From positions 1 through 52,861 of the IMG/VR virus record IMGVR_UViG_3300033513_000010: a stretch of 52,861 nt of DNA, one strand, 5' to 3'. A model generated the notes under the pieces. It had not been told where the DNA came from, did not search any database, and saw only the letters and a program-made list of their open reading frames with translations. The DNA is from a virus (taxonomy: Duplodnaviria > Caudoviricetes). Positions 1 through 52,861 of this stretch are shown piece after piece. The stretch's first letter is position 1. Every line of letters starts with the position of its first letter. Made by a program: the position numbers and the translations under genes.

Positions 1-259
1 GTATCTCCAGGCGGTCATAACTCGCGAGGGTTACGACCCGGAGACGATTAACAATTGGCGGGCCATCTTCCAGATACAGGGCCGGGCGGTGGATATTGCC
101 AATACGCCAGCGCCCGGATGGGTGGTCACGAGCCACCACTGGCAACCCATGCCAGGCCGGGCGGCGATGGCAGTAGTATTGATGGACGGCGTGGATGAGT
201 TTCGGATACCCTGGCGGGTGACGGTGTGGCTCCTGCCATATAGTAGGGCAGGTGGATGA
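1..259 (+). CDS. C-terminal part of lytic transglycosylase, allele A (5'-truncated by window edge)
   Basis: 1-126 identical to 50553-50678 inside the SLT ORF, then diverges but stays homologous and in frame (...WRVTVWLLPYSRAGG*). Confidence 0.8.
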   Translation, partial: YLQAVITREGYDPETINNWRAIFQIQGRAVDIANTPAPGWVVTSHHWQPMPGRAAMAVVLMDGVDEFRIPWRVTVWLLPYSRAGG

Positions 260-271
260 AAGGACGGCGAG

Positions 272-445
272 ATGGATTACCTTGTAATCTTTGGACTTCT
301 GATGTGCGCGTTGGCGGTGGGCGTTGTCTCATTCTTGCTTGGCTATTGGATTGGCTTTGAACGTGGGGAGGATTCCGGGGCGTTTCACTTCGCTATGCTT
401 TCACGGCGTGGCGAATTTGATGATGAGGAAGATGATGATGACTAG
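272..445 (+). CDS. small membrane protein (57 aa)
   Basis: MDYLVIFGLLMCALAVGVVSFLLGYWIG... one hydrophobic helix and acidic tail; below ORF-track cutoff. Confidence 0.55.
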   Translation: MDYLVIFGLLMCALAVGVVSFLLGYWIGFERGEDSGAFHFAMLSRRGEFDDEEDDDD

Positions 446-477
446 GCTTGTGCGTGGAGAAAAAGAGAGGGGGCGCA

Positions 478-618
478 ATGTGCAGCGCGATACAACTTGC
501 AATCAGTGACATCATTAGAACTATTGGCATTGGAATAGCCCTGGGACTGGCCCCCGCCTTATTTCTTGTGATGGTCATGTGGGGTGAGCGGCGGCTTGAT
601 AGGAGGGATACCGATTGA
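478..618 (+). CDS. small membrane protein (46 aa)
   Basis: GAGAGGGGG RBS; MCSAIQLAISDIIRTIGIGIALGLAPALFLVMVMW...; stop overlaps next ATG. Confidence 0.5.
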   Translation: MCSAIQLAISDIIRTIGIGIALGLAPALFLVMVMWGERRLDRRDTD

Positions 619-842
619 TGCGCAAACGATTTCTTGTGGAAGAAGTTCGAAATGGCCGTCATTGTGCGATTGATGATAATAGGTTGCGTGAGATAGTCAT
701 TACAGAAGGGTGGGCAAACGATATCCATTACGATGGCCTCACAAGGTGGGCCATCACCGACGACGGCCACCTTTTTCTTCTCGACGATATGAGGAATTGG
801 GCTTGCCCACCCAGTGGCCGATTTACGGTTGCTTGGTTTTGA
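618..842 (+). CDS. hypothetical protein
   Basis: AGGAGG RBS, TGATG coupling to upstream ORF. Confidence 0.6.
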   Translation: MRKRFLVEEVRNGRHCAIDDNRLREIVITEGWANDIHYDGLTRWAITDDGHLFLLDDMRNWACPPSGRFTVAWF

Positions 843-896
843 GGCGGCCCATTCCCGATATTCCATAATATCGTTACCGATTTTCAAGGAGGAAAT

Positions 897-1397
897 ATGG
901 GCGCGAAGACTAAAGATGAGAAGGGCGCTGGAAAGAACTTGAACATGGTATGGCATGGTGTTCCATGCGTCGCGGATGAACTTGGCGAGGGACTTCGCCA
1001 TAGTATCTGGTTGTGCTGGCGATGCGCCCGCCTTGTAACGGAGGGGGATATTTGGCTCCTTGCCCCTACCCTTTCAAGCGAGGAGGCTGCGGCGGTAGCG
1101 GATTGCATCGCCAGCGAGACGCTTCGCTGGCGATTGATCGAGAAGGAAGGCGAGTTGGAAGGGTTGCTTTGGGAGGTGGTCGCGGACTCGCAAATTCCCG
1201 CCCTCGTCGGGGATAAACTTATACCAGCCGGAACGATAGAAACTATGTATCAAGATGGTAGACCCAGTTTTCAGTGTCAATGGTGTTACCAGGATGTCGG
1301 GGAAGGGTACGGTCACACCCCCGAATGTTTGATTGTGCGTATCCATGAGGCCCTTGCGACGATTGACGAGGAGAAGGACAATGAACCTTGTGCTTGA
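897..1397 (+). CDS. hypothetical protein, in-frame fusion of two genes that are separate in allele B
   Basis: AGGAGG RBS; N-terminus matches 52100-52289, C-terminus matches 52700 onward. Confidence 0.75.
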   Translation: MGAKTKDEKGAGKNLNMVWHGVPCVADELGEGLRHSIWLCWRCARLVTEGDIWLLAPTLSSEEAAAVADCIASETLRWRLIEKEGELEGLLWEVVADSQIPALVGDKLIPAGTIETMYQDGRPSFQCQWCYQDVGEGYGHTPECLIVRIHEALATIDEEKDNEPCA

Positions 1398-1632
1398 TGT
1401 TGACGTGGACGTGGAGGCCGCTCGTGGGATGCTCATTCAATGCGTGTTCAACGAACGCCTGTTCGGCGAACTCAGCGCGGATGCAGCCGTAGCGAAGGTT
1501 ACGGGGCTTTCGACTTCTCCCGATAAAGTGGTTTGTGAGCGGCTATTCGACTTGGTGTTCTCGCCGGGGTTAGTCAAGTGGTCTATTCGAAATGAAAATG
1601 ATGACGGGGGGAAAGAACAAGATGCTGCCTGA
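1381..1632 (+). CDS. hypothetical protein
   Basis: GAGGAGAAGGA RBS before ATG 1381; operon packing. Confidence 0.6.
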   Translation: MNLVLDVDVDVEAARGMLIQCVFNERLFGELSADAAVAKVTGLSTSPDKVVCERLFDLVFSPGLVKWSIRNENDDGGKEQDAA

Positions 1633-1828
1633 GTGGTATCTCATCGGCTCCTGCATTTTCCAGGCCATTCTCGTGATGAGCATTGTGCTAATCGCCATCG
1701 TCATTGCGGGGACGGGCAAAGAGTTACGGACGCGGTTGGGGGGCATCCAGCACGCCCTGGAGGCCATCTACGATTTGATCGCAGGCGGCTCAGGGCCGGG
1801 GCGGCCACTTACTTCCAGTAAAAATTAG
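1622..1828 (+). CDS. small membrane protein
   Basis: hydrophobic N-terminal helix; overlaps upstream ORF. Confidence 0.6.
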   Translation: MLPEWYLIGSCIFQAILVMSIVLIAIVIAGTGKELRTRLGGIQHALEAIYDLIAGGSGPGRPLTSSKN

Positions 1829-1837
1829 GAGGGGACA

Positions 1838-2125
1838 ATGAAAACAACCGGGCAAACTGTAGAGGGCGGGTTTATGGTGACAATGAGCGAAGACGAGCAC
1901 AAAATCCTCTTTGCCCTTCAGCAAGCCGCTCAGGGATACTCGTGGGGTGAGATATTCCAGAAGCCAGCCGACCTGAGCGCTGACCTGGACGGTGCGCTCA
2001 AGCTCGTGGCGCTTTGGGTCGAGCACCGAATGGCGATTGTTGAGATGCAGGCGGCAATCGAACGTGCCAAGCGGGCGCTTGGCTATCCAGTGCAGGGTGT
2101 AGATAACACCGCCCCGACGACATGA
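1838..2125 (+). CDS. hypothetical protein
   Basis: AGGAGGGG RBS; ATGA coupling downstream. Confidence 0.65.
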   Translation: MKTTGQTVEGGFMVTMSEDEHKILFALQQAAQGYSWGEIFQKPADLSADLDGALKLVALWVEHRMAIVEMQAAIERAKRALGYPVQGVDNTAPTT

Positions 2126-2364
2126 CCAGAAACGTAGTAAGCAGTAATATCGTCGTTCTGAAGTGCGATTGTGGACTTCCGTATGCCGAAGTTCGCGATG
2201 GCGTCCTGCGCGTCGTTTCCCGCCATCACGGGGAACGGCATACGAACGACATCGCCATTGCCCGGCTGGCCGAAATAGGGCACGAGGAGGCGCTGGCGGC
2301 GCTGTTGCGGAAAGTGTTGACGCCGCCCCCAGGCAAGGCGGGGGTGGAAGGAGAAGAACAATGA
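2122..2364 (+). CDS. small putative Zn-binding protein
   Basis: CDCG and HHGERH motifs; ATGA overlaps on both sides. Confidence 0.6.
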   Translation: MTRNVVSSNIVVLKCDCGLPYAEVRDGVLRVVSRHHGERHTNDIAIARLAEIGHEEALAALLRKVLTPPPGKAGVEGEEQ

Positions 2365-2672
2365 GGTTCCTTGGGGCAAATCCAGAGAGAGAAGTCATCG
2401 TCCAGTTGACTGCGCAGGAATGGAAACTGTTGAGTGATCTTATCACGTCGTCTCGCTCAGGCGAGGATTGGGATTTCCTGGGTGACTTCGGATACTTGCC
2501 ATCATCCAGTGTAACTAATATGGAACCAGTTCTATTGGCGGTTTCACACTGGGTTGAGGCGCGGGAATGGGTATCCAGATTCCGGGAGATGGTAAACCGA
2601 TTTGAGAAAAAACTGATGGCTTGTGAAGAACCTAAACCCGGGGACGATACCGCCCCCACTGAGGGGGACTGA
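2361..2672 (+). CDS. hypothetical protein
   Basis: AAGGAG RBS, ATGA overlap; MRFLGANPER... Confidence 0.65.
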   Translation: MRFLGANPEREVIVQLTAQEWKLLSDLITSSRSGEDWDFLGDFGYLPSSSVTNMEPVLLAVSHWVEAREWVSRFREMVNRFEKKLMACEEPKPGDDTAPTEGD

Positions 2673-2760
2673 TTTTAGGCGATTTCCCATCCGTGTAGGG
2701 AATTACACCGCCCCCCTGCCAAAAACGGCCAAAATCGCCTCGCATATCGCACCACGTCAC
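2671..2760. repeat. dispersed hairpin element, copy 1 of 3
   Basis: core AAAATCGCCTCGCATATCGCACCACG (2731-2756) with upstream complementary AGGCGATTT; also at 33263-33362 and 35878-35975. Confidence 0.8.
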
Positions 2761-2780
2761 GGCAGGGGGGTGTGACGGTG

Positions 2781-2809
2781 TTGACAACTCCTTCGGAATC
2801 TGTTAAACT
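2781..2809 (+). promoter_or_regulatory. sigma70-type promoter of structural operon
   Basis: TTGACA-N17-TAAACT with extended TG. Confidence 0.7.
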
Positions 2810-2874
2810 ATCGGTGTCTGTGATGCGAGTGCGCGTGAGGTCTTCACAATGCGCCCGAATGTACACCCGGTTGT

Positions 2875-5109
2875 GTGTGCCCATTCGGGCGCAAGCCTTT
2901 ATTGTCGCAGTTGACCCTCCCGCAGCGATTGAGACTGGCCTGGCGAGTTGTGTTAGCCGACTCGCGGCTCCTGCATGCTCTTGCCCCCGGTTTTCGCCGC
3001 GCTGTTGAATTAGGTCAATTCGCCCTCCGGCAACCAACCCCCACTTGGCGTATGGTGGACTACGAGGGGCTGGCTACAGAAGGCTACACAAAGAACTCCC
3101 CGATTTTCACTGCTATTCAGTTCAAGGCGCGGGCCATTGGCAGCATTCCCCTTCGCGCCTACATTGGAACGCAAGACAACCCGGAACCTGCTCCAGACAG
3201 ACACCCGCTCGCGGTGTTGCTCCGACGGCCCAATCGCGTCCAGGGCATCAGCCAATTCTTGACACTATCGCACGTATACCTGAATCTTTCAGGCGACGTT
3301 TTTATTGGCCTTGTCCGTGAGCGGACGGGCATTCAGGCCATGTACACGCTGCGGCCAGACCGGGTGAATATCCTCATGGGGCCGGAAGGGCTTGCCGGGT
3401 ATCGCTGGATACCGAGTGGTGGTACGATACAGGACGCTGTTCATTTTCTCCCCGAAGACCTCGTTCATATTAAATATCCCAACCCCCTTGACCCTTGGGA
3501 GGGCGTAGGCTATGGCCTATCCCCGTTGTGTTCCGCCGCCCGGTCGGCGGATGTGGACAATGCGGCGACCGATTTCCTCAAGATTTTCTTCGAGGGCGGG
3601 GCGCTGTTCATGGGGCTACTGGAGACAGACCAGAACTTAAGCGAGGCCGAAATCGCCACCATCCAGACGCGGTGGGGTGAGCGGTACGGTGGGTATCGCA
3701 ATTGGGCCGAGAGGGTTGGCGTTCTGGCGCGGGGGCTAAAATACACGCCCATCGTTCCCACGTTTGACCAAATGTCATTCGATACGCTGGACGAGCGAAA
3801 CGAGTCGCGTATCTTGGCGGCCCTCGGCGTCCCGCCAATTCTCGTCGGAGCGCGGGTCGGATTGACGCATTCGACCTATTCGAATTATGCTCAGGCACGG
3901 CTCGCGGTATGGGAAGACACGCTCATCCCGGAAGCGCAGATGTATGAGACAGAATTGGTTAACGCCCTTTCCGGCGGTGGGGCGTTCCCAGGGTTTGATT
4001 ATTCCAAAGTCCCTGCCATGCAAGAGCGTGCCCTGACGCGCGTGACGGCATTCCAGGCGCTTTTTAACTCCGGCTATCCCCGCGACCAGGCTGCGCAAAT
4101 CGTTGGGCTTCCGGCAGGAAGCAGCCCCGGCGGCGATATTTCTTACATGCCCATATCACTGGTTCCTGCCGGGCGTACCCCTTCCACTACGCCGCCTGCT
4201 GACGATGAAGAAGAACCTGACGAGGAAGAGGTGGAGGTCAGCGAAGCGCAGGCGCTATCCCCGGTGGTATCCGCAGAAGTAACGTCCCCCTGGACGCCTG
4301 AGCAGTGCCTATTGCTGTGGCGTATAGCCGACCGCGCCGCTACCAGCCATGAAAACCAATTCAAGCGGGTCGCGCAAGGGAATTTCCGCCGCGAATTGGC
4401 CGCCATCCTTGCGCTATTGCACGGTGAGCAGGTCGCCGCGCGGGCGCGGCGTGGGAGTGTGAATTACAAGGTCTTTCTCGATGACACTTTACAATACCTT
4501 AATACCCGCTCCAATCCAATTTGGCAGGACGCCGCCATGCAGCTTGCTAATGGCATGTTCGATACCGCGCTCGACAGGTGGCAGGTCGTCGGGATAATTC
4601 CAATCGGCGACCCGGCGCTCGTCGCCAGCGAAATGATGCGCTACTACCCGATAGAGTTCGCTCAGGCCGTCACCGGGACAACTACAGAGCATATCCGGCT
4701 GGCTATTCAGCAGGGTATCGAGAACGGGTGGGGCATTGAGCGGATGCAAAACCAGCTTCAGTCGCTCTTTGAGGTTTGGATTGAGGGCGGGTCGCCGGAT
4801 GAGAGCTTCCTCTTGGAGCGGCTGCCAAACTGGCGGGCGGAACTGATTGCCCGGTACGAAACGATACGCTCGTACAACCTCGCCAGCCTCGGCATTTTCG
4901 GGGCGGCGGCTGTGCCACTGAAGCAGTGGCTCGCCACAATGGATGACCGCGTGCGGCCTGACCACGCGATGACTAACGGGCAAATAAAACCAGTTCGGCA
5001 GCCATTTAACGTCGCGGGGTATCAGATGATGTACCCCGGCGACCTTTCGATGGGTGCGCCACTTGAAGAAGCGATGAACTGCCGTTGCGCGATGGCTCCT
5101 ATTTTGTAG
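2875..5109 (+). CDS. HK97-type portal protein fused to MuF/SPP1 gp7-like head morphogenesis domain (start uncertain)
   Basis: portal motifs (LRPDRV, HIKYPNP..GLSP, ILAALGVPP..G, TYSN); C-terminal KQWLATMDDRVRPDH...YPGD...NCRC MuF motif. Confidence 0.9.
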   Translation: MCPFGRKPLLSQLTLPQRLRLAWRVVLADSRLLHALAPGFRRAVELGQFALRQPTPTWRMVDYEGLATEGYTKNSPIFTAIQFKARAIGSIPLRAYIGTQDNPEPAPDRHPLAVLLRRPNRVQGISQFLTLSHVYLNLSGDVFIGLVRERTGIQAMYTLRPDRVNILMGPEGLAGYRWIPSGGTIQDAVHFLPEDLVHIKYPNPLDPWEGVGYGLSPLCSAARSADVDNAATDFLKIFFEGGALFMGLLETDQNLSEAEIATIQTRWGERYGGYRNWAERVGVLARGLKYTPIVPTFDQMSFDTLDERNESRILAALGVPPILVGARVGLTHSTYSNYAQARLAVWEDTLIPEAQMYETELVNALSGGGAFPGFDYSKVPAMQERALTRVTAFQALFNSGYPRDQAAQIVGLPAGSSPGGDISYMPISLVPAGRTPSTTPPADDEEEPDEEEVEVSEAQALSPVVSAEVTSPWTPEQCLLLWRIADRAATSHENQFKRVAQGNFRRELAAILALLHGEQVAARARRGSVNYKVFLDDTLQYLNTRSNPIWQDAAMQLANGMFDTALDRWQVVGIIPIGDPALVASEMMRYYPIEFAQAVTGTTTEHIRLAIQQGIENGWGIERMQNQLQSLFEVWIEGGSPDESFLLERLPNWRAELIARYETIRSYNLASLGIFGAAAVPLKQWLATMDDRVRPDHAMTNGQIKPVRQPFNVAGYQMMYPGDLSMGAPLEEAMNCRCAMAPIL

Positions 5110-5120
5110 GGGGGAATGAT

Positions 5121-6629
5121 ATGAGTAGAAAGAGAGAACAACGATGTGCGATGTGTAAGCGGGTTATTCGCGGTAGGGCGTATCGCCTTGGCGGTACGTT
5201 CAGCAATACATTCGCTTGTGAGACGTGCTACCGGGAACTGTTGACCGAACGGAGGCCTGAGCCGTCCATGCGGCGTTCCATGTCGGATAAACGCCCTGAC
5301 GTGTTCAAGGCCATTACACCCGGTTACACGCGCGTCGTAGACAAAGCGCAGGGCATCGTCGAGGCGATTGTCAGCGTTACAGGGGTGAGGGATGCCTTCC
5401 AGGACATCATCAAAAAGGGCGCGTTCGCCAAAACCCTTGTAGAGCGCGGGCCAAAGGTGCGTGTCCTCGATGCGCACGATACCAGTACGACGCTTTCGGT
5501 GATTGGTATTCCCCTGGAAATGCGGGAAGTCGAGAAGCGCGAACTCCCGAAAGCGGTGAGGGGGCGTTTCCCGGACGCAACGGGCGGGCTGCTCGTGCGC
5601 ACACAATTCCTGATGGATACCGAACGCGGGCGGGAAGTGTTTTCCCGTATCGCGGCTGGAGCGGTCAACGAGTGGTCAATCGGATTTGACATCATAGACT
5701 CCGAGTACCCCGACGGCGAGCCAAAGAGTTTTGAGGAGATGCTGGACGAACTCCCGACGCGGGTAATCAAGGAAGTGCGGCTGTGGGAATACTCTCCGGT
5801 GATATGGGGCGCAAACCCGGCGACCGAAACGCTCAATGCCCGCAGTCTCCAGCCCGGCGCTGCCGACTTAGGGGCGGGTGAACACAAGCGGGTCCCCGCG
5901 CTCCAATCGTATCCATTGGCCGCCAGGGCGCGGGCTTGGGACGGCGCGGGCGCGGAACGGCGCTGGCGAACCGCTTCTGATTCCGAGGAGGCTCCGAGCG
6001 CCCGCTACCGGAACGGGTTTTTCTGGTTTGACCAGGAGAATGCCGACCAGTTCGGCAGCTACAAGCTCGGTTACGTGGATGTAATAGACGGGACGGCGAC
6101 GGCCATCCCGCGCGGGCTATTTGCCGTAGCGCAGCGCCTCGATGGGACAGACATCCCCGACAGCGATAAGGCGGCTATCCAGAGGCAACTCTCCACCTGG
6201 TACGCCCGAATGCGCGAGGAGTTCGACGACGACACCATCGTACCGCCCTGGGAAGTTTCCCTGGACGTGGCGCTGGAGATACGCGGGGTGGTAGACGCCG
6301 CCGGGCAATTGCTAAATGCCATTTCGCGGGCAAACGCCCTACTTCAGAGCCGTACCATTACGATGAGCCTGGACGTGACCGCTCTGGAGGGGATGGCGCC
6401 AGAGCAGATTCATGGGCTTTACGATGCGATAAGGAAGGAGGCCGCCTTGCGCGGCCTGACACTGACATTCGAAATTGAAGAAAGGGCCGGGTCGCCAGCA
6501 GCGCCCGCCCAGGACAGCGCCGACCTGAAGGCCGGGCCATCTCCCGAAGGGGAAATACCCACCGAAGATGTACGGGCGCTCAAAGACGCTATTGAGGCGC
6601 GGCGTAAGCGCCTCGACAACCTACAGTAG
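5121..6629 (+). CDS. HK97-family prohead protease with N- and C-terminal extensions
   Basis: DIIKKGAFAKT, LDAHD, WSIGF, LWEYSPVIWGANPAT motifs; between portal and capsid. Confidence 0.9.
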   Translation: MSRKREQRCAMCKRVIRGRAYRLGGTFSNTFACETCYRELLTERRPEPSMRRSMSDKRPDVFKAITPGYTRVVDKAQGIVEAIVSVTGVRDAFQDIIKKGAFAKTLVERGPKVRVLDAHDTSTTLSVIGIPLEMREVEKRELPKAVRGRFPDATGGLLVRTQFLMDTERGREVFSRIAAGAVNEWSIGFDIIDSEYPDGEPKSFEEMLDELPTRVIKEVRLWEYSPVIWGANPATETLNARSLQPGAADLGAGEHKRVPALQSYPLAARARAWDGAGAERRWRTASDSEEAPSARYRNGFFWFDQENADQFGSYKLGYVDVIDGTATAIPRGLFAVAQRLDGTDIPDSDKAAIQRQLSTWYARMREEFDDDTIVPPWEVSLDVALEIRGVVDAAGQLLNAISRANALLQSRTITMSLDVTALEGMAPEQIHGLYDAIRKEAALRGLTLTFEIEERAGSPAAPAQDSADLKAGPSPEGEIPTEDVRALKDAIEARRKRLDNLQ

Positions 6630-6646
6630 TTTAGAGGAGGATTTTT

Positions 6647-7987
6647 ATGGCAACACAACCTATTCCCCTTCGGGAAGACGATTGGCTTACGAGGGGCGCA
6701 ACCCTGAGACAGCAAGCCATCGCCATCCTGGAGAATCCAGATACCACCCCGGAGCAGCTTGAGCAAGTGGACGCCCTCACGGCGGAAGCCGAAGCGGCGT
6801 TCCAGCGGTCGGCGCGGCTCAGCGAACTGCGCTCCTCACTGGAAGTCGCTCGTAACGCGGGCGCTACACCAGGAGGGGATTACGCCCCGGCTCCATCGGA
6901 TTGGCGGAATTTCGGCGAGTTCCTGCACGCGATTTGGGTAAGTCGCGCGACGGGTCAACTGGCCGATACGCGCCTGCTGCCGTTTCGCCCCGACCGGGGT
7001 GAGGCTGCGGAAGCGCAGGCCATCGTCGCCTCAATGGCTCCGGCAGCCCGGAAGGACTTGGCCGAAGCGGTCGGCGCAACGGGGGGCTTTCTCGTTCCGA
7101 CAGAGTTCCAGGCGCAACTGCTGAGTGTCGCTGCGGAGCGGGCCATCATCCGCCCGCGTGCAACGGTCATTCGGATGCGCAATCGCAGCGTCCAGATTCC
7201 GGTGCTCGACCAGACTGGAACCTCGACTTCGAAGTGTAACTTCTTCGGCGGCATCCAGGTCTTTTGGGCGGAAGAAGCCGCACAGAAAACCGAGAGTGAA
7301 CCTGCCTTCCGTCAGATTGAACTGGTCGCTCACAAACTGATTGGCTATACGCGGGCCTCAGACGAACTGCTCGCCGACAGCGCCATTGCCCTGGCCGACT
7401 TCTTCAACAGTCCGCTCGGCTTCACGGGCGCGATTGCCTGGGAAGAGGATTACCGCTTCCTGACAGGCACGGGCGCGGGTATGCCGCTCGGTATCGTCCC
7501 GGCGGCGGCCACTATCACCGCCCCGCGTGCTGTTGCAGGGCACGTGAACTACGACGACGTGGTGGGGATGCTTCAGCGCTTCCTGCCTGGCGCGAGTGGT
7601 ATGTGGGTAGCGAGCCAGAGCGTGCTCTCTGACCTCGCACTGATGAGTGGCCCGGCGGGCAACCCTGCTTACGTCTGGCTCCAGGATGCTTCCGGGGGTA
7701 TCCCTGGTCGGCTGTTGGGCTACCCCATCATGTTCACCGAGAAACTGCCGCTCCTCGGCTCCGAAGGCGACATCCTGCTCATTGACCCGGCCTACTATCT
7801 GATTGGTGACCGCCAGGCGACAACCGTCGAGGCGACTCAATTTGACCGTTGGCGGGAAGACCAGACGAGTTGGCGAGCCGTCCACCGCGTGGATGGTCAG
7901 CCCTGGCTCTCGGCTCCGCTCACCTTCCGTGATGGGACGACTCAGGTCAGCCCGTTCGTGAAGTTGGGCGCGGGCGGCGGCTCGTAA
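6647..7987 (+). CDS. major capsid protein (HK97 fold)
   Basis: GGFLVPTEF, WAEEAAQK, AHKL, SDELLADS, GTGAGMPLGI, RLLGYPI motifs; AGAGGAGG RBS. Confidence 0.95.
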   Translation: MATQPIPLREDDWLTRGATLRQQAIAILENPDTTPEQLEQVDALTAEAEAAFQRSARLSELRSSLEVARNAGATPGGDYAPAPSDWRNFGEFLHAIWVSRATGQLADTRLLPFRPDRGEAAEAQAIVASMAPAARKDLAEAVGATGGFLVPTEFQAQLLSVAAERAIIRPRATVIRMRNRSVQIPVLDQTGTSTSKCNFFGGIQVFWAEEAAQKTESEPAFRQIELVAHKLIGYTRASDELLADSAIALADFFNSPLGFTGAIAWEEDYRFLTGTGAGMPLGIVPAAATITAPRAVAGHVNYDDVVGMLQRFLPGASGMWVASQSVLSDLALMSGPAGNPAYVWLQDASGGIPGRLLGYPIMFTEKLPLLGSEGDILLIDPAYYLIGDRQATTVEATQFDRWREDQTSWRAVHRVDGQPWLSAPLTFRDGTTQVSPFVKLGAGGGS

Positions 7988-7996
7988 GGAGGTAAT

Positions 7997-8446
7997 ATGG
8001 GCTATACAGAAGCAGTACAAGAACGGCATGTCCCGCTCGCTGTCCTCTACCCGGTCAACCGGGGGGCTGGCGTTTACGATACAGGATACGTCTCGCTGGC
8101 GGGCTACCATCGCGCCTGGGCACTGGTGGAGATTGGCGCAATGGCTGCCGGGGCGACGTTCGATGTGGACATGGAAATTGCGACCGACGACGCGGGAACT
8201 GATGCCTACGACCTGAAGGAGACGGCTCAGCTTACCCAAGCGGCGGATGGCAATGACCACCTCGTCCTCATCAACCTGCGTTCGGAAGAAATCACCAATC
8301 CGGACGGCCTCGGACTGGACAGGGATTACGTTAACCTCGAAGTTACCATCGGGGTAAACGCGGTTTACTGTTCAGTCGTCATCTTCGGCACTGTGCCACG
8401 CTACGCACCTGGTAGCGAGGCGCTGTGGGATGAAATCGTGGATTAA
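7997..8446 (+). CDS. putative capsid decoration/accessory head protein
   Basis: beta-rich 149 aa directly after capsid gene, strong RBS. Confidence 0.6.
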   Translation: MGYTEAVQERHVPLAVLYPVNRGAGVYDTGYVSLAGYHRAWALVEIGAMAAGATFDVDMEIATDDAGTDAYDLKETAQLTQAADGNDHLVLINLRSEEITNPDGLGLDRDYVNLEVTIGVNAVYCSVVIFGTVPRYAPGSEALWDEIVD

Positions 8447-8456
8447 CCCATAGTGC

Positions 8457-8489
8457 GGTGGTAGGGGGTGTTCATGCCCCCTACCACCC
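8457..8489 (+). terminator. hairpin after capsid/decoration genes
   Basis: GGTGGTAGGGG...CCCCTACCACC inverted repeat; no clear U-tract. Confidence 0.5.
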
Positions 8490-8499
8490 TCTGAATAAT

Positions 8500-9171
8500 A
8501 TGTGGCTTAGACTAACTACCGTAAAGCGCATCGAGAAGGCGGGGCGGGTTGAGGTTTACCAGCCCGGTGATTGGATTCAGGTTGGGGAACACGTTGGGCG
8601 CTACCTGGCAATGCAGTGGATTGCCGACGGGTCGGCGGAAGCGGTTGGGCACAAGCCGACGGAACTGACGGCGCTTACATCGGACACTGGAATCGTCATT
8701 TTGACCAATGCGCCCCATGCGCAGAAACAGGTAGCCGAACTCTTTGAGAATAAGGTTGCGGTCACTGTCGGGAGCCTATCCACGCCCTACCGCAAGACGC
8801 TCCTCTGGCATCCCTCGGTGCGATTGCGGGCGGAAGTAGTTCATTGGGGCATGATGCGCTTGGACAATTGGCAAGTGGTCGTCCCACTCTGGCGCTACGA
8901 TACCCTCGCTTCGGAGATTGGCTCCGAAGCCGACCGGGCCAGGACACAGGCCATTACGCACGACTTGCGAATTATGGTCTACCAGCCCGGACTGGTGTTC
9001 CTCCGGGTATGCCCGGAAACTCGGCAGCTAATCGAGTTTTGGAAAGAGGAACTGATTGACGCGGATGAACCCAAACTGGCCTTCCTGCGAGCCATCTACC
9101 GCGCCAGGCCAATTCTCTGCTCGTGTCCACCCGGATGGGGAGGGGAGATAAATGCCAAGCGAACTCGATAA
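8500..9171 (+). CDS. hypothetical protein, possibly degenerate GT-A-like
   Basis: C-terminal YQPGLVFLR...FWKEE...AFLRAIY resembles the two following glycosyltransferases. Confidence 0.6.
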   Translation: MWLRLTTVKRIEKAGRVEVYQPGDWIQVGEHVGRYLAMQWIADGSAEAVGHKPTELTALTSDTGIVILTNAPHAQKQVAELFENKVAVTVGSLSTPYRKTLLWHPSVRLRAEVVHWGMMRLDNWQVVVPLWRYDTLASEIGSEADRARTQAITHDLRIMVYQPGLVFLRVCPETRQLIEFWKEELIDADEPKLAFLRAIYRARPILCSCPPGWGGEINAKRTR

Positions 9172-9373
9172 GAATGCACTCGGCAGTTTCTTAGGCGATT
9201 TGGCTGGGCTCTGCGTGAGCCATCATGTTCATATCGTCATCGGCGAAACGTCGTTTATCCTGGTCGGCGATCGGCCATTCTATGATATGTACATTACGCC
9301 AAATGGCTCTGCCCGGCTCGTTATCCCCGGTGGGGAAGATTTGGTGGTGACTGTACCAGGTGACACAGCGTAG
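9152..9373 (+). CDS. hypothetical protein
   Basis: GGAGGGGAG RBS; overlaps neighbours. Confidence 0.6.
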   Translation: MPSELDKNALGSFLGDLAGLCVSHHVHIVIGETSFILVGDRPFYDMYITPNGSARLVIPGGEDLVVTVPGDTA

Positions 9374-9986
9374 GGGCATCGTTTATGTCGTTTACGGCCA
9401 ACGGGCGGCCCTGACAGCGGCAAAGAGCATCGCCAGCCTTCAGGCTACGGGCTGTACCTTGCCGATTACAGTTATTGGCGACCGGGCTATCCCCCCGGCG
9501 GCTCATGTAGATTACCCCCGGCTTGACCAGGGGGGGCGGCTGACGAAATTGGCAATGCTGGAACTGATGGCGGATTACGATTACCTACTGTACCTGGACG
9601 CGGATACACGCATTCATGGCGACCCAACCCCCGGCTTCGCTATCGTGGAGGACGGGTGGGATATGGCCCTGGCGCTTTCAGGGTTTCAGGGCAACAGGGC
9701 TTTCGAGCACGTGCAGGCGCGTGAGCGGACGGAAACCTTCGATGCCATCGGTGCGCCACTTGTGCAGTATCAGTGCGGGGTGCTTTTTGTGGCTCGTAGT
9801 GACACGACAAGGGCCTTTTTTGGGGCGTGGCGCGATGAGTGGGGTAGTTACGCCACCGCCGACCAGGCCGCCTTTGTGCGTGCTTTAGAGCGCGTTCCTC
9901 TGCGGCTTTGGTTGCTTGGAAATGATTGGAATGGCGTGGATGGGGAAATCGTAGAACACCGCTTTGGTGAGGCGAGGGAATTGTGA
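9360..9986 (+). CDS. GT-A fold glycosyltransferase (GT8/nucleotide-diphospho-sugar transferase-like)
   Basis: LYLDADT DxD motif, QCGVLF, DQAAF, WN motifs. Confidence 0.8.
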   Translation: MTQRRGIVYVVYGQRAALTAAKSIASLQATGCTLPITVIGDRAIPPAAHVDYPRLDQGGRLTKLAMLELMADYDYLLYLDADTRIHGDPTPGFAIVEDGWDMALALSGFQGNRAFEHVQARERTETFDAIGAPLVQYQCGVLFVARSDTTRAFFGAWRDEWGSYATADQAAFVRALERVPLRLWLLGNDWNGVDGEIVEHRFGEAREL

Positions 9987-11644
9987 CCAACGTCCATGTA
10001 GTCTGTCGGAACCCAAAGGACGACCGGGTTATCCCCAGGATGGTACGTATCCTGGCGGATGTACACGGCTGGACTGTCGGGGCGGCTCCTCGCAGAGACG
10101 CTGCACTGAACTACTTCTGCGGCTACTTCGAGTGGGACTTGCATCGCAGTTTCAAGGCCACTCCGCTTGCGGCTTACCTCACGCATCGTGAGGAGAACGC
10201 GGCGGATAAGGCGCGGTTGTGGGACGTGGTCGCGGAAATCATGGACGTTCGCGTCGTAACGGCGTGGAAATACGGGGCAATGATAGAGGAGTTCGGCCCA
10301 ACTACACTTGCCCCCCTACCCCTGGAGCGTGAGCGGTTCGTTCCCGTAGCGTTCCCCCGCCACCCGGTTGTGGGGACTTCTGGATTTACCTACCATACAA
10401 ACCGGAAAGGCTCAGGGCTAATGGGAAAACTGGCGAAGGCCCTGGGAGCCGATGCCACGTTTCAGGCGTCGGGGCGGGGCTGGCCTGTCCCAACCAAACG
10501 GTATACATGGAGTGAGATGCCGCGCTTTTACCAGGGCCTCACCGTATGGGTCTGCACGTCGCTTGTGGAAGGCGGCCCTATGGGGACGCTGGAGGCGCTG
10601 GCGTGTGGACTACCAGTCGTTATCCCAAACGATGTCGGCTTGCACGACGAGCTTCCCGCAGTGCGGGGTATTTATCGTTACCCGAAAGGGGATGCGAAAG
10701 GGCTGATTTCGTGTACGCGGTTGGCGCTTGAGGAATACCCTACGCTCGACCGCGAGGCGCTTCGGGCTGTCACCGCGCGGTATGGCCCGGCTCAATGGGC
10801 AGCAGCGCACAAAGAGGCATTCGAAGGTGTTACCAGGGATACAGGAGTTCAGGAGGTAGCCGAAGGTGACACGCTCCCGCCCTGGGAAGGGCGGTGTGGC
10901 ATTTATTACGTCGCCTTCGGCGTGCCAGCACGGAAGGCCGCTACGCTTAGCATCCGGGGGGCCAAGCGAAATATGCCTAACGTCCCGGTTGCGGTTGTTT
11001 CTGACGCGCCGCTCGGAGCGGGGGAAGACGTATTTATCGAGGCTCCCGACCGTGATATTGGCGGGCGAATTGCCAAACTCAAGGTATTCGAGTTAGCCCC
11101 GGCGGGATGGACATACATTCTCTATCTGGATGCGGACACCGAAGTAATCGGGGACGCGACGTTGTTTTTCAAGCTCCTGGCCGATGGATGGGAGTTTGTC
11201 ATTACGAAAGACCCTCATCGGCATGACCTGCTAAAACACATGCACAGGACGGGTCAGGACGAGGAGCATATCGTGACCGTAGGGAAAGCCGCGACAGAAG
11301 AAACGCTGGCACTGAACGGCGGGGTATGGGCGTTCCGGCGCTGTGCCAGAACCAAGACGTTCTTCAAGCGTTGGTTTACGGAATGGGATAAGTACGGACA
11401 GCGTGACCAGCCCGGCCTTATCCGCGCATTGTATGCGCATCCGTTACGGATGGTGGTGCTTGGAAATGAGTGGAACCTATTCCCGAAATATAAGGACAAG
11501 GAACGCGCCGCCGCGATTTTACATTTCCCGATGCGGGCGCGGCGCTGGCGCGGGCGCATCGGACGCGGTGTCCGGTTAGATTCGAAAGAAGCATGGAGAC
11601 AAGCAAACGAATGGGTAAAGGGTCAGTCTCGTCGCGCAAAGTAG
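9983..11644 (+). CDS. two-domain glycosyltransferase (GT4 plus GT-A)
   Basis: SLVEGGPMGTLEALACGLPVV (GT4 EX7E); second domain LYLDADT, LNGGV, DQPGL, EWN. Confidence 0.88.
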   Translation: MTNVHVVCRNPKDDRVIPRMVRILADVHGWTVGAAPRRDAALNYFCGYFEWDLHRSFKATPLAAYLTHREENAADKARLWDVVAEIMDVRVVTAWKYGAMIEEFGPTTLAPLPLERERFVPVAFPRHPVVGTSGFTYHTNRKGSGLMGKLAKALGADATFQASGRGWPVPTKRYTWSEMPRFYQGLTVWVCTSLVEGGPMGTLEALACGLPVVIPNDVGLHDELPAVRGIYRYPKGDAKGLISCTRLALEEYPTLDREALRAVTARYGPAQWAAAHKEAFEGVTRDTGVQEVAEGDTLPPWEGRCGIYYVAFGVPARKAATLSIRGAKRNMPNVPVAVVSDAPLGAGEDVFIEAPDRDIGGRIAKLKVFELAPAGWTYILYLDADTEVIGDATLFFKLLADGWEFVITKDPHRHDLLKHMHRTGQDEEHIVTVGKAATEETLALNGGVWAFRRCARTKTFFKRWFTEWDKYGQRDQPGLIRALYAHPLRMVVLGNEWNLFPKYKDKERAAAILHFPMRARRWRGRIGRGVRLDSKEAWRQANEWVKGQSRRAK

Positions 11645-12441
11645 ACGAAAAACCAAAGCCAGAGAAACGCGAACGGACGGCGCTTGGAAAGCGCCGCCTC
11701 GAATGGGGCGCAATGTGCCCGGCGCTAATCGTAGCGCACGTGCGTAGTGGCGGAACGTTCCTGGCGCATTGCCTGTCTACGCATCCGGCGGTATTTTGCC
11801 CACGTTCGGAACCGTTGGCTCAGGTACATTCGCCCTGGTATCGCCATTTCCCATGCGCCAACCCGCTCGCCATTTTGCAGGCGATATGGGAACAGCCGGG
11901 TTACGAGGTGACGGCCTGCCGGGTTACGGCTCGACAGTTGAATCAGAAGATTCTGGCAGCATGTGCTAATCGCCAGGTGCGTGTTATTCATCTCACCCGG
12001 AACGATGTCATTGCGACGGCGGTGTCCGACATTATAAACCGGATGTACTGGCACGAGGGGATTATCAAAAACTACGCCGTCCACACATTCAAACCCCTGG
12101 ACGCGCCGCACGCGGTAATTGACCCGGCGCACGTTATCCGTCGGGGTGAGCAAATTCTGAAGGAACAGGGGCGTATCGCGGCGGCGCTGGCGCGATACAA
12201 CCTGAATGTCTTACCTCTGACATACGCCGACATCGTAGGAGGCGAGAACGCGGAAGCGAACGAGCTTCCACGCGCCGCGCGGGACACCCTCTGCGAGTTC
12301 CTGGGAATCAGCCACCTTCCGATGAGCGCGGCGGGGTTGCGGAAGGTTAATAATCGCCCGCTTTCCGAAACGGTCGCCAACTGGGACGAGGTCGTGGCGG
12401 CCTGTAAACAGGCGGGGCTACTGGAGGGGAAAAATGCCTGA
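11593..12441 (+). CDS. sulfotransferase (Stf0-like)
   Basis: AHVRSGGTFL PAPS-binding loop, IHLTRND...AVS, LTYADI, LCEFLG. Confidence 0.8.
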   Translation: METSKRMGKGSVSSRKVDEKPKPEKRERTALGKRRLEWGAMCPALIVAHVRSGGTFLAHCLSTHPAVFCPRSEPLAQVHSPWYRHFPCANPLAILQAIWEQPGYEVTACRVTARQLNQKILAACANRQVRVIHLTRNDVIATAVSDIINRMYWHEGIIKNYAVHTFKPLDAPHAVIDPAHVIRRGEQILKEQGRIAAALARYNLNVLPLTYADIVGGENAEANELPRAARDTLCEFLGISHLPMSAAGLRKVNNRPLSETVANWDEVVAACKQAGLLEGKNA

Positions 12442-13159
12442 GCGAATTGGCAGGGCTGGCAGTTTTGAACACGAGTTCGTTCGGCTGTGGAACGCCGGAT
12501 GGCTGGATGATTTCGCGGGCAAGCGCGTCCTGGAAATTGGCCCGCGACACGGCGTGCATTCTCGCCAGATTGCCCACTATCTGCATCCGAGCGAGTTCGT
12601 GATGGTACAGCGCCCGGAGACGCATATCAAGGCCCGCGACCCGGAGGAATGGCTTCCGGAGGTTCAGAGCGCCTGTAACGCCCGGCTCGTGATGGGTGAC
12701 CTGATTTACCTGGATACGAGCGCCTTTGAGCCATTCGACCTCGTGTGGTGCTGCGGCGTGATTTACCATAACGTCGAGCAGTTCCGTATGATGCGCCAGT
12801 TGTGGGAACTTTGTGCTATGGACGGCGGGGTGGTTGTTGAGGCCGAAATCGTCCGTAATCCAAAGTTACGCGACCTTCCGATTGTTCAGATTTTCTGGCC
12901 GCATACATTCCACGATAAGCCAACGATTACCCATCTCCCATCGGTGGGGGCTTTGAAAGCATGGATGGGGATGGTCGGCTTTGACCACATTCACGAGTGG
13001 CAAAAGGTTTGGCCGAATAAAGCGGGGCGGGCGCTGCTGACGGGGCGCAAACACAACACCGAAATCCCCTACGAGTTTGCGAAGGCCGCGCCACGCACGG
13101 ACGGTGTGTTGAAGCGGCGCGTGGACTATGCCCCCGGTGATAAGTGGAGGATTGACTGA
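12434..13159 (+). CDS. class I SAM-dependent methyltransferase
   Basis: GKRVLEIGP..G motif I; FDLVWCCGVIYH. Confidence 0.85.
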   Translation: MPERIGRAGSFEHEFVRLWNAGWLDDFAGKRVLEIGPRHGVHSRQIAHYLHPSEFVMVQRPETHIKARDPEEWLPEVQSACNARLVMGDLIYLDTSAFEPFDLVWCCGVIYHNVEQFRMMRQLWELCAMDGGVVVEAEIVRNPKLRDLPIVQIFWPHTFHDKPTITHLPSVGALKAWMGMVGFDHIHEWQKVWPNKAGRALLTGRKHNTEIPYEFAKAAPRTDGVLKRRVDYAPGDKWRID

Positions 13160-13836
13160 TGGCTAAGGACATAAAAACCGACGTTATTCTACGCCAGCAC
13201 GAGGCTGTACCAGCAGACATGAAGTCGTGGTACAAGCGGCTCACAAATGGGACACATGCCCTCGTGACCTATAACGCTTCCATCATTCGCGTCAACTGCC
13301 CTGACGATGACGACGATGGGGATGGTGGAATTGGCGACGGCCTCGCCATGCAAACCATTGACTACGCTCACGAGAAGGCACACGGCGGCCTCATGTTTTC
13401 CATCTCGCACGTTTATTTGGCTGTAGCCGACAGCAGTCATGCCAATCTGCTGATTGCAGGGCCGCCGGATTCGGAGTTCCACATTCGAGCGGTCGTGAGC
13501 GGTGGCGGGGAATTTCGCCTGTCGTTCTATGAGGATACAACCGTTTCAAATCCCGGCACAGAAATCCCTGTGATCAATATGAACAGGCGCTCATCCAATA
13601 GCGCCCCGCTCAGGGCATTCTACGGCCCTACCATCACGGCCCTCGGAAATCTGTTGCAGGAGGGCCTGCTCCCGGCTGGGACAGTCGGGCGGGCTGTCGG
13701 CGCCAGCGTTCGCAGTGAGTCGGAATGGATTTTCACCAACAAAATGTATCTTCTTCGCGCCACAAATATCTCAGGGCAAGCGCGGAACTGCTCTATTAAC
13801 GTCGAGGGGTATCTGGACGTTCCGCCGGAGACGTAA
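13159..13836 (+). CDS. hypothetical, probably virion protein
   Basis: TGATG coupling; beta-rich; lies in morphogenesis operon. Confidence 0.6.
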   Translation: MAKDIKTDVILRQHEAVPADMKSWYKRLTNGTHALVTYNASIIRVNCPDDDDDGDGGIGDGLAMQTIDYAHEKAHGGLMFSISHVYLAVADSSHANLLIAGPPDSEFHIRAVVSGGGEFRLSFYEDTTVSNPGTEIPVINMNRRSSNSAPLRAFYGPTITALGNLLQEGLLPAGTVGRAVGASVRSESEWIFTNKMYLLRATNISGQARNCSINVEGYLDVPPET

Positions 13837-13839
13837 TCA

Positions 13840-14499
13840 ATGGCCGATTATGCAACGACTGCTGAGGTCAAGACCCGAATAAATAAAACCCGCGCCGACG
13901 AGGACGCCAGTATTGCCGCCCTCATCACGGCGGCGTCCAGGGCGATTGATGAATACTGCAACCGCCCGGATGGGTTTGTGGCTCCAGCCGCCGGGGTTGC
14001 CCGCCTGTATACAGGCACAGGCGACTTCTATATGTTCGTGGATGAGTTCATCGCCGTTTCGGCGGTAGAGGTCAAGGATTCTCCAAGTGATACAACCTAT
14101 GTCGCGTGGTCAAGCGGGGACTATCTCGCATTCGCAGGTGACCCGGCTACTCCAGAGTTCAATCGCCTGCCATTTCATGGATTGATGGTAAGCGCAACGG
14201 GGGATTATGACATTTTCACGTCCGGGCAATACTCCTCTCGCCGACCTGGGCAGCCCTCCAGAACGACGCGGCGCGGCGTCCCTACCGTGCGCGTCACGGC
14301 GCGGTGGGGATACGCCGCAACCGTCCCGGCGGTTGTCAAAGAGGCGTGCATTGCTCAGACCGCCCGGTGGCTCAAGCGGTCAGAGGCGGCCTGGGCTGAC
14401 AGCATTGCGAAGGGGGAGTTCGAGCAGTTGCAGTATTTTAAGGGGCTTGACGAGGCCGTCCAGTTGATGCTGTCGCAGATGATACGGATGGCAATATGA
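13840..14499 (+). CDS. head-tail adaptor (gp6/gp15-like)
   Basis: MADYATTAEVK...LITAASRAIDEYCNR, VTARWGY..VPAVVKEAC. Confidence 0.85.
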   Translation: MADYATTAEVKTRINKTRADEDASIAALITAASRAIDEYCNRPDGFVAPAAGVARLYTGTGDFYMFVDEFIAVSAVEVKDSPSDTTYVAWSSGDYLAFAGDPATPEFNRLPFHGLMVSATGDYDIFTSGQYSSRRPGQPSRTTRRGVPTVRVTARWGYAATVPAVVKEACIAQTARWLKRSEAAWADSIAKGEFEQLQYFKGLDEAVQLMLSQMIRMAI

Positions 14500-14990
14500 G
14501 CGGAATCGTTCTGGAGGCCAGTATGCGGGGCGCGGAAGAAGTGGCGCGGAACATCGCAGGAATGGCTGAGGCGCTTTCCGGGCCACCAATGGAGCAGAAC
14601 ATGCTCCAGGCGGCTACGCTCGTTTCAGGGGACGCCCGGCGTGATGCACCAGTGGACGAGGGGCTGCTACGCGCCAGCTTACTGCCAGAAGTTCGACACG
14701 ACGGGAACGTCGTCGAGGGGGCGGCTGGCTCGCGGGTGGTATACGCGCCGTTCATGGAGCTTGGAACAGGCTCGCCTGCTGGAAATCCCCCGGTGAACTT
14801 CCCCCCGCCTTCCGCCCTGGAAACGTGGGCACGGCGGCATGGCGCGGCAAGCGGCTACGTAGTCGCAAGGGCCATCTGGCGGCGGGGCGGCTTGGAGCCG
14901 CGCAAATTCTTGCAGAACGCCCTGGTAAAGAATACCGAACGTATCATTGCGATGATTGGTCAGTTCGTTTCGCGGTTAATTAGGAGATAA
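14496..14990 (+). CDS. HK97 gp10-family neck/tail completion protein
   Basis: APVDEGLLRAS, YAPFMELGT, PRKFL motifs. Confidence 0.85.
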   Translation: MSGIVLEASMRGAEEVARNIAGMAEALSGPPMEQNMLQAATLVSGDARRDAPVDEGLLRASLLPEVRHDGNVVEGAAGSRVVYAPFMELGTGSPAGNPPVNFPPPSALETWARRHGAASGYVVARAIWRRGGLEPRKFLQNALVKNTERIIAMIGQFVSRLIRR

Positions 14991-14992
14991 CC

Positions 14993-15457
14993 ATGCCATC
15001 CGTCACGCTGACACAATTGGTAGAAGCCATCGCCACTACATTTGAGGGTGTCGCGGCGCTCATCGTTCAGGAGGCCGAAGAAGCGACGGAGGGTATCCAA
15101 GACCCGCCGATCCTCCAGATATACCCGGAGACGTGGAACGCGGACGCGGGCGGGGGCAATACCGACCGGACGACGTTTGGCGGGGGGCGGCGGCAAACCG
15201 ACATTACCATCTTAGCCGACCTCTACGCCAAAGAGCGGTCGCATATCGGGGAGGATTTCGCTGTGCTGCTTCCGCTTGTAGACGCCATGATTGACATCTT
15301 GGAGGCCCAGGATGCCCAGCCCTACTTCGGCCTGGCGGATGTCAGGGGTAACCCCGGTATCGCCTCATTCAGATGGAGCGGTGAGCGCGTCACTATCGTG
15401 TACGCTCAACAGCGTTTCGTCGGGGCGCGGTTTACGATTACATGCCGGATTTTCTGA
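14993..15457 (+). CDS. putative tail terminator
   Basis: position after gp10-like gene, size 154 aa. Confidence 0.6.
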   Translation: MPSVTLTQLVEAIATTFEGVAALIVQEAEEATEGIQDPPILQIYPETWNADAGGGNTDRTTFGGGRRQTDITILADLYAKERSHIGEDFAVLLPLVDAMIDILEAQDAQPYFGLADVRGNPGIASFRWSGERVTIVYAQQRFVGARFTITCRIF

Positions 15458-15464
15458 GGGGGCT

Positions 15465-15794
15465 ATGCGGTGGTATCGGTGTATCAGCAATTTATCATTC
15501 GGGGAACGGCGGGTCCCGCGCGGAACGCTTGTCCAGCTATCGGGAAAGCGTGCTGATGCGCTCTTGGCCGCAGGGGCTATTTCTATCCTGCATACGCCGC
15601 CCGTGGCGGCAATCCCTGGATGGAAGCTCCGGGCAGAGCGGCTAACCCCCGCCGGAATCGTTTCATGCGAGGAGTTGCTGAATGCTTCGGCGGCGCGGAT
15701 TGCAGAAATAATGGAGGTACATGAAAAAACTGTAGAGAAGTGGAAACGTGAGTTAATAGACCGATGGTTGGCGGAAACCCCGCCAGCCGGGTGA
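15465..15794 (+). CDS. hypothetical protein with HhH-like segment
   Basis: IPGWKLRAERLTPAGI...ELL; GAGGGGG RBS. Confidence 0.55.
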   Translation: MRWYRCISNLSFGERRVPRGTLVQLSGKRADALLAAGAISILHTPPVAAIPGWKLRAERLTPAGIVSCEELLNASAARIAEIMEVHEKTVEKWKRELIDRWLAETPPAG

Positions 15795-15837
15795 TGTAGA
15801 AGCAGACGCCGGACGGTCGTCCGGCAGGAGGGATGAA

Positions 15838-16287
15838 ATGCCACAAACAACGACAGCTCGGAATGCCTGTGACGTACAGGTGTATTTAGCCGACGAAACG
15901 GGGGTGCTGCACGATATTTCTGGTTCGGCCAGCAGCCTGGAACCTGAGTTCTCGCAGGGCATTGGCGAGTACCAGGTTTTCGGAACGGACTGGATGCAGC
16001 GCATGGCCTGCACGCGCGACGCGAAAGCGACGCTCAATATCGTTTACTCGATGGCGGCGGATGAGGGGCTTGACCTTCTCCGGCGATGGTTTTTCGATTA
16101 CCCCGGCACGACACGGCGGCTGCGGTTTGACGTGCCGTCCTCGGCAGTCGGGAATCATCGCTACGAAGGGAACTTCCTGTTGGAAACCTGGAGTCCGCCA
16201 CTCGACCCGACTGAGGCCGGGCCAATTGCAGTTTCAATGGACCTCGTTCAGACAGGTGGCGTTACGTTCGACACAATCGCCAGCTAG
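15838..16287 (+). CDS. tail tube (major tail) protein
   Basis: position before chaperones; YEGNFLLE beta pattern; strong RBS behind a hairpin. Confidence 0.7.
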   Translation: MPQTTTARNACDVQVYLADETGVLHDISGSASSLEPEFSQGIGEYQVFGTDWMQRMACTRDAKATLNIVYSMAADEGLDLLRRWFFDYPGTTRRLRFDVPSSAVGNHRYEGNFLLETWSPPLDPTEAGPIAVSMDLVQTGGVTFDTIAS

Positions 16288-16296
16288 GAGAGGATT

Positions 16297-16614
16297 ATGG
16301 CACAGCGTAGAAATTCCTACCGCGCAGATTCGGCGGAGGTTCAGGGCGAAGGCTCTTTCGTCACCTTGCGGAGTTTCCGGTGGGGTGAAGTGAAGGATAA
16401 GGTCGCCGTCAAGCAGGACGTGGACGGCCAGACGGTTGAAACCGTGACGGCCAACATCGAATTTCTTGCCTCGGCCATCTTGGAATGGAATTGGGTGGAC
16501 GACGACGGAAACCCGCTTCCACTTCCGAAGGATAACCCAGGGGTGATGGATTTGCTGACGCTTGAGGAAATTACATTCCTGAGTCAGCAATCCGTCGGGA
16601 AATTTCGACGGTAG
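16297..16614 (+). CDS. tail assembly chaperone
   Basis: ILEWNWVDDDGNPLPLP motif; between tail tube and tape measure. Confidence 0.8.
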   Translation: MAQRRNSYRADSAEVQGEGSFVTLRSFRWGEVKDKVAVKQDVDGQTVETVTANIEFLASAILEWNWVDDDGNPLPLPKDNPGVMDLLTLEEITFLSQQSVGKFRR

Positions 16615-16627
16615 TGAAGCACAGCTA

Positions 16628-16849
16628 TTGACGTATTTATGGACTGGCAAGGGACAGGCTCCGATAGAATGGGTGGAGCTTGTCCTCTGCCGGGACATCT
16701 ACCACTGCACGCCCCAGGAACTTGATAAGGTGGACGTGCGGCGCTTAGCTGCCCATCTGGCGATGTACGCCATCGAGAAGAAAGTCGAGGCTCAGCGCGG
16801 CAATAAACGGAAACCTGGGCGTGGGAAGTCCGGGTTTGGTAGAGGGTAA
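16628..16849 (+). CDS. tail assembly chaperone extension (probably reached by frameshift)
   Basis: LCRDIYHCTPQELD; no RBS; frame open back across GGG AAA TTT CGA. Confidence 0.65.
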   Translation: MTYLWTGKGQAPIEWVELVLCRDIYHCTPQELDKVDVRRLAAHLAMYAIEKKVEAQRGNKRKPGRGKSGFGRG

Positions 16850-16853
16850 TTGA

Positions 16854-19262
16854 ATGCGCGGCGGTCGTACAACAAACGAGATTGAAGTAATCATCCGGGC
16901 ACGGGATGAGGCGTCCGGCCCACTTGGTCAATTCTCGCAAAATGTGCAGGGCATAGGGCAAATTGCCCTTGTGGGATTTGGGGCGGCGGCGACTGCCGTT
17001 GCCGGGCTTGGTGCGGCCCTCGCCGACCTGGCCGTAGACGCCGCGCCGCTCCAGAACATCTCGGCAGCTTTCGAGACGTTCGCGGCTGACGTTGGTTCGG
17101 GCGCTGATGAGATGCTCAGCGCCCTCCAGCAAGCATCAAGCGGAATGGTTACAAACCGCGAGTTGATGCAGAACTTTAACCTCGCCTCTCAGTTGGTATC
17201 CCGCGAGTTCGCCGCCGCCCTGCCGGATGCCATGCAATACCTCGGTCGTGTAAGCGCCGCGACAGGCGAGGACATGAACTTCCTGATGAACTCGCTCATC
17301 CGGGGTGTTGGGCGGCTCAGTCCGATGATTCTGGACAACCTCGGTATTCAGGTTGACCTGAATCAAGCAATGGAAGATTACGCGGCGGCGAATAACCTCT
17401 CGGTAGAATCAATGACCCGCCAGCAGCAGCAGATGGCTCTTGCGAACGCCGTCACGACGGCCCTCGCCAATAACGTGGGAAACCTTCCGGCGCTTGCTGG
17501 AACGGCCCAACAGGCATTCGCAAACCTGGGCGTACAGTTCCAGAACCTGCGGGATGACGTTGGACTTGCTGTACTCCCGGTATTCGAACGTCTCGTCGAA
17601 GCGGTTGGGGACGAAATCCTACCCGCCTTCACCGATTTTATTCGCAACGGGGCTGAGCGCCTTGCGGACGCGCTCATGCCAGTCGTGGATTTCGTCGTGG
17701 ATTTGGTTCAGGGGTTTTACAGCGCCTACGAGGCGACCGGGAGTTTCGAGAACGCTATTGGTGACGTAATTGACCAGTTCGATGGCATGGGGAATGTTTG
17801 GAATATCCTCAATGGGATTAAAAACGCCATCGAGACGGTGGTGAATGCACTTTCCCCGATTATTCGGGCTATCATCAATTGGGTAGGTGAAAATATCGAA
17901 TTGCAGGACGTTCTCATCGCTATTGGGGTTGCCATTGCAGCGGTGGTCGTCCCGGCTATCGTATCGTTCCTGGCGGCGCTTGCGCCCATCGTCGGGACGT
18001 TTTTGCTGCTCGTCGGCGTTGCGGCGCTCTTACGTCGGGCTTGGGAAACGAACTTCCTCGGCATCCGCGATTTTATTCTCAATTCTGTTATCCCGGCCCT
18101 ACAAACCCTATGGGAATGGCTCGTGGCAAATGTTCCAAGCGCCATCGCTACACTCGCCAGCGTGTGGCAAGGGACACTGCTCCCGGCACTCCAAACCGCC
18201 TGGAACTGGATACAAACCTCGCTTATCCCGGCCCTACAAACCCTATGGGAATTTCTCGCCACAAATATCCCGGCTGCCGTTGCCACCGTTTCTACTACCT
18301 GGACAGGGACATTGCTCCCGGCTATTCAGGCAGTATGGATGTGGCTGCAAACAAACCTATTCCCCATCTTTACTCAACTGGCGGCGCTTCTACAGGGCGG
18401 CTTTTCTAATGCTATTGCTGTATTCGGGGCACTCTGGCAAGGCGTACTCCTGCCCGCGCTGCAAGCCGTCCAGCCCGTTATCCAAGCAATATGGGGCTTC
18501 CTGCAACAATTGGCAAATCTACTGATGGGCAATCTCCAGTCGGGGGCGGCCTTAATGGCCTCACTCTGGCAAACCGTGTTACTCCCGGCCCTTACGGCGG
18601 TCTGGAATTTTCTTTCCACGAGCATCTTCCCACTTTTCCAGGCCATCGGGAATCTCATTGGAGCCGTCTTAAACGTCGCGCTCACGGCAATGGCCGGGAT
18701 TTGGCAAAACCTCCTGCTTCCGGCCCTCACAGCCGTTTACAATTGGTTGGCGGCCAATATCATCCCGGCCTTTCAAGAAGTTGCCAGTACGGCGCAAGGT
18801 GTTCTTGGCCCGATTATCGAATGGCTCGCCGAAAACGTCATTCCACCTCTTTCAGCAGCCTTCGCCGCTATCGGCTCAGCAATCCAGGATGTAATCGGCT
18901 TTATTAACGGCCTGACTAATGCCATCAACAATATAGAACTGCCAGACTGGCTCCAGCCCGGCTCCCCAACTCCATTCGAACTCGGATTGCGCGGCATCAC
19001 TGATGCCCTGGCGACACTGAATCGGCAAGGGCTGCCACAGCTTTCCGCCGGGCTGGCGCTTTCCTCCCCGACTCTTCCGGCCCTAACCCCTGCGATGGCG
19101 GGCGGGGGTGGCGGCGGGGGAACGACAACCCTGAATATGAACCTGACCGTGAATACACCTGCTGTGGATACGTTCCAAATCTCCAGTCTGTTTGATCAAA
19201 TCGAGGCCGAAGCGGCCCGACGTGGTATCAGCGTGCGTGGTCAGAGGGGGGTTGCGACATGA
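16854..19262 (+). CDS. tape measure protein
   Basis: IEVIIRARDEAS N-terminus, ILDNLGI, Trp-periodic amphipathic repeats, PGSP C-terminus. Confidence 0.92.
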   Translation: MRGGRTTNEIEVIIRARDEASGPLGQFSQNVQGIGQIALVGFGAAATAVAGLGAALADLAVDAAPLQNISAAFETFAADVGSGADEMLSALQQASSGMVTNRELMQNFNLASQLVSREFAAALPDAMQYLGRVSAATGEDMNFLMNSLIRGVGRLSPMILDNLGIQVDLNQAMEDYAAANNLSVESMTRQQQQMALANAVTTALANNVGNLPALAGTAQQAFANLGVQFQNLRDDVGLAVLPVFERLVEAVGDEILPAFTDFIRNGAERLADALMPVVDFVVDLVQGFYSAYEATGSFENAIGDVIDQFDGMGNVWNILNGIKNAIETVVNALSPIIRAIINWVGENIELQDVLIAIGVAIAAVVVPAIVSFLAALAPIVGTFLLLVGVAALLRRAWETNFLGIRDFILNSVIPALQTLWEWLVANVPSAIATLASVWQGTLLPALQTAWNWIQTSLIPALQTLWEFLATNIPAAVATVSTTWTGTLLPAIQAVWMWLQTNLFPIFTQLAALLQGGFSNAIAVFGALWQGVLLPALQAVQPVIQAIWGFLQQLANLLMGNLQSGAALMASLWQTVLLPALTAVWNFLSTSIFPLFQAIGNLIGAVLNVALTAMAGIWQNLLLPALTAVYNWLAANIIPAFQEVASTAQGVLGPIIEWLAENVIPPLSAAFAAIGSAIQDVIGFINGLTNAINNIELPDWLQPGSPTPFELGLRGITDALATLNRQGLPQLSAGLALSSPTLPALTPAMAGGGGGGGTTTLNMNLTVNTPAVDTFQISSLFDQIEAEAARRGISVRGQRGVAT

Positions 19263-20836
19263 TAACGCCCCGCTTACGCATTGGCTGGACAAATACCTGC
19301 AACTTCACAGGGCCGTATGACGACGTGTCTGCCGATGTACGCGACATTCGGTTCAAGCATGGGTTCCCGGAGCCTTATTTTTCGCGCATTGCCGCCGCCG
19401 GGGAACTGGAGGTCATTCTCGACAATTCAGAGAATAATCAATGGGGCATTACCAGGTTCTACTCGCCATCCAATACGGCTTCGCCACTTTACCCCTATCT
19501 CATTCCGAATCGCCCGGTAACGCTCGATTTTTACAAGGATGGGGTATGGTACAACAAATGGCAAGGGTGGCTCGCCACGGTGGAGGATTTTCCGGACCCG
19601 CGTATCCAAAAAACCACCATTAGGGCATTCGACTCAATGGAACCGCTCATGCACGGGGCTATCAATATGCCCATCCAGGTGGACATTCGCACGGATGAAT
19701 TGGCCGAAGAAATTTTGAGCCGCGCTGCCATCCCCCGTGCCATCTGTGGCGATTGGGTATTGGGCGTCGCGGGGGCTTCCGAACTTGGCGTCACCACCGT
19801 TCTCGCCGCCCCTGGGACGGGTTGGGCGCTTGATATCGGGGCGGTTACGTTCTCGTATGCTGGTGACTGGCCTGCGGAGGGTATCATGCCCTACGACGCC
19901 CTCCGCGAAACCGTCCGCGCCGAATGGGGGCGGGTTTACGCCAACCCGGTTACCGGTGAATACACGTTCCATAATCAGTCCTGGGAGATTGTAAACAACA
20001 TCCCTGACGCTACCATAACCGACGACGAACTCCTCAGCGCCCGACCGGACAGTTCCAACAAGCGAATAAAAAACAAGGTCACCGTCACAATTACCCCACG
20101 AGCCGTCGGCTCGCCGGGGACAACAATAGCGGCGCTGCAAACCGTCCCTGGGATTGATTCTGGCGAAACCCTCGATTTGGAATTGCCTTACCGCGATGAA
20201 ACGGGGGGCAATCGCATCGGGGCTTTGTCAGTAGACGGCTACACTGTAACGGGCAATACGAAGGCGGATGGAACGGGCGTAGACCGTTCGGTGAATCTCG
20301 TCGTTACGTTCACCGAGGACGCAACGCGAAGCATCGCGCACGTACAGAATACATACAGTAAAACCGTTTACGTGACCGAATTGACCGTGACGGGAACGCC
20401 ACTCCATCGCTACGATGCGGTCGGGGCAACAGCACGAGACGAGGATAGTATCGGGGCGTACTTCGAGCAGGCGCAAGAAGTCATCCTGTATTTGGGAGAT
20501 GATTGCGATTTCGCAATGGCGCTGGCACAAACCCTGCTCTCCCTGTTCAGTTCCCCGGTTGTCCATATTGACGAAATAACCCTCGTCAATTTGAATGACA
20601 CTTGTGAGGATTTGCTGTGCGGTCTCTCCCTCATGTCCCTCATCCGGCTTAATTCAACCCTTCTCGATACCGACGAATCGCTCCGCATCATTCAGGAAGC
20701 CTGTAGCATCACAGACGGGGGCTGCCGCATCGAGACGACCTTTTCACTCGAACGCTCCAATTGGGTGAAGTACTGGATATTAGGCGACCCGGTTTATGGC
20801 CTATTGGGTGTAACGACCATCGTCGGGCCATTCTAA
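19259..20836 (+). CDS. minor tail/baseplate hub protein
   Basis: follows tape measure; DDVSADVRDI, AGELEVILDN, FYSPSNTASP. Confidence 0.75.
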   Translation: MITPRLRIGWTNTCNFTGPYDDVSADVRDIRFKHGFPEPYFSRIAAAGELEVILDNSENNQWGITRFYSPSNTASPLYPYLIPNRPVTLDFYKDGVWYNKWQGWLATVEDFPDPRIQKTTIRAFDSMEPLMHGAINMPIQVDIRTDELAEEILSRAAIPRAICGDWVLGVAGASELGVTTVLAAPGTGWALDIGAVTFSYAGDWPAEGIMPYDALRETVRAEWGRVYANPVTGEYTFHNQSWEIVNNIPDATITDDELLSARPDSSNKRIKNKVTVTITPRAVGSPGTTIAALQTVPGIDSGETLDLELPYRDETGGNRIGALSVDGYTVTGNTKADGTGVDRSVNLVVTFTEDATRSIAHVQNTYSKTVYVTELTVTGTPLHRYDAVGATARDEDSIGAYFEQAQEVILYLGDDCDFAMALAQTLLSLFSSPVVHIDEITLVNLNDTCEDLLCGLSLMSLIRLNSTLLDTDESLRIIQEACSITDGGCRIETTFSLERSNWVKYWILGDPVYGLLGVTTIVGPF

Positions 20837-20853
20837 GTGAGGAATGAGGAAAC

Positions 20854-21300
20854 ATGGTGGACAAAATTTACGAGGCGGCTGACCAGGTTTACGTGCGACG
20901 GGTAGGGGGGTATCGGCGATACGTTCTGGCCTGCACGGAACCGTTTCATCGTGGAAAACCGCTCATCCAATGGAACACGGTGTCTGGGACCGTCCCGGCC
21001 TACATTGTAGGCGGGATGTGGGCGGTTAAATGCCCCCTGCATCTCCAGGATTCTATTCTCTTTGCACAGCCCGGTGAGCCATTCTTCTGCCCACTCTGTT
21101 TGATGGAACGGAACGGCGGGCGGCCAATGGTGGTCGAGTTCCCGGAAGATAGGGCCACGATTGAGGCCATTTTGCTCTTGCGCCCAAACCCGGCAAATCG
21201 GAATTGGCTGCCGGGCGAAACGCTCGCCGACCTGGTGTTGGAAAACGTCGTACACGGTATTCAGCCAACACCGCCATCCATTGAGGAGGTATTAGTATGA
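20854..21300 (+). CDS. hypothetical tail-region protein with Zn-ribbon
   Basis: CPLH...CPLC, RNWLPGETLADL. Confidence 0.65.
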   Translation: MVDKIYEAADQVYVRRVGGYRRYVLACTEPFHRGKPLIQWNTVSGTVPAYIVGGMWAVKCPLHLQDSILFAQPGEPFFCPLCLMERNGGRPMVVEFPEDRATIEAILLLRPNPANRNWLPGETLADLVLENVVHGIQPTPPSIEEVLV

Positions 21301-21884
21301 CCTGGACAGCACCGACCGCGTACCCGACCGGGACGCTCATCACGGCGCTTATTTACAAGAAGGAGATTGTGGACAATCTCCTCGACCTGGACGCCCGCCT
21401 GGATAACATCCCCTATTTCTGTCAGGGCAATGTTACGAATATCAGCAACTCCGCCGCCGAAAACACCCTCTTCACGGCGACCCTGGCGGCAGGCGATCTC
21501 GGAACGAGAAATATACTCCGCACAGAAATGCGCGGGTTTGCCGCCGTTGCGGCAGCCACTACTCACACGTTCCGCCTCAAATTAGGCGTCACAACCCTCG
21601 TCTCGCTGGTAACAGCCGCGATTGGTGTAGAGGCCGCCTATCAATACAACTATGAATGCGCTCTCAAAAACGACGAGGCGACCAACTCCCAAATTGCATT
21701 TGCCCGGCTGTGGTTCTACAGACCCTCAACGATGGCAGTGTTTGAGTATTTTGGCTCCGGGACGGCGGTAGAAGATACCCTGACAGACAAGGCGTTTACT
21801 ATCACCGACCAAATGAGCGTTGCCAATGCAGGCAATACCGTCTCGATGGAAGGGACGTGGACGTGGCTGCTGGAGGATAAATAA
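21297..21884 (+). CDS. putative tail fibre/minor tail protein
   Basis: MTWTAPT...ITA...IVDNL N-terminus typical of distal tail proteins; beta-rich. Confidence 0.6.
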   Translation: MTWTAPTAYPTGTLITALIYKKEIVDNLLDLDARLDNIPYFCQGNVTNISNSAAENTLFTATLAAGDLGTRNILRTEMRGFAAVAAATTHTFRLKLGVTTLVSLVTAAIGVEAAYQYNYECALKNDEATNSQIAFARLWFYRPSTMAVFEYFGSGTAVEDTLTDKAFTITDQMSVANAGNTVSMEGTWTWLLEDK

Positions 21885-22243
21885 TGGCAGAAGTCTCGGC
21901 ATTTACAATATACAATTTCCCCACCCCCGCTCAGGGCGTGAATTGGGAACGGCTGCGCCAGGATGCCTTCGTGCAATGGGGGACGGCCCTTTTTGGCGTG
22001 CATGAGTGTGATAGCGGGGATACCGTTCAATTCGCATTCTACGCCAAGTATTCCATCCCCTACAGCGCGGTGGAATCTTTTTTAAGTGGACACGAGCCGA
22101 CCCAAACAACCCCCGAACAAGACGCCGCTCAGGTCACCCAGGCTGCGAGGGAGTTTCTTGCGGGGGTGGATACCTCGCAGCCCGTAGACGCAACCCCGGA
22201 ACTTATGCAAGCCATCGTGATACTGCTCAGGGAGAGAATATGA
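21884..22243 (+). CDS. hypothetical protein
   Basis: TAATG coupling; GGAGGA RBS. Confidence 0.65.
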   Translation: MAEVSAFTIYNFPTPAQGVNWERLRQDAFVQWGTALFGVHECDSGDTVQFAFYAKYSIPYSAVESFLSGHEPTQTTPEQDAAQVTQAAREFLAGVDTSQPVDATPELMQAIVILLRERI

Positions 22244-23886
22244 CGGCTAAAAAACGGGCAACCCTGACCGGACTGGATGAACTTGCTAGATTGAAGTTCC
22301 AGGTCATCGAGGATGGGCAAACCCGCCTCGAAGAACAGATGGGAGATTTCCGCACTACACTGGAGCGGCGAATGGAAAAAATAGAAGCCCAACTCACTGG
22401 GCAAGACACGCGAATTGATAAACACGTAACCCATATAGGGGCTGATAAAGTGCGCTGGTCAATCACGGCAGGGATTGGTACGGCGGCGCTTGGCGGGCTT
22501 GTCACGCTGCTGGTTATCCTCTTGACCAGTTGCACTGGCGGGGAAATCCCGGAATGGCCCTTCCCGACGGAAACTCCTACCGAAATAGTCACCGTTTCGC
22601 CAATAGAAACCCCTACCGAAATGGTCACCGTTTTGCCATCGGTATCGCCATCCCCGACGGAAATTCCTACCGAGACGGCTACTGCCTTGCCATCGCCATC
22701 AGCCTTGCCTTCTCTCACGGCAACGCCCCTTCCCTCGCCGACCGTTACCCCGATTACCACTACCCCGACCGCTATCCCGGTGATTGAGATTATCGAACTC
22801 TCGTTCGTAAATCCAGGTTTTGAGGGGCTGTATCACAATCGCATCATTGGCGAGCAATCCTACAACACCATGCAGATGGCGGATGGTTGGGAGCCAATCG
22901 CGTGCGATGAGCCATTTGTCGTGGGGGGCTGTCCGGCGCCAATGCCATGCCCGGCAGGGCAAACGACGAGCTGCAACCCTGCCGGGGCGCGGATGGGCTT
23001 GCCGGAATGGAAACCAGCCATTGGCCAATACTACCCTACGCGCGTTTACGCTGGCGAGCGAGCGCAGCAGTGGTTCTGCTACTCGCGCACTTGTCTCGCG
23101 GGAATTTACCAGACCGTCATTGTGCCACCGGGCTATGACCACTGTACAGTCGGGGCGCGGGTGCAATCCTGGAGCCAGAACGCCGCGACCGTTTACACGT
23201 CCCAACTGGCGACCGCCGACGACCGACAGAATAGCAGTTGGCGCATCCTGGTAGACTATTCCGGGGGGGCCAACCCATTCGCGCCAGGTACACTGGCAAG
23301 TCGGGAGTTCGGCTATTCCGACTGGATATATGATCAATGGGCCAGCATCGAGTTCAGCTTTGACGTTGGGCGGGCGGGCGGCCCACATACCATCTTTTTC
23401 ATGGACAGGCGGCTCTGGCCTCTGACACACAACGACAGCTACATTGACAACGTATGGGGGCTGTGCGAGCGCAGTGTCGGGCCAACCCCAACCCCATTGC
23501 CACCCGGTGAGCCGTCGCCAACCCCCATTTCTGGAAGCGTATGGGATAGTCCAATGGGGACGTGGTGCGCTCAGACAGAAACCAATATCCGACGAGGGCC
23601 GGGGGCGGAATTTGGCCGCCGCGTGGATGCGTCCGGGAATTACGAAACCATCGCCGCCGGGGAGTGCATCACAATCTACGATATTCAAGGGCGTACTCGC
23701 ACGACCAGCGACCCGGCGCTGTGGCTTAATTGTACAGGCTGCGATATATGGGGAAGTGACCATCCCTATGAGGCGCGGTATTTCGCCCTCCGGTGGGGCG
23801 GGGCGTGCTTCGGGACATTCTACTCTCATGGGATGGCCTCCGGCGATTTCGCGGCGTGCATGGATAACGAGGGTTTTGACGAGTGA
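22240..23886 (+). CDS. membrane-anchored surface protein (coiled coil, TM/lipobox, Pro/Thr linker, Cys-rich extracellular and SH3-like domains)
   Basis: TM ending LLTSC; TETPT repeats; NPGFEG...GW...PEW...AQQWF...GIYQTV; TNIRRGPG. Confidence 0.7.
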   Translation: MTAKKRATLTGLDELARLKFQVIEDGQTRLEEQMGDFRTTLERRMEKIEAQLTGQDTRIDKHVTHIGADKVRWSITAGIGTAALGGLVTLLVILLTSCTGGEIPEWPFPTETPTEIVTVSPIETPTEMVTVLPSVSPSPTEIPTETATALPSPSALPSLTATPLPSPTVTPITTTPTAIPVIEIIELSFVNPGFEGLYHNRIIGEQSYNTMQMADGWEPIACDEPFVVGGCPAPMPCPAGQTTSCNPAGARMGLPEWKPAIGQYYPTRVYAGERAQQWFCYSRTCLAGIYQTVIVPPGYDHCTVGARVQSWSQNAATVYTSQLATADDRQNSSWRILVDYSGGANPFAPGTLASREFGYSDWIYDQWASIEFSFDVGRAGGPHTIFFMDRRLWPLTHNDSYIDNVWGLCERSVGPTPTPLPPGEPSPTPISGSVWDSPMGTWCAQTETNIRRGPGAEFGRRVDASGNYETIAAGECITIYDIQGRTRTTSDPALWLNCTGCDIWGSDHPYEARYFALRWGGACFGTFYSHGMASGDFAACMDNEGFDE

Positions 23887-23948
23887 TTTCCAGGGAAAAC
23901 CCCTGAAATCGGAACCGCCACAGGCGGATGAGTTAGCTCATAGGAGGA

Positions 23949-24389
23949 ATGAAAATGAGCGAGTTTGTGCAGCTTTTGGAACGGCTGGTCGGAACGGCTC
24001 CAGACTATTTCCTGGGGGTGCTGTTACTCATAGTCAGCCAGTTCCCTGTCCCGCAGGCGCTTGGGCAGTTGGTCAGTTATCTGGTAGACGTGCTCAAGCT
24101 GCCGGGTATCGTCAAGGATGGTGACGCGGCGAAGTGGAACTTTTTCCTATCATTCGCGGCGGCCCTTATCGTTGGCTGGTTTATCCGGGCGGGCGTTCCG
24201 GCGTTACAGACTGACAATGCCGTGACAATCATCACGGAGGTCTTGGCTATCATTCTGGCAATCAGCAGGACGAGTCAGTTGGCGCGGGAGGCGTTCGTGC
24301 AACGGAAGCAGGCCGGGCTGGCATACAGCCTGACGGCACAGCGTAAACAGTTGGTACGGGAGGCTCAGGCGAGGAAACAGAAGGGCTGA
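23949..24389 (+). CDS. holin-like membrane protein
   Basis: about three hydrophobic segments, basic C-terminus, MKM dual-start-like N-terminus. Confidence 0.55.
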   Translation: MKMSEFVQLLERLVGTAPDYFLGVLLLIVSQFPVPQALGQLVSYLVDVLKLPGIVKDGDAAKWNFFLSFAAALIVGWFIRAGVPALQTDNAVTIITEVLAIILAISRTSQLAREAFVQRKQAGLAYSLTAQRKQLVREAQARKQKG

Positions 24390-24390
24390 T

Positions 24391-25536
24391 ATGCCCAAAC
24401 AGAAATGGAGCGCCCGCGAGGAAGAACTGCTACGGCAGTTGGTTCTCGCGGGCCATTCTTTGAGTGCGATTACCGCGCGGCTGGCGGAGGAATTTCCGTC
24501 GCGTTCGGTATCCTCGGTACGCGGGAAGGTTTGGGATATGCGACAGTGTGGGAAACTCCCCGCCGCTACCGAGGAGGTGGATTCCGATTCCCACCCCACA
24601 CCCCTGTTTCTAAATTATATGGACGCCCGCCCGCTTGATGCGGAAGATATTGACCGCATCGTAGATGCCGTCACGGTGACGCAAGACGCGCAAAATAAGA
24701 CCGACCCGGTTATCCTCTCGGCTGATGTTGCGCTCCAAGCCGACCTCCCGGTCGCGCTGCTTTGCGCCTCGTGTGCCCACCTGGGGGGGCGCTGGACGTT
24801 TCACAAGGCCTGGCGGGCGGTTATTGAGGCGCTATTTGCTATCCCGCGTCTTTACATGCTCTCTCTCGGAGATGATATTGAGGGCTTCCTACCGGGGCGC
24901 ATGGCAGCAGACGCCGTCCTGGAGCAATCCCTTCCCGTCCGGCTCCAGCGTAAAATGTTGGGCTACTATATCGAGGAACTTGTCAGGCGTGGGAAACTGG
25001 TCGGCGGGGCGGGCAGTCAGCATGGCTCACGCTGGATGCGGGCATTGGTTGGCGATGACCCTGTAAAGGAACTCTACACGTCGCATCATATCCCATTCTT
25101 TGATGGGAAGGGGTTGCTTCGCGTTTCTGTCGGCGACCAAACATATCGCATTCTCTGCGGGCATCGTTTCCCAGGCTCCAGTATTTACAATCCCCTCCAT
25201 GCTCAGGGCCGCGCCCATCGCCACGACCTGCCGAGCGCCGATGTCGTCGTGCAAGGGGATAAGCACTGCTACGGCATCTCCGAAGTAGAAGTTACCAATT
25301 TCGCCTTTGAAGTCGGCGAGCGCCCGACCGATACCATCTGGCTCGTGCAGGTTGGGACGGCGAAGGCGGGGCTGGATAAATTCACAATCGAGAACTGGTC
25401 GCCAGGGAAGTTCATCTGGCCTGTAGTCGTTCTTTGGCCCGACCGCCATCAGGTCAAGGTGACGCGGCATTTGAGCGATGTTTGTAGCTGGCTCCAGGTC
25501 AGTTGCGAGCTTGACATCCCGGCACAATTCTGGTAG
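24391..25536 (+). CDS. HTH plus metallophosphoesterase-like protein
   Basis: N-terminal WSAREEELL HTH; AHLGG, LGDDIEG, SQH, GH, GDKH calcineurin-like motifs (partly degenerate). Confidence 0.65.
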   Translation: MPKQKWSAREEELLRQLVLAGHSLSAITARLAEEFPSRSVSSVRGKVWDMRQCGKLPAATEEVDSDSHPTPLFLNYMDARPLDAEDIDRIVDAVTVTQDAQNKTDPVILSADVALQADLPVALLCASCAHLGGRWTFHKAWRAVIEALFAIPRLYMLSLGDDIEGFLPGRMAADAVLEQSLPVRLQRKMLGYYIEELVRRGKLVGGAGSQHGSRWMRALVGDDPVKELYTSHHIPFFDGKGLLRVSVGDQTYRILCGHRFPGSSIYNPLHAQGRAHRHDLPSADVVVQGDKHCYGISEVEVTNFAFEVGERPTDTIWLVQVGTAKAGLDKFTIENWSPGKFIWPVVVLWPDRHQVKVTRHLSDVCSWLQVSCELDIPAQFW

Positions 25537-25539
25537 AAT
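25511..25539 (+). promoter_or_regulatory. sigma70 promoter for small RNA
   Basis: TTGACA-N17-TAGAAT with extended TG; no ORF before the terminator. Confidence 0.75.
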
Positions 25540-25544
25540 AAGAG

Positions 25545-25620
25545 TGCATAGAAGATGCTCCTTTTTCTCCTTTGGTTTACGGCGACCGCCCGGTAGTCCT
25601 ACACCGGGCGGTTCCGTTTT
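25545..25620 (+). ncRNA. putative antisense antitoxin sRNA (~75 nt)
   Basis: promoter upstream; CTCCTTTT and CTCCTTT anti-SD motifs; terminator hairpin plus TTTT. Confidence 0.55.
25585..25620. terminator. terminator between convergent transcripts
   Basis: ACCGCCCGGT / ACCGGGCGGT stem followed by T-tract on +. Confidence 0.75.
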
Positions 25621-25720
25621 AGCGCCTATACCGAATTGTGATGTAGAGCAGGGCGATGAGGCCGCCGATGATGAGAGCAAGTCCAATTGCCGCCATCCCA
25701 TCCACTAGTTGCTGAGACAT
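25619..25720 (-). CDS. 33-aa hydrophobic peptide, type I toxin-like
   Basis: MSQQLVDGMAAIGLALIIGGLIALLYITIRYRR; AAAAGGAGG RBS. Confidence 0.7.
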   Translation of the reverse strand: MSQQLVDGMAAIGLALIIGGLIALLYITIRYRR

Positions 25721-25739
25721 GTACTACCTCCTTTTAGAA

Positions 25740-26114
25740 TTAAAACTTTCCCCGGCCCTCCTGTACCACATTCTGAGCAAAGAAGGCCAGCATCTCCGGG
25801 TCTAACCCCGCCGCGTCAGCCGCCGCCTTCAGGGCGTCGGTGGGGGCTACCCCGTGTTTAGCGAGTTCCGCGATGAGCAGGCCCATGACCCGGATGTAGG
25901 CATCCGCCATGCGCTCCATCGTCGCCAGCGCGTCGGCGGCGGCGGGTTGCGGTTGGGCGGGGGGTGGGGCGGGTCTTACACGTCCTGTATGCAAGGCGGC
26001 TTGCTCCACGCATTGAGCCAGGTACTTCGAGATATTAACCCCATCTGCCTTCAGCGCCTCCAGATGGCGAGCGATTGGCCCGCCATCTGGCACACGCAGC
26101 GTGTATACAGGCAT
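25740..26114 (-). CDS. ParR-like ribbon-helix-helix adaptor
   Basis: TAATG coupling to parM; N-terminal strand PVYTLRV then two helices (NISKYLAQCVEQA). Confidence 0.65.
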   Translation of the reverse strand: MPVYTLRVPDGGPIARHLEALKADGVNISKYLAQCVEQAALHTGRVRPAPPPAQPQPAAADALATMERMADAYIRVMGLLIAELAKHGVAPTDALKAAADAAGLDPEMLAFFAQNVVQEGRGKF

Positions 26115-27154
26115 TACATCCATCCTTGTCTGCGGTAAAGCCGCGCCAGTTTCAGCAGCCCCCGGCAGTTCGCCATGTGGATATGGGTCAAGTCCGGGTC
26201 AGCGTTCTGCACGCGATAGTGCTCCCATACGGCTACCAGCCGCTCTCCGAGGGCCGCCGGGCCACCGCCTGTCTGCAAAACCGTCTCCCAATTGGCAGGG
26301 CCGCCTGCGATGTAATGGTAGGCGTCCCTTAAATCACGCAGGAAGGGTGCGCTTGCCTCGACGGCCTGCGCTTCCACGTCCAGCGATTGCCCTGCACATG
26401 GCATTCGCCCGGTCTGCAACCCCTCTCGCAGAAACTCTGGCAGGATGTCGTGGCCTGAGCGGAAAGCGTCTCGGTAGCGCGTTCGCACCAAGTCGTGAAA
26501 GCGGGCCAAAACCTTGCTCATACCGGAGGTGATGCTATCCCGGACTGAGTAGTCCGGCTTACCCCCAACGCCGACCGCACAGAAGTCGGACGTTCCAAAA
26601 CCAATATCCACGACCAGCGTTCGCCCCTTCAGCAAGTCGGCGTCCGCGTATTGCCCGCCGTCGTCGCTGAAAACCACGTTGGCCCATCCGCCAAGCGGCT
26701 CATCAATGGCGTTAATGCCCGTCAGGTGGTAGGTATGCAGCGTGCCCATCATCTCGACCCGGAACGTTCCCGGCTGGTCATAGAGCGCCAGAATGTCGTC
26801 CCGGTACATGCTGTCGCGGGGCGGAAAGCTCGCCATAATCCCCGCCTCGGTATCCGTATCGCCGATAGCATGGACAAGTGCAATCGCCATCAGCACGCCG
26901 TAGTATTCAGGGCCGTAACGGTCAGCCCCCATACGCTTGGCGACTGAGCCGATGCCTTCGGCGGTTTCGCCGAAGGCATAGGGGCGGTCGTTCACCCGGA
27001 GCACTTCGCTTACCCCGTGCCCCGTCCCGCGCTCACAGAAACGGCGGTAGTCTGCCTCTTCCAGACTGACCAGGGCGTGTGGGAATGCAATCTCAATTCC
27101 CGCATCCGTTCGCGCCTTGCACATTCCCTGTCCTAAATCCATCCCCAAAAGCAT
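26114..27154 (-). CDS. parM: ParM/StbA-family actin-like partition ATPase
   Basis: LGMDLGQGMCK, IDEP, VVDIGFGTSD, TGGG actin-fold motifs; GGGAGGA RBS at ATG 27154. Confidence 0.88.
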   Translation of the reverse strand: MLLGMDLGQGMCKARTDAGIEIAFPHALVSLEEADYRRFCERGTGHGVSEVLRVNDRPYAFGETAEGIGSVAKRMGADRYGPEYYGVLMAIALVHAIGDTDTEAGIMASFPPRDSMYRDDILALYDQPGTFRVEMMGTLHTYHLTGINAIDEPLGGWANVVFSDDGGQYADADLLKGRTLVVDIGFGTSDFCAVGVGGKPDYSVRDSITSGMSKVLARFHDLVRTRYRDAFRSGHDILPEFLREGLQTGRMPCAGQSLDVEAQAVEASAPFLRDLRDAYHYIAGGPANWETVLQTGGGPAALGERLVAVWEHYRVQNADPDLTHIHMANCRGLLKLARLYRRQGWM

Positions 27155-27196
27155 GTCGTTCCTCCCTGAAGTGTTTTGATATCGAATTGAACCGCC

Positions 27197-27256
27197 TGTA
27201 CACAGTGTATACAATGCTGTATACATCAGTATACATGCTCAGGCGGACTTTGTACA
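27197..27256. repeat. parC-like centromere/operator repeats
   Basis: five TGTACA/(T/A)GTATACA palindromes directly upstream of parM. Confidence 0.7.
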
Positions 27257-27550
27257 GATTACAAACGCTTTGAAAGTGCCAACCGCGCAATTGAGCATTT
27301 GAAGGCCAGCACAATCAGGCGGCCCTGTGACAATTATCCCAATAGGCGTTCGGCTTGCGAATACCTTATCTACCCGGAAACCCTCGCCGTCTGGATATCC
27401 GATATCGGTATCGAACGGCGGTTCATATCCAGGCAGGGTGAGTGTGACGCGCCGGGCGGCCTCATTTGCGGTTACGATTACCTCGCCATACCCGGCTTGT
27501 CGCAATGCGCTTCGAATCATATAAACCATCGCCCGCTCACTGTTATTCAT
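27239..27550 (-). CDS. hypothetical protein
   Basis: AGGAGG RBS; overlaps RuvC-like stop. Confidence 0.55.
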   Translation of the reverse strand: MNNSERAMVYMIRSALRQAGYGEVIVTANEAARRVTLTLPGYEPPFDTDIGYPDGEGFRVDKVFASRTPIGIIVTGPPDCAGLQMLNCAVGTFKAFVICTKSA

Positions 27551-28076
27551 CGCCCGCCTCCTGAAGCGCCATGATGATGTCCATTTGGCGCATTCCAAGC
27601 GCCGCCTGGTAAATTGCCCAGGCATCGTACTCATGCTGCGTTTTACCAGTAAAGCCGCTCCGGTCGGCTGCAATGCGAATGCCCCGCTTCCGGTCGCCAA
27701 AGATTGACAACGCACTGTCAATCTCCGTAGTCGTTAGCACGTAAACATCCATGCTCCGAATGACGAACGCCGGGGCTTTGGCTGCGCCAATCAGTTGGCA
27801 CAGCTCGCAGTATGTTCGGGGGTTGCGGTCTAGGTGACTTCCCTCCAGGGCGACAACCCCTTTTGGGCCATTCGATGGGGTATGCTGCTCCCCTTGAAAG
27901 CGGATAGCCCGCGCGACGGCGACAATCATCTCATCCACGTCCTTACAACGGATTGTCTTTGCGAATAGAACGCGCTCTCCGAGAGCGGCTACAAATCCCG
28001 TCTCTGTCTGGCCTAAGTCAAAGACCAGAAAGAGCGTTTCGGACAAGAGCCTTTGCACTTCCATATTGTCCACCAT
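27543..28076 (-). CDS. RuvC-like Holliday junction resolvase
   Basis: VFDLGQTETG, VALEG, EYDAWAI acidic motifs; follows helicase. Confidence 0.7.
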   Translation of the reverse strand: MVDNMEVQRLLSETLFLVFDLGQTETGFVAALGERVLFAKTIRCKDVDEMIVAVARAIRFQGEQHTPSNGPKGVVALEGSHLDRNPRTYCELCQLIGAAKAPAFVIRSMDVYVLTTTEIDSALSIFGDRKRGIRIAADRSGFTGKTQHEYDAWAIYQAALGMRQMDIIMALQEAGDE

Positions 28077-28077
28077 G

Positions 28078-29493
28078 TCAATTGTCCTCCCTGCCTGTAT
28101 AGCGATACGACGGGTTGTGGCGGACGAAAACCTTCCCCGGTTTCCCCTCCGTCACTTTTGGAATGATGATGGCGGCCTCACCGGGTCCCCAATCATCCCG
28201 GTCAAGCGGGCGCATGGCATTTAACGCCGTCCAGTTCGTGCGACCTACCCGGACATAGTCCTCCGGGTAGTAAATCGTATAAAGATTGGTGGCGTGTTCA
28301 TGCACCGCCCCGGTATCCCTGACCATGTGAGGCCAGGGTATCCAGGGGGCGGTCGCCAGTGCCTCTTTATTCAGTTGCGCTGCCACGACCAGCGTGATGC
28401 CCAGGTCGCGGCAAACGTTCGAGAGAATGCCGGAAGCGCGGGTCAGCCCCGCGTAGCGGCTCTTATCCCGGTCGGCGTCCTCCAGGCGGTGAAGGGTATC
28501 AATGTATACAAACCGGATACCGTATTGGGCATGCAGCCGTCGGATTTCCACTGCAATCCGGTCGGCATCCCATGACCCAAACCGCATGTGCAGGCGATTA
28601 TCCCTCACCAGCACGCGCAACGATTCCACCGCGATTTGGAACAGGGCTTCCGGGTCGGTTCCGCTATCGGCCCAGGCGGTTTTAAGCGCCTGGATGCCGC
28701 CGGGGCGGGTGAGCGCATCGTAGGGGAGCCAACTATCCTGGGCGAGCATCCGCATCATAAAGCGCGGCCCTCGCTTTTCCAGCGCCACGTAGAGAACAGG
28801 GCCGTGCTGCTTCGCGCAATGCACGGCCATTTGTGTCATCAGGGTGCTCTTTCCGCAGCCCGGCGGCCCTGCGAAAACGAGGTAGTCCCCAAACTCATGG
28901 GCTACACCGCAGTTGTCCAGGGGGGGAACTCCGGTTGTAAATCGAGCCGGGAAAACCCCTTGTTGGGCCATCGCGATTTCTTCCAGCGCCGCTCGAAACG
29001 TTTCCGCCGTGACGTTTCGGGCGGAACGCTTATCCTCGGACAGCGCCATTACCTCCGATGCCTGCCGGGCGATGGCTTCCCGGAGTGGCGTCTCCGACGT
29101 ATCGCTGTGCGCCAGTTGCGCCAGCTTGGACGCTTGCGCAATGAGCCGCCGCCGGGTTGCCAACTCCTCGACCACGTTGGCGTATCCGGCAATGTTGAGG
29201 GCGCTTGGCGTCTTGCTGATCAATCCCAGCAGGTAGCTTTGCCCGCCGATTTCTTCCAGGCGTCCGGCCTGCTCCAGACTGCTGGCGACTGTCAGGTAGT
29301 CAATGGGAGAACGCTGCTCGTGCAGTGCGACGATGGCTTCCCATACCCAGGCATTCCGAACGATGAAGAAATCATCGGCTTGCAGAAATGGGAGCACGTC
29401 GAAAAGCGCCTCCGGGCTAAGCAGAATCGCGCCCAGGACGGCTTCTTCGGCCTCGATGTTATGGGGGGCTAAGTGGTCAGATGGCTGGCTCAT
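28078..29493 (-). CDS. dnaB: replicative DnaB-like helicase
   Basis: PHNIEAEEAVLGAIL N-domain; GPPGCGKS Walker A; YIDTL; AAQLN; RDTGAV. Confidence 0.93.
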   Translation of the reverse strand: MSQPSDHLAPHNIEAEEAVLGAILLSPEALFDVLPFLQADDFFIVRNAWVWEAIVALHEQRSPIDYLTVASSLEQAGRLEEIGGQSYLLGLISKTPSALNIAGYANVVEELATRRRLIAQASKLAQLAHSDTSETPLREAIARQASEVMALSEDKRSARNVTAETFRAALEEIAMAQQGVFPARFTTGVPPLDNCGVAHEFGDYLVFAGPPGCGKSTLMTQMAVHCAKQHGPVLYVALEKRGPRFMMRMLAQDSWLPYDALTRPGGIQALKTAWADSGTDPEALFQIAVESLRVLVRDNRLHMRFGSWDADRIAVEIRRLHAQYGIRFVYIDTLHRLEDADRDKSRYAGLTRASGILSNVCRDLGITLVVAAQLNKEALATAPWIPWPHMVRDTGAVHEHATNLYTIYYPEDYVRVGRTNWTALNAMRPLDRDDWGPGEAAIIIPKVTEGKPGKVFVRHNPSYRYTGREDN

Positions 29494-30317
29494 TCCTCCT
29501 CCTTCTTTGGTGGGGGCGGGGGTGTATACGTTCGGGCCGCCGCTTCCAAGTCCGGGAGAGTTCCACCCGGCGATGGCGCCAGTCCGGCGGCCCTGCGGCG
29601 GATAATCCCCTCGATGTAGCCGAATGGCTTTGCGATGACTTTCTTCCGTTCGCGCTGTGCTCGGCAAGCCTCGGCAATCGCATCAGCGACCGCCTGTTCC
29701 CCATACTCATTCACGAGCACTTCCAGGGCCTCTGACGGGGCTATGCCAGAGGGGTGTTTGGCCCCCCCGGCGGCCTGGCATAAAGCCACCCAGGCTTGAA
29801 GGGAAGAACTTTTAATGCCCCCCGCCTTATTAACAGAGTCTAAACCAATCTCTCTATTAAATGTAGGCGTTCCCTTTTGGTCAAAATCGTTTTTACCCTC
29901 TTGGGGATTTGGATTTTGACCAAAGGGTAAATTAACGTAGGCCGTAAATGCGGGTAAAAAGACGGGCCAATTGATACGGATATGGGTTGTTGGGTAGCCC
30001 TCAAAATGCCAGAGCGCCGCCTTTACCAACTCAAGGTCTTTTAGTCGCGCGATGGCACGGTCATATTCTTTTGGGGAGAGACGAATTTCGGCCCACCAAT
30101 CCTCCCGTCGCTTGGCAATCCAGGTCGCGCCATCGCGATGAACGACGCTTGGTTTTTCATTCCCGTCGTCGAAGGGAAGAAAATGCCAGATGATTTGGCC
30201 TAAGAGCATCCCCGCATTGAAATCCCCGGTTAAGTCCACGTAGCATTTGCGAACTACAATGGCCGGGATGCTGCGATGTTCAAGGCGGAGAAATAAATCT
30301 TTTGTCAGTTCGGTCAT
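29490..30317 (-). CDS. phage replication initiator/replisome organiser
   Basis: YVDLTGDFNAGMLLGQI, WIAK...WWAEIRLS winged helix; C-terminal YIEGII; upstream of dnaB. Confidence 0.8.
   Translation of the reverse strand: MTELTKDLFLRLEHRSIPAIVVRKCYVDLTGDFNAGMLLGQIIWHFLPFDDGNEKPSVVHRDGATWIAKRREDWWAEIRLSPKEYDRAIARLKDLELVKAALWHFEGYPTTHIRINWPVFLPAFTAYVNLPFGQNPNPQEGKNDFDQKGTPTFNREIGLDSVNKAGGIKSSSLQAWVALCQAAGGAKHPSGIAPSEALEVLVNEYGEQAVADAIAEACRAQRERKKVIAKPFGYIEGIIRRRAAGLAPSPGGTLPDLEAAARTYTPPPPPKKEEE
29870..29935. other. candidate replication origin inside initiator gene
   Basis: AT-rich linker with inverted repeat CCCTTTTGGTCAAAATC / GATTTTGACCAAAGGG. Confidence 0.5.
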
Positions 30318-30856
30318 GGTAGATGCTCCAGTTTTGAAATATCTTCGGGGGTTAGGGCAAACCACTCGTGATGAATGCGCCTGTCCCCAAAAAGGGTGTG
30401 CATAAAATGCTCAACCTCGTCTATATTGGCTACCGCTACTTGCCAGATCAATTCCAGCGGTAGTGGTGAGGCTCCGCGTAGATTATCCAATCGGTGTATG
30501 ACCGTAGTGCGGGTTTTCCCAATTTTATAAAGATTTGTATTGCAGGCCCTGACGATATAGATAAACCCTGGAACTCCGGGCGGTTTTGAGAGATAGCCCA
30601 GGTCTCTTATCTGATGAATACCCGCGTAAATTGCAGGTTTAGACAGGCCGGTGATGGCCGCGAGGCGCGGAATATCTTGTACAATGCCTTCTCCATGTCT
30701 AAAAATGGCGCAAGATATTTTTAGACCAGCGAGTGTAGTATGGGGTAGGGTATGGTCAAGAAATTGATTTGGGATGGGGGTAGAATTTGTAGGCGCGGGA
30801 AGCGGGAATCCCTCGAAACAATACCCCTCTGGGAATGGTATCGTCTTGCGTGGCAT
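30314..30856 (-). CDS. replication-protein-like HTH fused to GIY-YIG (T5orf172-type) domain
   Basis: TPIPNQFLD N-terminus; GFIYIV...YKIGKT...RL..L...EWF. Confidence 0.75.
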   Translation of the reverse strand: MPRKTIPFPEGYCFEGFPLPAPTNSTPIPNQFLDHTLPHTTLAGLKISCAIFRHGEGIVQDIPRLAAITGLSKPAIYAGIHQIRDLGYLSKPPGVPGFIYIVRACNTNLYKIGKTRTTVIHRLDNLRGASPLPLELIWQVAVANIDEVEHFMHTLFGDRRIHHEWFALTPEDISKLEHLP

Positions 30857-30880
30857 TTGATACCTCCTCCAAAAAATTAC

Positions 30881-30949
30881 AGGCTCATGTCGGCTCTCGC
30901 AGTATAGGAAGGGCGGATGGTTGCCCACTGCAAGAACCGACATGAGCCT
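30881..30949. promoter_or_regulatory. long hairpin in leader of replication genes
   Basis: AGGCTCATGTCGG.TCT.GCAGT / ACTGC.AGA.CCGACATGAGCCT with inner GGGC/GCCC hairpin. Confidence 0.6.
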
Positions 30950-31022
30950 ATAAAAATGAACCCATCGCTTTCCGGCTTCCTATGGCCGCCCGCCCCTTTA
31001 CTGGAGCGAGAATTACTGTTCA

Positions 31023-31679
31023 TTATACCTCCGGCTGCTCAATTCGGCAAGCCGCCGCCCTGTCGAGAACGCTCTCGAGTTCCCGAACGTCTGTGATGAT
31101 TCGGTTCGCCAGCGCCCGCGCCTTTTCCTGATCATCTACTGCCATAGGCCAATAGCCCGCCATGATTCGGTGGACTATCTCCTCGGCATGACTCGCCAGA
31201 ACGCCAAGCCGGGCGTTCGCGGTCACGGGTGTCCATTCCGTATGGGTTTTGGTTTTGAGGCCAATCAGCCGCCGGAACTGCTCATCTGTCATCAAGTCGC
31301 CGCCCTCCGGTGGGCTTGGTATTCGGTCAATGGCCTCAATCGCATCCACAATCGTCGGCAATTCCAGCGCCGTTCGGAGGTGCGTGTAATACACCCCCGG
31401 ACGCCCGCAGAGTTCTTCGGCGCGGGCGTTCTGTAACCAGGAAGGGCTGCCCTCATCCAGCCGCCCATAGGCCACAACCACCCGGCGGTAATTCCGAATG
31501 GTCGAGGCGGCTAACCCATTGACGCGCCGCCCGATTTCGCGGGCGGTCGTCCCGAATAGTCGCTCCGCTTCGGCGGCGGCGATGCCAATAACCAGCTTCG
31601 ATTGTGATAGGCCGTCAGCCGCGAATTGGATAACGGAAATCAAGTAGTCTTCGGTAATGTCCCTCTGTGGATACAGCAT
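31023..31679 (-). CDS. hypothetical, possible DNA-binding protein
   Basis: AREIGRRVNGLAASTIRNYRR HTH-like segment. Confidence 0.6.
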   Translation of the reverse strand: MLYPQRDITEDYLISVIQFAADGLSQSKLVIGIAAAEAERLFGTTAREIGRRVNGLAASTIRNYRRVVVAYGRLDEGSPSWLQNARAEELCGRPGVYYTHLRTALELPTIVDAIEAIDRIPSPPEGGDLMTDEQFRRLIGLKTKTHTEWTPVTANARLGVLASHAEEIVHRIMAGYWPMAVDDQEKARALANRIITDVRELESVLDRAAACRIEQPEV

Positions 31680-31681
31680 GG

Positions 31682-32446
31682 TTAAATGATACCCCCCGTG
31701 TAGTGGCCTGGGAACTGCTGAATACATTCGCCATCCAGCAATTTGCTGCCCCACGCGCCATCAATAAAGCGGTCTCCCCCGGTCTGCTTGAAGAAGAAGG
31801 GAACTTCGTAACTGCGGGCGCTATCGCGTAACGCCCGCGCCCAATCCAGGTTCATCGGGCGGGCGTCTGGCCCGCTTTCGCCCCCCACGATAATCCAGTT
31901 GAGGGCGCTCAGCGAGATGGTCGTTGGGGGCTGGCCGATGGACGGGGGTGTTTCGAACTCCCACCGGATTGGTGAGAGGAGCGGTTCGATGGACAGAAAT
32001 CGCACAATCGCGGGGACTTCCAGCAATTGCGGGATGCGCCCGGCCACGTCCTCGTTCTCAAGCGTGACGCCAAGCCAGACGTTTTGCCAGCCGTTTCCCC
32101 AATCCTTCGGGAGACGTTCCTGGATATTGCCTGAACGCTTGGTGAGTATCTGGTATGTATGCCAGGGCGTCCGGCGAATGATTTCCCAAGCCTCGTCCCG
32201 CCAGGGGTCGGCCTCCTTGATGAAGAAATCGCTGTACGAACAGGTGAAAATCTTGCGCGGCCCTCGCCAACTCTCCGGGGCATGGACTGTCCTCGGAGCG
32301 GTTTGGTGAATGTCCAGTGGGTCTTGCCCAAATCGCTGCCGCCCTCGGAAGGCGTAGCAGTTTCTACAGCCCTCCGAAACCTTCCGACAGCCAATCCAGG
32401 GATTCCACGTGGCATCCGTCCACGCGATTGTCGTTGTCTTACCCAT
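31682..32446 (-). CDS. phage Gp37/Gp68 (DUF5131) family protein
   Basis: IAWTDATWNPWIGCRKVSEGCRNCYA, QILTKR, WIIVGGESGPDAR, PFFFKQ. Confidence 0.92.
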   Translation of the reverse strand: MGKTTTIAWTDATWNPWIGCRKVSEGCRNCYAFRGRQRFGQDPLDIHQTAPRTVHAPESWRGPRKIFTCSYSDFFIKEADPWRDEAWEIIRRTPWHTYQILTKRSGNIQERLPKDWGNGWQNVWLGVTLENEDVAGRIPQLLEVPAIVRFLSIEPLLSPIRWEFETPPSIGQPPTTISLSALNWIIVGGESGPDARPMNLDWARALRDSARSYEVPFFFKQTGGDRFIDGAWGSKLLDGECIQQFPGHYTGGII

Positions 32447-32654
32447 GATAATCTCCCTTTTCTAACATGGTCTGAAACACGGCTTCCAGGCAGCGCATCA
32501 GCGTTTCTGCCTGCTCGAACGTCAGCGTAATGGTATCGTCACCCCGGCAGATGAGAATGCCTGTATAGGCATCCCGTATGACATCAATCGAGGCGAGGTG
32601 ATTGGCCGGGGCTGTCACGAAACGGATTTCGCGCGCCTCTTGTATAAAACGCAT
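32439..32654 (-). CDS. hypothetical protein
   Basis: operon packing; AAAGGTGA RBS. Confidence 0.55.
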   Translation of the reverse strand: MRFIQEAREIRFVTAPANHLASIDVIRDAYTGILICRGDDTITLTFEQAETLMRCLEAVFQTMLEKGDYHG

Positions 32655-32665
32655 GGGTCACCTTT

Positions 32666-33229
32666 CTACCAGTCGCAGGGTTCATAATCCAATTGATCAT
32701 CATTATCTGGGGGCATCAGATTCCAGGGATAAATCCCGCGCTCACGATTCATATCCTCATACGGATATCGCGCCGCACGTATTTTGGCTTCAATCGGCTC
32801 CACAACCCTGAAAGTAAGAATCCATACGAGGGGATTATCCTCATAACGTGTCCCGGATTTTCGGTTGATGTTATTCCAAAGAGCAATGAATTGCCCCATC
32901 TGATTTTCGCCTGGCGGTATACCCTCTGCTGCCAGTTCGAACCAATCCAGTTCCCCCAACCGTCCCCACCCTATTTGTGTAATTTGTAACCTTCCAATGG
33001 CGGGCTTGGTACGTCCTGGACAGATGGCATAGGTTTTACCAACTCCCCATTTAACCCGTCTTTTTTTCACATCCCCGATTATTCCGAAGCCTAAGAAGTG
33101 AGAATCGGAAGGTGTATAAAGTGTGTCATCATCGTAGCGGCAAAGTCTCTCGTCTGGTCGGACAATCCGCCGCGTTTTCCATTTTCGGCCATCCAAAATA
33201 GCCTCAGCCAATTCTGGCTTAAAAATCAT
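32666..33229 (-). CDS. ASCH/PUA-like domain protein
   Basis: MIFKPELAEAILDGRKWKTRR, AEG, F..LW, NPLVWILTF. Confidence 0.8.
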   Translation of the reverse strand: MIFKPELAEAILDGRKWKTRRIVRPDERLCRYDDDTLYTPSDSHFLGFGIIGDVKKRRVKWGVGKTYAICPGRTKPAIGRLQITQIGWGRLGELDWFELAAEGIPPGENQMGQFIALWNNINRKSGTRYEDNPLVWILTFRVVEPIEAKIRAARYPYEDMNRERGIYPWNLMPPDNDDQLDYEPCDW

Positions 33230-33262
33230 TGTTTGCCCCCTCTCCCATGACAATCTCCTTTC

Positions 33263-33362
33263 AGGCGATTTTGGGGCGGTTTTTCGCCCGCGTGGGTAAA
33301 ACCCCGCCCCCCTCACTAAAAACGTCTAAAATCGCCTCGCATATCGCACCACGTTACGCCAG
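33263..33362. repeat. dispersed hairpin element, copy 2 of 3
   Basis: AGGCGATTTT...AAAATCGCCTCGCATATCGCACCACG (33328-33353). Confidence 0.8.
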
Positions 33363-33378
33363 GAGTGCAGCCCGCGCC

Positions 33379-34476
33379 CTACTGGCCTGACAAGTGCTGT
33401 ATTGTGGCCTCTACCATGTGCTGGTAAAACTCCGGCCACCGCATCCCCTGTCCAGCCCCCAACCCCGCCAGGGCGCGGGCTTTCCAGATAATGGCGTTCA
33501 GGTCGGTATCTGGCCCAACGATTTCCAGGATGAGGGCCTTCGCATCGTCGAGGGTTGGCGGGGGGTTGGCGACGGTTGCCCGCAGGGTGACCGTACACTC
33601 GTTTTCCAGGAGTGGTGGCGTGGCTTCCTCGTCGGGATTGATTACGATTGGTGGGAGTTCTGGCAACCGGGCAACGTCCCCTGGCAGCGCCTCCGGCTCC
33701 CGGATGGCATCCTCAGCCACCGCGAGCAAGTGCGCGGATACGAACGCCGTCCATTCTGGCGACGGCGTCATCCGCAGCTGTGGCTGGCTGACGCGGATGC
33801 GCTCACCAGCCTTAGAAGTGACACTCGCTTCTGCCGGGACAAGCTCCAGCGTGAACCGAACGCCAAAGAGGCCGCGCCCGGCGGCGTTCGCCGCCTTCTC
33901 CATCAGCGTGAGCGTATCCATGATATGCTCGTAGGCGCGGATGCTGCCTGTCGAGACATCGTAATACGCCCAATCGTTCCCGACCAGGTGTGTCTCGTCG
34001 TTCGGGTCGAGGACGAAAAATGAGAGCACGGTGCAGAGGCGGCATTCCTCGCAGCGTTCATATAGGGGGTTGTCCGGGCCACCGCACGGGGCGGTATCGC
34101 CCGGCTGGAAGGGCGTCCCGTCGTCCTCAGTATAGCCCAGGACAACGCGCCCTTCCCGAATGACGCGGCTCTTGACGCTGCGGGAGAAAAACCAGTTCAC
34201 GGCCTCACCCGTCCCCTGGCAGAGCAGCGCCCCGCCGCCCGTGTAGCGCTCGTAGTATGCTCTCAGTACCTCCGGGACGGTACGCCCCGCCAGGGCGCAC
34301 GAAAGCCGGGTCGGCTCTGAGCCGTAGACGCCCGACACGATGGGGGCGTCCTTCACGACGAAATAATCCGTCTTGACCGGATGCGGCTTTTTGCCCGGAG
34401 TATCCTCCATCCGTCCAAGCCGGATACGCCCCCGGTGCTGGAGGCCGCTTCCCTGTTTCCGTCTTACGATTGGCAT
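33379..34476 (-). CDS. Gp3-like/recombination directionality factor-like protein
   Basis: GRIRLG...PVKTDYFV...YG.EPT.L, LCQGTG, C..C, DVSTGS motifs. Confidence 0.65.
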   Translation of the reverse strand: MPIVRRKQGSGLQHRGRIRLGRMEDTPGKKPHPVKTDYFVVKDAPIVSGVYGSEPTRLSCALAGRTVPEVLRAYYERYTGGGALLCQGTGEAVNWFFSRSVKSRVIREGRVVLGYTEDDGTPFQPGDTAPCGGPDNPLYERCEECRLCTVLSFFVLDPNDETHLVGNDWAYYDVSTGSIRAYEHIMDTLTLMEKAANAAGRGLFGVRFTLELVPAEASVTSKAGERIRVSQPQLRMTPSPEWTAFVSAHLLAVAEDAIREPEALPGDVARLPELPPIVINPDEEATPPLLENECTVTLRATVANPPPTLDDAKALILEIVGPDTDLNAIIWKARALAGLGAGQGMRWPEFYQHMVEATIQHLSGQ

Positions 34477-34492
34477 AAATCACACTCCCTTC

Positions 34493-34858
34493 TCACAATT
34501 CAAAGCCATCCGCCGCCTTATCGTAAAGGCGGGCGGTCACGCTTGCGGGCAATTCCTTCCGCAAACCCAATGCCTGGCGAGCCTCGTGGTCGCGCTCTGC
34601 CGCGCGGTCACGCTCCCAATCGTATTTCCCCTTCGCCACGACATCCCGCTCCGCAAGGATGGGATGGGGCACAATCCCGTGACACGTCTTAATCTCGTGG
34701 CTGATTGCGCCCGTCTCCGGGTCAACGTAAGGAGCGCCCAGGAGCGCACCGCAGGAACGGCAAACGAACTGCCGTTCGATGGCTTCCCAGGTTCGGAGTT
34801 CGTCACGGATGACGATTCCGTGCTGATAATGTTCTGGTAACTCGATGGGTGTCTGCAT
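34493..34858 (-). CDS. hypothetical Zn-ribbon protein
   Basis: CRSCG...C motif; AGGAG RBS. Confidence 0.65.
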   Translation of the reverse strand: MQTPIELPEHYQHGIVIRDELRTWEAIERQFVCRSCGALLGAPYVDPETGAISHEIKTCHGIVPHPILAERDVVAKGKYDWERDRAAERDHEARQALGLRKELPASVTARLYDKAADGFEL

Positions 34859-34928
34859 AGATTTTTTCTCCTATCTTCATTATACCCCGTTCCGCACGAA
34901 ACGCAAACCGCGCGGAACGGGGACTATC

Positions 34929-35585
34929 TCATGCCTTCTCCGAGGCTTCTGGAAGCTGAAGGGTTGTATCCTCCAGCCGCTCAATCCGCGAGATTCGCAC
35001 GAGCGTGATGCCCTGATTCGCCAGCGCCTCCAGCCGCTCCACCGGGTCGTCGTCGCGGACAACGTATTCAATAGCGGTTGGCCGGAAGACGCCGAACAGT
35101 CCCGCCCCCGGCTCGCCGGGCGCTTCCCCGAATTTGGGGGGCGGCGCGGGGATGGCCCGCCGATGGGCCAGCAGTACCCACGTCTCGCCGATGGTAAATC
35201 CCTTTGGGAGATGGTAGAGGCGGCGGCTGATACCCCGGACAAGCCCTTCCGAGATGAAAGCGTCCGGAGTGGGGTAAAACCGCTCCCCTACCCAAATGAG
35301 GAGGGAAGGGCCAAGTTTGCGGCCTTCCGCCAGGGGGCACAACCCGCCCCCGGTAACCCCACCGGGCTTTTGGCATTCCTTTCCAGCCCACAGCCGCTCC
35401 GGCTCAGCGAGCCAGCGCGGGGCGCGGGAAAAGCGCATTCCCTCTCCACAGCAGGGGCATACCCCCAACGGCAAGGGGAGCTTGCAGCATGAGGAGATGG
35501 CGTATCCGCCGACCAGGTAAAACCCGCCCGGCTTTCGCCAGCCACACCCCCGCTCCGTCTCGTAACGTGTAAAAATGGTAGGCAT
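34929..35585 (-). CDS. Cys-rich hypothetical protein
   Basis: RGCGWRKPGGFYL, CPCCG; AAGGAG RBS. Confidence 0.7.
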   Translation of the reverse strand: MPTIFTRYETERGCGWRKPGGFYLVGGYAISSCCKLPLPLGVCPCCGEGMRFSRAPRWLAEPERLWAGKECQKPGGVTGGGLCPLAEGRKLGPSLLIWVGERFYPTPDAFISEGLVRGISRRLYHLPKGFTIGETWVLLAHRRAIPAPPPKFGEAPGEPGAGLFGVFRPTAIEYVVRDDDPVERLEALANQGITLVRISRIERLEDTTLQLPEASEKA

Positions 35586-35597
35586 CGTTTTCTCCTT

Positions 35598-35861
35598 CTA
35601 TTCCTTAGTGGCGGGCTGGTCAACAACCCGCCCTCGCATTTCCCAGTGTTCGCAGGAATGGTACGTGGCGCCAATGAGTAGGAGGTGTATCGTTTCCTCC
35701 GGGGATAATTCCCCGTCAGTCTCCTGCTCCGTTGGCGCGATGGCGAGTGCTACTCCGAGCTTCGGGCAGCAGAACGCCCCCTGCAATGGGACCCAATTAA
35801 GAAAGTCGCATGTGATACAGCGCCGTACAGGTTCTCTCTGAAAATCCGGTCTACGTTTCAT
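35598..35861 (-). CDS. hypothetical Cys-rich protein
   Basis: CITC...CCP...CEHW; AAGGAG RBS. Confidence 0.6.
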   Translation of the reverse strand: MKRRPDFQREPVRRCITCDFLNWVPLQGAFCCPKLGVALAIAPTEQETDGELSPEETIHLLLIGATYHSCEHWEMRGRVVDQPATKE

Positions 35862-35877
35862 ATTTTCTCCTTTAGTA

Positions 35878-35975
35878 TTTTGGGCGATTTGGGGACGACT
35901 TCTTTGTTCCTGCGGGGGGAATTACCCTCCCCTGCTGAAAACGGCCAAAATCGCCCCCCATATCGCACCACGCCT
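35878..35975. repeat. dispersed hairpin element, copy 3 of 3
   Basis: GGGCGATTT...AAAATCGCCCCCCATATCGCACCACG (35947-35972). Confidence 0.75.
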
Positions 35976-35982
35976 GGATGGG

Positions 35983-36900
35983 CTACTCCTCCACCCCTTG
36001 ATTTGCATCTTGCAGGGTTTTCCCTGCGAAGAAATCGAATACTTCCTGAGCACGCTGCGCTGCCAACACCAGCCGCCCCGGCTCCTCTCCCAAAAACGTT
36101 GCCCAAAAGTGACGGGTATAGGCCGCCGAAGCGTCCAGCACTTCCGGCAGCCCTATCGCGCCGCACACCATCGCGGCGGTCATCTCGGCAATCAATTCCC
36201 CCAACGCATAGGCTTCCGTGCCCTTTGCGGCGTGGAACTGCTCGTCGTGATTGAGCCGGGTCGGATGCGTGGCGGCATGGGCCTGCTCGTGTGCCCAGGT
36301 GGCGTAGAAGGCGGCGCTGCTCTCGAACTGTCCGCGCTGCGGCATGTGAACCTCATCGCGCGAGGGGATGTAAGCCGCCTTGTCGCCACCGTAGACGACG
36401 GGCGCGGCCTTTCGGTAGGCTGCGATGAACTCCTCAGCCGTCACGTCCGGGTCGTGCTCGACGAGTTCCGGCGCTGGAATTTCCAGCCCGTCGCACTGGT
36501 GTTGGGCGTTAAACACCCAATAGCAGCGCCCGACAAACCGCGTCTGAACATCCACCGCGCTCTCGCCATCCTCGGAGGTCGTTTCGCGCTCGACGGTGTA
36601 TCGCTTCCAGTACAGGATGGGCGTCCCTTCCGCCCCCTTATTCACGCGCCCTCCGAGGGCCTTCGCCTGGTTAAACGTGACAAACCAGGGACACGTCCAG
36701 CCATTGAGAAACATCGCGGCGGTAGTCGCCAGGGCATTGTAGCCCCGGTAACACCCATAGCGCGGATAATTCACCAGGTTGGCTGGCGCGCCCGGCCCTG
36801 AGACGCGCCAGGGGCGCTGCCAGAGGAGGGGTTGGCTTTCGTCTTGAATGAGCGCCAGGAGGTCACTCGTGACCTTCTCGGCGGCTTTTCGGTTTAGCAT
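35983..36900 (-). CDS. ardC: ArdC-family antirestriction/ssDNA-binding protein
   Basis: WQRPW, YRGYN, TFNQAKALGGRVNKG, VFNAQ, AAYIPSRDEVHMP, HEQAHAT, YALGELIAE. Confidence 0.92.
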   Translation of the reverse strand: MLNRKAAEKVTSDLLALIQDESQPLLWQRPWRVSGPGAPANLVNYPRYGCYRGYNALATTAAMFLNGWTCPWFVTFNQAKALGGRVNKGAEGTPILYWKRYTVERETTSEDGESAVDVQTRFVGRCYWVFNAQHQCDGLEIPAPELVEHDPDVTAEEFIAAYRKAAPVVYGGDKAAYIPSRDEVHMPQRGQFESSAAFYATWAHEQAHAATHPTRLNHDEQFHAAKGTEAYALGELIAEMTAAMVCGAIGLPEVLDASAAYTRHFWATFLGEEPGRLVLAAQRAQEVFDFFAGKTLQDANQGVEE

Positions 36901-36927
36901 AGAGTTCTCCTTCGGTTTCTGCTGCTC

Positions 36928-36998
36928 GGCTGGTTTGCCGCGTCAGGCCGGGGGTGACCACCTCCCCGACGACCGGGGGCTACGCCCCGGTTTCGGCC
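36928..36998 (-). ncRNA. type II hammerhead ribozyme copy 1 (core variant CUGACGC)
   Basis: GCC-GAAA-stemIII-GUC-stemI-CUGACGC-GGC; A9 replaced by C (position 36940). Confidence 0.8.
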
Positions 36999-37000
36999 AA

Positions 37001-37465
37001 CTAAAACCATTTAGGCACATCCCCGCGCGGCCTTCCTGCGGCGTCGCAAAACCGATTATAGGCACGCTGTCGCGCCAGTCGTTTCGTCCGGCAGCGCCCC
37101 TCGTATCTTGAGACGGGTGTCCAAAATGGGATGGGCGCGGCTTTTGTGAGACGGTGAGTTTTTTCAAACCACCAATACCAGCCCTCCGCGTCGGTTTCTA
37201 TGGTATAGCGACAAGACGTTTCAAGCGTACCACGATTTTTGGAGACGGTTTGCCCCTTTGTTCGGAGGTTCGTTTTGTCTGAACACTCTACCACGCGCTC
37301 CTCGGAGAGAATTTTCCCGCGCTCCAAATAGGCCAGCAGTTTTTCCATTACCTGGCGCTGCTCGTCTGTGAGCGTATCACCCGCCTGGGCGAGAAGGGCC
37401 TTCAGTCCCTCCACCTCCAGGGCTGCTTCTTTGGCTCGTTTTACCGCCGCTTTTTTTGTAAACAT
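37001..37465 (-). CDS. hypothetical early protein (ribozyme-flanked)
   Basis: GAAGGAGA RBS supplied by repeat; MFTKKAAVK... Confidence 0.75.
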   Translation of the reverse strand: MFTKKAAVKRAKEAALEVEGLKALLAQAGDTLTDEQRQVMEKLLAYLERGKILSEERVVECSDKTNLRTKGQTVSKNRGTLETSCRYTIETDAEGWYWWFEKTHRLTKAAPIPFWTPVSRYEGRCRTKRLARQRAYNRFCDAAGRPRGDVPKWF

Positions 37466-37493
37466 CTCAAATCTCCTTCGGTTTCTTCTGCTC

Positions 37494-37565
37494 GGCTGGT
37501 TCGCCTCGTCAGGCCGGGGGTGACCACCTCCCCGACGACCGGGGGCTACGCCCCGGTTTCGGCAC
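37494..37565 (-). ncRNA. type II hammerhead ribozyme copy 2
   Basis: UGCC GAAA CCGGGG cguagc CCCCGG UC / GUCGGGG agguggucac CCCCGGC CUGACGA GGCG; predicted cleavage 37537/37536. Confidence 0.92.
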
Positions 37566-38051
37566 TTACTGGAGAAGGGCGTCTCGAATGGCGCGGGCCA
37601 ACCGAACCATCTCCAGTCGTGAGCGACGCTTCGCTGGCCGCTCGTATGAACGTGTCCCAATTCGCAAGCCGGTATACGTCGTCAGGTCGCGGAGATTTCT
37701 GGTGTCAAAACGGGTTAGGGTAGTGTCGCCGTATTCAGCCTCCTCCCGCAATACAGTAATCACTGTCACTGCGCGGGCGAGAATAACGGCGGCCTCAATG
37801 TGCCCTAGAGCACGCATATTCATGCGCATGGACGCCAGGTTGGCTACACTCAATTCAGCGTCGAGCATGTATTTACGAGTCCTTGCAATCATTGCCTCCA
37901 TCTCTCTAAGAGAGCGGGACTTTGAAAAGGCCAGGCGCTCATTAACTGCCGCCGCCGCGTCGTACACGCCGTCAAAAATCTCCAGAGCCGCCGTGATACC
38001 CATCTCACGCGCCGCCTCTTTCGTCAGTTGGACTTTCATTTTCTTTGACAT
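37566..38051 (-). CDS. hypothetical early protein (ribozyme-flanked)
   Basis: GAAGGAGA RBS; MSKKMKVQL... Confidence 0.75.
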   Translation of the reverse strand: MSKKMKVQLTKEAAREMGITAALEIFDGVYDAAAAVNERLAFSKSRSLREMEAMIARTRKYMLDAELSVANLASMRMNMRALGHIEAAVILARAVTVITVLREEAEYGDTTLTRFDTRNLRDLTTYTGLRIGTRSYERPAKRRSRLEMVRLARAIRDALLQ

Positions 38052-38079
38052 TTCGTTTCTCCTTCGGTTTCTACTGCTC

Positions 38080-38151
38080 GGCTGGTTCGCCTCGTCAGGC
38101 CGGGGGTGACCACCTCCCCGACGACCGGGGGCTATACCCCGGTTTCGGCAC
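38080..38151 (-). ncRNA. type II hammerhead ribozyme copy 3
   Basis: same core and stems; differs from copy 2 only in loop 3; predicted cleavage 38123/38122. Confidence 0.92.
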
Positions 38152-38436
38152 TTACTGCATCCAGGTGAAGGCCGCAATGCCCAGGGCGACCGCGCCCACC
38201 AGCAGCGTCACGCTCCACACGCGGGCAACGATGGCGTTCCGGCGGGCCTGGCGGGCCTGGCGGGCCATCTCGCGGGGGCTGATGGGAGCCGGGGGGGTTG
38301 GGGGGACTTCCTGAATGCTCACGGGGGTGTCACACTCAAACCAGACGATGCTGAGTTCGCCGTCCATCCAGATGGCAACCGGGCCATTCAGCGTTTCCTG
38401 CTCACTCCCGTTCAACCCGTCTGTCCAGTTTTCCAT
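38152..38436 (-). CDS. small C-terminally anchored membrane protein, copy 1
   Basis: near-identical to 42333-42626; C-terminal TM. Confidence 0.8.
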   Translation of the reverse strand: MENWTDGLNGSEQETLNGPVAIWMDGELSIVWFECDTPVSIQEVPPTPPAPISPREMARQARQARRNAIVARVWSVTLLVGAVALGIAAFTWMQ

Positions 38437-38478
38437 TTTCGTTTCTCCTTCTTCGCTTCGGTTTTATCCTACACATAT

Positions 38479-38506
38479 ATTATATCACAGTAGTGATAAA
38501 TGTCAA
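38479..38506 (-). promoter_or_regulatory. strong early promoter with embedded operator
   Basis: TTGACA-N16-TATAAT with extended TG; palindrome TATCAC-AGTA-GTGATA 38483-38498. Confidence 0.88.
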
Positions 38507-38546
38507 GGGGTTTTGGGCGATTTCTGGAAAATTGGTCGGATTCCGC

Positions 38547-39146
38547 TCATTTTAATGGCAGTCCGAGGTGTTCGGCGAGCCATTCCGCCTGCATCCTCGC
38601 CTCAGCATAGTAGGCGGCAAGGTTATGGGTGATGGGAGAAGCGGCAGAAGCAGCAACGCGGGCACGGGTGGCGGCGGTTATAACGCCAGAAATGACGGCG
38701 GGGGTTATACGGCGGGCATTGGCGCTGGCATAGTTGGCGCCAGTATGCGCCACGATGGCGCACTGGTTGGCCGTGTAGATGTCGTAGGGTGCGACGGCGC
38801 TGTCGGCATATCCCCTTGCCCGTTCCGCGCACGCCCTGGCGAACTCCCCCATTGTAGCCGGCGTCCAGGCGACGATGGCCCGCCCGACCCTGGCCTGTCG
38901 CGCAAGGGTTTGCTTTCTCTCCATTATCACCTCGCCTCCTACCTGGACGGGGTGGATGTACCTATCCAAGTGGTACGGCAGTTGCCATACTGTGACTACA
39001 TGATAGCCATTCTGGCATGACACCAGTTCCCCCTCAATGGGGGGCATCCACGCCCCCCATTCCTCGCCGTCCACCGGGAGTGTCCAGTGCATCCCCGAAT
39101 AGAGTGCAACCCCGCCCTCTCGCAGCACTTTATAAAAGCACACCAT
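38547..39146 (-). CDS. hypothetical protein, paralog of 51379-52116
   Basis: shared YKVLR.GG, W.LP..GEEWG.WM, GYHVVT.WQLPY, Ala-rich tail. Confidence 0.8.
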   Translation of the reverse strand: MVCFYKVLREGGVALYSGMHWTLPVDGEEWGAWMPPIEGELVSCQNGYHVVTVWQLPYHLDRYIHPVQVGGEVIMERKQTLARQARVGRAIVAWTPATMGEFARACAERARGYADSAVAPYDIYTANQCAIVAHTGANYASANARRITPAVISGVITAATRARVAASAASPITHNLAAYYAEARMQAEWLAEHLGLPLK

Positions 39147-39158
39147 CGCCCCCCCCTT

Positions 39159-39386
39159 TCATCGCGGGTACTTTTTACCCTGGTGGCCGCCCTGGAGCAT
39201 TTCGATGAACGCCATCACGTGCTCGTGGTCGAATAGCAGCATGTGTCCAGCCCGGTAGGGCAGTGGATGAAGCAGCCCCGTCTTTTTAATATGGTAACGT
39301 AGCGCGATAATGCTGCGCGGAACGCCCGCCTTCCGGCAGAGCGCCGCCACCTCTCGTAGCGTCATTCCTCTCATGGTATCCTCCAT
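39159..39386 (-). CDS. small HTH (excisionase/MerR-like) DNA-binding protein
   Basis: MTLREVAAL...LRYHIKKTGLL.P...LLFDHEHV. Confidence 0.65.
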   Translation of the reverse strand: MEDTMRGMTLREVAALCRKAGVPRSIIALRYHIKKTGLLHPLPYRAGHMLLFDHEHVMAFIEMLQGGHQGKKYPR

Positions 39387-39413
39387 TCGGGGCGGCTCAG
39401 GGCCGCCCCATGA

Positions 39414-40154
39414 CTATTCCGTAACTGGCATTTGTGCGAGTTCGTGCTGAGCCTTCTGGATGTCCGCGTCTGTGATGAACACGTCCACCCGCTCAAGCGG
39501 GTCGGCGGGGACATTTATGACGCCGCGCCGGAGGTAAACCGCCTCGCAGCGATTCCACTGGTTGATAGCCCACAGCCCGCCTTCCTCGTCAAGCTGGAAT
39601 GGAACGTTCTCGACCTGGAAAATTTCGCCAATGGTTACAGCCATTTTCCGAGGGGCTATCGTCGGCAGGGCAATATCCTCCTGGCGTCCATCCCAATGGT
39701 AGCGGAGAAGTTCGCACGAGAATGCCGACTTGTAGCGCGCCACAACCCACAGGCCGCCTACCCGGAGAAACAACCTATCGCCGGGACGGGCAAGTCCCAG
39801 ATAGGCCGCGTAGCGGGCTGCCCGTACCCACGTGTCCGCGCGGAATTTGAATACTCGCAGAGGCTGCCCGGCCCTTTCAAGGCGAACGGTGTAGGGCGAC
39901 TTCCAACACCGCCCGGACACCCCCCGGCGCATGTAGCGGCGCAACTCAATTTCTCGAACGCGCCATTCCGCCAACCCCCGCAGTTCTTCCGCTTCTCGAC
40001 TCAGCAGCAATTCGCGGAGGGCAAGCGTTACTGCATTACAAGCCTGCCAATGGTACAGGCGGGCGCGGTGGGTTGCCTCGTCCTGAGCCGCCTCGTAACT
40101 CTCAAGCAGCGTATTCGCTGCTTCACTCGTAAGGTACTGCGCTTTCGATAGCAT
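39414..40154 (-). CDS. hypothetical protein
   Basis: AAAGGAG RBS; 246 aa. Confidence 0.7.
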   Translation of the reverse strand: MLSKAQYLTSEAANTLLESYEAAQDEATHRARLYHWQACNAVTLALRELLLSREAEELRGLAEWRVREIELRRYMRRGVSGRCWKSPYTVRLERAGQPLRVFKFRADTWVRAARYAAYLGLARPGDRLFLRVGGLWVVARYKSAFSCELLRYHWDGRQEDIALPTIAPRKMAVTIGEIFQVENVPFQLDEEGGLWAINQWNRCEAVYLRRGVINVPADPLERVDVFITDADIQKAQHELAQMPVTE

Positions 40155-40166
40155 GATTAACTCCTT

Positions 40167-42233
40167 TCACTTTTCATTGATTGGCATGATGGCCGCCCAA
40201 CTGTCGCCAACCGTCAGGACAATCGGGCCGCGCCTTTCGGGTGGGAAGGCCATTCGGAACGACTTGATGACCCTCAGATTCTTCGGGGGCATCTTCAGCG
40301 CCGCGTCCATTGCCCGCAGGATTGCGGCGAAGGCGGCGGCCTCGACCAGCCACTCCGACGATTCGGGGGCATTACCAGAGGGCAGCAACACCATTACGGC
40401 GCGGGGCGTGGCGTCGGCGCTTTCCCCCTGAACAAAGAGCGTCGTGTCTTTGATGAACAGCCGCACAAATGACGAGTCGCCACCCGTCGTTTTGATTGCC
40501 GCGGCCAACCGCGCGGGGCTGCCAATTTCGTGGAGGATGCCCTTGCCAGAGGCGGTGGCATCCAGCTTGGCGAAAAGGTTCTCGCTTGGTTTCCGGAGGT
40601 TGGAAAACAGTGTGATGACAAATCCATTAGGGCGGCCTTCCTTGATTTGCACGAGGCCGCTCCGGTGTAGGTTATCCTGAACGTCCACGAGGACGGCGGG
40701 GACAGTCGCCGCCAGAACGTCGGTGATAGGTGTGATCAATTCGCGCGGGATTCTGGCATAGGCTGGTCCCTCGACTGGCGGAACAGGGATAGCCATCACA
40801 ACCGCGCGGCGTCCTGTAGTTCCCGCCACCCGCATCCGGCTGTCTCGGATTTCCAGATGGACTTCCCGGTAGACATCAAGGCCAGAAGTCGGGTCGGTAT
40901 TGTACTTCGCCTGCTTGAGCGCCTTAGAAAAGGCGGAAGCCGACACCCCTGTCTGTACCCAAACCTCATCGCCTTCCGGCTGCGGGAGCGCCGGGAACTC
41001 CGCTCCACTCCAGTAGGGAAGTTCCAGGGTAGACGCCCCGTCGGCTGTAAAAACGACCGATACCCATCGCCGATTGCGGTGGCGGCGGGTCACGCCGACC
41101 GTGATGGTGCGACAGTTCTGTGGCAGGGCCGCTACCCAGGCCGCGAGCTTCGCGCCTGGGACGACAATATCAAAGCCGGGAACGGCCATGTCCAAGCCAG
41201 GAAGCGGTTTCTTCGCTGCCTCGAAGAGTACCACCTGGAGGGCGGCTTTGAGTGAGCAAGCCTCCGCAAAAACCCGGCGACCGCGTACCACGAGGTGAAT
41301 CCCGCTCAAGACCGGAACTGGCCTTTCGTCGGCGCAAAACGTCGCCAGATTGGCGATGGCCTTACGGAACGCCGACCCGCAGGGGATTGTCAGGGCTGGC
41401 GGTGGGGCGGGTACGTCCAGCCCGGCAGTTCTCTCGCTGTCGCTGTACATGGGCTGAATGAGGGCAAACCGCTCCCCGCCCTGGGATGTGATGAGAAGCG
41501 GGCTTATCGCATTGCGAAGATAGAAGATACACCCCCCACTGCTCTCAAGCGCCCGGATGAACTGCAACCCGCGAAGTAAATAGTCGGCATTGATAAGCAT
41601 GGCCCAATCCGTCTTTTCAATCGGCGACTTCCCGAAGCAGCGTTCCCTCAGCGCCGGGCTGGTATTTGGGATGGAAGCGATCCATTCCATCCCGCAGGTC
41701 GTTTCGCTTCCGAGCCGTTCGCGGCGGCAGAAGTAGAGGTCGTTGTCCGCAATGATTATCCAGACATGCGGCACTGCGGGGATGGCGGCAATCAGCCGCT
41801 CCAGCGCCCCGATAGCCCGGTCGAGGGCCGTCGTGAGGAGCGGGAAGGGGAACTCGTGGTTTTTCCCGCACCGCTCCAATTCCTTCCAGAAGTCGGGCGC
41901 TTCCGGGCTTTCGCCGTTGCCTGGAATAGCCCCGGTGTGAATTGGGAAGAAGTCGGGGGGTTTTGGTGAAGGAAATCCGGCGCTTTCTGCCGGGGAGAGA
42001 AACGTTCCTATCACCTGAAATCCATCCGTTGCGAGTAGGCAATCCGCCAGCAGCCCCATACCAAATGCAGGGCCGATTTTCCCCCGCCCCCACCACAAGA
42101 GCTTCGACGCGAGGGGGCGGGTATCCCCAGAGGGGCTTTCAGTCGCGGCGGCCAACAGTTTGATGTCCTTCTCGCTGAGGCCAGCGAGAAGCAACTGCTG
42201 CACGGTCGGCTCGTAGAGTTTTGAATTTGCCAT
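40167..42233 (-). CDS. divergent, elongated DNA polymerase III beta-clamp-like protein
   Basis: LATDGF, INADYL, FALIQPM, ERPVPVLSGIHL, FPALP, RVAGTTGRR, AAIMPI recall DnaN motifs. Confidence 0.6.
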   Translation of the reverse strand: MANSKLYEPTVQQLLLAGLSEKDIKLLAAATESPSGDTRPLASKLLWWGRGKIGPAFGMGLLADCLLATDGFQVIGTFLSPAESAGFPSPKPPDFFPIHTGAIPGNGESPEAPDFWKELERCGKNHEFPFPLLTTALDRAIGALERLIAAIPAVPHVWIIIADNDLYFCRRERLGSETTCGMEWIASIPNTSPALRERCFGKSPIEKTDWAMLINADYLLRGLQFIRALESSGGCIFYLRNAISPLLITSQGGERFALIQPMYSDSERTAGLDVPAPPPALTIPCGSAFRKAIANLATFCADERPVPVLSGIHLVVRGRRVFAEACSLKAALQVVLFEAAKKPLPGLDMAVPGFDIVVPGAKLAAWVAALPQNCRTITVGVTRRHRNRRWVSVVFTADGASTLELPYWSGAEFPALPQPEGDEVWVQTGVSASAFSKALKQAKYNTDPTSGLDVYREVHLEIRDSRMRVAGTTGRRAVVMAIPVPPVEGPAYARIPRELITPITDVLAATVPAVLVDVQDNLHRSGLVQIKEGRPNGFVITLFSNLRKPSENLFAKLDATASGKGILHEIGSPARLAAAIKTTGGDSSFVRLFIKDTTLFVQGESADATPRAVMVLLPSGNAPESSEWLVEAAAFAAILRAMDAALKMPPKNLRVIKSFRMAFPPERRGPIVLTVGDSWAAIMPINEK

Positions 42234-42260
42234 GTAAATCTCCTTCGGTTTCTTCTGCTC

Positions 42261-42331
42261 GGCTGGTTCGCCTCGTCAGGCCGGGGGTGACCACCTCCCC
42301 GACGACCGGGGGCTACACCCCGGTTTCGGCA
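42261..42331 (-). ncRNA. type II hammerhead ribozyme copy 4
   Basis: same core and stems; predicted cleavage 42304/42303. Confidence 0.92.
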
Positions 42332-42332
42332 G

Positions 42333-42626
42333 TTACTGCATCCACTGCATCCAGTTGAAGGCCGCGATTGCCAGGGCGACCGCGCCCACCAGCAGCGTCA
42401 CGCTCCACGCGCGGGCAACGATGGCGTTCCGGCGGGCCTGGCGGGCCTGGCGGGCCATCTCGCGGGGGCTGATGGGAGCCGGGGGGGTTGGGGGGACTTC
42501 CTGAATGCTCACGGGGGTGTCACACTCGAACCAGACGATGCTGAGTTCGCCGTCCATCCAGATGGCAACCGGGCCATTCAGCGTTTCCTGCTCACTGCCG
42601 TTCAACCCGTCTGTCCAGTTTTCCAT
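42333..42626 (-). CDS. small membrane protein, copy 2
   Basis: duplicate of 38152-38436, three residues longer (WMQWMQ end). Confidence 0.8.
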   Translation of the reverse strand: MENWTDGLNGSEQETLNGPVAIWMDGELSIVWFECDTPVSIQEVPPTPPAPISPREMARQARQARRNAIVARAWSVTLLVGAVALAIAAFNWMQWMQ

Positions 42627-42668
42627 TTTCGTTTCTCCTTTTTCGCTTCGGTTTTATCCTACACATAT

Positions 42669-42696
42669 ATTATATCACAGTAGTGATAAATGTCAA
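42669..42696 (-). promoter_or_regulatory. strong early promoter with embedded operator
   Basis: TTGACA-N16-TATAAT; TATCACAGTAGTGATA 42673-42688. Confidence 0.88.
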
Positions 42697-42736
42697 GAGG
42701 CAAAAGGCGATTTCTGGAAAATTGGTCAGGGGATAT

Positions 42737-43069
42737 TTACTTCTCCTCACCCTCAATGACTTTCAATTCAGCCACAACCTGTCGCCAATCATGGCAGTGA
42801 ATACCGCGTTGCCAGGACTTGCTTATCACAAGTTTGGCTGATGACGGCCACCACTCACCAGTGATGGCCCCCTTTTGAAACACCCAATGGTGACCGTTAT
42901 TGAATACATCAAGTTGCCAACCGTTCTTGTCACACCACGTTCGCGTATCGGCTAGGTTCACCATCGCCTCTTTGAGCCTGCGGGCATGACGCGCCGCCGG
43001 GGCCTCGGCGCTGGCGTAGGTTGAAAGGGTTGCCCTATTTCGCGCCTTTCGACTATCACTGTATTTCAT
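42737..43069 (-). CDS. hypothetical protein
   Basis: AGGAGG RBS; NNGHHW...WWPSSAKL...HCHD. Confidence 0.7.
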   Translation of the reverse strand: MKYSDSRKARNRATLSTYASAEAPAARHARRLKEAMVNLADTRTWCDKNGWQLDVFNNGHHWVFQKGAITGEWWPSSAKLVISKSWQRGIHCHDWRQVVAELKVIEGEEK

Positions 43070-43129
43070 CACACCGCCCTCCTATCAGGTCGGCGGGGGC
43101 GGGTGCTCGGCCCGCCCCCTACCATTCAA

Positions 43130-43546
43130 TTAGGCCGCCTCGTCGGACTTCCCGACGCCAATGCTCAGCAGGGCCGGATTGAGTACCGCGCCCGGCTTCT
43201 CGTTTGCGGCTTCGCCCTCGTTGTGAATCTGAGTGGCGAGATTATGCCAGCGCCGGAGTTGTTCACCGAAAATCCAGCAATCGGCCAGAACCTGCACCGC
43301 CGCCCCGTACATGAATCCCGTTATCCCCTCAGTGTTGGCCTCGTAGGAGGTCGCTTTGGCGATTTCGGCAAAACGGTCGTCCGAGAAGACGCGCCCTTCG
43401 AGCACGCCGTCCCATTCGGATTCGAGCTTGGCTTCCATCAGATTCGCCCATGCCTCCGCGTATCTGATAATGACCGCCCCATAATCCTTCTTATTGTTGT
43501 CCTGCCATTTCTGCCAGGACGCATCTTTTCCCGTTGCGATTCTCAT
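43130..43546 (-). CDS. hypothetical phage protein
   Basis: YAEAWANLME, GITGFMYGAAVQVL, GEQLRRWHN, VLNPALL. Confidence 0.75.
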   Translation of the reverse strand: MRIATGKDASWQKWQDNNKKDYGAVIIRYAEAWANLMEAKLESEWDGVLEGRVFSDDRFAEIAKATSYEANTEGITGFMYGAAVQVLADCWIFGEQLRRWHNLATQIHNEGEAANEKPGAVLNPALLSIGVGKSDEAA

Positions 43547-43639
43547 TGCAGTCCCTTTCCTTGCCACTTGGCAATTTGGGGGTGAACACACCCGTGTCCA
43601 CCGTTTTGATTACGAGGCCCATCCTCGTCCTACAACTAT

Positions 43640-43667
43640 ATTATATCACACCAGTGATAAATGTCAA
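43640..43667 (-). promoter_or_regulatory. strong early promoter with embedded operator
   Basis: TTGACA-N16-TATAAT; TATCACACCAGTGATA 43644-43659. Confidence 0.85.
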
Positions 43668-43717
43668 GAGATTTTGGGCGATTCTCAGAAACCTGGTCGG
43701 ATTTATCCACGACTTGC

Positions 43718-43746
43718 TTGCCATAAATGCTGAGGTGTGATATATT
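43718..43746 (+). promoter_or_regulatory. divergent rightward promoter
   Basis: TTGCCA-N17-TATATT with extended TG; contains GTGATA operator half-site. Confidence 0.65.
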
Positions 43747-43784
43747 GAGGGTGTCGCCCACCGACGGCGGCGTCAAACGTTTGG

Positions 43785-43813
43785 AGGGCGCGATTTCCGC
43801 GCCCTTCTTTTTT
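43785..43813 (+). terminator. intrinsic terminator about 40 nt after the rightward promoter
   Basis: AGGGCGCG-ATTTC-CGCGCCCT followed by TCTTTTTT. Confidence 0.75.
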
Positions 43814-43832
43814 AGGTGTTCCGTGCGGAACG

Positions 43833-43996
43833 GGCGGTGGCTGCTCGCCTGGCGGCATGGTCGGCGCGGCGCTCCGGTGACGGCGAGAAATCCTGGAGCG
43901 GCCAATACAATCCAGTCGCGGCTACTTCAGCGCCGATGAAGTTGGCGCAGGGGGGGGCTTGATAGCCCGGCTCTTTGCGGGAAAGCCGCCACCGCC
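43833..43996 (+). ncRNA. candidate structured RNA (~165 nt)
   Basis: closing stem GGCGGTGGC/GCCACCGCC enclosing several hairpins; no convincing ORF. Confidence 0.4.
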
Positions 43997-44011
43997 TATA
44001 GATAGTGGAGG

Positions 44012-44048
44012 TGTACACCTTGTATACACTGTATACAGGGCGTATACA
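44012..44048. repeat. second parC-like repeat cluster
   Basis: TGTACA, TGTATACA x2, CGTATACA at about 10 bp spacing. Confidence 0.65.
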
Positions 44049-44076
44049 CGCTGAGGGGTATCATAAGGTGTTGTTT

Positions 44077-44151
44077 GCGGGGGGCGCACGAGGGGCGCGG
44101 AGAGGCGCATAGAAAAATGGCCTACGCCCGGTTCAATTCCTGGCCCCCGCA
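44077..44151 (+). ncRNA. tRNA-like/degenerate tRNA
   Basis: acceptor GCGGGGG/CCCCCGC-A, T-arm CCCGG-TTCAATT-CCTGG, irregular D and anticodon arms. Confidence 0.45.
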
Positions 44152-44190
44152 CTATTTTTTAATGGCCCCACAAGGGCGTGGAGAGGTGTA

Positions 44191-44967
44191 ATGACTAATC
44201 TACCTAACGAACTCCCGGACGGGGCGCTGGAAATCCCCGACGGCCCTCGGCTGATTTGGATTTTAGTGCGTGACGTGGTTCAACTCCTCTGGAAGCAAAA
44301 CCCCAAAAAACACGACATCGGCCTGCTCGCGCAGTCCATCGTTGAGAACGGCTTCCGCGACCCGGCGGCTTATGATTCCAGACTGGAGGCGATTATCTAC
44401 GGGAACGGGCGGGTGGCGGCGGTTTGGTGGCTGGAGCAGCAAGCCAAGCCGGGTGACGCCCCGCCGCGTGGGGTTGGCCGCCAGCGCGAAACGGGCTATT
44501 GGGCCATCCCGCTCCTGGTCGGGGTGGATTCGGAGTCGGAATCGCTGGCGAAGCGGTTTGCGCTCGACCACAACAATCTTACATTGTCGGGAGGAGATTT
44601 CCAGCCCTGGGAATTTGAAAAATTGTGGGATGAGCAAGCCTTCGCGGCACTCCTGGAGGAGTTAGCGGAAAGCGGTGATGGGACGCTGGCGCTGGATAGT
44701 GATGATATCGAGGAAATGCGGAAGTTCCACGAATTTCTCCAGCCAGAGTTCAGTGGAATTGTCGAGGAATTTGAAGGGGCGCAGAGAGGAGGGGCGGAAG
44801 GGAATGAACAATGGTTTTACGTCGAGTTCTATAAGGATGAGGAATTGTTCAAAGGGCTGACCGCGCTGCTTCGGCCCTATCTAACTGGAGCGCACGAATT
44901 AGACGGCGCATTCTTCGAACGCGCTATTCGACAAGCGGTAGAGAATGCTGAAGAAACTTCTGATTAA
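44191..44967 (+). CDS. ParB/Srx-like N-terminal domain protein
   Basis: NPKKHD...LAQSIVENGFRDP...IIYGNGRV...ALDHNNL. Confidence 0.8.
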   Translation: MTNLPNELPDGALEIPDGPRLIWILVRDVVQLLWKQNPKKHDIGLLAQSIVENGFRDPAAYDSRLEAIIYGNGRVAAVWWLEQQAKPGDAPPRGVGRQRETGYWAIPLLVGVDSESESLAKRFALDHNNLTLSGGDFQPWEFEKLWDEQAFAALLEELAESGDGTLALDSDDIEEMRKFHEFLQPEFSGIVEEFEGAQRGGAEGNEQWFYVEFYKDEELFKGLTALLRPYLTGAHELDGAFFERAIRQAVENAEETSD

Positions 44968-45763
44968 GGCCATTCGGGAAACCTGTTCTCCGGCGGCCCC
45001 AGTGGCATTGCTTTTGAGTGGCGGGATTGATAGTAGTTGCTTGCTCTTTGCTTGCCTGGAATTGGGCCTGTCGCCTCATTGCTACACCTACAGTGTGGAA
45101 AACGAGCCGAGCTTTGATAGGAAACAGGCGCTACGGTTAACGGCGGCTTTTGGGCTTCGGTTGGAGGAGATTGTAATCCCGGCGGCTCCCGACAAGGCAT
45201 TGGCGGCGATTCGAACGCTATTGCGGCTTGGAGTTCGTGGTCAAGTGGCACTCCAATGTATGCACGGGCATCTCTATGTGGCTCCGTACGTACAAGAGCC
45301 GCTTGTCCTCAACGGCTCTGGTGTTGACGCGCTTTTGGGGTCTTATCATCACGAGAATTTGGCCTTCCGGGTTTTTGAGAGTAGGTCGAATTTCGACAAG
45401 ATGCGGGCAGCGCACCTTCAGGACGCTGACGACGACTGCATGATGACACAACAAAGACTGTATGCCTCCAAAGGGGTGAGAACTGTCTTCCCCTATCGGC
45501 ATCCAGGTATTGTGGTTTACCTGATGGGCCTATCCTGGTCAGATATCAACCACCCTCGTCTCAAGACAGTTAGCATAAATGCGTTTGGGGACTGGGCTGT
45601 CAAGGTGCCGGGATTTCGTTGGCGGCGCGGGGCGCAACAATTAGTGGCTGGCACGAAACGGTTGCATCTTGCCCTATTGTCTACGACAGCCAACAGAAAA
45701 AGGCGTAGGGCGCTCCCGGCTTTTTATCGAGACTTAGAGGAGGAGTTGGGTGAGCGGAAATAA
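44945..45763 (+). CDS. asparagine-synthase-like PP-loop ATPase (no glutaminase domain)
   Basis: LLLSGGIDSS, NGSGVDALLGSY, FPY motifs. Confidence 0.8.
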   Translation: MLKKLLIKAIRETCSPAAPVALLLSGGIDSSCLLFACLELGLSPHCYTYSVENEPSFDRKQALRLTAAFGLRLEEIVIPAAPDKALAAIRTLLRLGVRGQVALQCMHGHLYVAPYVQEPLVLNGSGVDALLGSYHHENLAFRVFESRSNFDKMRAAHLQDADDDCMMTQQRLYASKGVRTVFPYRHPGIVVYLMGLSWSDINHPRLKTVSINAFGDWAVKVPGFRWRRGAQQLVAGTKRLHLALLSTTANRKRRRALPAFYRDLEEELGERK

Positions 45764-47255
45764 AAGAGCCAGCCCCCGCTATGAACGACTTGGACGTGGC
45801 GCAATATGTGCGGAATGCCGTGAGTGCAAAGGCGGCGAAAGGTGTCAGGCAATACGCGCCAATTTGCCCCGCTATTCCGGGATTCGGTTCACGTCGGATG
45901 GCTTTGATTGTGCCCTGCCAGTTTCCATTGATAGTCATAGCCACTGCTCGTTTGCTTGTCGCTACTGTTTTTCAGACAATCTCATGCAGCACGCGGCCCA
46001 GGTGCAAAATCCAATAGGGCAGATGTCCCTGCCCACCCTGGAACGTATTTTTGCCGGGGAAGGTGGCGAGGGCGGGGCACGCTACCGCCAGGCCCTTCGC
46101 TACGATTTGGTGGGACGCGGCTTTAACTATCCCTGTCCAATCCGGTTGGGGGCTATCAATGACCCCTGCGATAATATCGAGCGTAATCAAGGGTGGCTTC
46201 TGGAGTTCATTAAATTGGCTGTCCGTTACCGCCAGCCCGTCAGGATGAGTACAAAAGGGATCGTCTTACAGCAGCCGGAATATCTTGACGCCCTTTCTGC
46301 CGCGCCGGAGCTATTTTGGGTTGCGTTCTCAACCATCTCACCGGATGATGACCTGCTAAGCCGTATAGACCGCCGCGCCCCGCTCGCCTCCGAACGCTTG
46401 CAGACGATGGCGGCCCTATCCGCGATTGGTGTGAAAACCTCATTGCGTTTCCGACCTATGCTACCGATGGTATCAGATAGGACAGCGCATTACCCTACCG
46501 CCTATCGAACCTTGATTGAACAGGCGGCGCGGGCGGGCGCTTGTGCCGTCAGCTACGAGGTCGCGTTTGTACCGGGTATACAAAATCGTGACGTGCGCCG
46601 CCGATGGCAAGCCCTCTCCCATCTGATAGGGCTGGACTTTACTCGCCTGTATTCATCATTCGGGCCGCGTATTGCCTGTATGCGTCCCTCGTACACGTGG
46701 ACAGAAGACATTATGCACGCTGTTCGCAACGTCTCACATGAGTGTGGCCTCGTGGTCGGCATCAGCGACCCGGTTTGGAAACAACTCGGTGATACAGGAT
46801 GCTGTTGTGGTATCCTCCCCGACGACCCGGTATTCGGGAATTGGCAGCGCGAAAGCGCCACGAACCAACTCCTATTGGCACAGCACGATGGGCGAGAGTT
46901 GCGGTTCAATGACATAATCCCGGCCTGGGCTTACACCTGCCGATTGGCTGGGTTGGTTTATCCAGGTGTCGGGCCGAAGGCAGCCTTCAAACAGCGCCAT
47001 ACCTATTGGAGTGATGTCCTTAAAAAAACGTGGAATGACTTACGTGGGGGACGCGGCCCACTTCGATATTTCCAGGGGGCGCTGCTTCCAAGTCGGCTGG
47101 AGGATAACGATTTTGTTTATAAATGGAATGGGCTGGCGCGAGCCTATCCAGAAAAGACGCCGGGGTGGTCTGTGGACAGGGCTGACGTATACGATGATGC
47201 TGGTCGGGTGGGATATGTTTATGAGGGTGGATTTGGTCGCCGACTGGCGGATTGA
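45750..47255 (+). CDS. radical SAM protein (SPL-like)
   Basis: CSFACRYC CX3CX2C; GAINDP, STKG, LRFRP, CCCG. Confidence 0.85.
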   Translation: MSGNKRASPRYERLGRGAICAECRECKGGERCQAIRANLPRYSGIRFTSDGFDCALPVSIDSHSHCSFACRYCFSDNLMQHAAQVQNPIGQMSLPTLERIFAGEGGEGGARYRQALRYDLVGRGFNYPCPIRLGAINDPCDNIERNQGWLLEFIKLAVRYRQPVRMSTKGIVLQQPEYLDALSAAPELFWVAFSTISPDDDLLSRIDRRAPLASERLQTMAALSAIGVKTSLRFRPMLPMVSDRTAHYPTAYRTLIEQAARAGACAVSYEVAFVPGIQNRDVRRRWQALSHLIGLDFTRLYSSFGPRIACMRPSYTWTEDIMHAVRNVSHECGLVVGISDPVWKQLGDTGCCCGILPDDPVFGNWQRESATNQLLLAQHDGRELRFNDIIPAWAYTCRLAGLVYPGVGPKAAFKQRHTYWSDVLKKTWNDLRGGRGPLRYFQGALLPSRLEDNDFVYKWNGLARAYPEKTPGWSVDRADVYDDAGRVGYVYEGGFGRRLAD

Positions 47256-47258
47256 TGT

Positions 47259-47846
47259 ATGACTAAGCCCATTTGGGAACGCATCGAAGAAGAACGCGAC
47301 GGGATGGAGCCGGAAGACCCGTTTTGGTTCAATCGTTTCGACCGCTATTACCGCCCGTTGGGGCCGGAACGCAGTATTCTGGAAGCCTATCGGCTTTGGC
47401 TGGAAGAAAAGGGGAGAGCGAATGCCCGGACTGCGAAGAAGGCTCCTGACACGTGGTACACGACAGCCGAGGAGTATCGCTGGAAATACCGCGCCGAAGC
47501 GTGGGACGAGGTCATGCGCCAGGAGCGGCTTGCGCAGGAGTTGGCCTCCATTCGAGAGATGAACGACCGCCATCTCACCCTTGTACGCGGGGTATTGCAG
47601 ATGGCGTCCAGGCGACTTTACCAAATGCTGGATGCGAAGGCTTGGGAGGGCTTGTCCTTTTCCGATGTTTTGCGGTATATTGAGGTAGGAGTTCGCCAAG
47701 AGCGACTTCTACGCGGTTTGCCCACAGAGGCCATCGAGATGATGGCATTGAGCGACGATGACTTATTGCGTAGATACCACGACCTCATTGAACAGGTTGC
47801 GGCAGTTAGCACTGATGGAACAGGAGATGGCCCGCAGGGGGCTTAA
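47259..47846 (+). CDS. terS: terminase small subunit
   Basis: PERSILEAY...YRWKYRAEAWD helical motif; directly upstream of TerL. Confidence 0.75.
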   Translation: MTKPIWERIEEERDGMEPEDPFWFNRFDRYYRPLGPERSILEAYRLWLEEKGRANARTAKKAPDTWYTTAEEYRWKYRAEAWDEVMRQERLAQELASIREMNDRHLTLVRGVLQMASRRLYQMLDAKAWEGLSFSDVLRYIEVGVRQERLLRGLPTEAIEMMALSDDDLLRRYHDLIEQVAAVSTDGTGDGPQGA

Positions 47847-49284
47847 AATCCCCCACAGGCCACCCCCGCCGAACCTCGCTAACGCGCAATTCCGAAGCCA
47901 GTATCATCACGCGCCCCTTGAGTTCGTACACGATTGCCTGCGCTTTCCTCCGAAGGAATTTCCGACACCCTACCAGGACGAGGCCCTACAGGCGCTCATC
48001 CCCTACAAGCGCATATCCATGCGCGGCCCTCACGGCCTGGGGAAAACTGCGTTTGCCGCTTGGCTGGTATTGTGGGGCGTTTTAACGTCGGATGACGTGA
48101 AGGTCATCACGACGGCCTCGACCTGGCGTCAGTTAAGTAAGTTCCTGTGGCCGGAAGTTCACAAATGGGCCGGGCGGTTGAATTGGGACCGGATTGGCCG
48201 CCCACCGTTTTCCCCGGACGAGTTGCTTAATCTGAGCTTGAAACTCTCTTCCAGTTGCGAGGGCTTCGCGGCGGCGGTGTCTGACCCTGCAAAAATTGAG
48301 GGGGCACACGCCAACCGCGTGCTGTACATTTTTGATGAGGCCAAAGCCATCCCCGCAACGATATGGGATGCGGCGGAAGGGGCGTTCGCAGGAGCGGGTG
48401 AGGATACGGGGCGTGAGGCATTCGCAGTTGCCATCTCAACTCCAGGCGACCCGGTTGGGCGTTTCCATGATATTCATACTCACGCGCCCGGTTACGAAAA
48501 CTGGTGGACGCGCCACGTCACGGTTGATGAGGCTATCGCTGCCGGGCGCGTCAGTGCGGAATGGGTCGAGGAGCGTCGTCGGCAGTGGGGTGAGGGAAAC
48601 CCGGTTTTCGTCACGCGGGTGCTCGGCGAGTTCGCACCGGAGGCGGGCGGCCTCATTCCACTTGCCTGGATAGAAGCCGCTATCGAACGCTGGCATGAAT
48701 GGAATGACAAGGGCCGCCCCGGAACGCTATTGCGGGTCGGCGCGGACATTGCCCGTTTCGGGGCGGATAACACGGCGCTCGCGTATGTTTTCGATAGCCG
48801 CCACCTGTCGGAAATCGAATTGTACGGCTCGCTCGACACCATGCAAACGTCCGGGCTTATCCGGCGGATTCTGGAGGGTAATCCGGGCGTGGTGGCGACG
48901 GTGGACGTAATCGGTATCGGGGCGGGCGTGGTTGACCGCCTGCGGGAGATGGGATTTGGAGAACGTCTCATGGCGTTTAATGCGGCGGAAGCGACAGGCT
49001 GGTCGGATAAATCGGGCGAACTCCAGTTTGCCAACCTGAGGGCCGCCATGTTCTGGAATTTGATGGAACTACTTGGCCCGGATAACCCGTTCCCGATTGC
49101 GCTGCCGGACGACAAGCGGCTGGTCGGCGACCTGGCGGCGCTGCATTGGCGGACGACTTCGGGCGGGCGCATCATCATGGAGAGCAAAGACGACATCCGC
49201 AAGCGAATAGGGCGCTCAACGGACGCGGGTGACGCGGCGGCGATGGCGTTTTGGCCTGTCGAGGAGCGGGTTTGGTTTGGATAG
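47758..49284 (+). CDS. terL: terminase large subunit (start 47758 or 47815)
   Basis: GPHGLGKT Walker A, YIFDEAK Walker B, ISTP, GADIARFGAD, DVIGIGAGV, STDAGDA. Confidence 0.95.
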   Translation: MTYCVDTTTSLNRLRQLALMEQEMARRGLKIPHRPPPPNLANAQFRSQYHHAPLEFVHDCLRFPPKEFPTPYQDEALQALIPYKRISMRGPHGLGKTAFAAWLVLWGVLTSDDVKVITTASTWRQLSKFLWPEVHKWAGRLNWDRIGRPPFSPDELLNLSLKLSSSCEGFAAAVSDPAKIEGAHANRVLYIFDEAKAIPATIWDAAEGAFAGAGEDTGREAFAVAISTPGDPVGRFHDIHTHAPGYENWWTRHVTVDEAIAAGRVSAEWVEERRRQWGEGNPVFVTRVLGEFAPEAGGLIPLAWIEAAIERWHEWNDKGRPGTLLRVGADIARFGADNTALAYVFDSRHLSEIELYGSLDTMQTSGLIRRILEGNPGVVATVDVIGIGAGVVDRLREMGFGERLMAFNAAEATGWSDKSGELQFANLRAAMFWNLMELLGPDNPFPIALPDDKRLVGDLAALHWRTTSGGRIIMESKDDIRKRIGRSTDAGDAAAMAFWPVEERVWFG

Positions 49285-49297
49285 GGGAGAAAGGGAA

Positions 49298-49528
49298 GTG
49301 GATAGGCTGGATATATTGTTTACATGGCTCTTGGCGGGGCAATCCAAGAAGTTGCTTCAAGAACTACGAGACGCTATGGAGGTATCCTATAACGTCGTTC
49401 GGCAGGACGCCGAATGCGGCGAAAGCCTTCGCCCAGATAGCATTCCCGATTATCATCGGCGGTTGCCTCGAATTTTTGAGGAGTTAATACCGCGTCTTGA
49501 CGAGGGGATACAAAGTAGAGGGGGGTAA
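49298..49528 (+). CDS. hypothetical protein
   Basis: GTG start after AGGGA; operon packing. Confidence 0.5.
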   Translation: MDRLDILFTWLLAGQSKKLLQELRDAMEVSYNVVRQDAECGESLRPDSIPDYHRRLPRIFEELIPRLDEGIQSRGG

Positions 49529-49531
49529 TCA

Positions 49532-49921
49532 GTGGAACGGGTGGTGAGGGGGGATAACCAGAAGTGGGCGGACGATTTACCTCCCATCGGCTTTGTGTTC
49601 TCCTGGGTCGAACCGCCGGGTATAAGGTCAGCCGATACTTTCAGGCGATTAACTTGGCGAGTAGAAAAGCACTGTCCGGCACACAATGGCATAACCTCCG
49701 AGGGGCGCTTTTTACCCCCATCGCCGCCGACCTATGAGATAGTGTTGGTACTTGATGAGATGATGCCGGAATGGGACGAGCAAGATTGCTGGGTGGAAGT
49801 CTGGCGTAGGGCCGGCTACACTGGTGGGCCGGGCAAGATGTTCGAACCGGGACACGCCCCACGGACACGCGCCGATTGCGAATACGACGCGGGGCAATTA
49901 ACCCTGCCGGGGGTGGGATGA
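49532..49921 (+). CDS. hypothetical protein
   Basis: GAGGGGGG RBS; ends in GQLTL motif. Confidence 0.55.
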   Translation: MERVVRGDNQKWADDLPPIGFVFSWVEPPGIRSADTFRRLTWRVEKHCPAHNGITSEGRFLPPSPPTYEIVLVLDEMMPEWDEQDCWVEVWRRAGYTGGPGKMFEPGHAPRTRADCEYDAGQLTLPGVG

Positions 49922-49922
49922 T

Positions 49923-50105
49923 ATGCGCGATATTGACGAGTTGTGCGCTCGCATCCAGGAGGCTCGCCGAGCGTATCTATTTCAGGAAGCCGTCGCGCGG
50001 GCTGACAGAAGCCGCCTATCGGCAAAGCAAGCGCGGCGGGCGCTAAAGCGGTTGCGGAAATTGCAGGGGGTGCTGCTGAGCACCGCAAGGGGGTGGAATG
50101 AATAG
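49923..50105 (+). CDS. small basic hypothetical protein
   Basis: 60 aa, overlaps SLT start. Confidence 0.5.
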   Translation: MRDIDELCARIQEARRAYLFQEAVARADRSRLSAKQARRALKRLRKLQGVLLSTARGWNE

Positions 50106-50811
50106 GGTATTGGGTCGCCTTTTCTCAACCTTGTCCCTTCTCGTTTTGCTCCCGGTGGTACGCCCTACTGCTCTTTCCCCTTACTACTGGTGGCACGAAA
50201 TACGCCAGTGGGAACCGCTCATTCTGCGCTATGCCGACCGGATTAACATTGACCCTAATTTCCTCGCTGCCCTCATCGTGTGCGAAAGCGGCGGGGATGC
50301 CGATGAGATTAGCCCCGCCGGGGCGGTCGGCTTAATGCAGGTCATGCCATTCCACCTGGGATACAACGCCCCCGCCGCCACCGAAGCACTCCGCGACCCG
50401 GACAGGAATATGGCATGGGGAACGTGGGTTTTGCAGAACGCTATCGAGATGGCGGATGGGGACATCTTCCACGCGCTGGCGCTCTACAATGGCGGCTCCG
50501 AGTTCGCCGCCTCACGCGAATCGCGGGGATATGCGGAGCGCGTTCTGCGGATGTATCTCCAGGCGGTCATAACTCGCGAGGGTTACGACCCGGAGACGAT
50601 TAACAATTGGCGGGCCATCTTCCAGATACAGGGCCGGGCGGTGGATATTGCCAATACGCCAGCGCCCGGATGGGTGGTTACGAGTCACCACTGGCAATCC
50701 ATGCCAGACCGGGCGGTTGTCAATACGGTACTGTATGAGGGTAGAGACGAGTATTTCGTCTCATGGCGGGTGGTAGTATGGCTATTGCCCGACAGCAGGG
50801 CGGGCGGTTAG
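50098..50811 (+). CDS. lytic transglycosylase (SLT domain) with signal peptide, allele B
   Basis: ALIVCESGG, SPAGAVGLMQVMP, ALALYNGG, YAERV. Confidence 0.92.
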   Translation: MNRVLGRLFSTLSLLVLLPVVRPTALSPYYWWHEIRQWEPLILRYADRINIDPNFLAALIVCESGGDADEISPAGAVGLMQVMPFHLGYNAPAATEALRDPDRNMAWGTWVLQNAIEMADGDIFHALALYNGGSEFAASRESRGYAERVLRMYLQAVITREGYDPETINNWRAIFQIQGRAVDIANTPAPGWVVTSHHWQSMPDRAVVNTVLYEGRDEYFVSWRVVVWLLPDSRAGG

Positions 50812-50827
50812 GTGATAGGAGGGGACA

Positions 50828-51085
50828 ATGGGAAATGAGAAATCGGGCTGCCTTATAGAAGTGCAAGCTACCCAACGGGGGCTATTCCATCGCGGGGTAG
50901 TCAATGTAGGGTATGTCATAATATGTTACGATTGTGGGAAGACGTGGATTGTTAGGCCCAATTCCGGTCGCCTCGACCTTCCGGTAGATTTGGCAGAATG
51001 GGGTTGGGGAAGAACGCCGGACGAATATCAACATCTGGTCTGTCCCGTGTGCTTGGCGGGGCATCTCGCGCACTACCCCCGCTGA
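50828..51085 (+). CDS. small Zn-finger protein
   Basis: CYDC...CPVC; AGGAGGGG RBS. Confidence 0.65.
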   Translation: MGNEKSGCLIEVQATQRGLFHRGVVNVGYVIICYDCGKTWIVRPNSGRLDLPVDLAEWGWGRTPDEYQHLVCPVCLAGHLAHYPR

Positions 51086-51142
51086 TCAGCCTGCCCAATC
51101 GTGATATTCCATAATATCGTTACCGATTTTCAAGGGTGGAAG

Positions 51143-51382
51143 ATGGTGAAATGTGCAGAAATACCAGAAGCGGGCTTAGTCGCCGACCTGCGCAATCTTG
51201 GCCTATCCGATGGGGAGATAGAATCCCTGGCGGTGGCGGTGAGCAAAGAGGCGGTGGCACTTGGCATTTCGCGCGAGGAGATTATGAGGGGCATCACCAT
51301 CTACCTAATGGGGGCGTTGTGGCCGCCTATTTTGGATATGGCAGAGATACTTAGCCCCAGTGAGGGCGGGAAGGGACAATGA
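51143..51382 (+). CDS. hypothetical protein
   Basis: ATG after GGGTGGA; ATGA overlap with next gene. Confidence 0.55.
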   Translation: MVKCAEIPEAGLVADLRNLGLSDGEIESLAVAVSKEAVALGISREEIMRGITIYLMGALWPPILDMAEILSPSEGGKGQ

Positions 51383-52116
51383 CCTACTACTACAAGGTGT
51401 TGCGAGCGGGGGGTTTAGGCCCACACTCGGACGTGCAATGGCCACTCCCGGCGGAAGGTGAAGAGTGGGGGGAGTGGATGCTACCCATCTTGGGGAAACT
51501 TGTACCGTGTAAGCGGGGCTATCATGTGGTGACAATCTGGCAGTTGCCCTATTGGATAGGGGAATGTATCCATCCTGCTCAGGTGCGGGGGCAAGTTCTG
51601 GTGGATTGCGACAAAACTCTGGCGCGGGAGGCCAAGGTTGGGCGGGCCATCGCTGCCTGGACACCCGCCGTAATGGCAGTATTCGCCAGAGCGTGTGCGG
51701 AGCGGGCGAAAAGATATTCCGATAGTCCCTTTTATGTCGAGAATGCCATTTCTTGTGCCGATGCTTGCGCCTTCAATACCTCTCGTGCCCACCTCGCTAG
51801 AGCGTGCGTGGAGCTGGCGAAAAGATGTTCCGATAGTCCCCCTTATGTCGAGAATGCCATTTCTTGCGCCGATGCTTGCGCCGACAATGCCTCTCGTTCC
51901 CGCCTCGCCTCCGATGCCTATACCTCTTATGCCGCCCTCTACGCCCGCGCTGCTGCCAAGAACGCCGCCAACGCTGCCTTTACCTCTGCCATTGATGAGC
52001 CAACCGCCGCCTGTGTCGCAGAGCGTGAGTGGCAAGCGCGATGGCTTGCCAAGCGGCTGGGACTGCCTATTATGCCCGACGAGGATGAGGAGGATAGAAA
52101 TGGGCGCGAAGACTAA
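51379..52116 (+). CDS. hypothetical protein, paralog of 38547-39146, with internal 37-aa duplication
   Basis: shared motifs; 111 bp tandem repeat 51685-51906. Confidence 0.8.
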   Translation: MTYYYKVLRAGGLGPHSDVQWPLPAEGEEWGEWMLPILGKLVPCKRGYHVVTIWQLPYWIGECIHPAQVRGQVLVDCDKTLAREAKVGRAIAAWTPAVMAVFARACAERAKRYSDSPFYVENAISCADACAFNTSRAHLARACVELAKRCSDSPPYVENAISCADACADNASRSRLASDAYTSYAALYARAAAKNAANAAFTSAIDEPTAACVAEREWQARWLAKRLGLPIMPDEDEEDRNGRED

Positions 52117-52435
52117 AGATGAGAAGGGCGCTGGAAAGAACTTGGACATGGTATGGCATGGTGTTCCATGCGTCGCGGATGAACTTGGCGAGGGACTTCG
52201 CCATAGTATCTGTTTGTGCTGGCGATGTGCCCGGCTTGTAACGGAGGGAGATATTTGGCTCCTTGCCCCTACCCTTTCAAGCGAGGAGGTGGACAAGTTA
52301 AAAGAGGCATACAATTGTCCAACTGCACAAGAGAATTACGAAAACTGTCGGCGCGGATATGCTGCCGCCCCTATCACGCGCTGTTTCGGATTCCTGGCGG
52401 GGCGGGTCGAATACGGGCGCAGTAAGGAGAAGTAG
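52100..52435 (+). CDS. hypothetical protein (donor of N-terminus of 897-1397)
   Basis: GAGGAGG RBS; MGAKTKDEK... Confidence 0.7.
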   Translation: MGAKTKDEKGAGKNLDMVWHGVPCVADELGEGLRHSICLCWRCARLVTEGDIWLLAPTLSSEEVDKLKEAYNCPTAQENYENCRRGYAAAPITRCFGFLAGRVEYGRSKEK

Positions 52436-52436
52436 T

Positions 52437-52861
52437 ATGGAAACAGCAATTGTGCTCTCAGAATGTGCATTAGCACTTATTTTGGCGGCCATCGCGGGTT
52501 TTCTCTTGGGAAAACGACGTGGGGAATACACCGCCTTCCACGAGTCCCACGATAAAAAGGCCGCCCCGCTTGGAATGTCTGACCAACTCGCGGTGGACAT
52601 CCTATCCGCGTTGGGGATGCAGGGGCAACTCGTCAGCGATATGGCAATATACCTTGATGCCAATGGAATTGCCAGTGTAACGTGTAGACGTTTCTTGATA
52701 AGCAAGGAGGCTGCGGCGGTAGCGGATTGTATCTCCAGCGAGACGCTTCGCTGGCGATTGATCGAGAAGGAAGGCGAGTTGGAAGGGTTGCTTTGGGAGG
52801 TGGTCGCGGACTCGCAAATTCCCGCCCTCGTCGGGGATAAACTTATACCAGCCGGAACGAT
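52437..52861 (+). CDS. membrane-anchored hypothetical protein, runs off window (continues as 1238-1397)
   Basis: AAGGAG RBS; METAIVLSECALALILAAIAGFLLG...ISKEAAAVADC. Confidence 0.7.
   Translation, partial: METAIVLSECALALILAAIAGFLLGKRRGEYTAFHESHDKKAAPLGMSDQLAVDILSALGMQGQLVSDMAIYLDANGIASVTCRRFLISKEAAAVADCISSETLRWRLIEKEGELEGLLWEVVADSQIPALVGDKLIPAGT

What the first reader, a model, noticed from the sequence alone, without database searches (positions are those of the whole stretch)
36928..42331. Four type II hammerhead ribozymes punctuate the early operons as stop-ribozyme-RBS units
Seen: a ~95 bp intergenic repeat at 36907-36998, 37473-37565, 38059-38151 and 42240-42331. On the - (sense) strand it reads GCC GAAA CCGGGG nnuagc CCCCGG UC | GUCGGGG agguggucac CCCCGGC CUGACGA GGC gaaccagcc, followed by GAAGGAGA and an ATG. 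Known: this is the hammerhead core (GAAA, GUC cleavage triplet, CUGANGA) with stems III and I closed and stem II open, i.e. type II. Loop 1 GGUGGU can pair with the 3' tail ACCA(G)CC, the type II pseudoknot. Copies 2-4 differ only in loop 3 and flanks. Inference: each copy starts within a few nt of a stop codon and cuts about 70 nt before the next ATG. The early transcript would thus self-process into units with an identical 5'-OH hairpin leader and RBS, a natural ribozyme-insulator cassette system for swappable early genes (ardC, clamp-like, two unknowns). Hammerheads in phages are known; this standardised array use is the notable part.
Basis: partly seen in the sequence, partly recalled or inferred. 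Interest (0 to 1): 0.92.

Follow-up and report, generated by a model that had tools for sequence, protein, structure and literature searches.

The report
Hammerhead ribozymes between phage early genes
Four copies of a small self-cutting RNA (type II hammerhead ribozyme) sit between the early genes of an uncultured phage and probably chop its long early transcripts into single-gene messages; this kind of arrangement was already described in prophages in 2011, so it is a clean new example rather than a new principle.

Summary
Rfam's Hammerhead_II model scores all four minus-strand repeats above its gathering cut-off (40.9-42.0 bits against 37). Each copy lies 1-2 nt after a stop codon and would cut 70-71 nt before the next ATG.

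Three perfect sigma-70 promoters drive this strand. The region also encodes Tad4-like and ArdC-like anti-defence proteins.

Three copies (HH2-4) have the full catalytic core. The copy before ardC (HH1) has C instead of A at core position 9. It is the only one of 50 related hammerheads with that change, so it is probably impaired.

Relatives in other contigs support all three stems by covariation. They also show the same stop-ribozyme-RBS packing: 31 of 37 start within -1 to +3 nt of an upstream stop. Two other contigs carry 10-11 hammerheads each.

Clustered type II hammerheads flanking single prophage genes, including anti-restriction ardA, were published and shown to cleave in 2011 (PMC3088659). 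What is unusual here is the 97-99% identity of the units and a duplicated promoter-small ORF-hammerhead module. Cleavage was not tested. Verdict: new member of a known kind.

The parts
42262..42331 (-). HH4: type II hammerhead with canonical core. Predicted cleavage between 42304 and 42303. Lies between the small ORF lead2 and the 688-aa clamp-like gene.
   Evidence: Rfam RF02276 41.9 bits against cut-off 37; own model R1 86.3 bits; strict descriptor hit.
38081..38150 (-). HH3: type II hammerhead with canonical core. Predicted cleavage between 38123 and 38122. Lies between the small ORF lead1 and gA.
   Evidence: Rfam 41.6 bits; R1 85.9 bits; strict descriptor hit.
37495..37564 (-). HH2: type II hammerhead with canonical core. 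Predicted cleavage between 37537 and 37536. Lies between gA and gB.
   Evidence: Rfam 42.0 bits; R1 85.5 bits; strict descriptor hit.
36929..36998 (-). HH1: hammerhead-II copy with core variant A9->C (CUGACGC). The equivalent cleavage site is 36971/36970. Lies between gB and ardC and is probably slow or inactive.
   Evidence: Rfam 40.9 bits. Missed by the strict core descriptor. Position 9 is A in 49 of 50 related hammerheads and C only here. In a constrained fold C9 pairs with G12.
36901..36928 (-). Shared leader after HH1: spacer, GAAGGAGA Shine-Dalgarno and 5-nt gap before the ardC ATG. The equivalent leaders lie at 37466-37494, 38052-38080 and 42234-42261.
   Evidence: Alignment A1: 22 nt after the hammerhead tail are identical in all four copies except one column. 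The SD is predicted mostly unpaired, mean 0.71-0.83 in 7 of 8 folds.
38479..38506 (-). Promoter P1 (TTGACA, 16 nt with TG, TATAAT). Drives lead1-HH3-gA-HH2-gB-HH1-ardC.
   Evidence: 12 of 12 consensus match with extended -10. Part of the 76-nt repeat family D3.
42669..42696 (-). Promoter P2, the same sequence as P1. Drives lead2-HH4-g688 and three further ORFs.
   Evidence: 12 of 12 match; D3 repeat; alignment A2.
43640..43667 (-). Promoter P3, of the same family. Drives the Tad4-like gene and a 111-aa ORF, with no hammerhead.
   Evidence: 12 of 12 match; D3 repeat, 84% identical to the reference copy.
38152..38436 (-). lead1: 94-aa ORF with a hydrophobic C-terminus, first gene after P1, ending 1 nt before HH3.
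   Evidence: ORF list; 300-nt repeat D2, 96% identical to the lead2 region; no Pfam or PHROG family.
42333..42626 (-). lead2: 97-aa duplicate of lead1, first gene after P2, ending 1 nt before HH4.
37566..38051 (-). gA: 161-aa ORF of unknown function, flanked by HH3 and HH2.
   Evidence: ORF with SD and ATG; no family in Pfam or PHROGs; no usable ESM Atlas feature hit.
37001..37465 (-). gB: 154-aa ORF of unknown function, flanked by HH2 and HH1.
   Evidence: Not detectably related to gA (BLASTP E 0.083).
35983..36900 (-). ArdC-like anti-restriction protein (305 aa), downstream of HH1.
   Evidence: Pfam ArdcN 8.3e-22 and MPTase-PolyVal 4.5e-27, both above cut-off. PHROG 7245 'anti-restriction protein' 2.9e-50.
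40167..42233 (-). 688-aa protein with a sliding-clamp-like region, downstream of HH4.
   Evidence: PHROG 947 'DNA polymerase processivity factor' 2e-10, residues 287-511. Pfam DNA_pol3_beta 19.9 bits, below its cut-off of 24.4.
43130..43546 (-). Tad4-like Thoeris inhibitor, first gene of the P3 unit. Context for the region, not flanked by a hammerhead.
   Evidence: Pfam PF25186 Tad4 7.3e-29, 100.8 bits against cut-off 25. tblastn homologues in 32 phage records.

Best explanation
The four repeats are type II hammerhead self-cleaving ribozymes built into the early, host-RNA-polymerase-transcribed operons of a tailed phage.

Two transcripts are proposed. One runs from P2: lead2-HH4-g688 and onward. 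The other runs from P1: lead1-HH3-gA-HH2-gB-HH1-ardC. Each would fold into a hammerhead directly after a stop codon and cut itself after the GUC triplet.

Stems III and I are the closed ones, so each cut leaves two protected ends:
- The upstream mRNA keeps a 29-30-nt 3' tail that ends in the 7-bp stem III hairpin with a 2',3'-cyclic phosphate.
- The downstream mRNA starts with a 5'-OH directly on the 7-bp stem I hairpin, followed by an identical, unstructured 70-71-nt leader with a GAAGGAGA ribosome-binding site.

The 3-4-bp stem II that joined the two halves then falls apart. The expected result is separate single-gene messages, uncoupled from their neighbours in decay and given a uniform 5' end.

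HH2-4 are expected to be active. HH1 carries A9->C and probably cuts slowly or not at all, which would leave gB and ardC on one mRNA.

Shown here: family membership, position, orientation, promoters, and structure supported by covariation in relatives. Inferred: transcription, cleavage, and the effect on stability and expression.
For: 1. All four copies pass Rfam's curated cut-off for Hammerhead_II, and nothing else in the window matches any family at E<=1. None of 14 control genomes matches.

2. HH2-4 have the core CUGANGA, GAAA, A15.1-U16.1 and GUC, plus a G10.1-C11.1 pair.

3. Covariation in relatives. An own covariance model found 50 matches in 54 sources (425,878 bases). On their alignment, 96.2% of 741 pair cells are standard pairs, against 62.4% in shuffles and 34.7-43.7% with partners slid. 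Fifteen of 17 pairs change on both sides, and 0 of 500 shuffles reach the covariation score. This alignment was fitted to the model, which favours the structure.

4. Pseudoknot. UGGU in loop I pairs with ACCA in the tail. In other arrays the two sides change together, for example UUGAC/GUCAA, UGGUC/GACCA, UAGG/CCUA and UUGACCU/AGGUCAA.

5. Variation pattern inside the window. Among HH2-4 only 3 of 92 unit columns vary, and 2 of those lie in the 6-nt loop III. That is the pattern expected if the rest of the unit is under constraint.

6. Expression context. Three 12/12 sigma-70 promoters with TG lie on the same strand, and terminator-like sites are not enriched (13 found, 12.6 expected). All hammerheads are in sense with their flanking genes.

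7. The end structures of the products follow from the folds. The SD is predicted open.

8. Precedent. Clustered type II hammerheads flanking single prophage genes, including ardA, cleaved in vitro and in E. coli (PMC3088659). Three type II hammerheads near phage-like genes cleave in vivo in Desulfovibrio vulgaris (PMC8782182). The synthetic RiboJ ribozyme with hairpin raises transcript and protein levels in E. coli (PMC6206723).

9. The same stop-hammerhead-RBS packing recurs in unrelated contigs. Of 37 non-duplicate hammerheads, 31 start -1 to +3 nt from the stop of an upstream ORF of at least 40 aa, and 35 have an SD-preceded start 14-58 nt after them.
Against: - No cleavage or RNA data exist for this phage.
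- The minimum-free-energy fold is not the hammerhead fold. It uses an alternative register in which C17-GUCGGG pairs with CCUGACG. That register is 1.7-2.7 kcal/mol more stable than the best hammerhead-compatible fold when the pseudoknot is ignored.
- Folding energies are no better than shuffled sequence (z = -0.77 and -0.72), as expected for GC-rich RNA.
- The four copies are nearly identical, so the window itself offers no covariation.
- The window's 4-bp pseudoknot is no longer than shuffled tails give for this G-rich loop (4 against about 4.2).
- HH1 has a non-consensus core.
- Predicted SD accessibility is about the same before and after cleavage in 3 of 4 units, so cleavage is not needed to expose the RBS.
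- Many of the 37 hammerheads in the stop-distance count are homologous. Eight come from one contig family, so the independent count is nearer 23 of 29.
- Tight packing may only reflect genome compaction.
Confidence: 0.75

Rival explanations
1. The units are chiefly DNA-level boundaries of exchangeable gene cassettes. On this view the near-identical 95-119-nt repeats act as homologous-recombination sites through which early or anti-defence genes are gained, lost or shuffled. The ribozyme is carried along or serves a secondary role.
For: - Units in this window are 97-99% identical, while the genes between them are unrelated (gA against gB E 0.083).
- In other arrays the units are only 58-85% identical, so the uniformity here calls for recent duplication or gene conversion.
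- A 400-nt promoter-lead ORF-hammerhead module is duplicated at 96% identity.
- Perreault 2011 notes that the genes flanked by hammerheads 'are not constant'.
Against: - Sequence variation among copies is concentrated in loop III while the stems, core, tail and leader are kept. This points to RNA-level constraint.
- Related arrays keep the hammerhead structure through compensatory changes even though their DNA identity is low, so the RNA fold is what is conserved.
- No relative of this phage was found in which a cassette swap could be seen.
- This rival is compatible with, rather than exclusive of, the best explanation.
Confidence: 0.1
2. The hammerheads are gated switches rather than constitutive cutters. 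Two gates are conceivable. A ribosome terminating 1-2 nt upstream would melt stem II and the GAAA core. Alternatively the competing register seen in the MFE fold would hold the RNA uncut until some condition is met. Cleavage would then depend on translation of the upstream ORF or on the cell's state.
For: - Stop codons abut the hammerhead in 31 of 37 cases across contigs and in 4 of 4 here.
- An alternative fold is 1.7-2.7 kcal/mol below the hammerhead-compatible fold in all four copies.
- Perreault 2011 raises regulated cleavage for phage hammerheads as a possibility.
Against: - The downstream gap is also near its minimum: pseudoknot tail, SD and spacer together take 14-58 nt. Compaction therefore explains the adjacency without any gating.
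- The alternative register depends on N7 = C and on stem I starting with GUC. I did not find it on reading the other hammerheads' sequences, and made no formal count.
- The energy gap ignores the pseudoknot.
Confidence: 0.08
3. The RNAs excised between two hammerheads (gA, 586 nt; gB, 566 nt) are circularised. Each would carry a 5'-OH and a 2',3'-cyclic phosphate, and its two ends together rebuild a complete hammerhead, because neighbouring units are identical and stem II is the only helix shared between halves. The ends could then be joined by the ribozyme's reverse reaction or by a host RtcB-type ligase, giving exonuclease-proof circular mRNAs.
For: - The end chemistry follows from hammerhead cleavage.
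- Units are 97-99% identical.
- Stem II is GCC:GGC in nearly all of 50 related hammerheads: 47, 43 and 48 of 50 on the 5' side and 50, 46 and 48 of 50 on the 3' side.
- Tandem hammerheads produce circles in viroids and retrozymes (established knowledge; PMC7761336 seen as a listing only).
Against: - Perreault 2011 looked for spliced or circular products from such arrays and found none (data not shown in the paper).
- A 3-4-bp stem II is a weak clamp over more than 500 nt.
- HH1, the 3' boundary of gB, is probably impaired.
- No RNA ligase family appeared among the 30 window ORFs scanned against Pfam.
Confidence: 0.04
4. The copies are inactive relics or are not transcribed, and the repeat persists without function.
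For: There are no expression data. One copy already has a core substitution. The MFE fold is not the active fold.
Against: - Three copies have perfect cores.
- Consensus promoters lie upstream on the same strand.
- Every copy sits precisely between a stop codon and an RBS.
- Variation avoids the structured parts.
Confidence: 0.03

Closest known systems
Clustered hammerheads flanking single genes in prophages (Perreault et al. 2011, PLoS Comput Biol, PMC3088659), e.g. the triple array around ardA in Agrobacterium tumefaciens
   Same: Several hammerheads in one orientation flank individual genes or short gene blocks of phage origin, and the gene identities vary. An anti-restriction gene lies directly downstream of a hammerhead. 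The type II consensus reported there carries a loop I-3' tail pseudoknot, as here. The proposed role is processing of long phage transcripts into single-gene mRNAs. Those arrays cleaved in vitro and, for A. tumefaciens, in E. coli (passages read).
   Different: Here the units are nearly identical to each other (97-99%) and include a shared 22-nt spacer and RBS. A promoter-small ORF-hammerhead module is duplicated. The anti-restriction gene is ardC, not ardA, and its hammerhead has an A9C core change. The element lies in a free phage contig from a wetland metagenome. The main text of that paper has no occurrence of 'stop codon'; its supplementary figures and dataset could not be opened.
Type II hammerheads of Desulfovibrio vulgaris (cyPhyRNA-seq, PMC8782182)
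   Same: Type II hammerheads lie near hypothetical and phage-like genes, two of them about 300 nt apart. In vivo cleavage was shown by capture of 2',3'-cP and 5'-OH ends (passages read).
   Different: Those are chromosomal prophage-like loci with three copies. That work makes no claim about stop-codon adjacency or shared leaders.
RiboJ and related synthetic ribozyme insulators (PMC6206723)
   Same: It works alike. A self-cleaving hammerhead removes upstream RNA and leaves a hairpin-containing, identical 5' end ahead of the RBS. In E. coli this raised transcript abundance about 2-fold and protein 2- to 10-fold (passages read).
   Different: RiboJ is an engineered part: an sTRSV-derived ribozyme plus an added 23-nt hairpin, placed between promoter and RBS. 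Here the element is natural, of type II topology, placed between cistrons, and the 5' hairpin is the ribozyme's own stem I. This is a resemblance in function only, not family membership.
HHphage variant in haloviruses HF1/HF2 (Perreault et al. 2011)
   Same: A hammerhead lies just upstream (13 nt) of the first gene of an early polycistronic transcript, and the mapped 5' end is within 3 nt of the cleavage site (passage read).
   Different: That is a single copy in an archaeal virus, with a high-salt variant core and no array.
Tandem hammerheads of viroids, satellite RNAs and retrozymes
   Same: Repeated identical hammerheads cut a longer transcript into unit-length pieces with 5'-OH and 2',3'-cP ends.
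   Different: Those process replicating or retrotransposing RNAs that are then circularised. Here the pieces are phage mRNAs, and there is no evidence of circles. This comparison rests on general knowledge; PMC7761336 was seen only as a search listing.

Membership tests
Hammerhead ribozyme, type II (Rfam RF02276) | Score at or above the family's curated gathering threshold | tested here: met
   4 of 4 copies score 40.9-42.0 bits against 37. The same four are found by the genome search.
Hammerhead ribozyme, type II (Rfam RF02276) | Conserved catalytic core: C3 U4 G5 A6 N7 G8 A9, G12 A13 A14, the A15.1-U16.1 pair, and H17 (not G) at the cleavage site | tested here: met
   Met in 3 of 4 copies (HH2, HH3, HH4: CUGACGA, GAAA, A-U, GUC). 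Not met in HH1, where position 9 is C. Among 50 related matches position 9 is A in 49. A9 is on the list of positions that Perreault 2011 required (Methods passage).
Hammerhead ribozyme, type II (Rfam RF02276) | Three helices around the core, with stems I and III closed by loops and stem II open (the type II permutation) | tested here: met
   Stem III is 7 bp with a 6-nt loop, stem I is 7 bp with a 10-nt loop, and stem II is 3-4 bp formed by the 5' and 3' ends. In 50 relatives 96.2% of pair cells are paired and 15 of 17 pairs show compensatory change (the alignment was fitted to the model).
Hammerhead ribozyme, type II (Rfam RF02276) | Standard base pair at 10.1-11.1 next to the core | tested here: met
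   G10.1-C11.1 in all four copies. The corresponding columns are G in 50 of 50 and C in 48 of 50 relatives.
Hammerhead ribozyme, type II (Rfam RF02276) | Tertiary contact: pseudoknot of 4 or more bp between loop I and the tail just 3' of stem II (in a majority of type II representatives, Perreault 2011) | tested here: met
   UGGU/ACCA, 4 bp, in all four copies, plus two G-C pairs if one G bulges. A pseudoknot of 4 bp or more is found in 36 of 37 related hammerheads, with covarying pairs in the L006 and L042 arrays. For the window alone, 4 bp is no longer than shuffled tails give, so support comes from the family and not from these copies.
Hammerhead ribozyme, type II (Rfam RF02276) | Mg2+-dependent self-cleavage 3' of H17, giving 2',3'-cyclic phosphate and 5'-OH ends | not testable with these tools
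Clustered prophage/phage hammerhead arrangement (Perreault et al. 2011) | Several hammerheads close together, in the same orientation as the genes, flanking single genes or short gene blocks in phage DNA | tested here: met
   Three hammerheads lie within 1.2 kb flanking gA and gB, and a fourth lies 4.2 kb upstream. All are in sense with the genes. The record is a tailed phage with portal, HK97-type capsid and DnaB.
Ribozyme-based insulator (RiboJ-like) - considered as a working analogue only | Cleavage leaves an identical hairpin-led 5' UTR before the RBS, whatever lies upstream | tested here: met
   By sequence: the 3' products of HH2-4 are identical for the first 49-50 nt and differ at one spacer position. 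A 5'-terminal 7-bp hairpin is predicted. Any effect on expression was not tested. This is a natural element, not a member of an engineered part family.

The most novel reading that the evidence does not exclude
Type II hammerhead units mark, and help to build, a modular early 'accessory gene' region. Each unit would be both an RNA-processing site and a portable junction of fixed layout: stop codon, ribozyme, standard leader and RBS. Unrelated small genes, many of them counter-defence genes, would be slotted between such junctions by recombination.

If so, arrays of hammerheads would be a sequence-independent signpost for finding new phage anti-defence genes. Two other contigs carry 10-11 hammerheads per 4-8 kb. 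The rule that the ribozyme starts at the upstream stop codon would be a general design feature of bacterial type II hammerheads that has not been stated in print. I found no statement of it in the main text of PMC3088659 or in searches, but supplements were closed.
Probability: 0.2. Interest if true: 0.65.

Novelty: new member of a known kind. Interest (0 to 1): 0.4.

Why it matters
What bacterial and phage hammerheads are for is still open. A 2019 review says that processing of polycistronic transcripts has been 'suggested' and that more work is needed (PMC6765202).

This phage offers a compact test bed:
- consensus promoters that E. coli RNA polymerase should read;
- three identical canonical ribozymes and one natural core variant in the same unit;
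- a standard leader and RBS;
- recognisable counter-defence genes (Tad4-like, ArdC-like) beside unknown ones.

Two comparative results could guide a wider survey. First, hammerheads start at the upstream stop codon in most cases. Second, arrays of 10-11 occur among small ORFan genes. Such a survey might give a handle on unknown early phage genes.

As it stands, the finding adds an example and some detail to a phenomenon published in 2011. A specialist would not be surprised by it.

Tried and rejected
**Close relatives of the phage, to see whether genes between units vary. None were found.**
- An exact 33-mer of the unit in viral contigs gave 0.
- An exact 25-mer gave 0 in metagenome contigs and 0 in genome contigs.
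- Protein-pattern scans of viral contigs with the 688-aa protein, lead1 and ArdC gave no confirmed relative.
- blastn of 35900-43800 against 50,697 phage records gave no match.
- The cassette-swap idea therefore stays untested.

**RNA evidence.**
- The look-up of sequencing runs listed 4 DNA runs of one study and no RNA holder.
- Laying their contigs on 33000-46000 only showed assembly contigs ending inside the repeats, with no joints or variants that bear on cassettes.

**Degenerate pattern scans (GGTGGT-N10-CTGANGAGGCNNACCA).**
- They returned 5 viral, 41 metagenome and 11 genome loci.
- 36 of the 58 sources, window included, gave no strict hammerhead.
- On inspection most of those are coding-sequence look-alikes, including all 11 named genomes. 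L054 scored a weak 27 bits with my model but lacks stem III. No host could be inferred.

**Host and taxonomy.** The ORF at 5085-6629 is only about 34% identical, over 36% of its length, to maturation proteases of actinobacterial phages. This is not informative.

**Function of gA and gB.** Pfam, PHROGs and the ESM Atlas gave nothing usable.

**Ideas considered and set aside.**
- Intrinsic terminators: the hairpins have no U-run, and terminator-like sites are not enriched.
- RBS unmasking by cleavage: the SD is predicted open in both states in 3 of 4 units.
- Tandem duplication of gene-plus-ribozyme units: gA and gB are not detectably homologous.

- A search for activity data on A9 mutants found nothing relevant. 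The statement that A9C should impair catalysis rests on A9's conservation, on the Methods of Perreault 2011, and on my recollection of classic mutagenesis.
- Supplementary files of papers were closed. Figures S1-S3 and Dataset S1 of PMC3088659 may already show stop-codon adjacency or larger arrays.

Full report
**What is there.** The window is a complete IMG/VR virus record of 52,861 bp, classed as linear and 71% complete. It is a tailed phage: portal, HK97-type capsid, DnaB helicase and DUF5131 are present.

On the minus strand, between about 43,700 and 35,980, lies a block of genes headed by three copies of one promoter. Each copy is TTGACA, a 16-nt spacer with TG, then TATAAT, a 12 of 12 match. 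They sit at 43667-43640, 42696-42669 and 38506-38479 and belong to a 76-nt repeat family.

The gene order is as follows:
- P3: Tad4-like gene (Pfam PF25186, 7.3e-29), then a 111-aa ORF.
- P2: lead2 (97 aa), HH4, a 688-aa clamp-like protein, then ORFs of 246, 75 and 199 aa.
- P1: lead1 (94 aa), HH3, gA (161 aa), HH2, gB (154 aa), HH1, then ArdC-like (ArdcN plus MPTase-PolyVal).

Replication genes follow on the same strand.

The repeat finder reports four copies of a 119-nt unit at the stated places. Rfam's Hammerhead_II model matches all four above its gathering score: 40.9-42.0 bits against 37. It is the only family that matches anywhere in the window, even at E<=1.

The alignment of the units shows this order:
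- stop codon;
- 1-2 nt;
- the 70-nt ribozyme;
- a 22-nt spacer identical but for one column;
- GAAGGAGA;
- 5-7 nt;
- ATG.

Predicted cuts fall at 42304/42303, 38123/38122, 37537/37536 and, for HH1, 36971/36970. They leave 29-30 nt after the upstream stop and 70-71 nt before the downstream ATG.

**Anatomy.** The ribozyme reads: stem II 5' strand (GCC, plus a U-G pair in HH2-4), then GAAA, then stem III (7 bp, 6-nt loop) ending in U16.1, then C17. The cleavage site follows. After it come stem I (7 bp, 10-nt loop AGGUGGUCAC), then CUGACGA, then the stem II 3' strand (GGC), then a tail GAACCAGCC. UGGU of loop I can pair with ACCA of the tail.

Stems III and I are the closed ones. The upstream product therefore ends in hairpin III and the downstream product begins with hairpin I. 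Only the 3-4-bp stem II holds the two products together.

**One copy is different.** HH1, before ardC, reads CUGACGC, so A9 is replaced by C. In a constrained fold this C pairs with G12. In an alignment of 50 related hammerheads, position 9 is A in 49 and C only in HH1. C3, G5, A6 and G8 are invariant in the same alignment.

A9 is one of the positions that Perreault et al. required for a canonical hit (Methods passage). I expect HH1 to be slow or dead. That expectation rests on conservation and on recalled mutagenesis, not on a test. If it is right, gB and ardC stay on one mRNA.

**Evidence from relatives.** No close relative of the phage exists in the collections searched. A degenerate pattern for the loop I-core-tail region brought in 57 loci.

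A covariance model built from 11 sequences found 50 matches in 54 sources. On their alignment:
- 96.2% of 741 pair cells are standard pairs, against 62.4% in column shuffles and 35-44% with partners slid;
- 15 of 17 pairs show changes on both sides.

The alignment is fitted to the model, which favours the structure, but the margin is large.

Two contigs carry dense arrays. L006 has 11 hammerheads in 7.8 kb: 10 by Rfam at E<=1, plus one more found by my model. L042 has 10 in 3.8 kb. In both, all hammerheads share one strand and separate small genes. In these arrays the loop I and tail sequences change together, which supports the pseudoknot for the family.

**A regularity.** I examined 37 non-duplicate hammerheads from the strict set. 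Of these, 31 start -1 to +3 nt from the stop codon of an upstream ORF of at least 40 aa. Three start 17, 50 or 56 nt away, and three have no such ORF. Thirty-five have an SD-preceded start codon 14-58 nt downstream.

Eight of the 37 come from one family of homologous contigs, and two more are copies of one site. The independent count is therefore about 23 of 29.

The downstream distance is also close to the minimum needed for tail plus SD plus spacer. The simplest reading is maximal packing of the ribozyme between cistrons. A role for the terminating ribosome is possible but not shown.

The main text of Perreault 2011 does not mention stop codons. I could not open its supplements.

**What is special to this window.** The units here are 97-99% identical to each other, against 58-85% in the other arrays. 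Among HH2-4 only 3 of 92 unit columns vary, and two of those are in loop III. So the copies are recent, or homogenised, and the structured parts and the leader are being kept.

The promoter, the small membrane-anchored ORF and the hammerhead form a module of about 400 nt that is present twice at 96% identity. gA and gB are not detectably related, and neither has a known family.

**Caveats on folding.** ViennaRNA's minimum-energy fold uses a shifted register that pairs C17-GUCGGG with CCUGACG. It is 1.7-2.7 kcal/mol below the best hammerhead-compatible fold. The calculation ignores the pseudoknot and the tertiary core. Stem I can also form before the competing 3' strand is transcribed. I therefore treat this as a caveat and a possible brake, not as a refutation.

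Energies are not better than shuffles (z about -0.7). The RBS is predicted open before and after cleavage in three of four units, so cleavage is not needed to expose it.

**How it most likely works.** Host RNA polymerase reads P2 and P1 early in infection. The nascent RNA folds into hammerheads directly after lead2, lead1 and gA and cuts itself.

Each message is then bounded by a 5'-OH on a terminal hairpin and by a 3' hairpin with a cyclic phosphate. From established knowledge of bacterial mRNA decay, recalled and not checked here, such ends are poor entry points for 5'-end-dependent RNase E and for 3' exonucleases. The synthetic counterpart, RiboJ, raises transcript abundance about 2-fold and protein 2- to 10-fold in E. 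coli (PMC6206723).

The outcome would be independent, uniformly led messages for genes of differing origin. All steps after 'the sequence is a hammerhead in a transcribed position' are inferred.

**Comparison with what is known.** Perreault et al. 2011 (PMC3088659; passages and section 8 read) reported several things that bear on this finding:
- the first natural type II hammerheads and their pseudoknot;
- the proposal that these arrangements process long transcripts into single-gene mRNAs;
- cleavage by three such arrays in vitro, and by one in E. coli;
- that ardA follows a hammerhead in Agrobacterium and Legionella.

Type II hammerheads near phage-like genes cleave in vivo in D. vulgaris (PMC8782182). 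A 2019 review still calls the function unresolved (PMC6765202).

My searches found no paper in the held library that links hammerhead arrays to anti-defence regions or to stop codons. The library is incomplete, and this is not proof of absence.

**Gene content near hammerheads elsewhere.**
- L042: 0 of 9 array ORFs reach a Pfam cut-off.
- L006: 1 of 10 does, an AAA ATPase.
- Other loci: 6 of 10 flanking ORFs do. The families are amidoligase, GATase, DUF2786/DUF7168, DUF6011, a DUF2201 metallopeptidase-VWA protein and an AAA_5 ATPase.

These are typical accessory genes of mobile elements, but none is a proven counter-defence gene. The link to anti-defence therefore rests on ArdC and Tad4 here and on ardA in the literature.

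**Verdict.** This is a real, well-formed set of type II hammerheads: three canonical copies and one core variant. They lie in the early operons of an uncultured phage and are very probably self-processing sites. It is a new member of a known kind.

The uniform units, the duplicated promoter-ORF-ribozyme module, the natural A9C variant and the cross-contig stop-codon rule are useful details and make a good experimental system. The central idea is fifteen years old.

Noticed in passing
window 38467-38542, 42657-42732, 43628-43703 (minus strand): The three consensus promoters share about 30 conserved nt upstream of the -35 box (GACCA..TTTC..GAAATCGCC), beyond what a promoter needs. This may be a UP element or an operator for a phage or host regulator.
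   Followed up: partly
window 38152-38436 and 42333-42626 (minus strand): There are two copies of a 94/97-aa ORF with a hydrophobic C-terminal segment. Each is the first gene behind a consensus promoter, and neither has a known family. Copy 2 carries a 9-nt tandem duplication (an extra Trp-Met-Gln) directly before its stop codon and the hammerhead.
   Followed up: partly
window 43130-43546 (minus strand): A Tad4-like protein (type I Thoeris inhibitor family, Pfam PF25186, 100.8 bits) is the first gene of the early region. Homologues at about 40-45% identity occur in 32 phage records, 29 of them Bacillus phages.
   Followed up: partly
window 43085-43125 (minus strand): A GC-rich inverted repeat (GGGGGCGGGCC...GCCCGCCCCC) lies between the Tad4-like gene and the next ORF, with no U-run after it. 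Its role is unknown.
   Followed up: no
window 44945-47255 (plus strand): An overlapping pair of an asparagine-synthase-like PP-loop protein (Pfam Asn_synthase 6.8e-12) and a radical SAM protein (2.8e-7) lies on the arm that diverges from the early region. This may be a nucleotide- or DNA-modification module.
   Followed up: no
L006 712-8527 (+) and L042 42-3816 (-): Two other contigs carry 11 and 10 type II hammerheads on one strand, one after almost every small ORF. In L042 the genes share a standard RBS (AUAGGAGCAC...). These arrays are denser than the tandem (triple) arrangements named in the main-text passages of the 2011 paper that I read.
   Followed up: partly
L022 861-938 (-) and L046 557-634 (+): These hammerheads read GAUAA in place of GAAA, an extra U in the core. 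This matches the U13a insertion that Perreault 2011 describes as tolerated.
   Followed up: no
alignment A5, column 96 (e.g. L006 3796-3879, L009 4871-4947): Three of 50 related hammerheads have C instead of U at core position 4 (CCGAUGA). The variant recurs and was not assessed for activity.
   Followed up: no
window 36929-37000, 37495-37566, 38081-38152, 42262-42333 (minus strand): In all four copies the predicted minimum-energy fold pairs C17-GUCGGG with CCUGACG instead of forming stem I in the hammerhead register. This is made possible by N7 = C and by stem I starting with GUC. It could slow or gate cleavage.
   Followed up: partly
window 33379-34476 (minus strand): A 365-aa protein matches Pfam Gp3-like 'recombination directionality factor-like' (4.1e-17). 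It lies downstream of the early block, next to DUF5131 and T5orf172 proteins.
   Followed up: no
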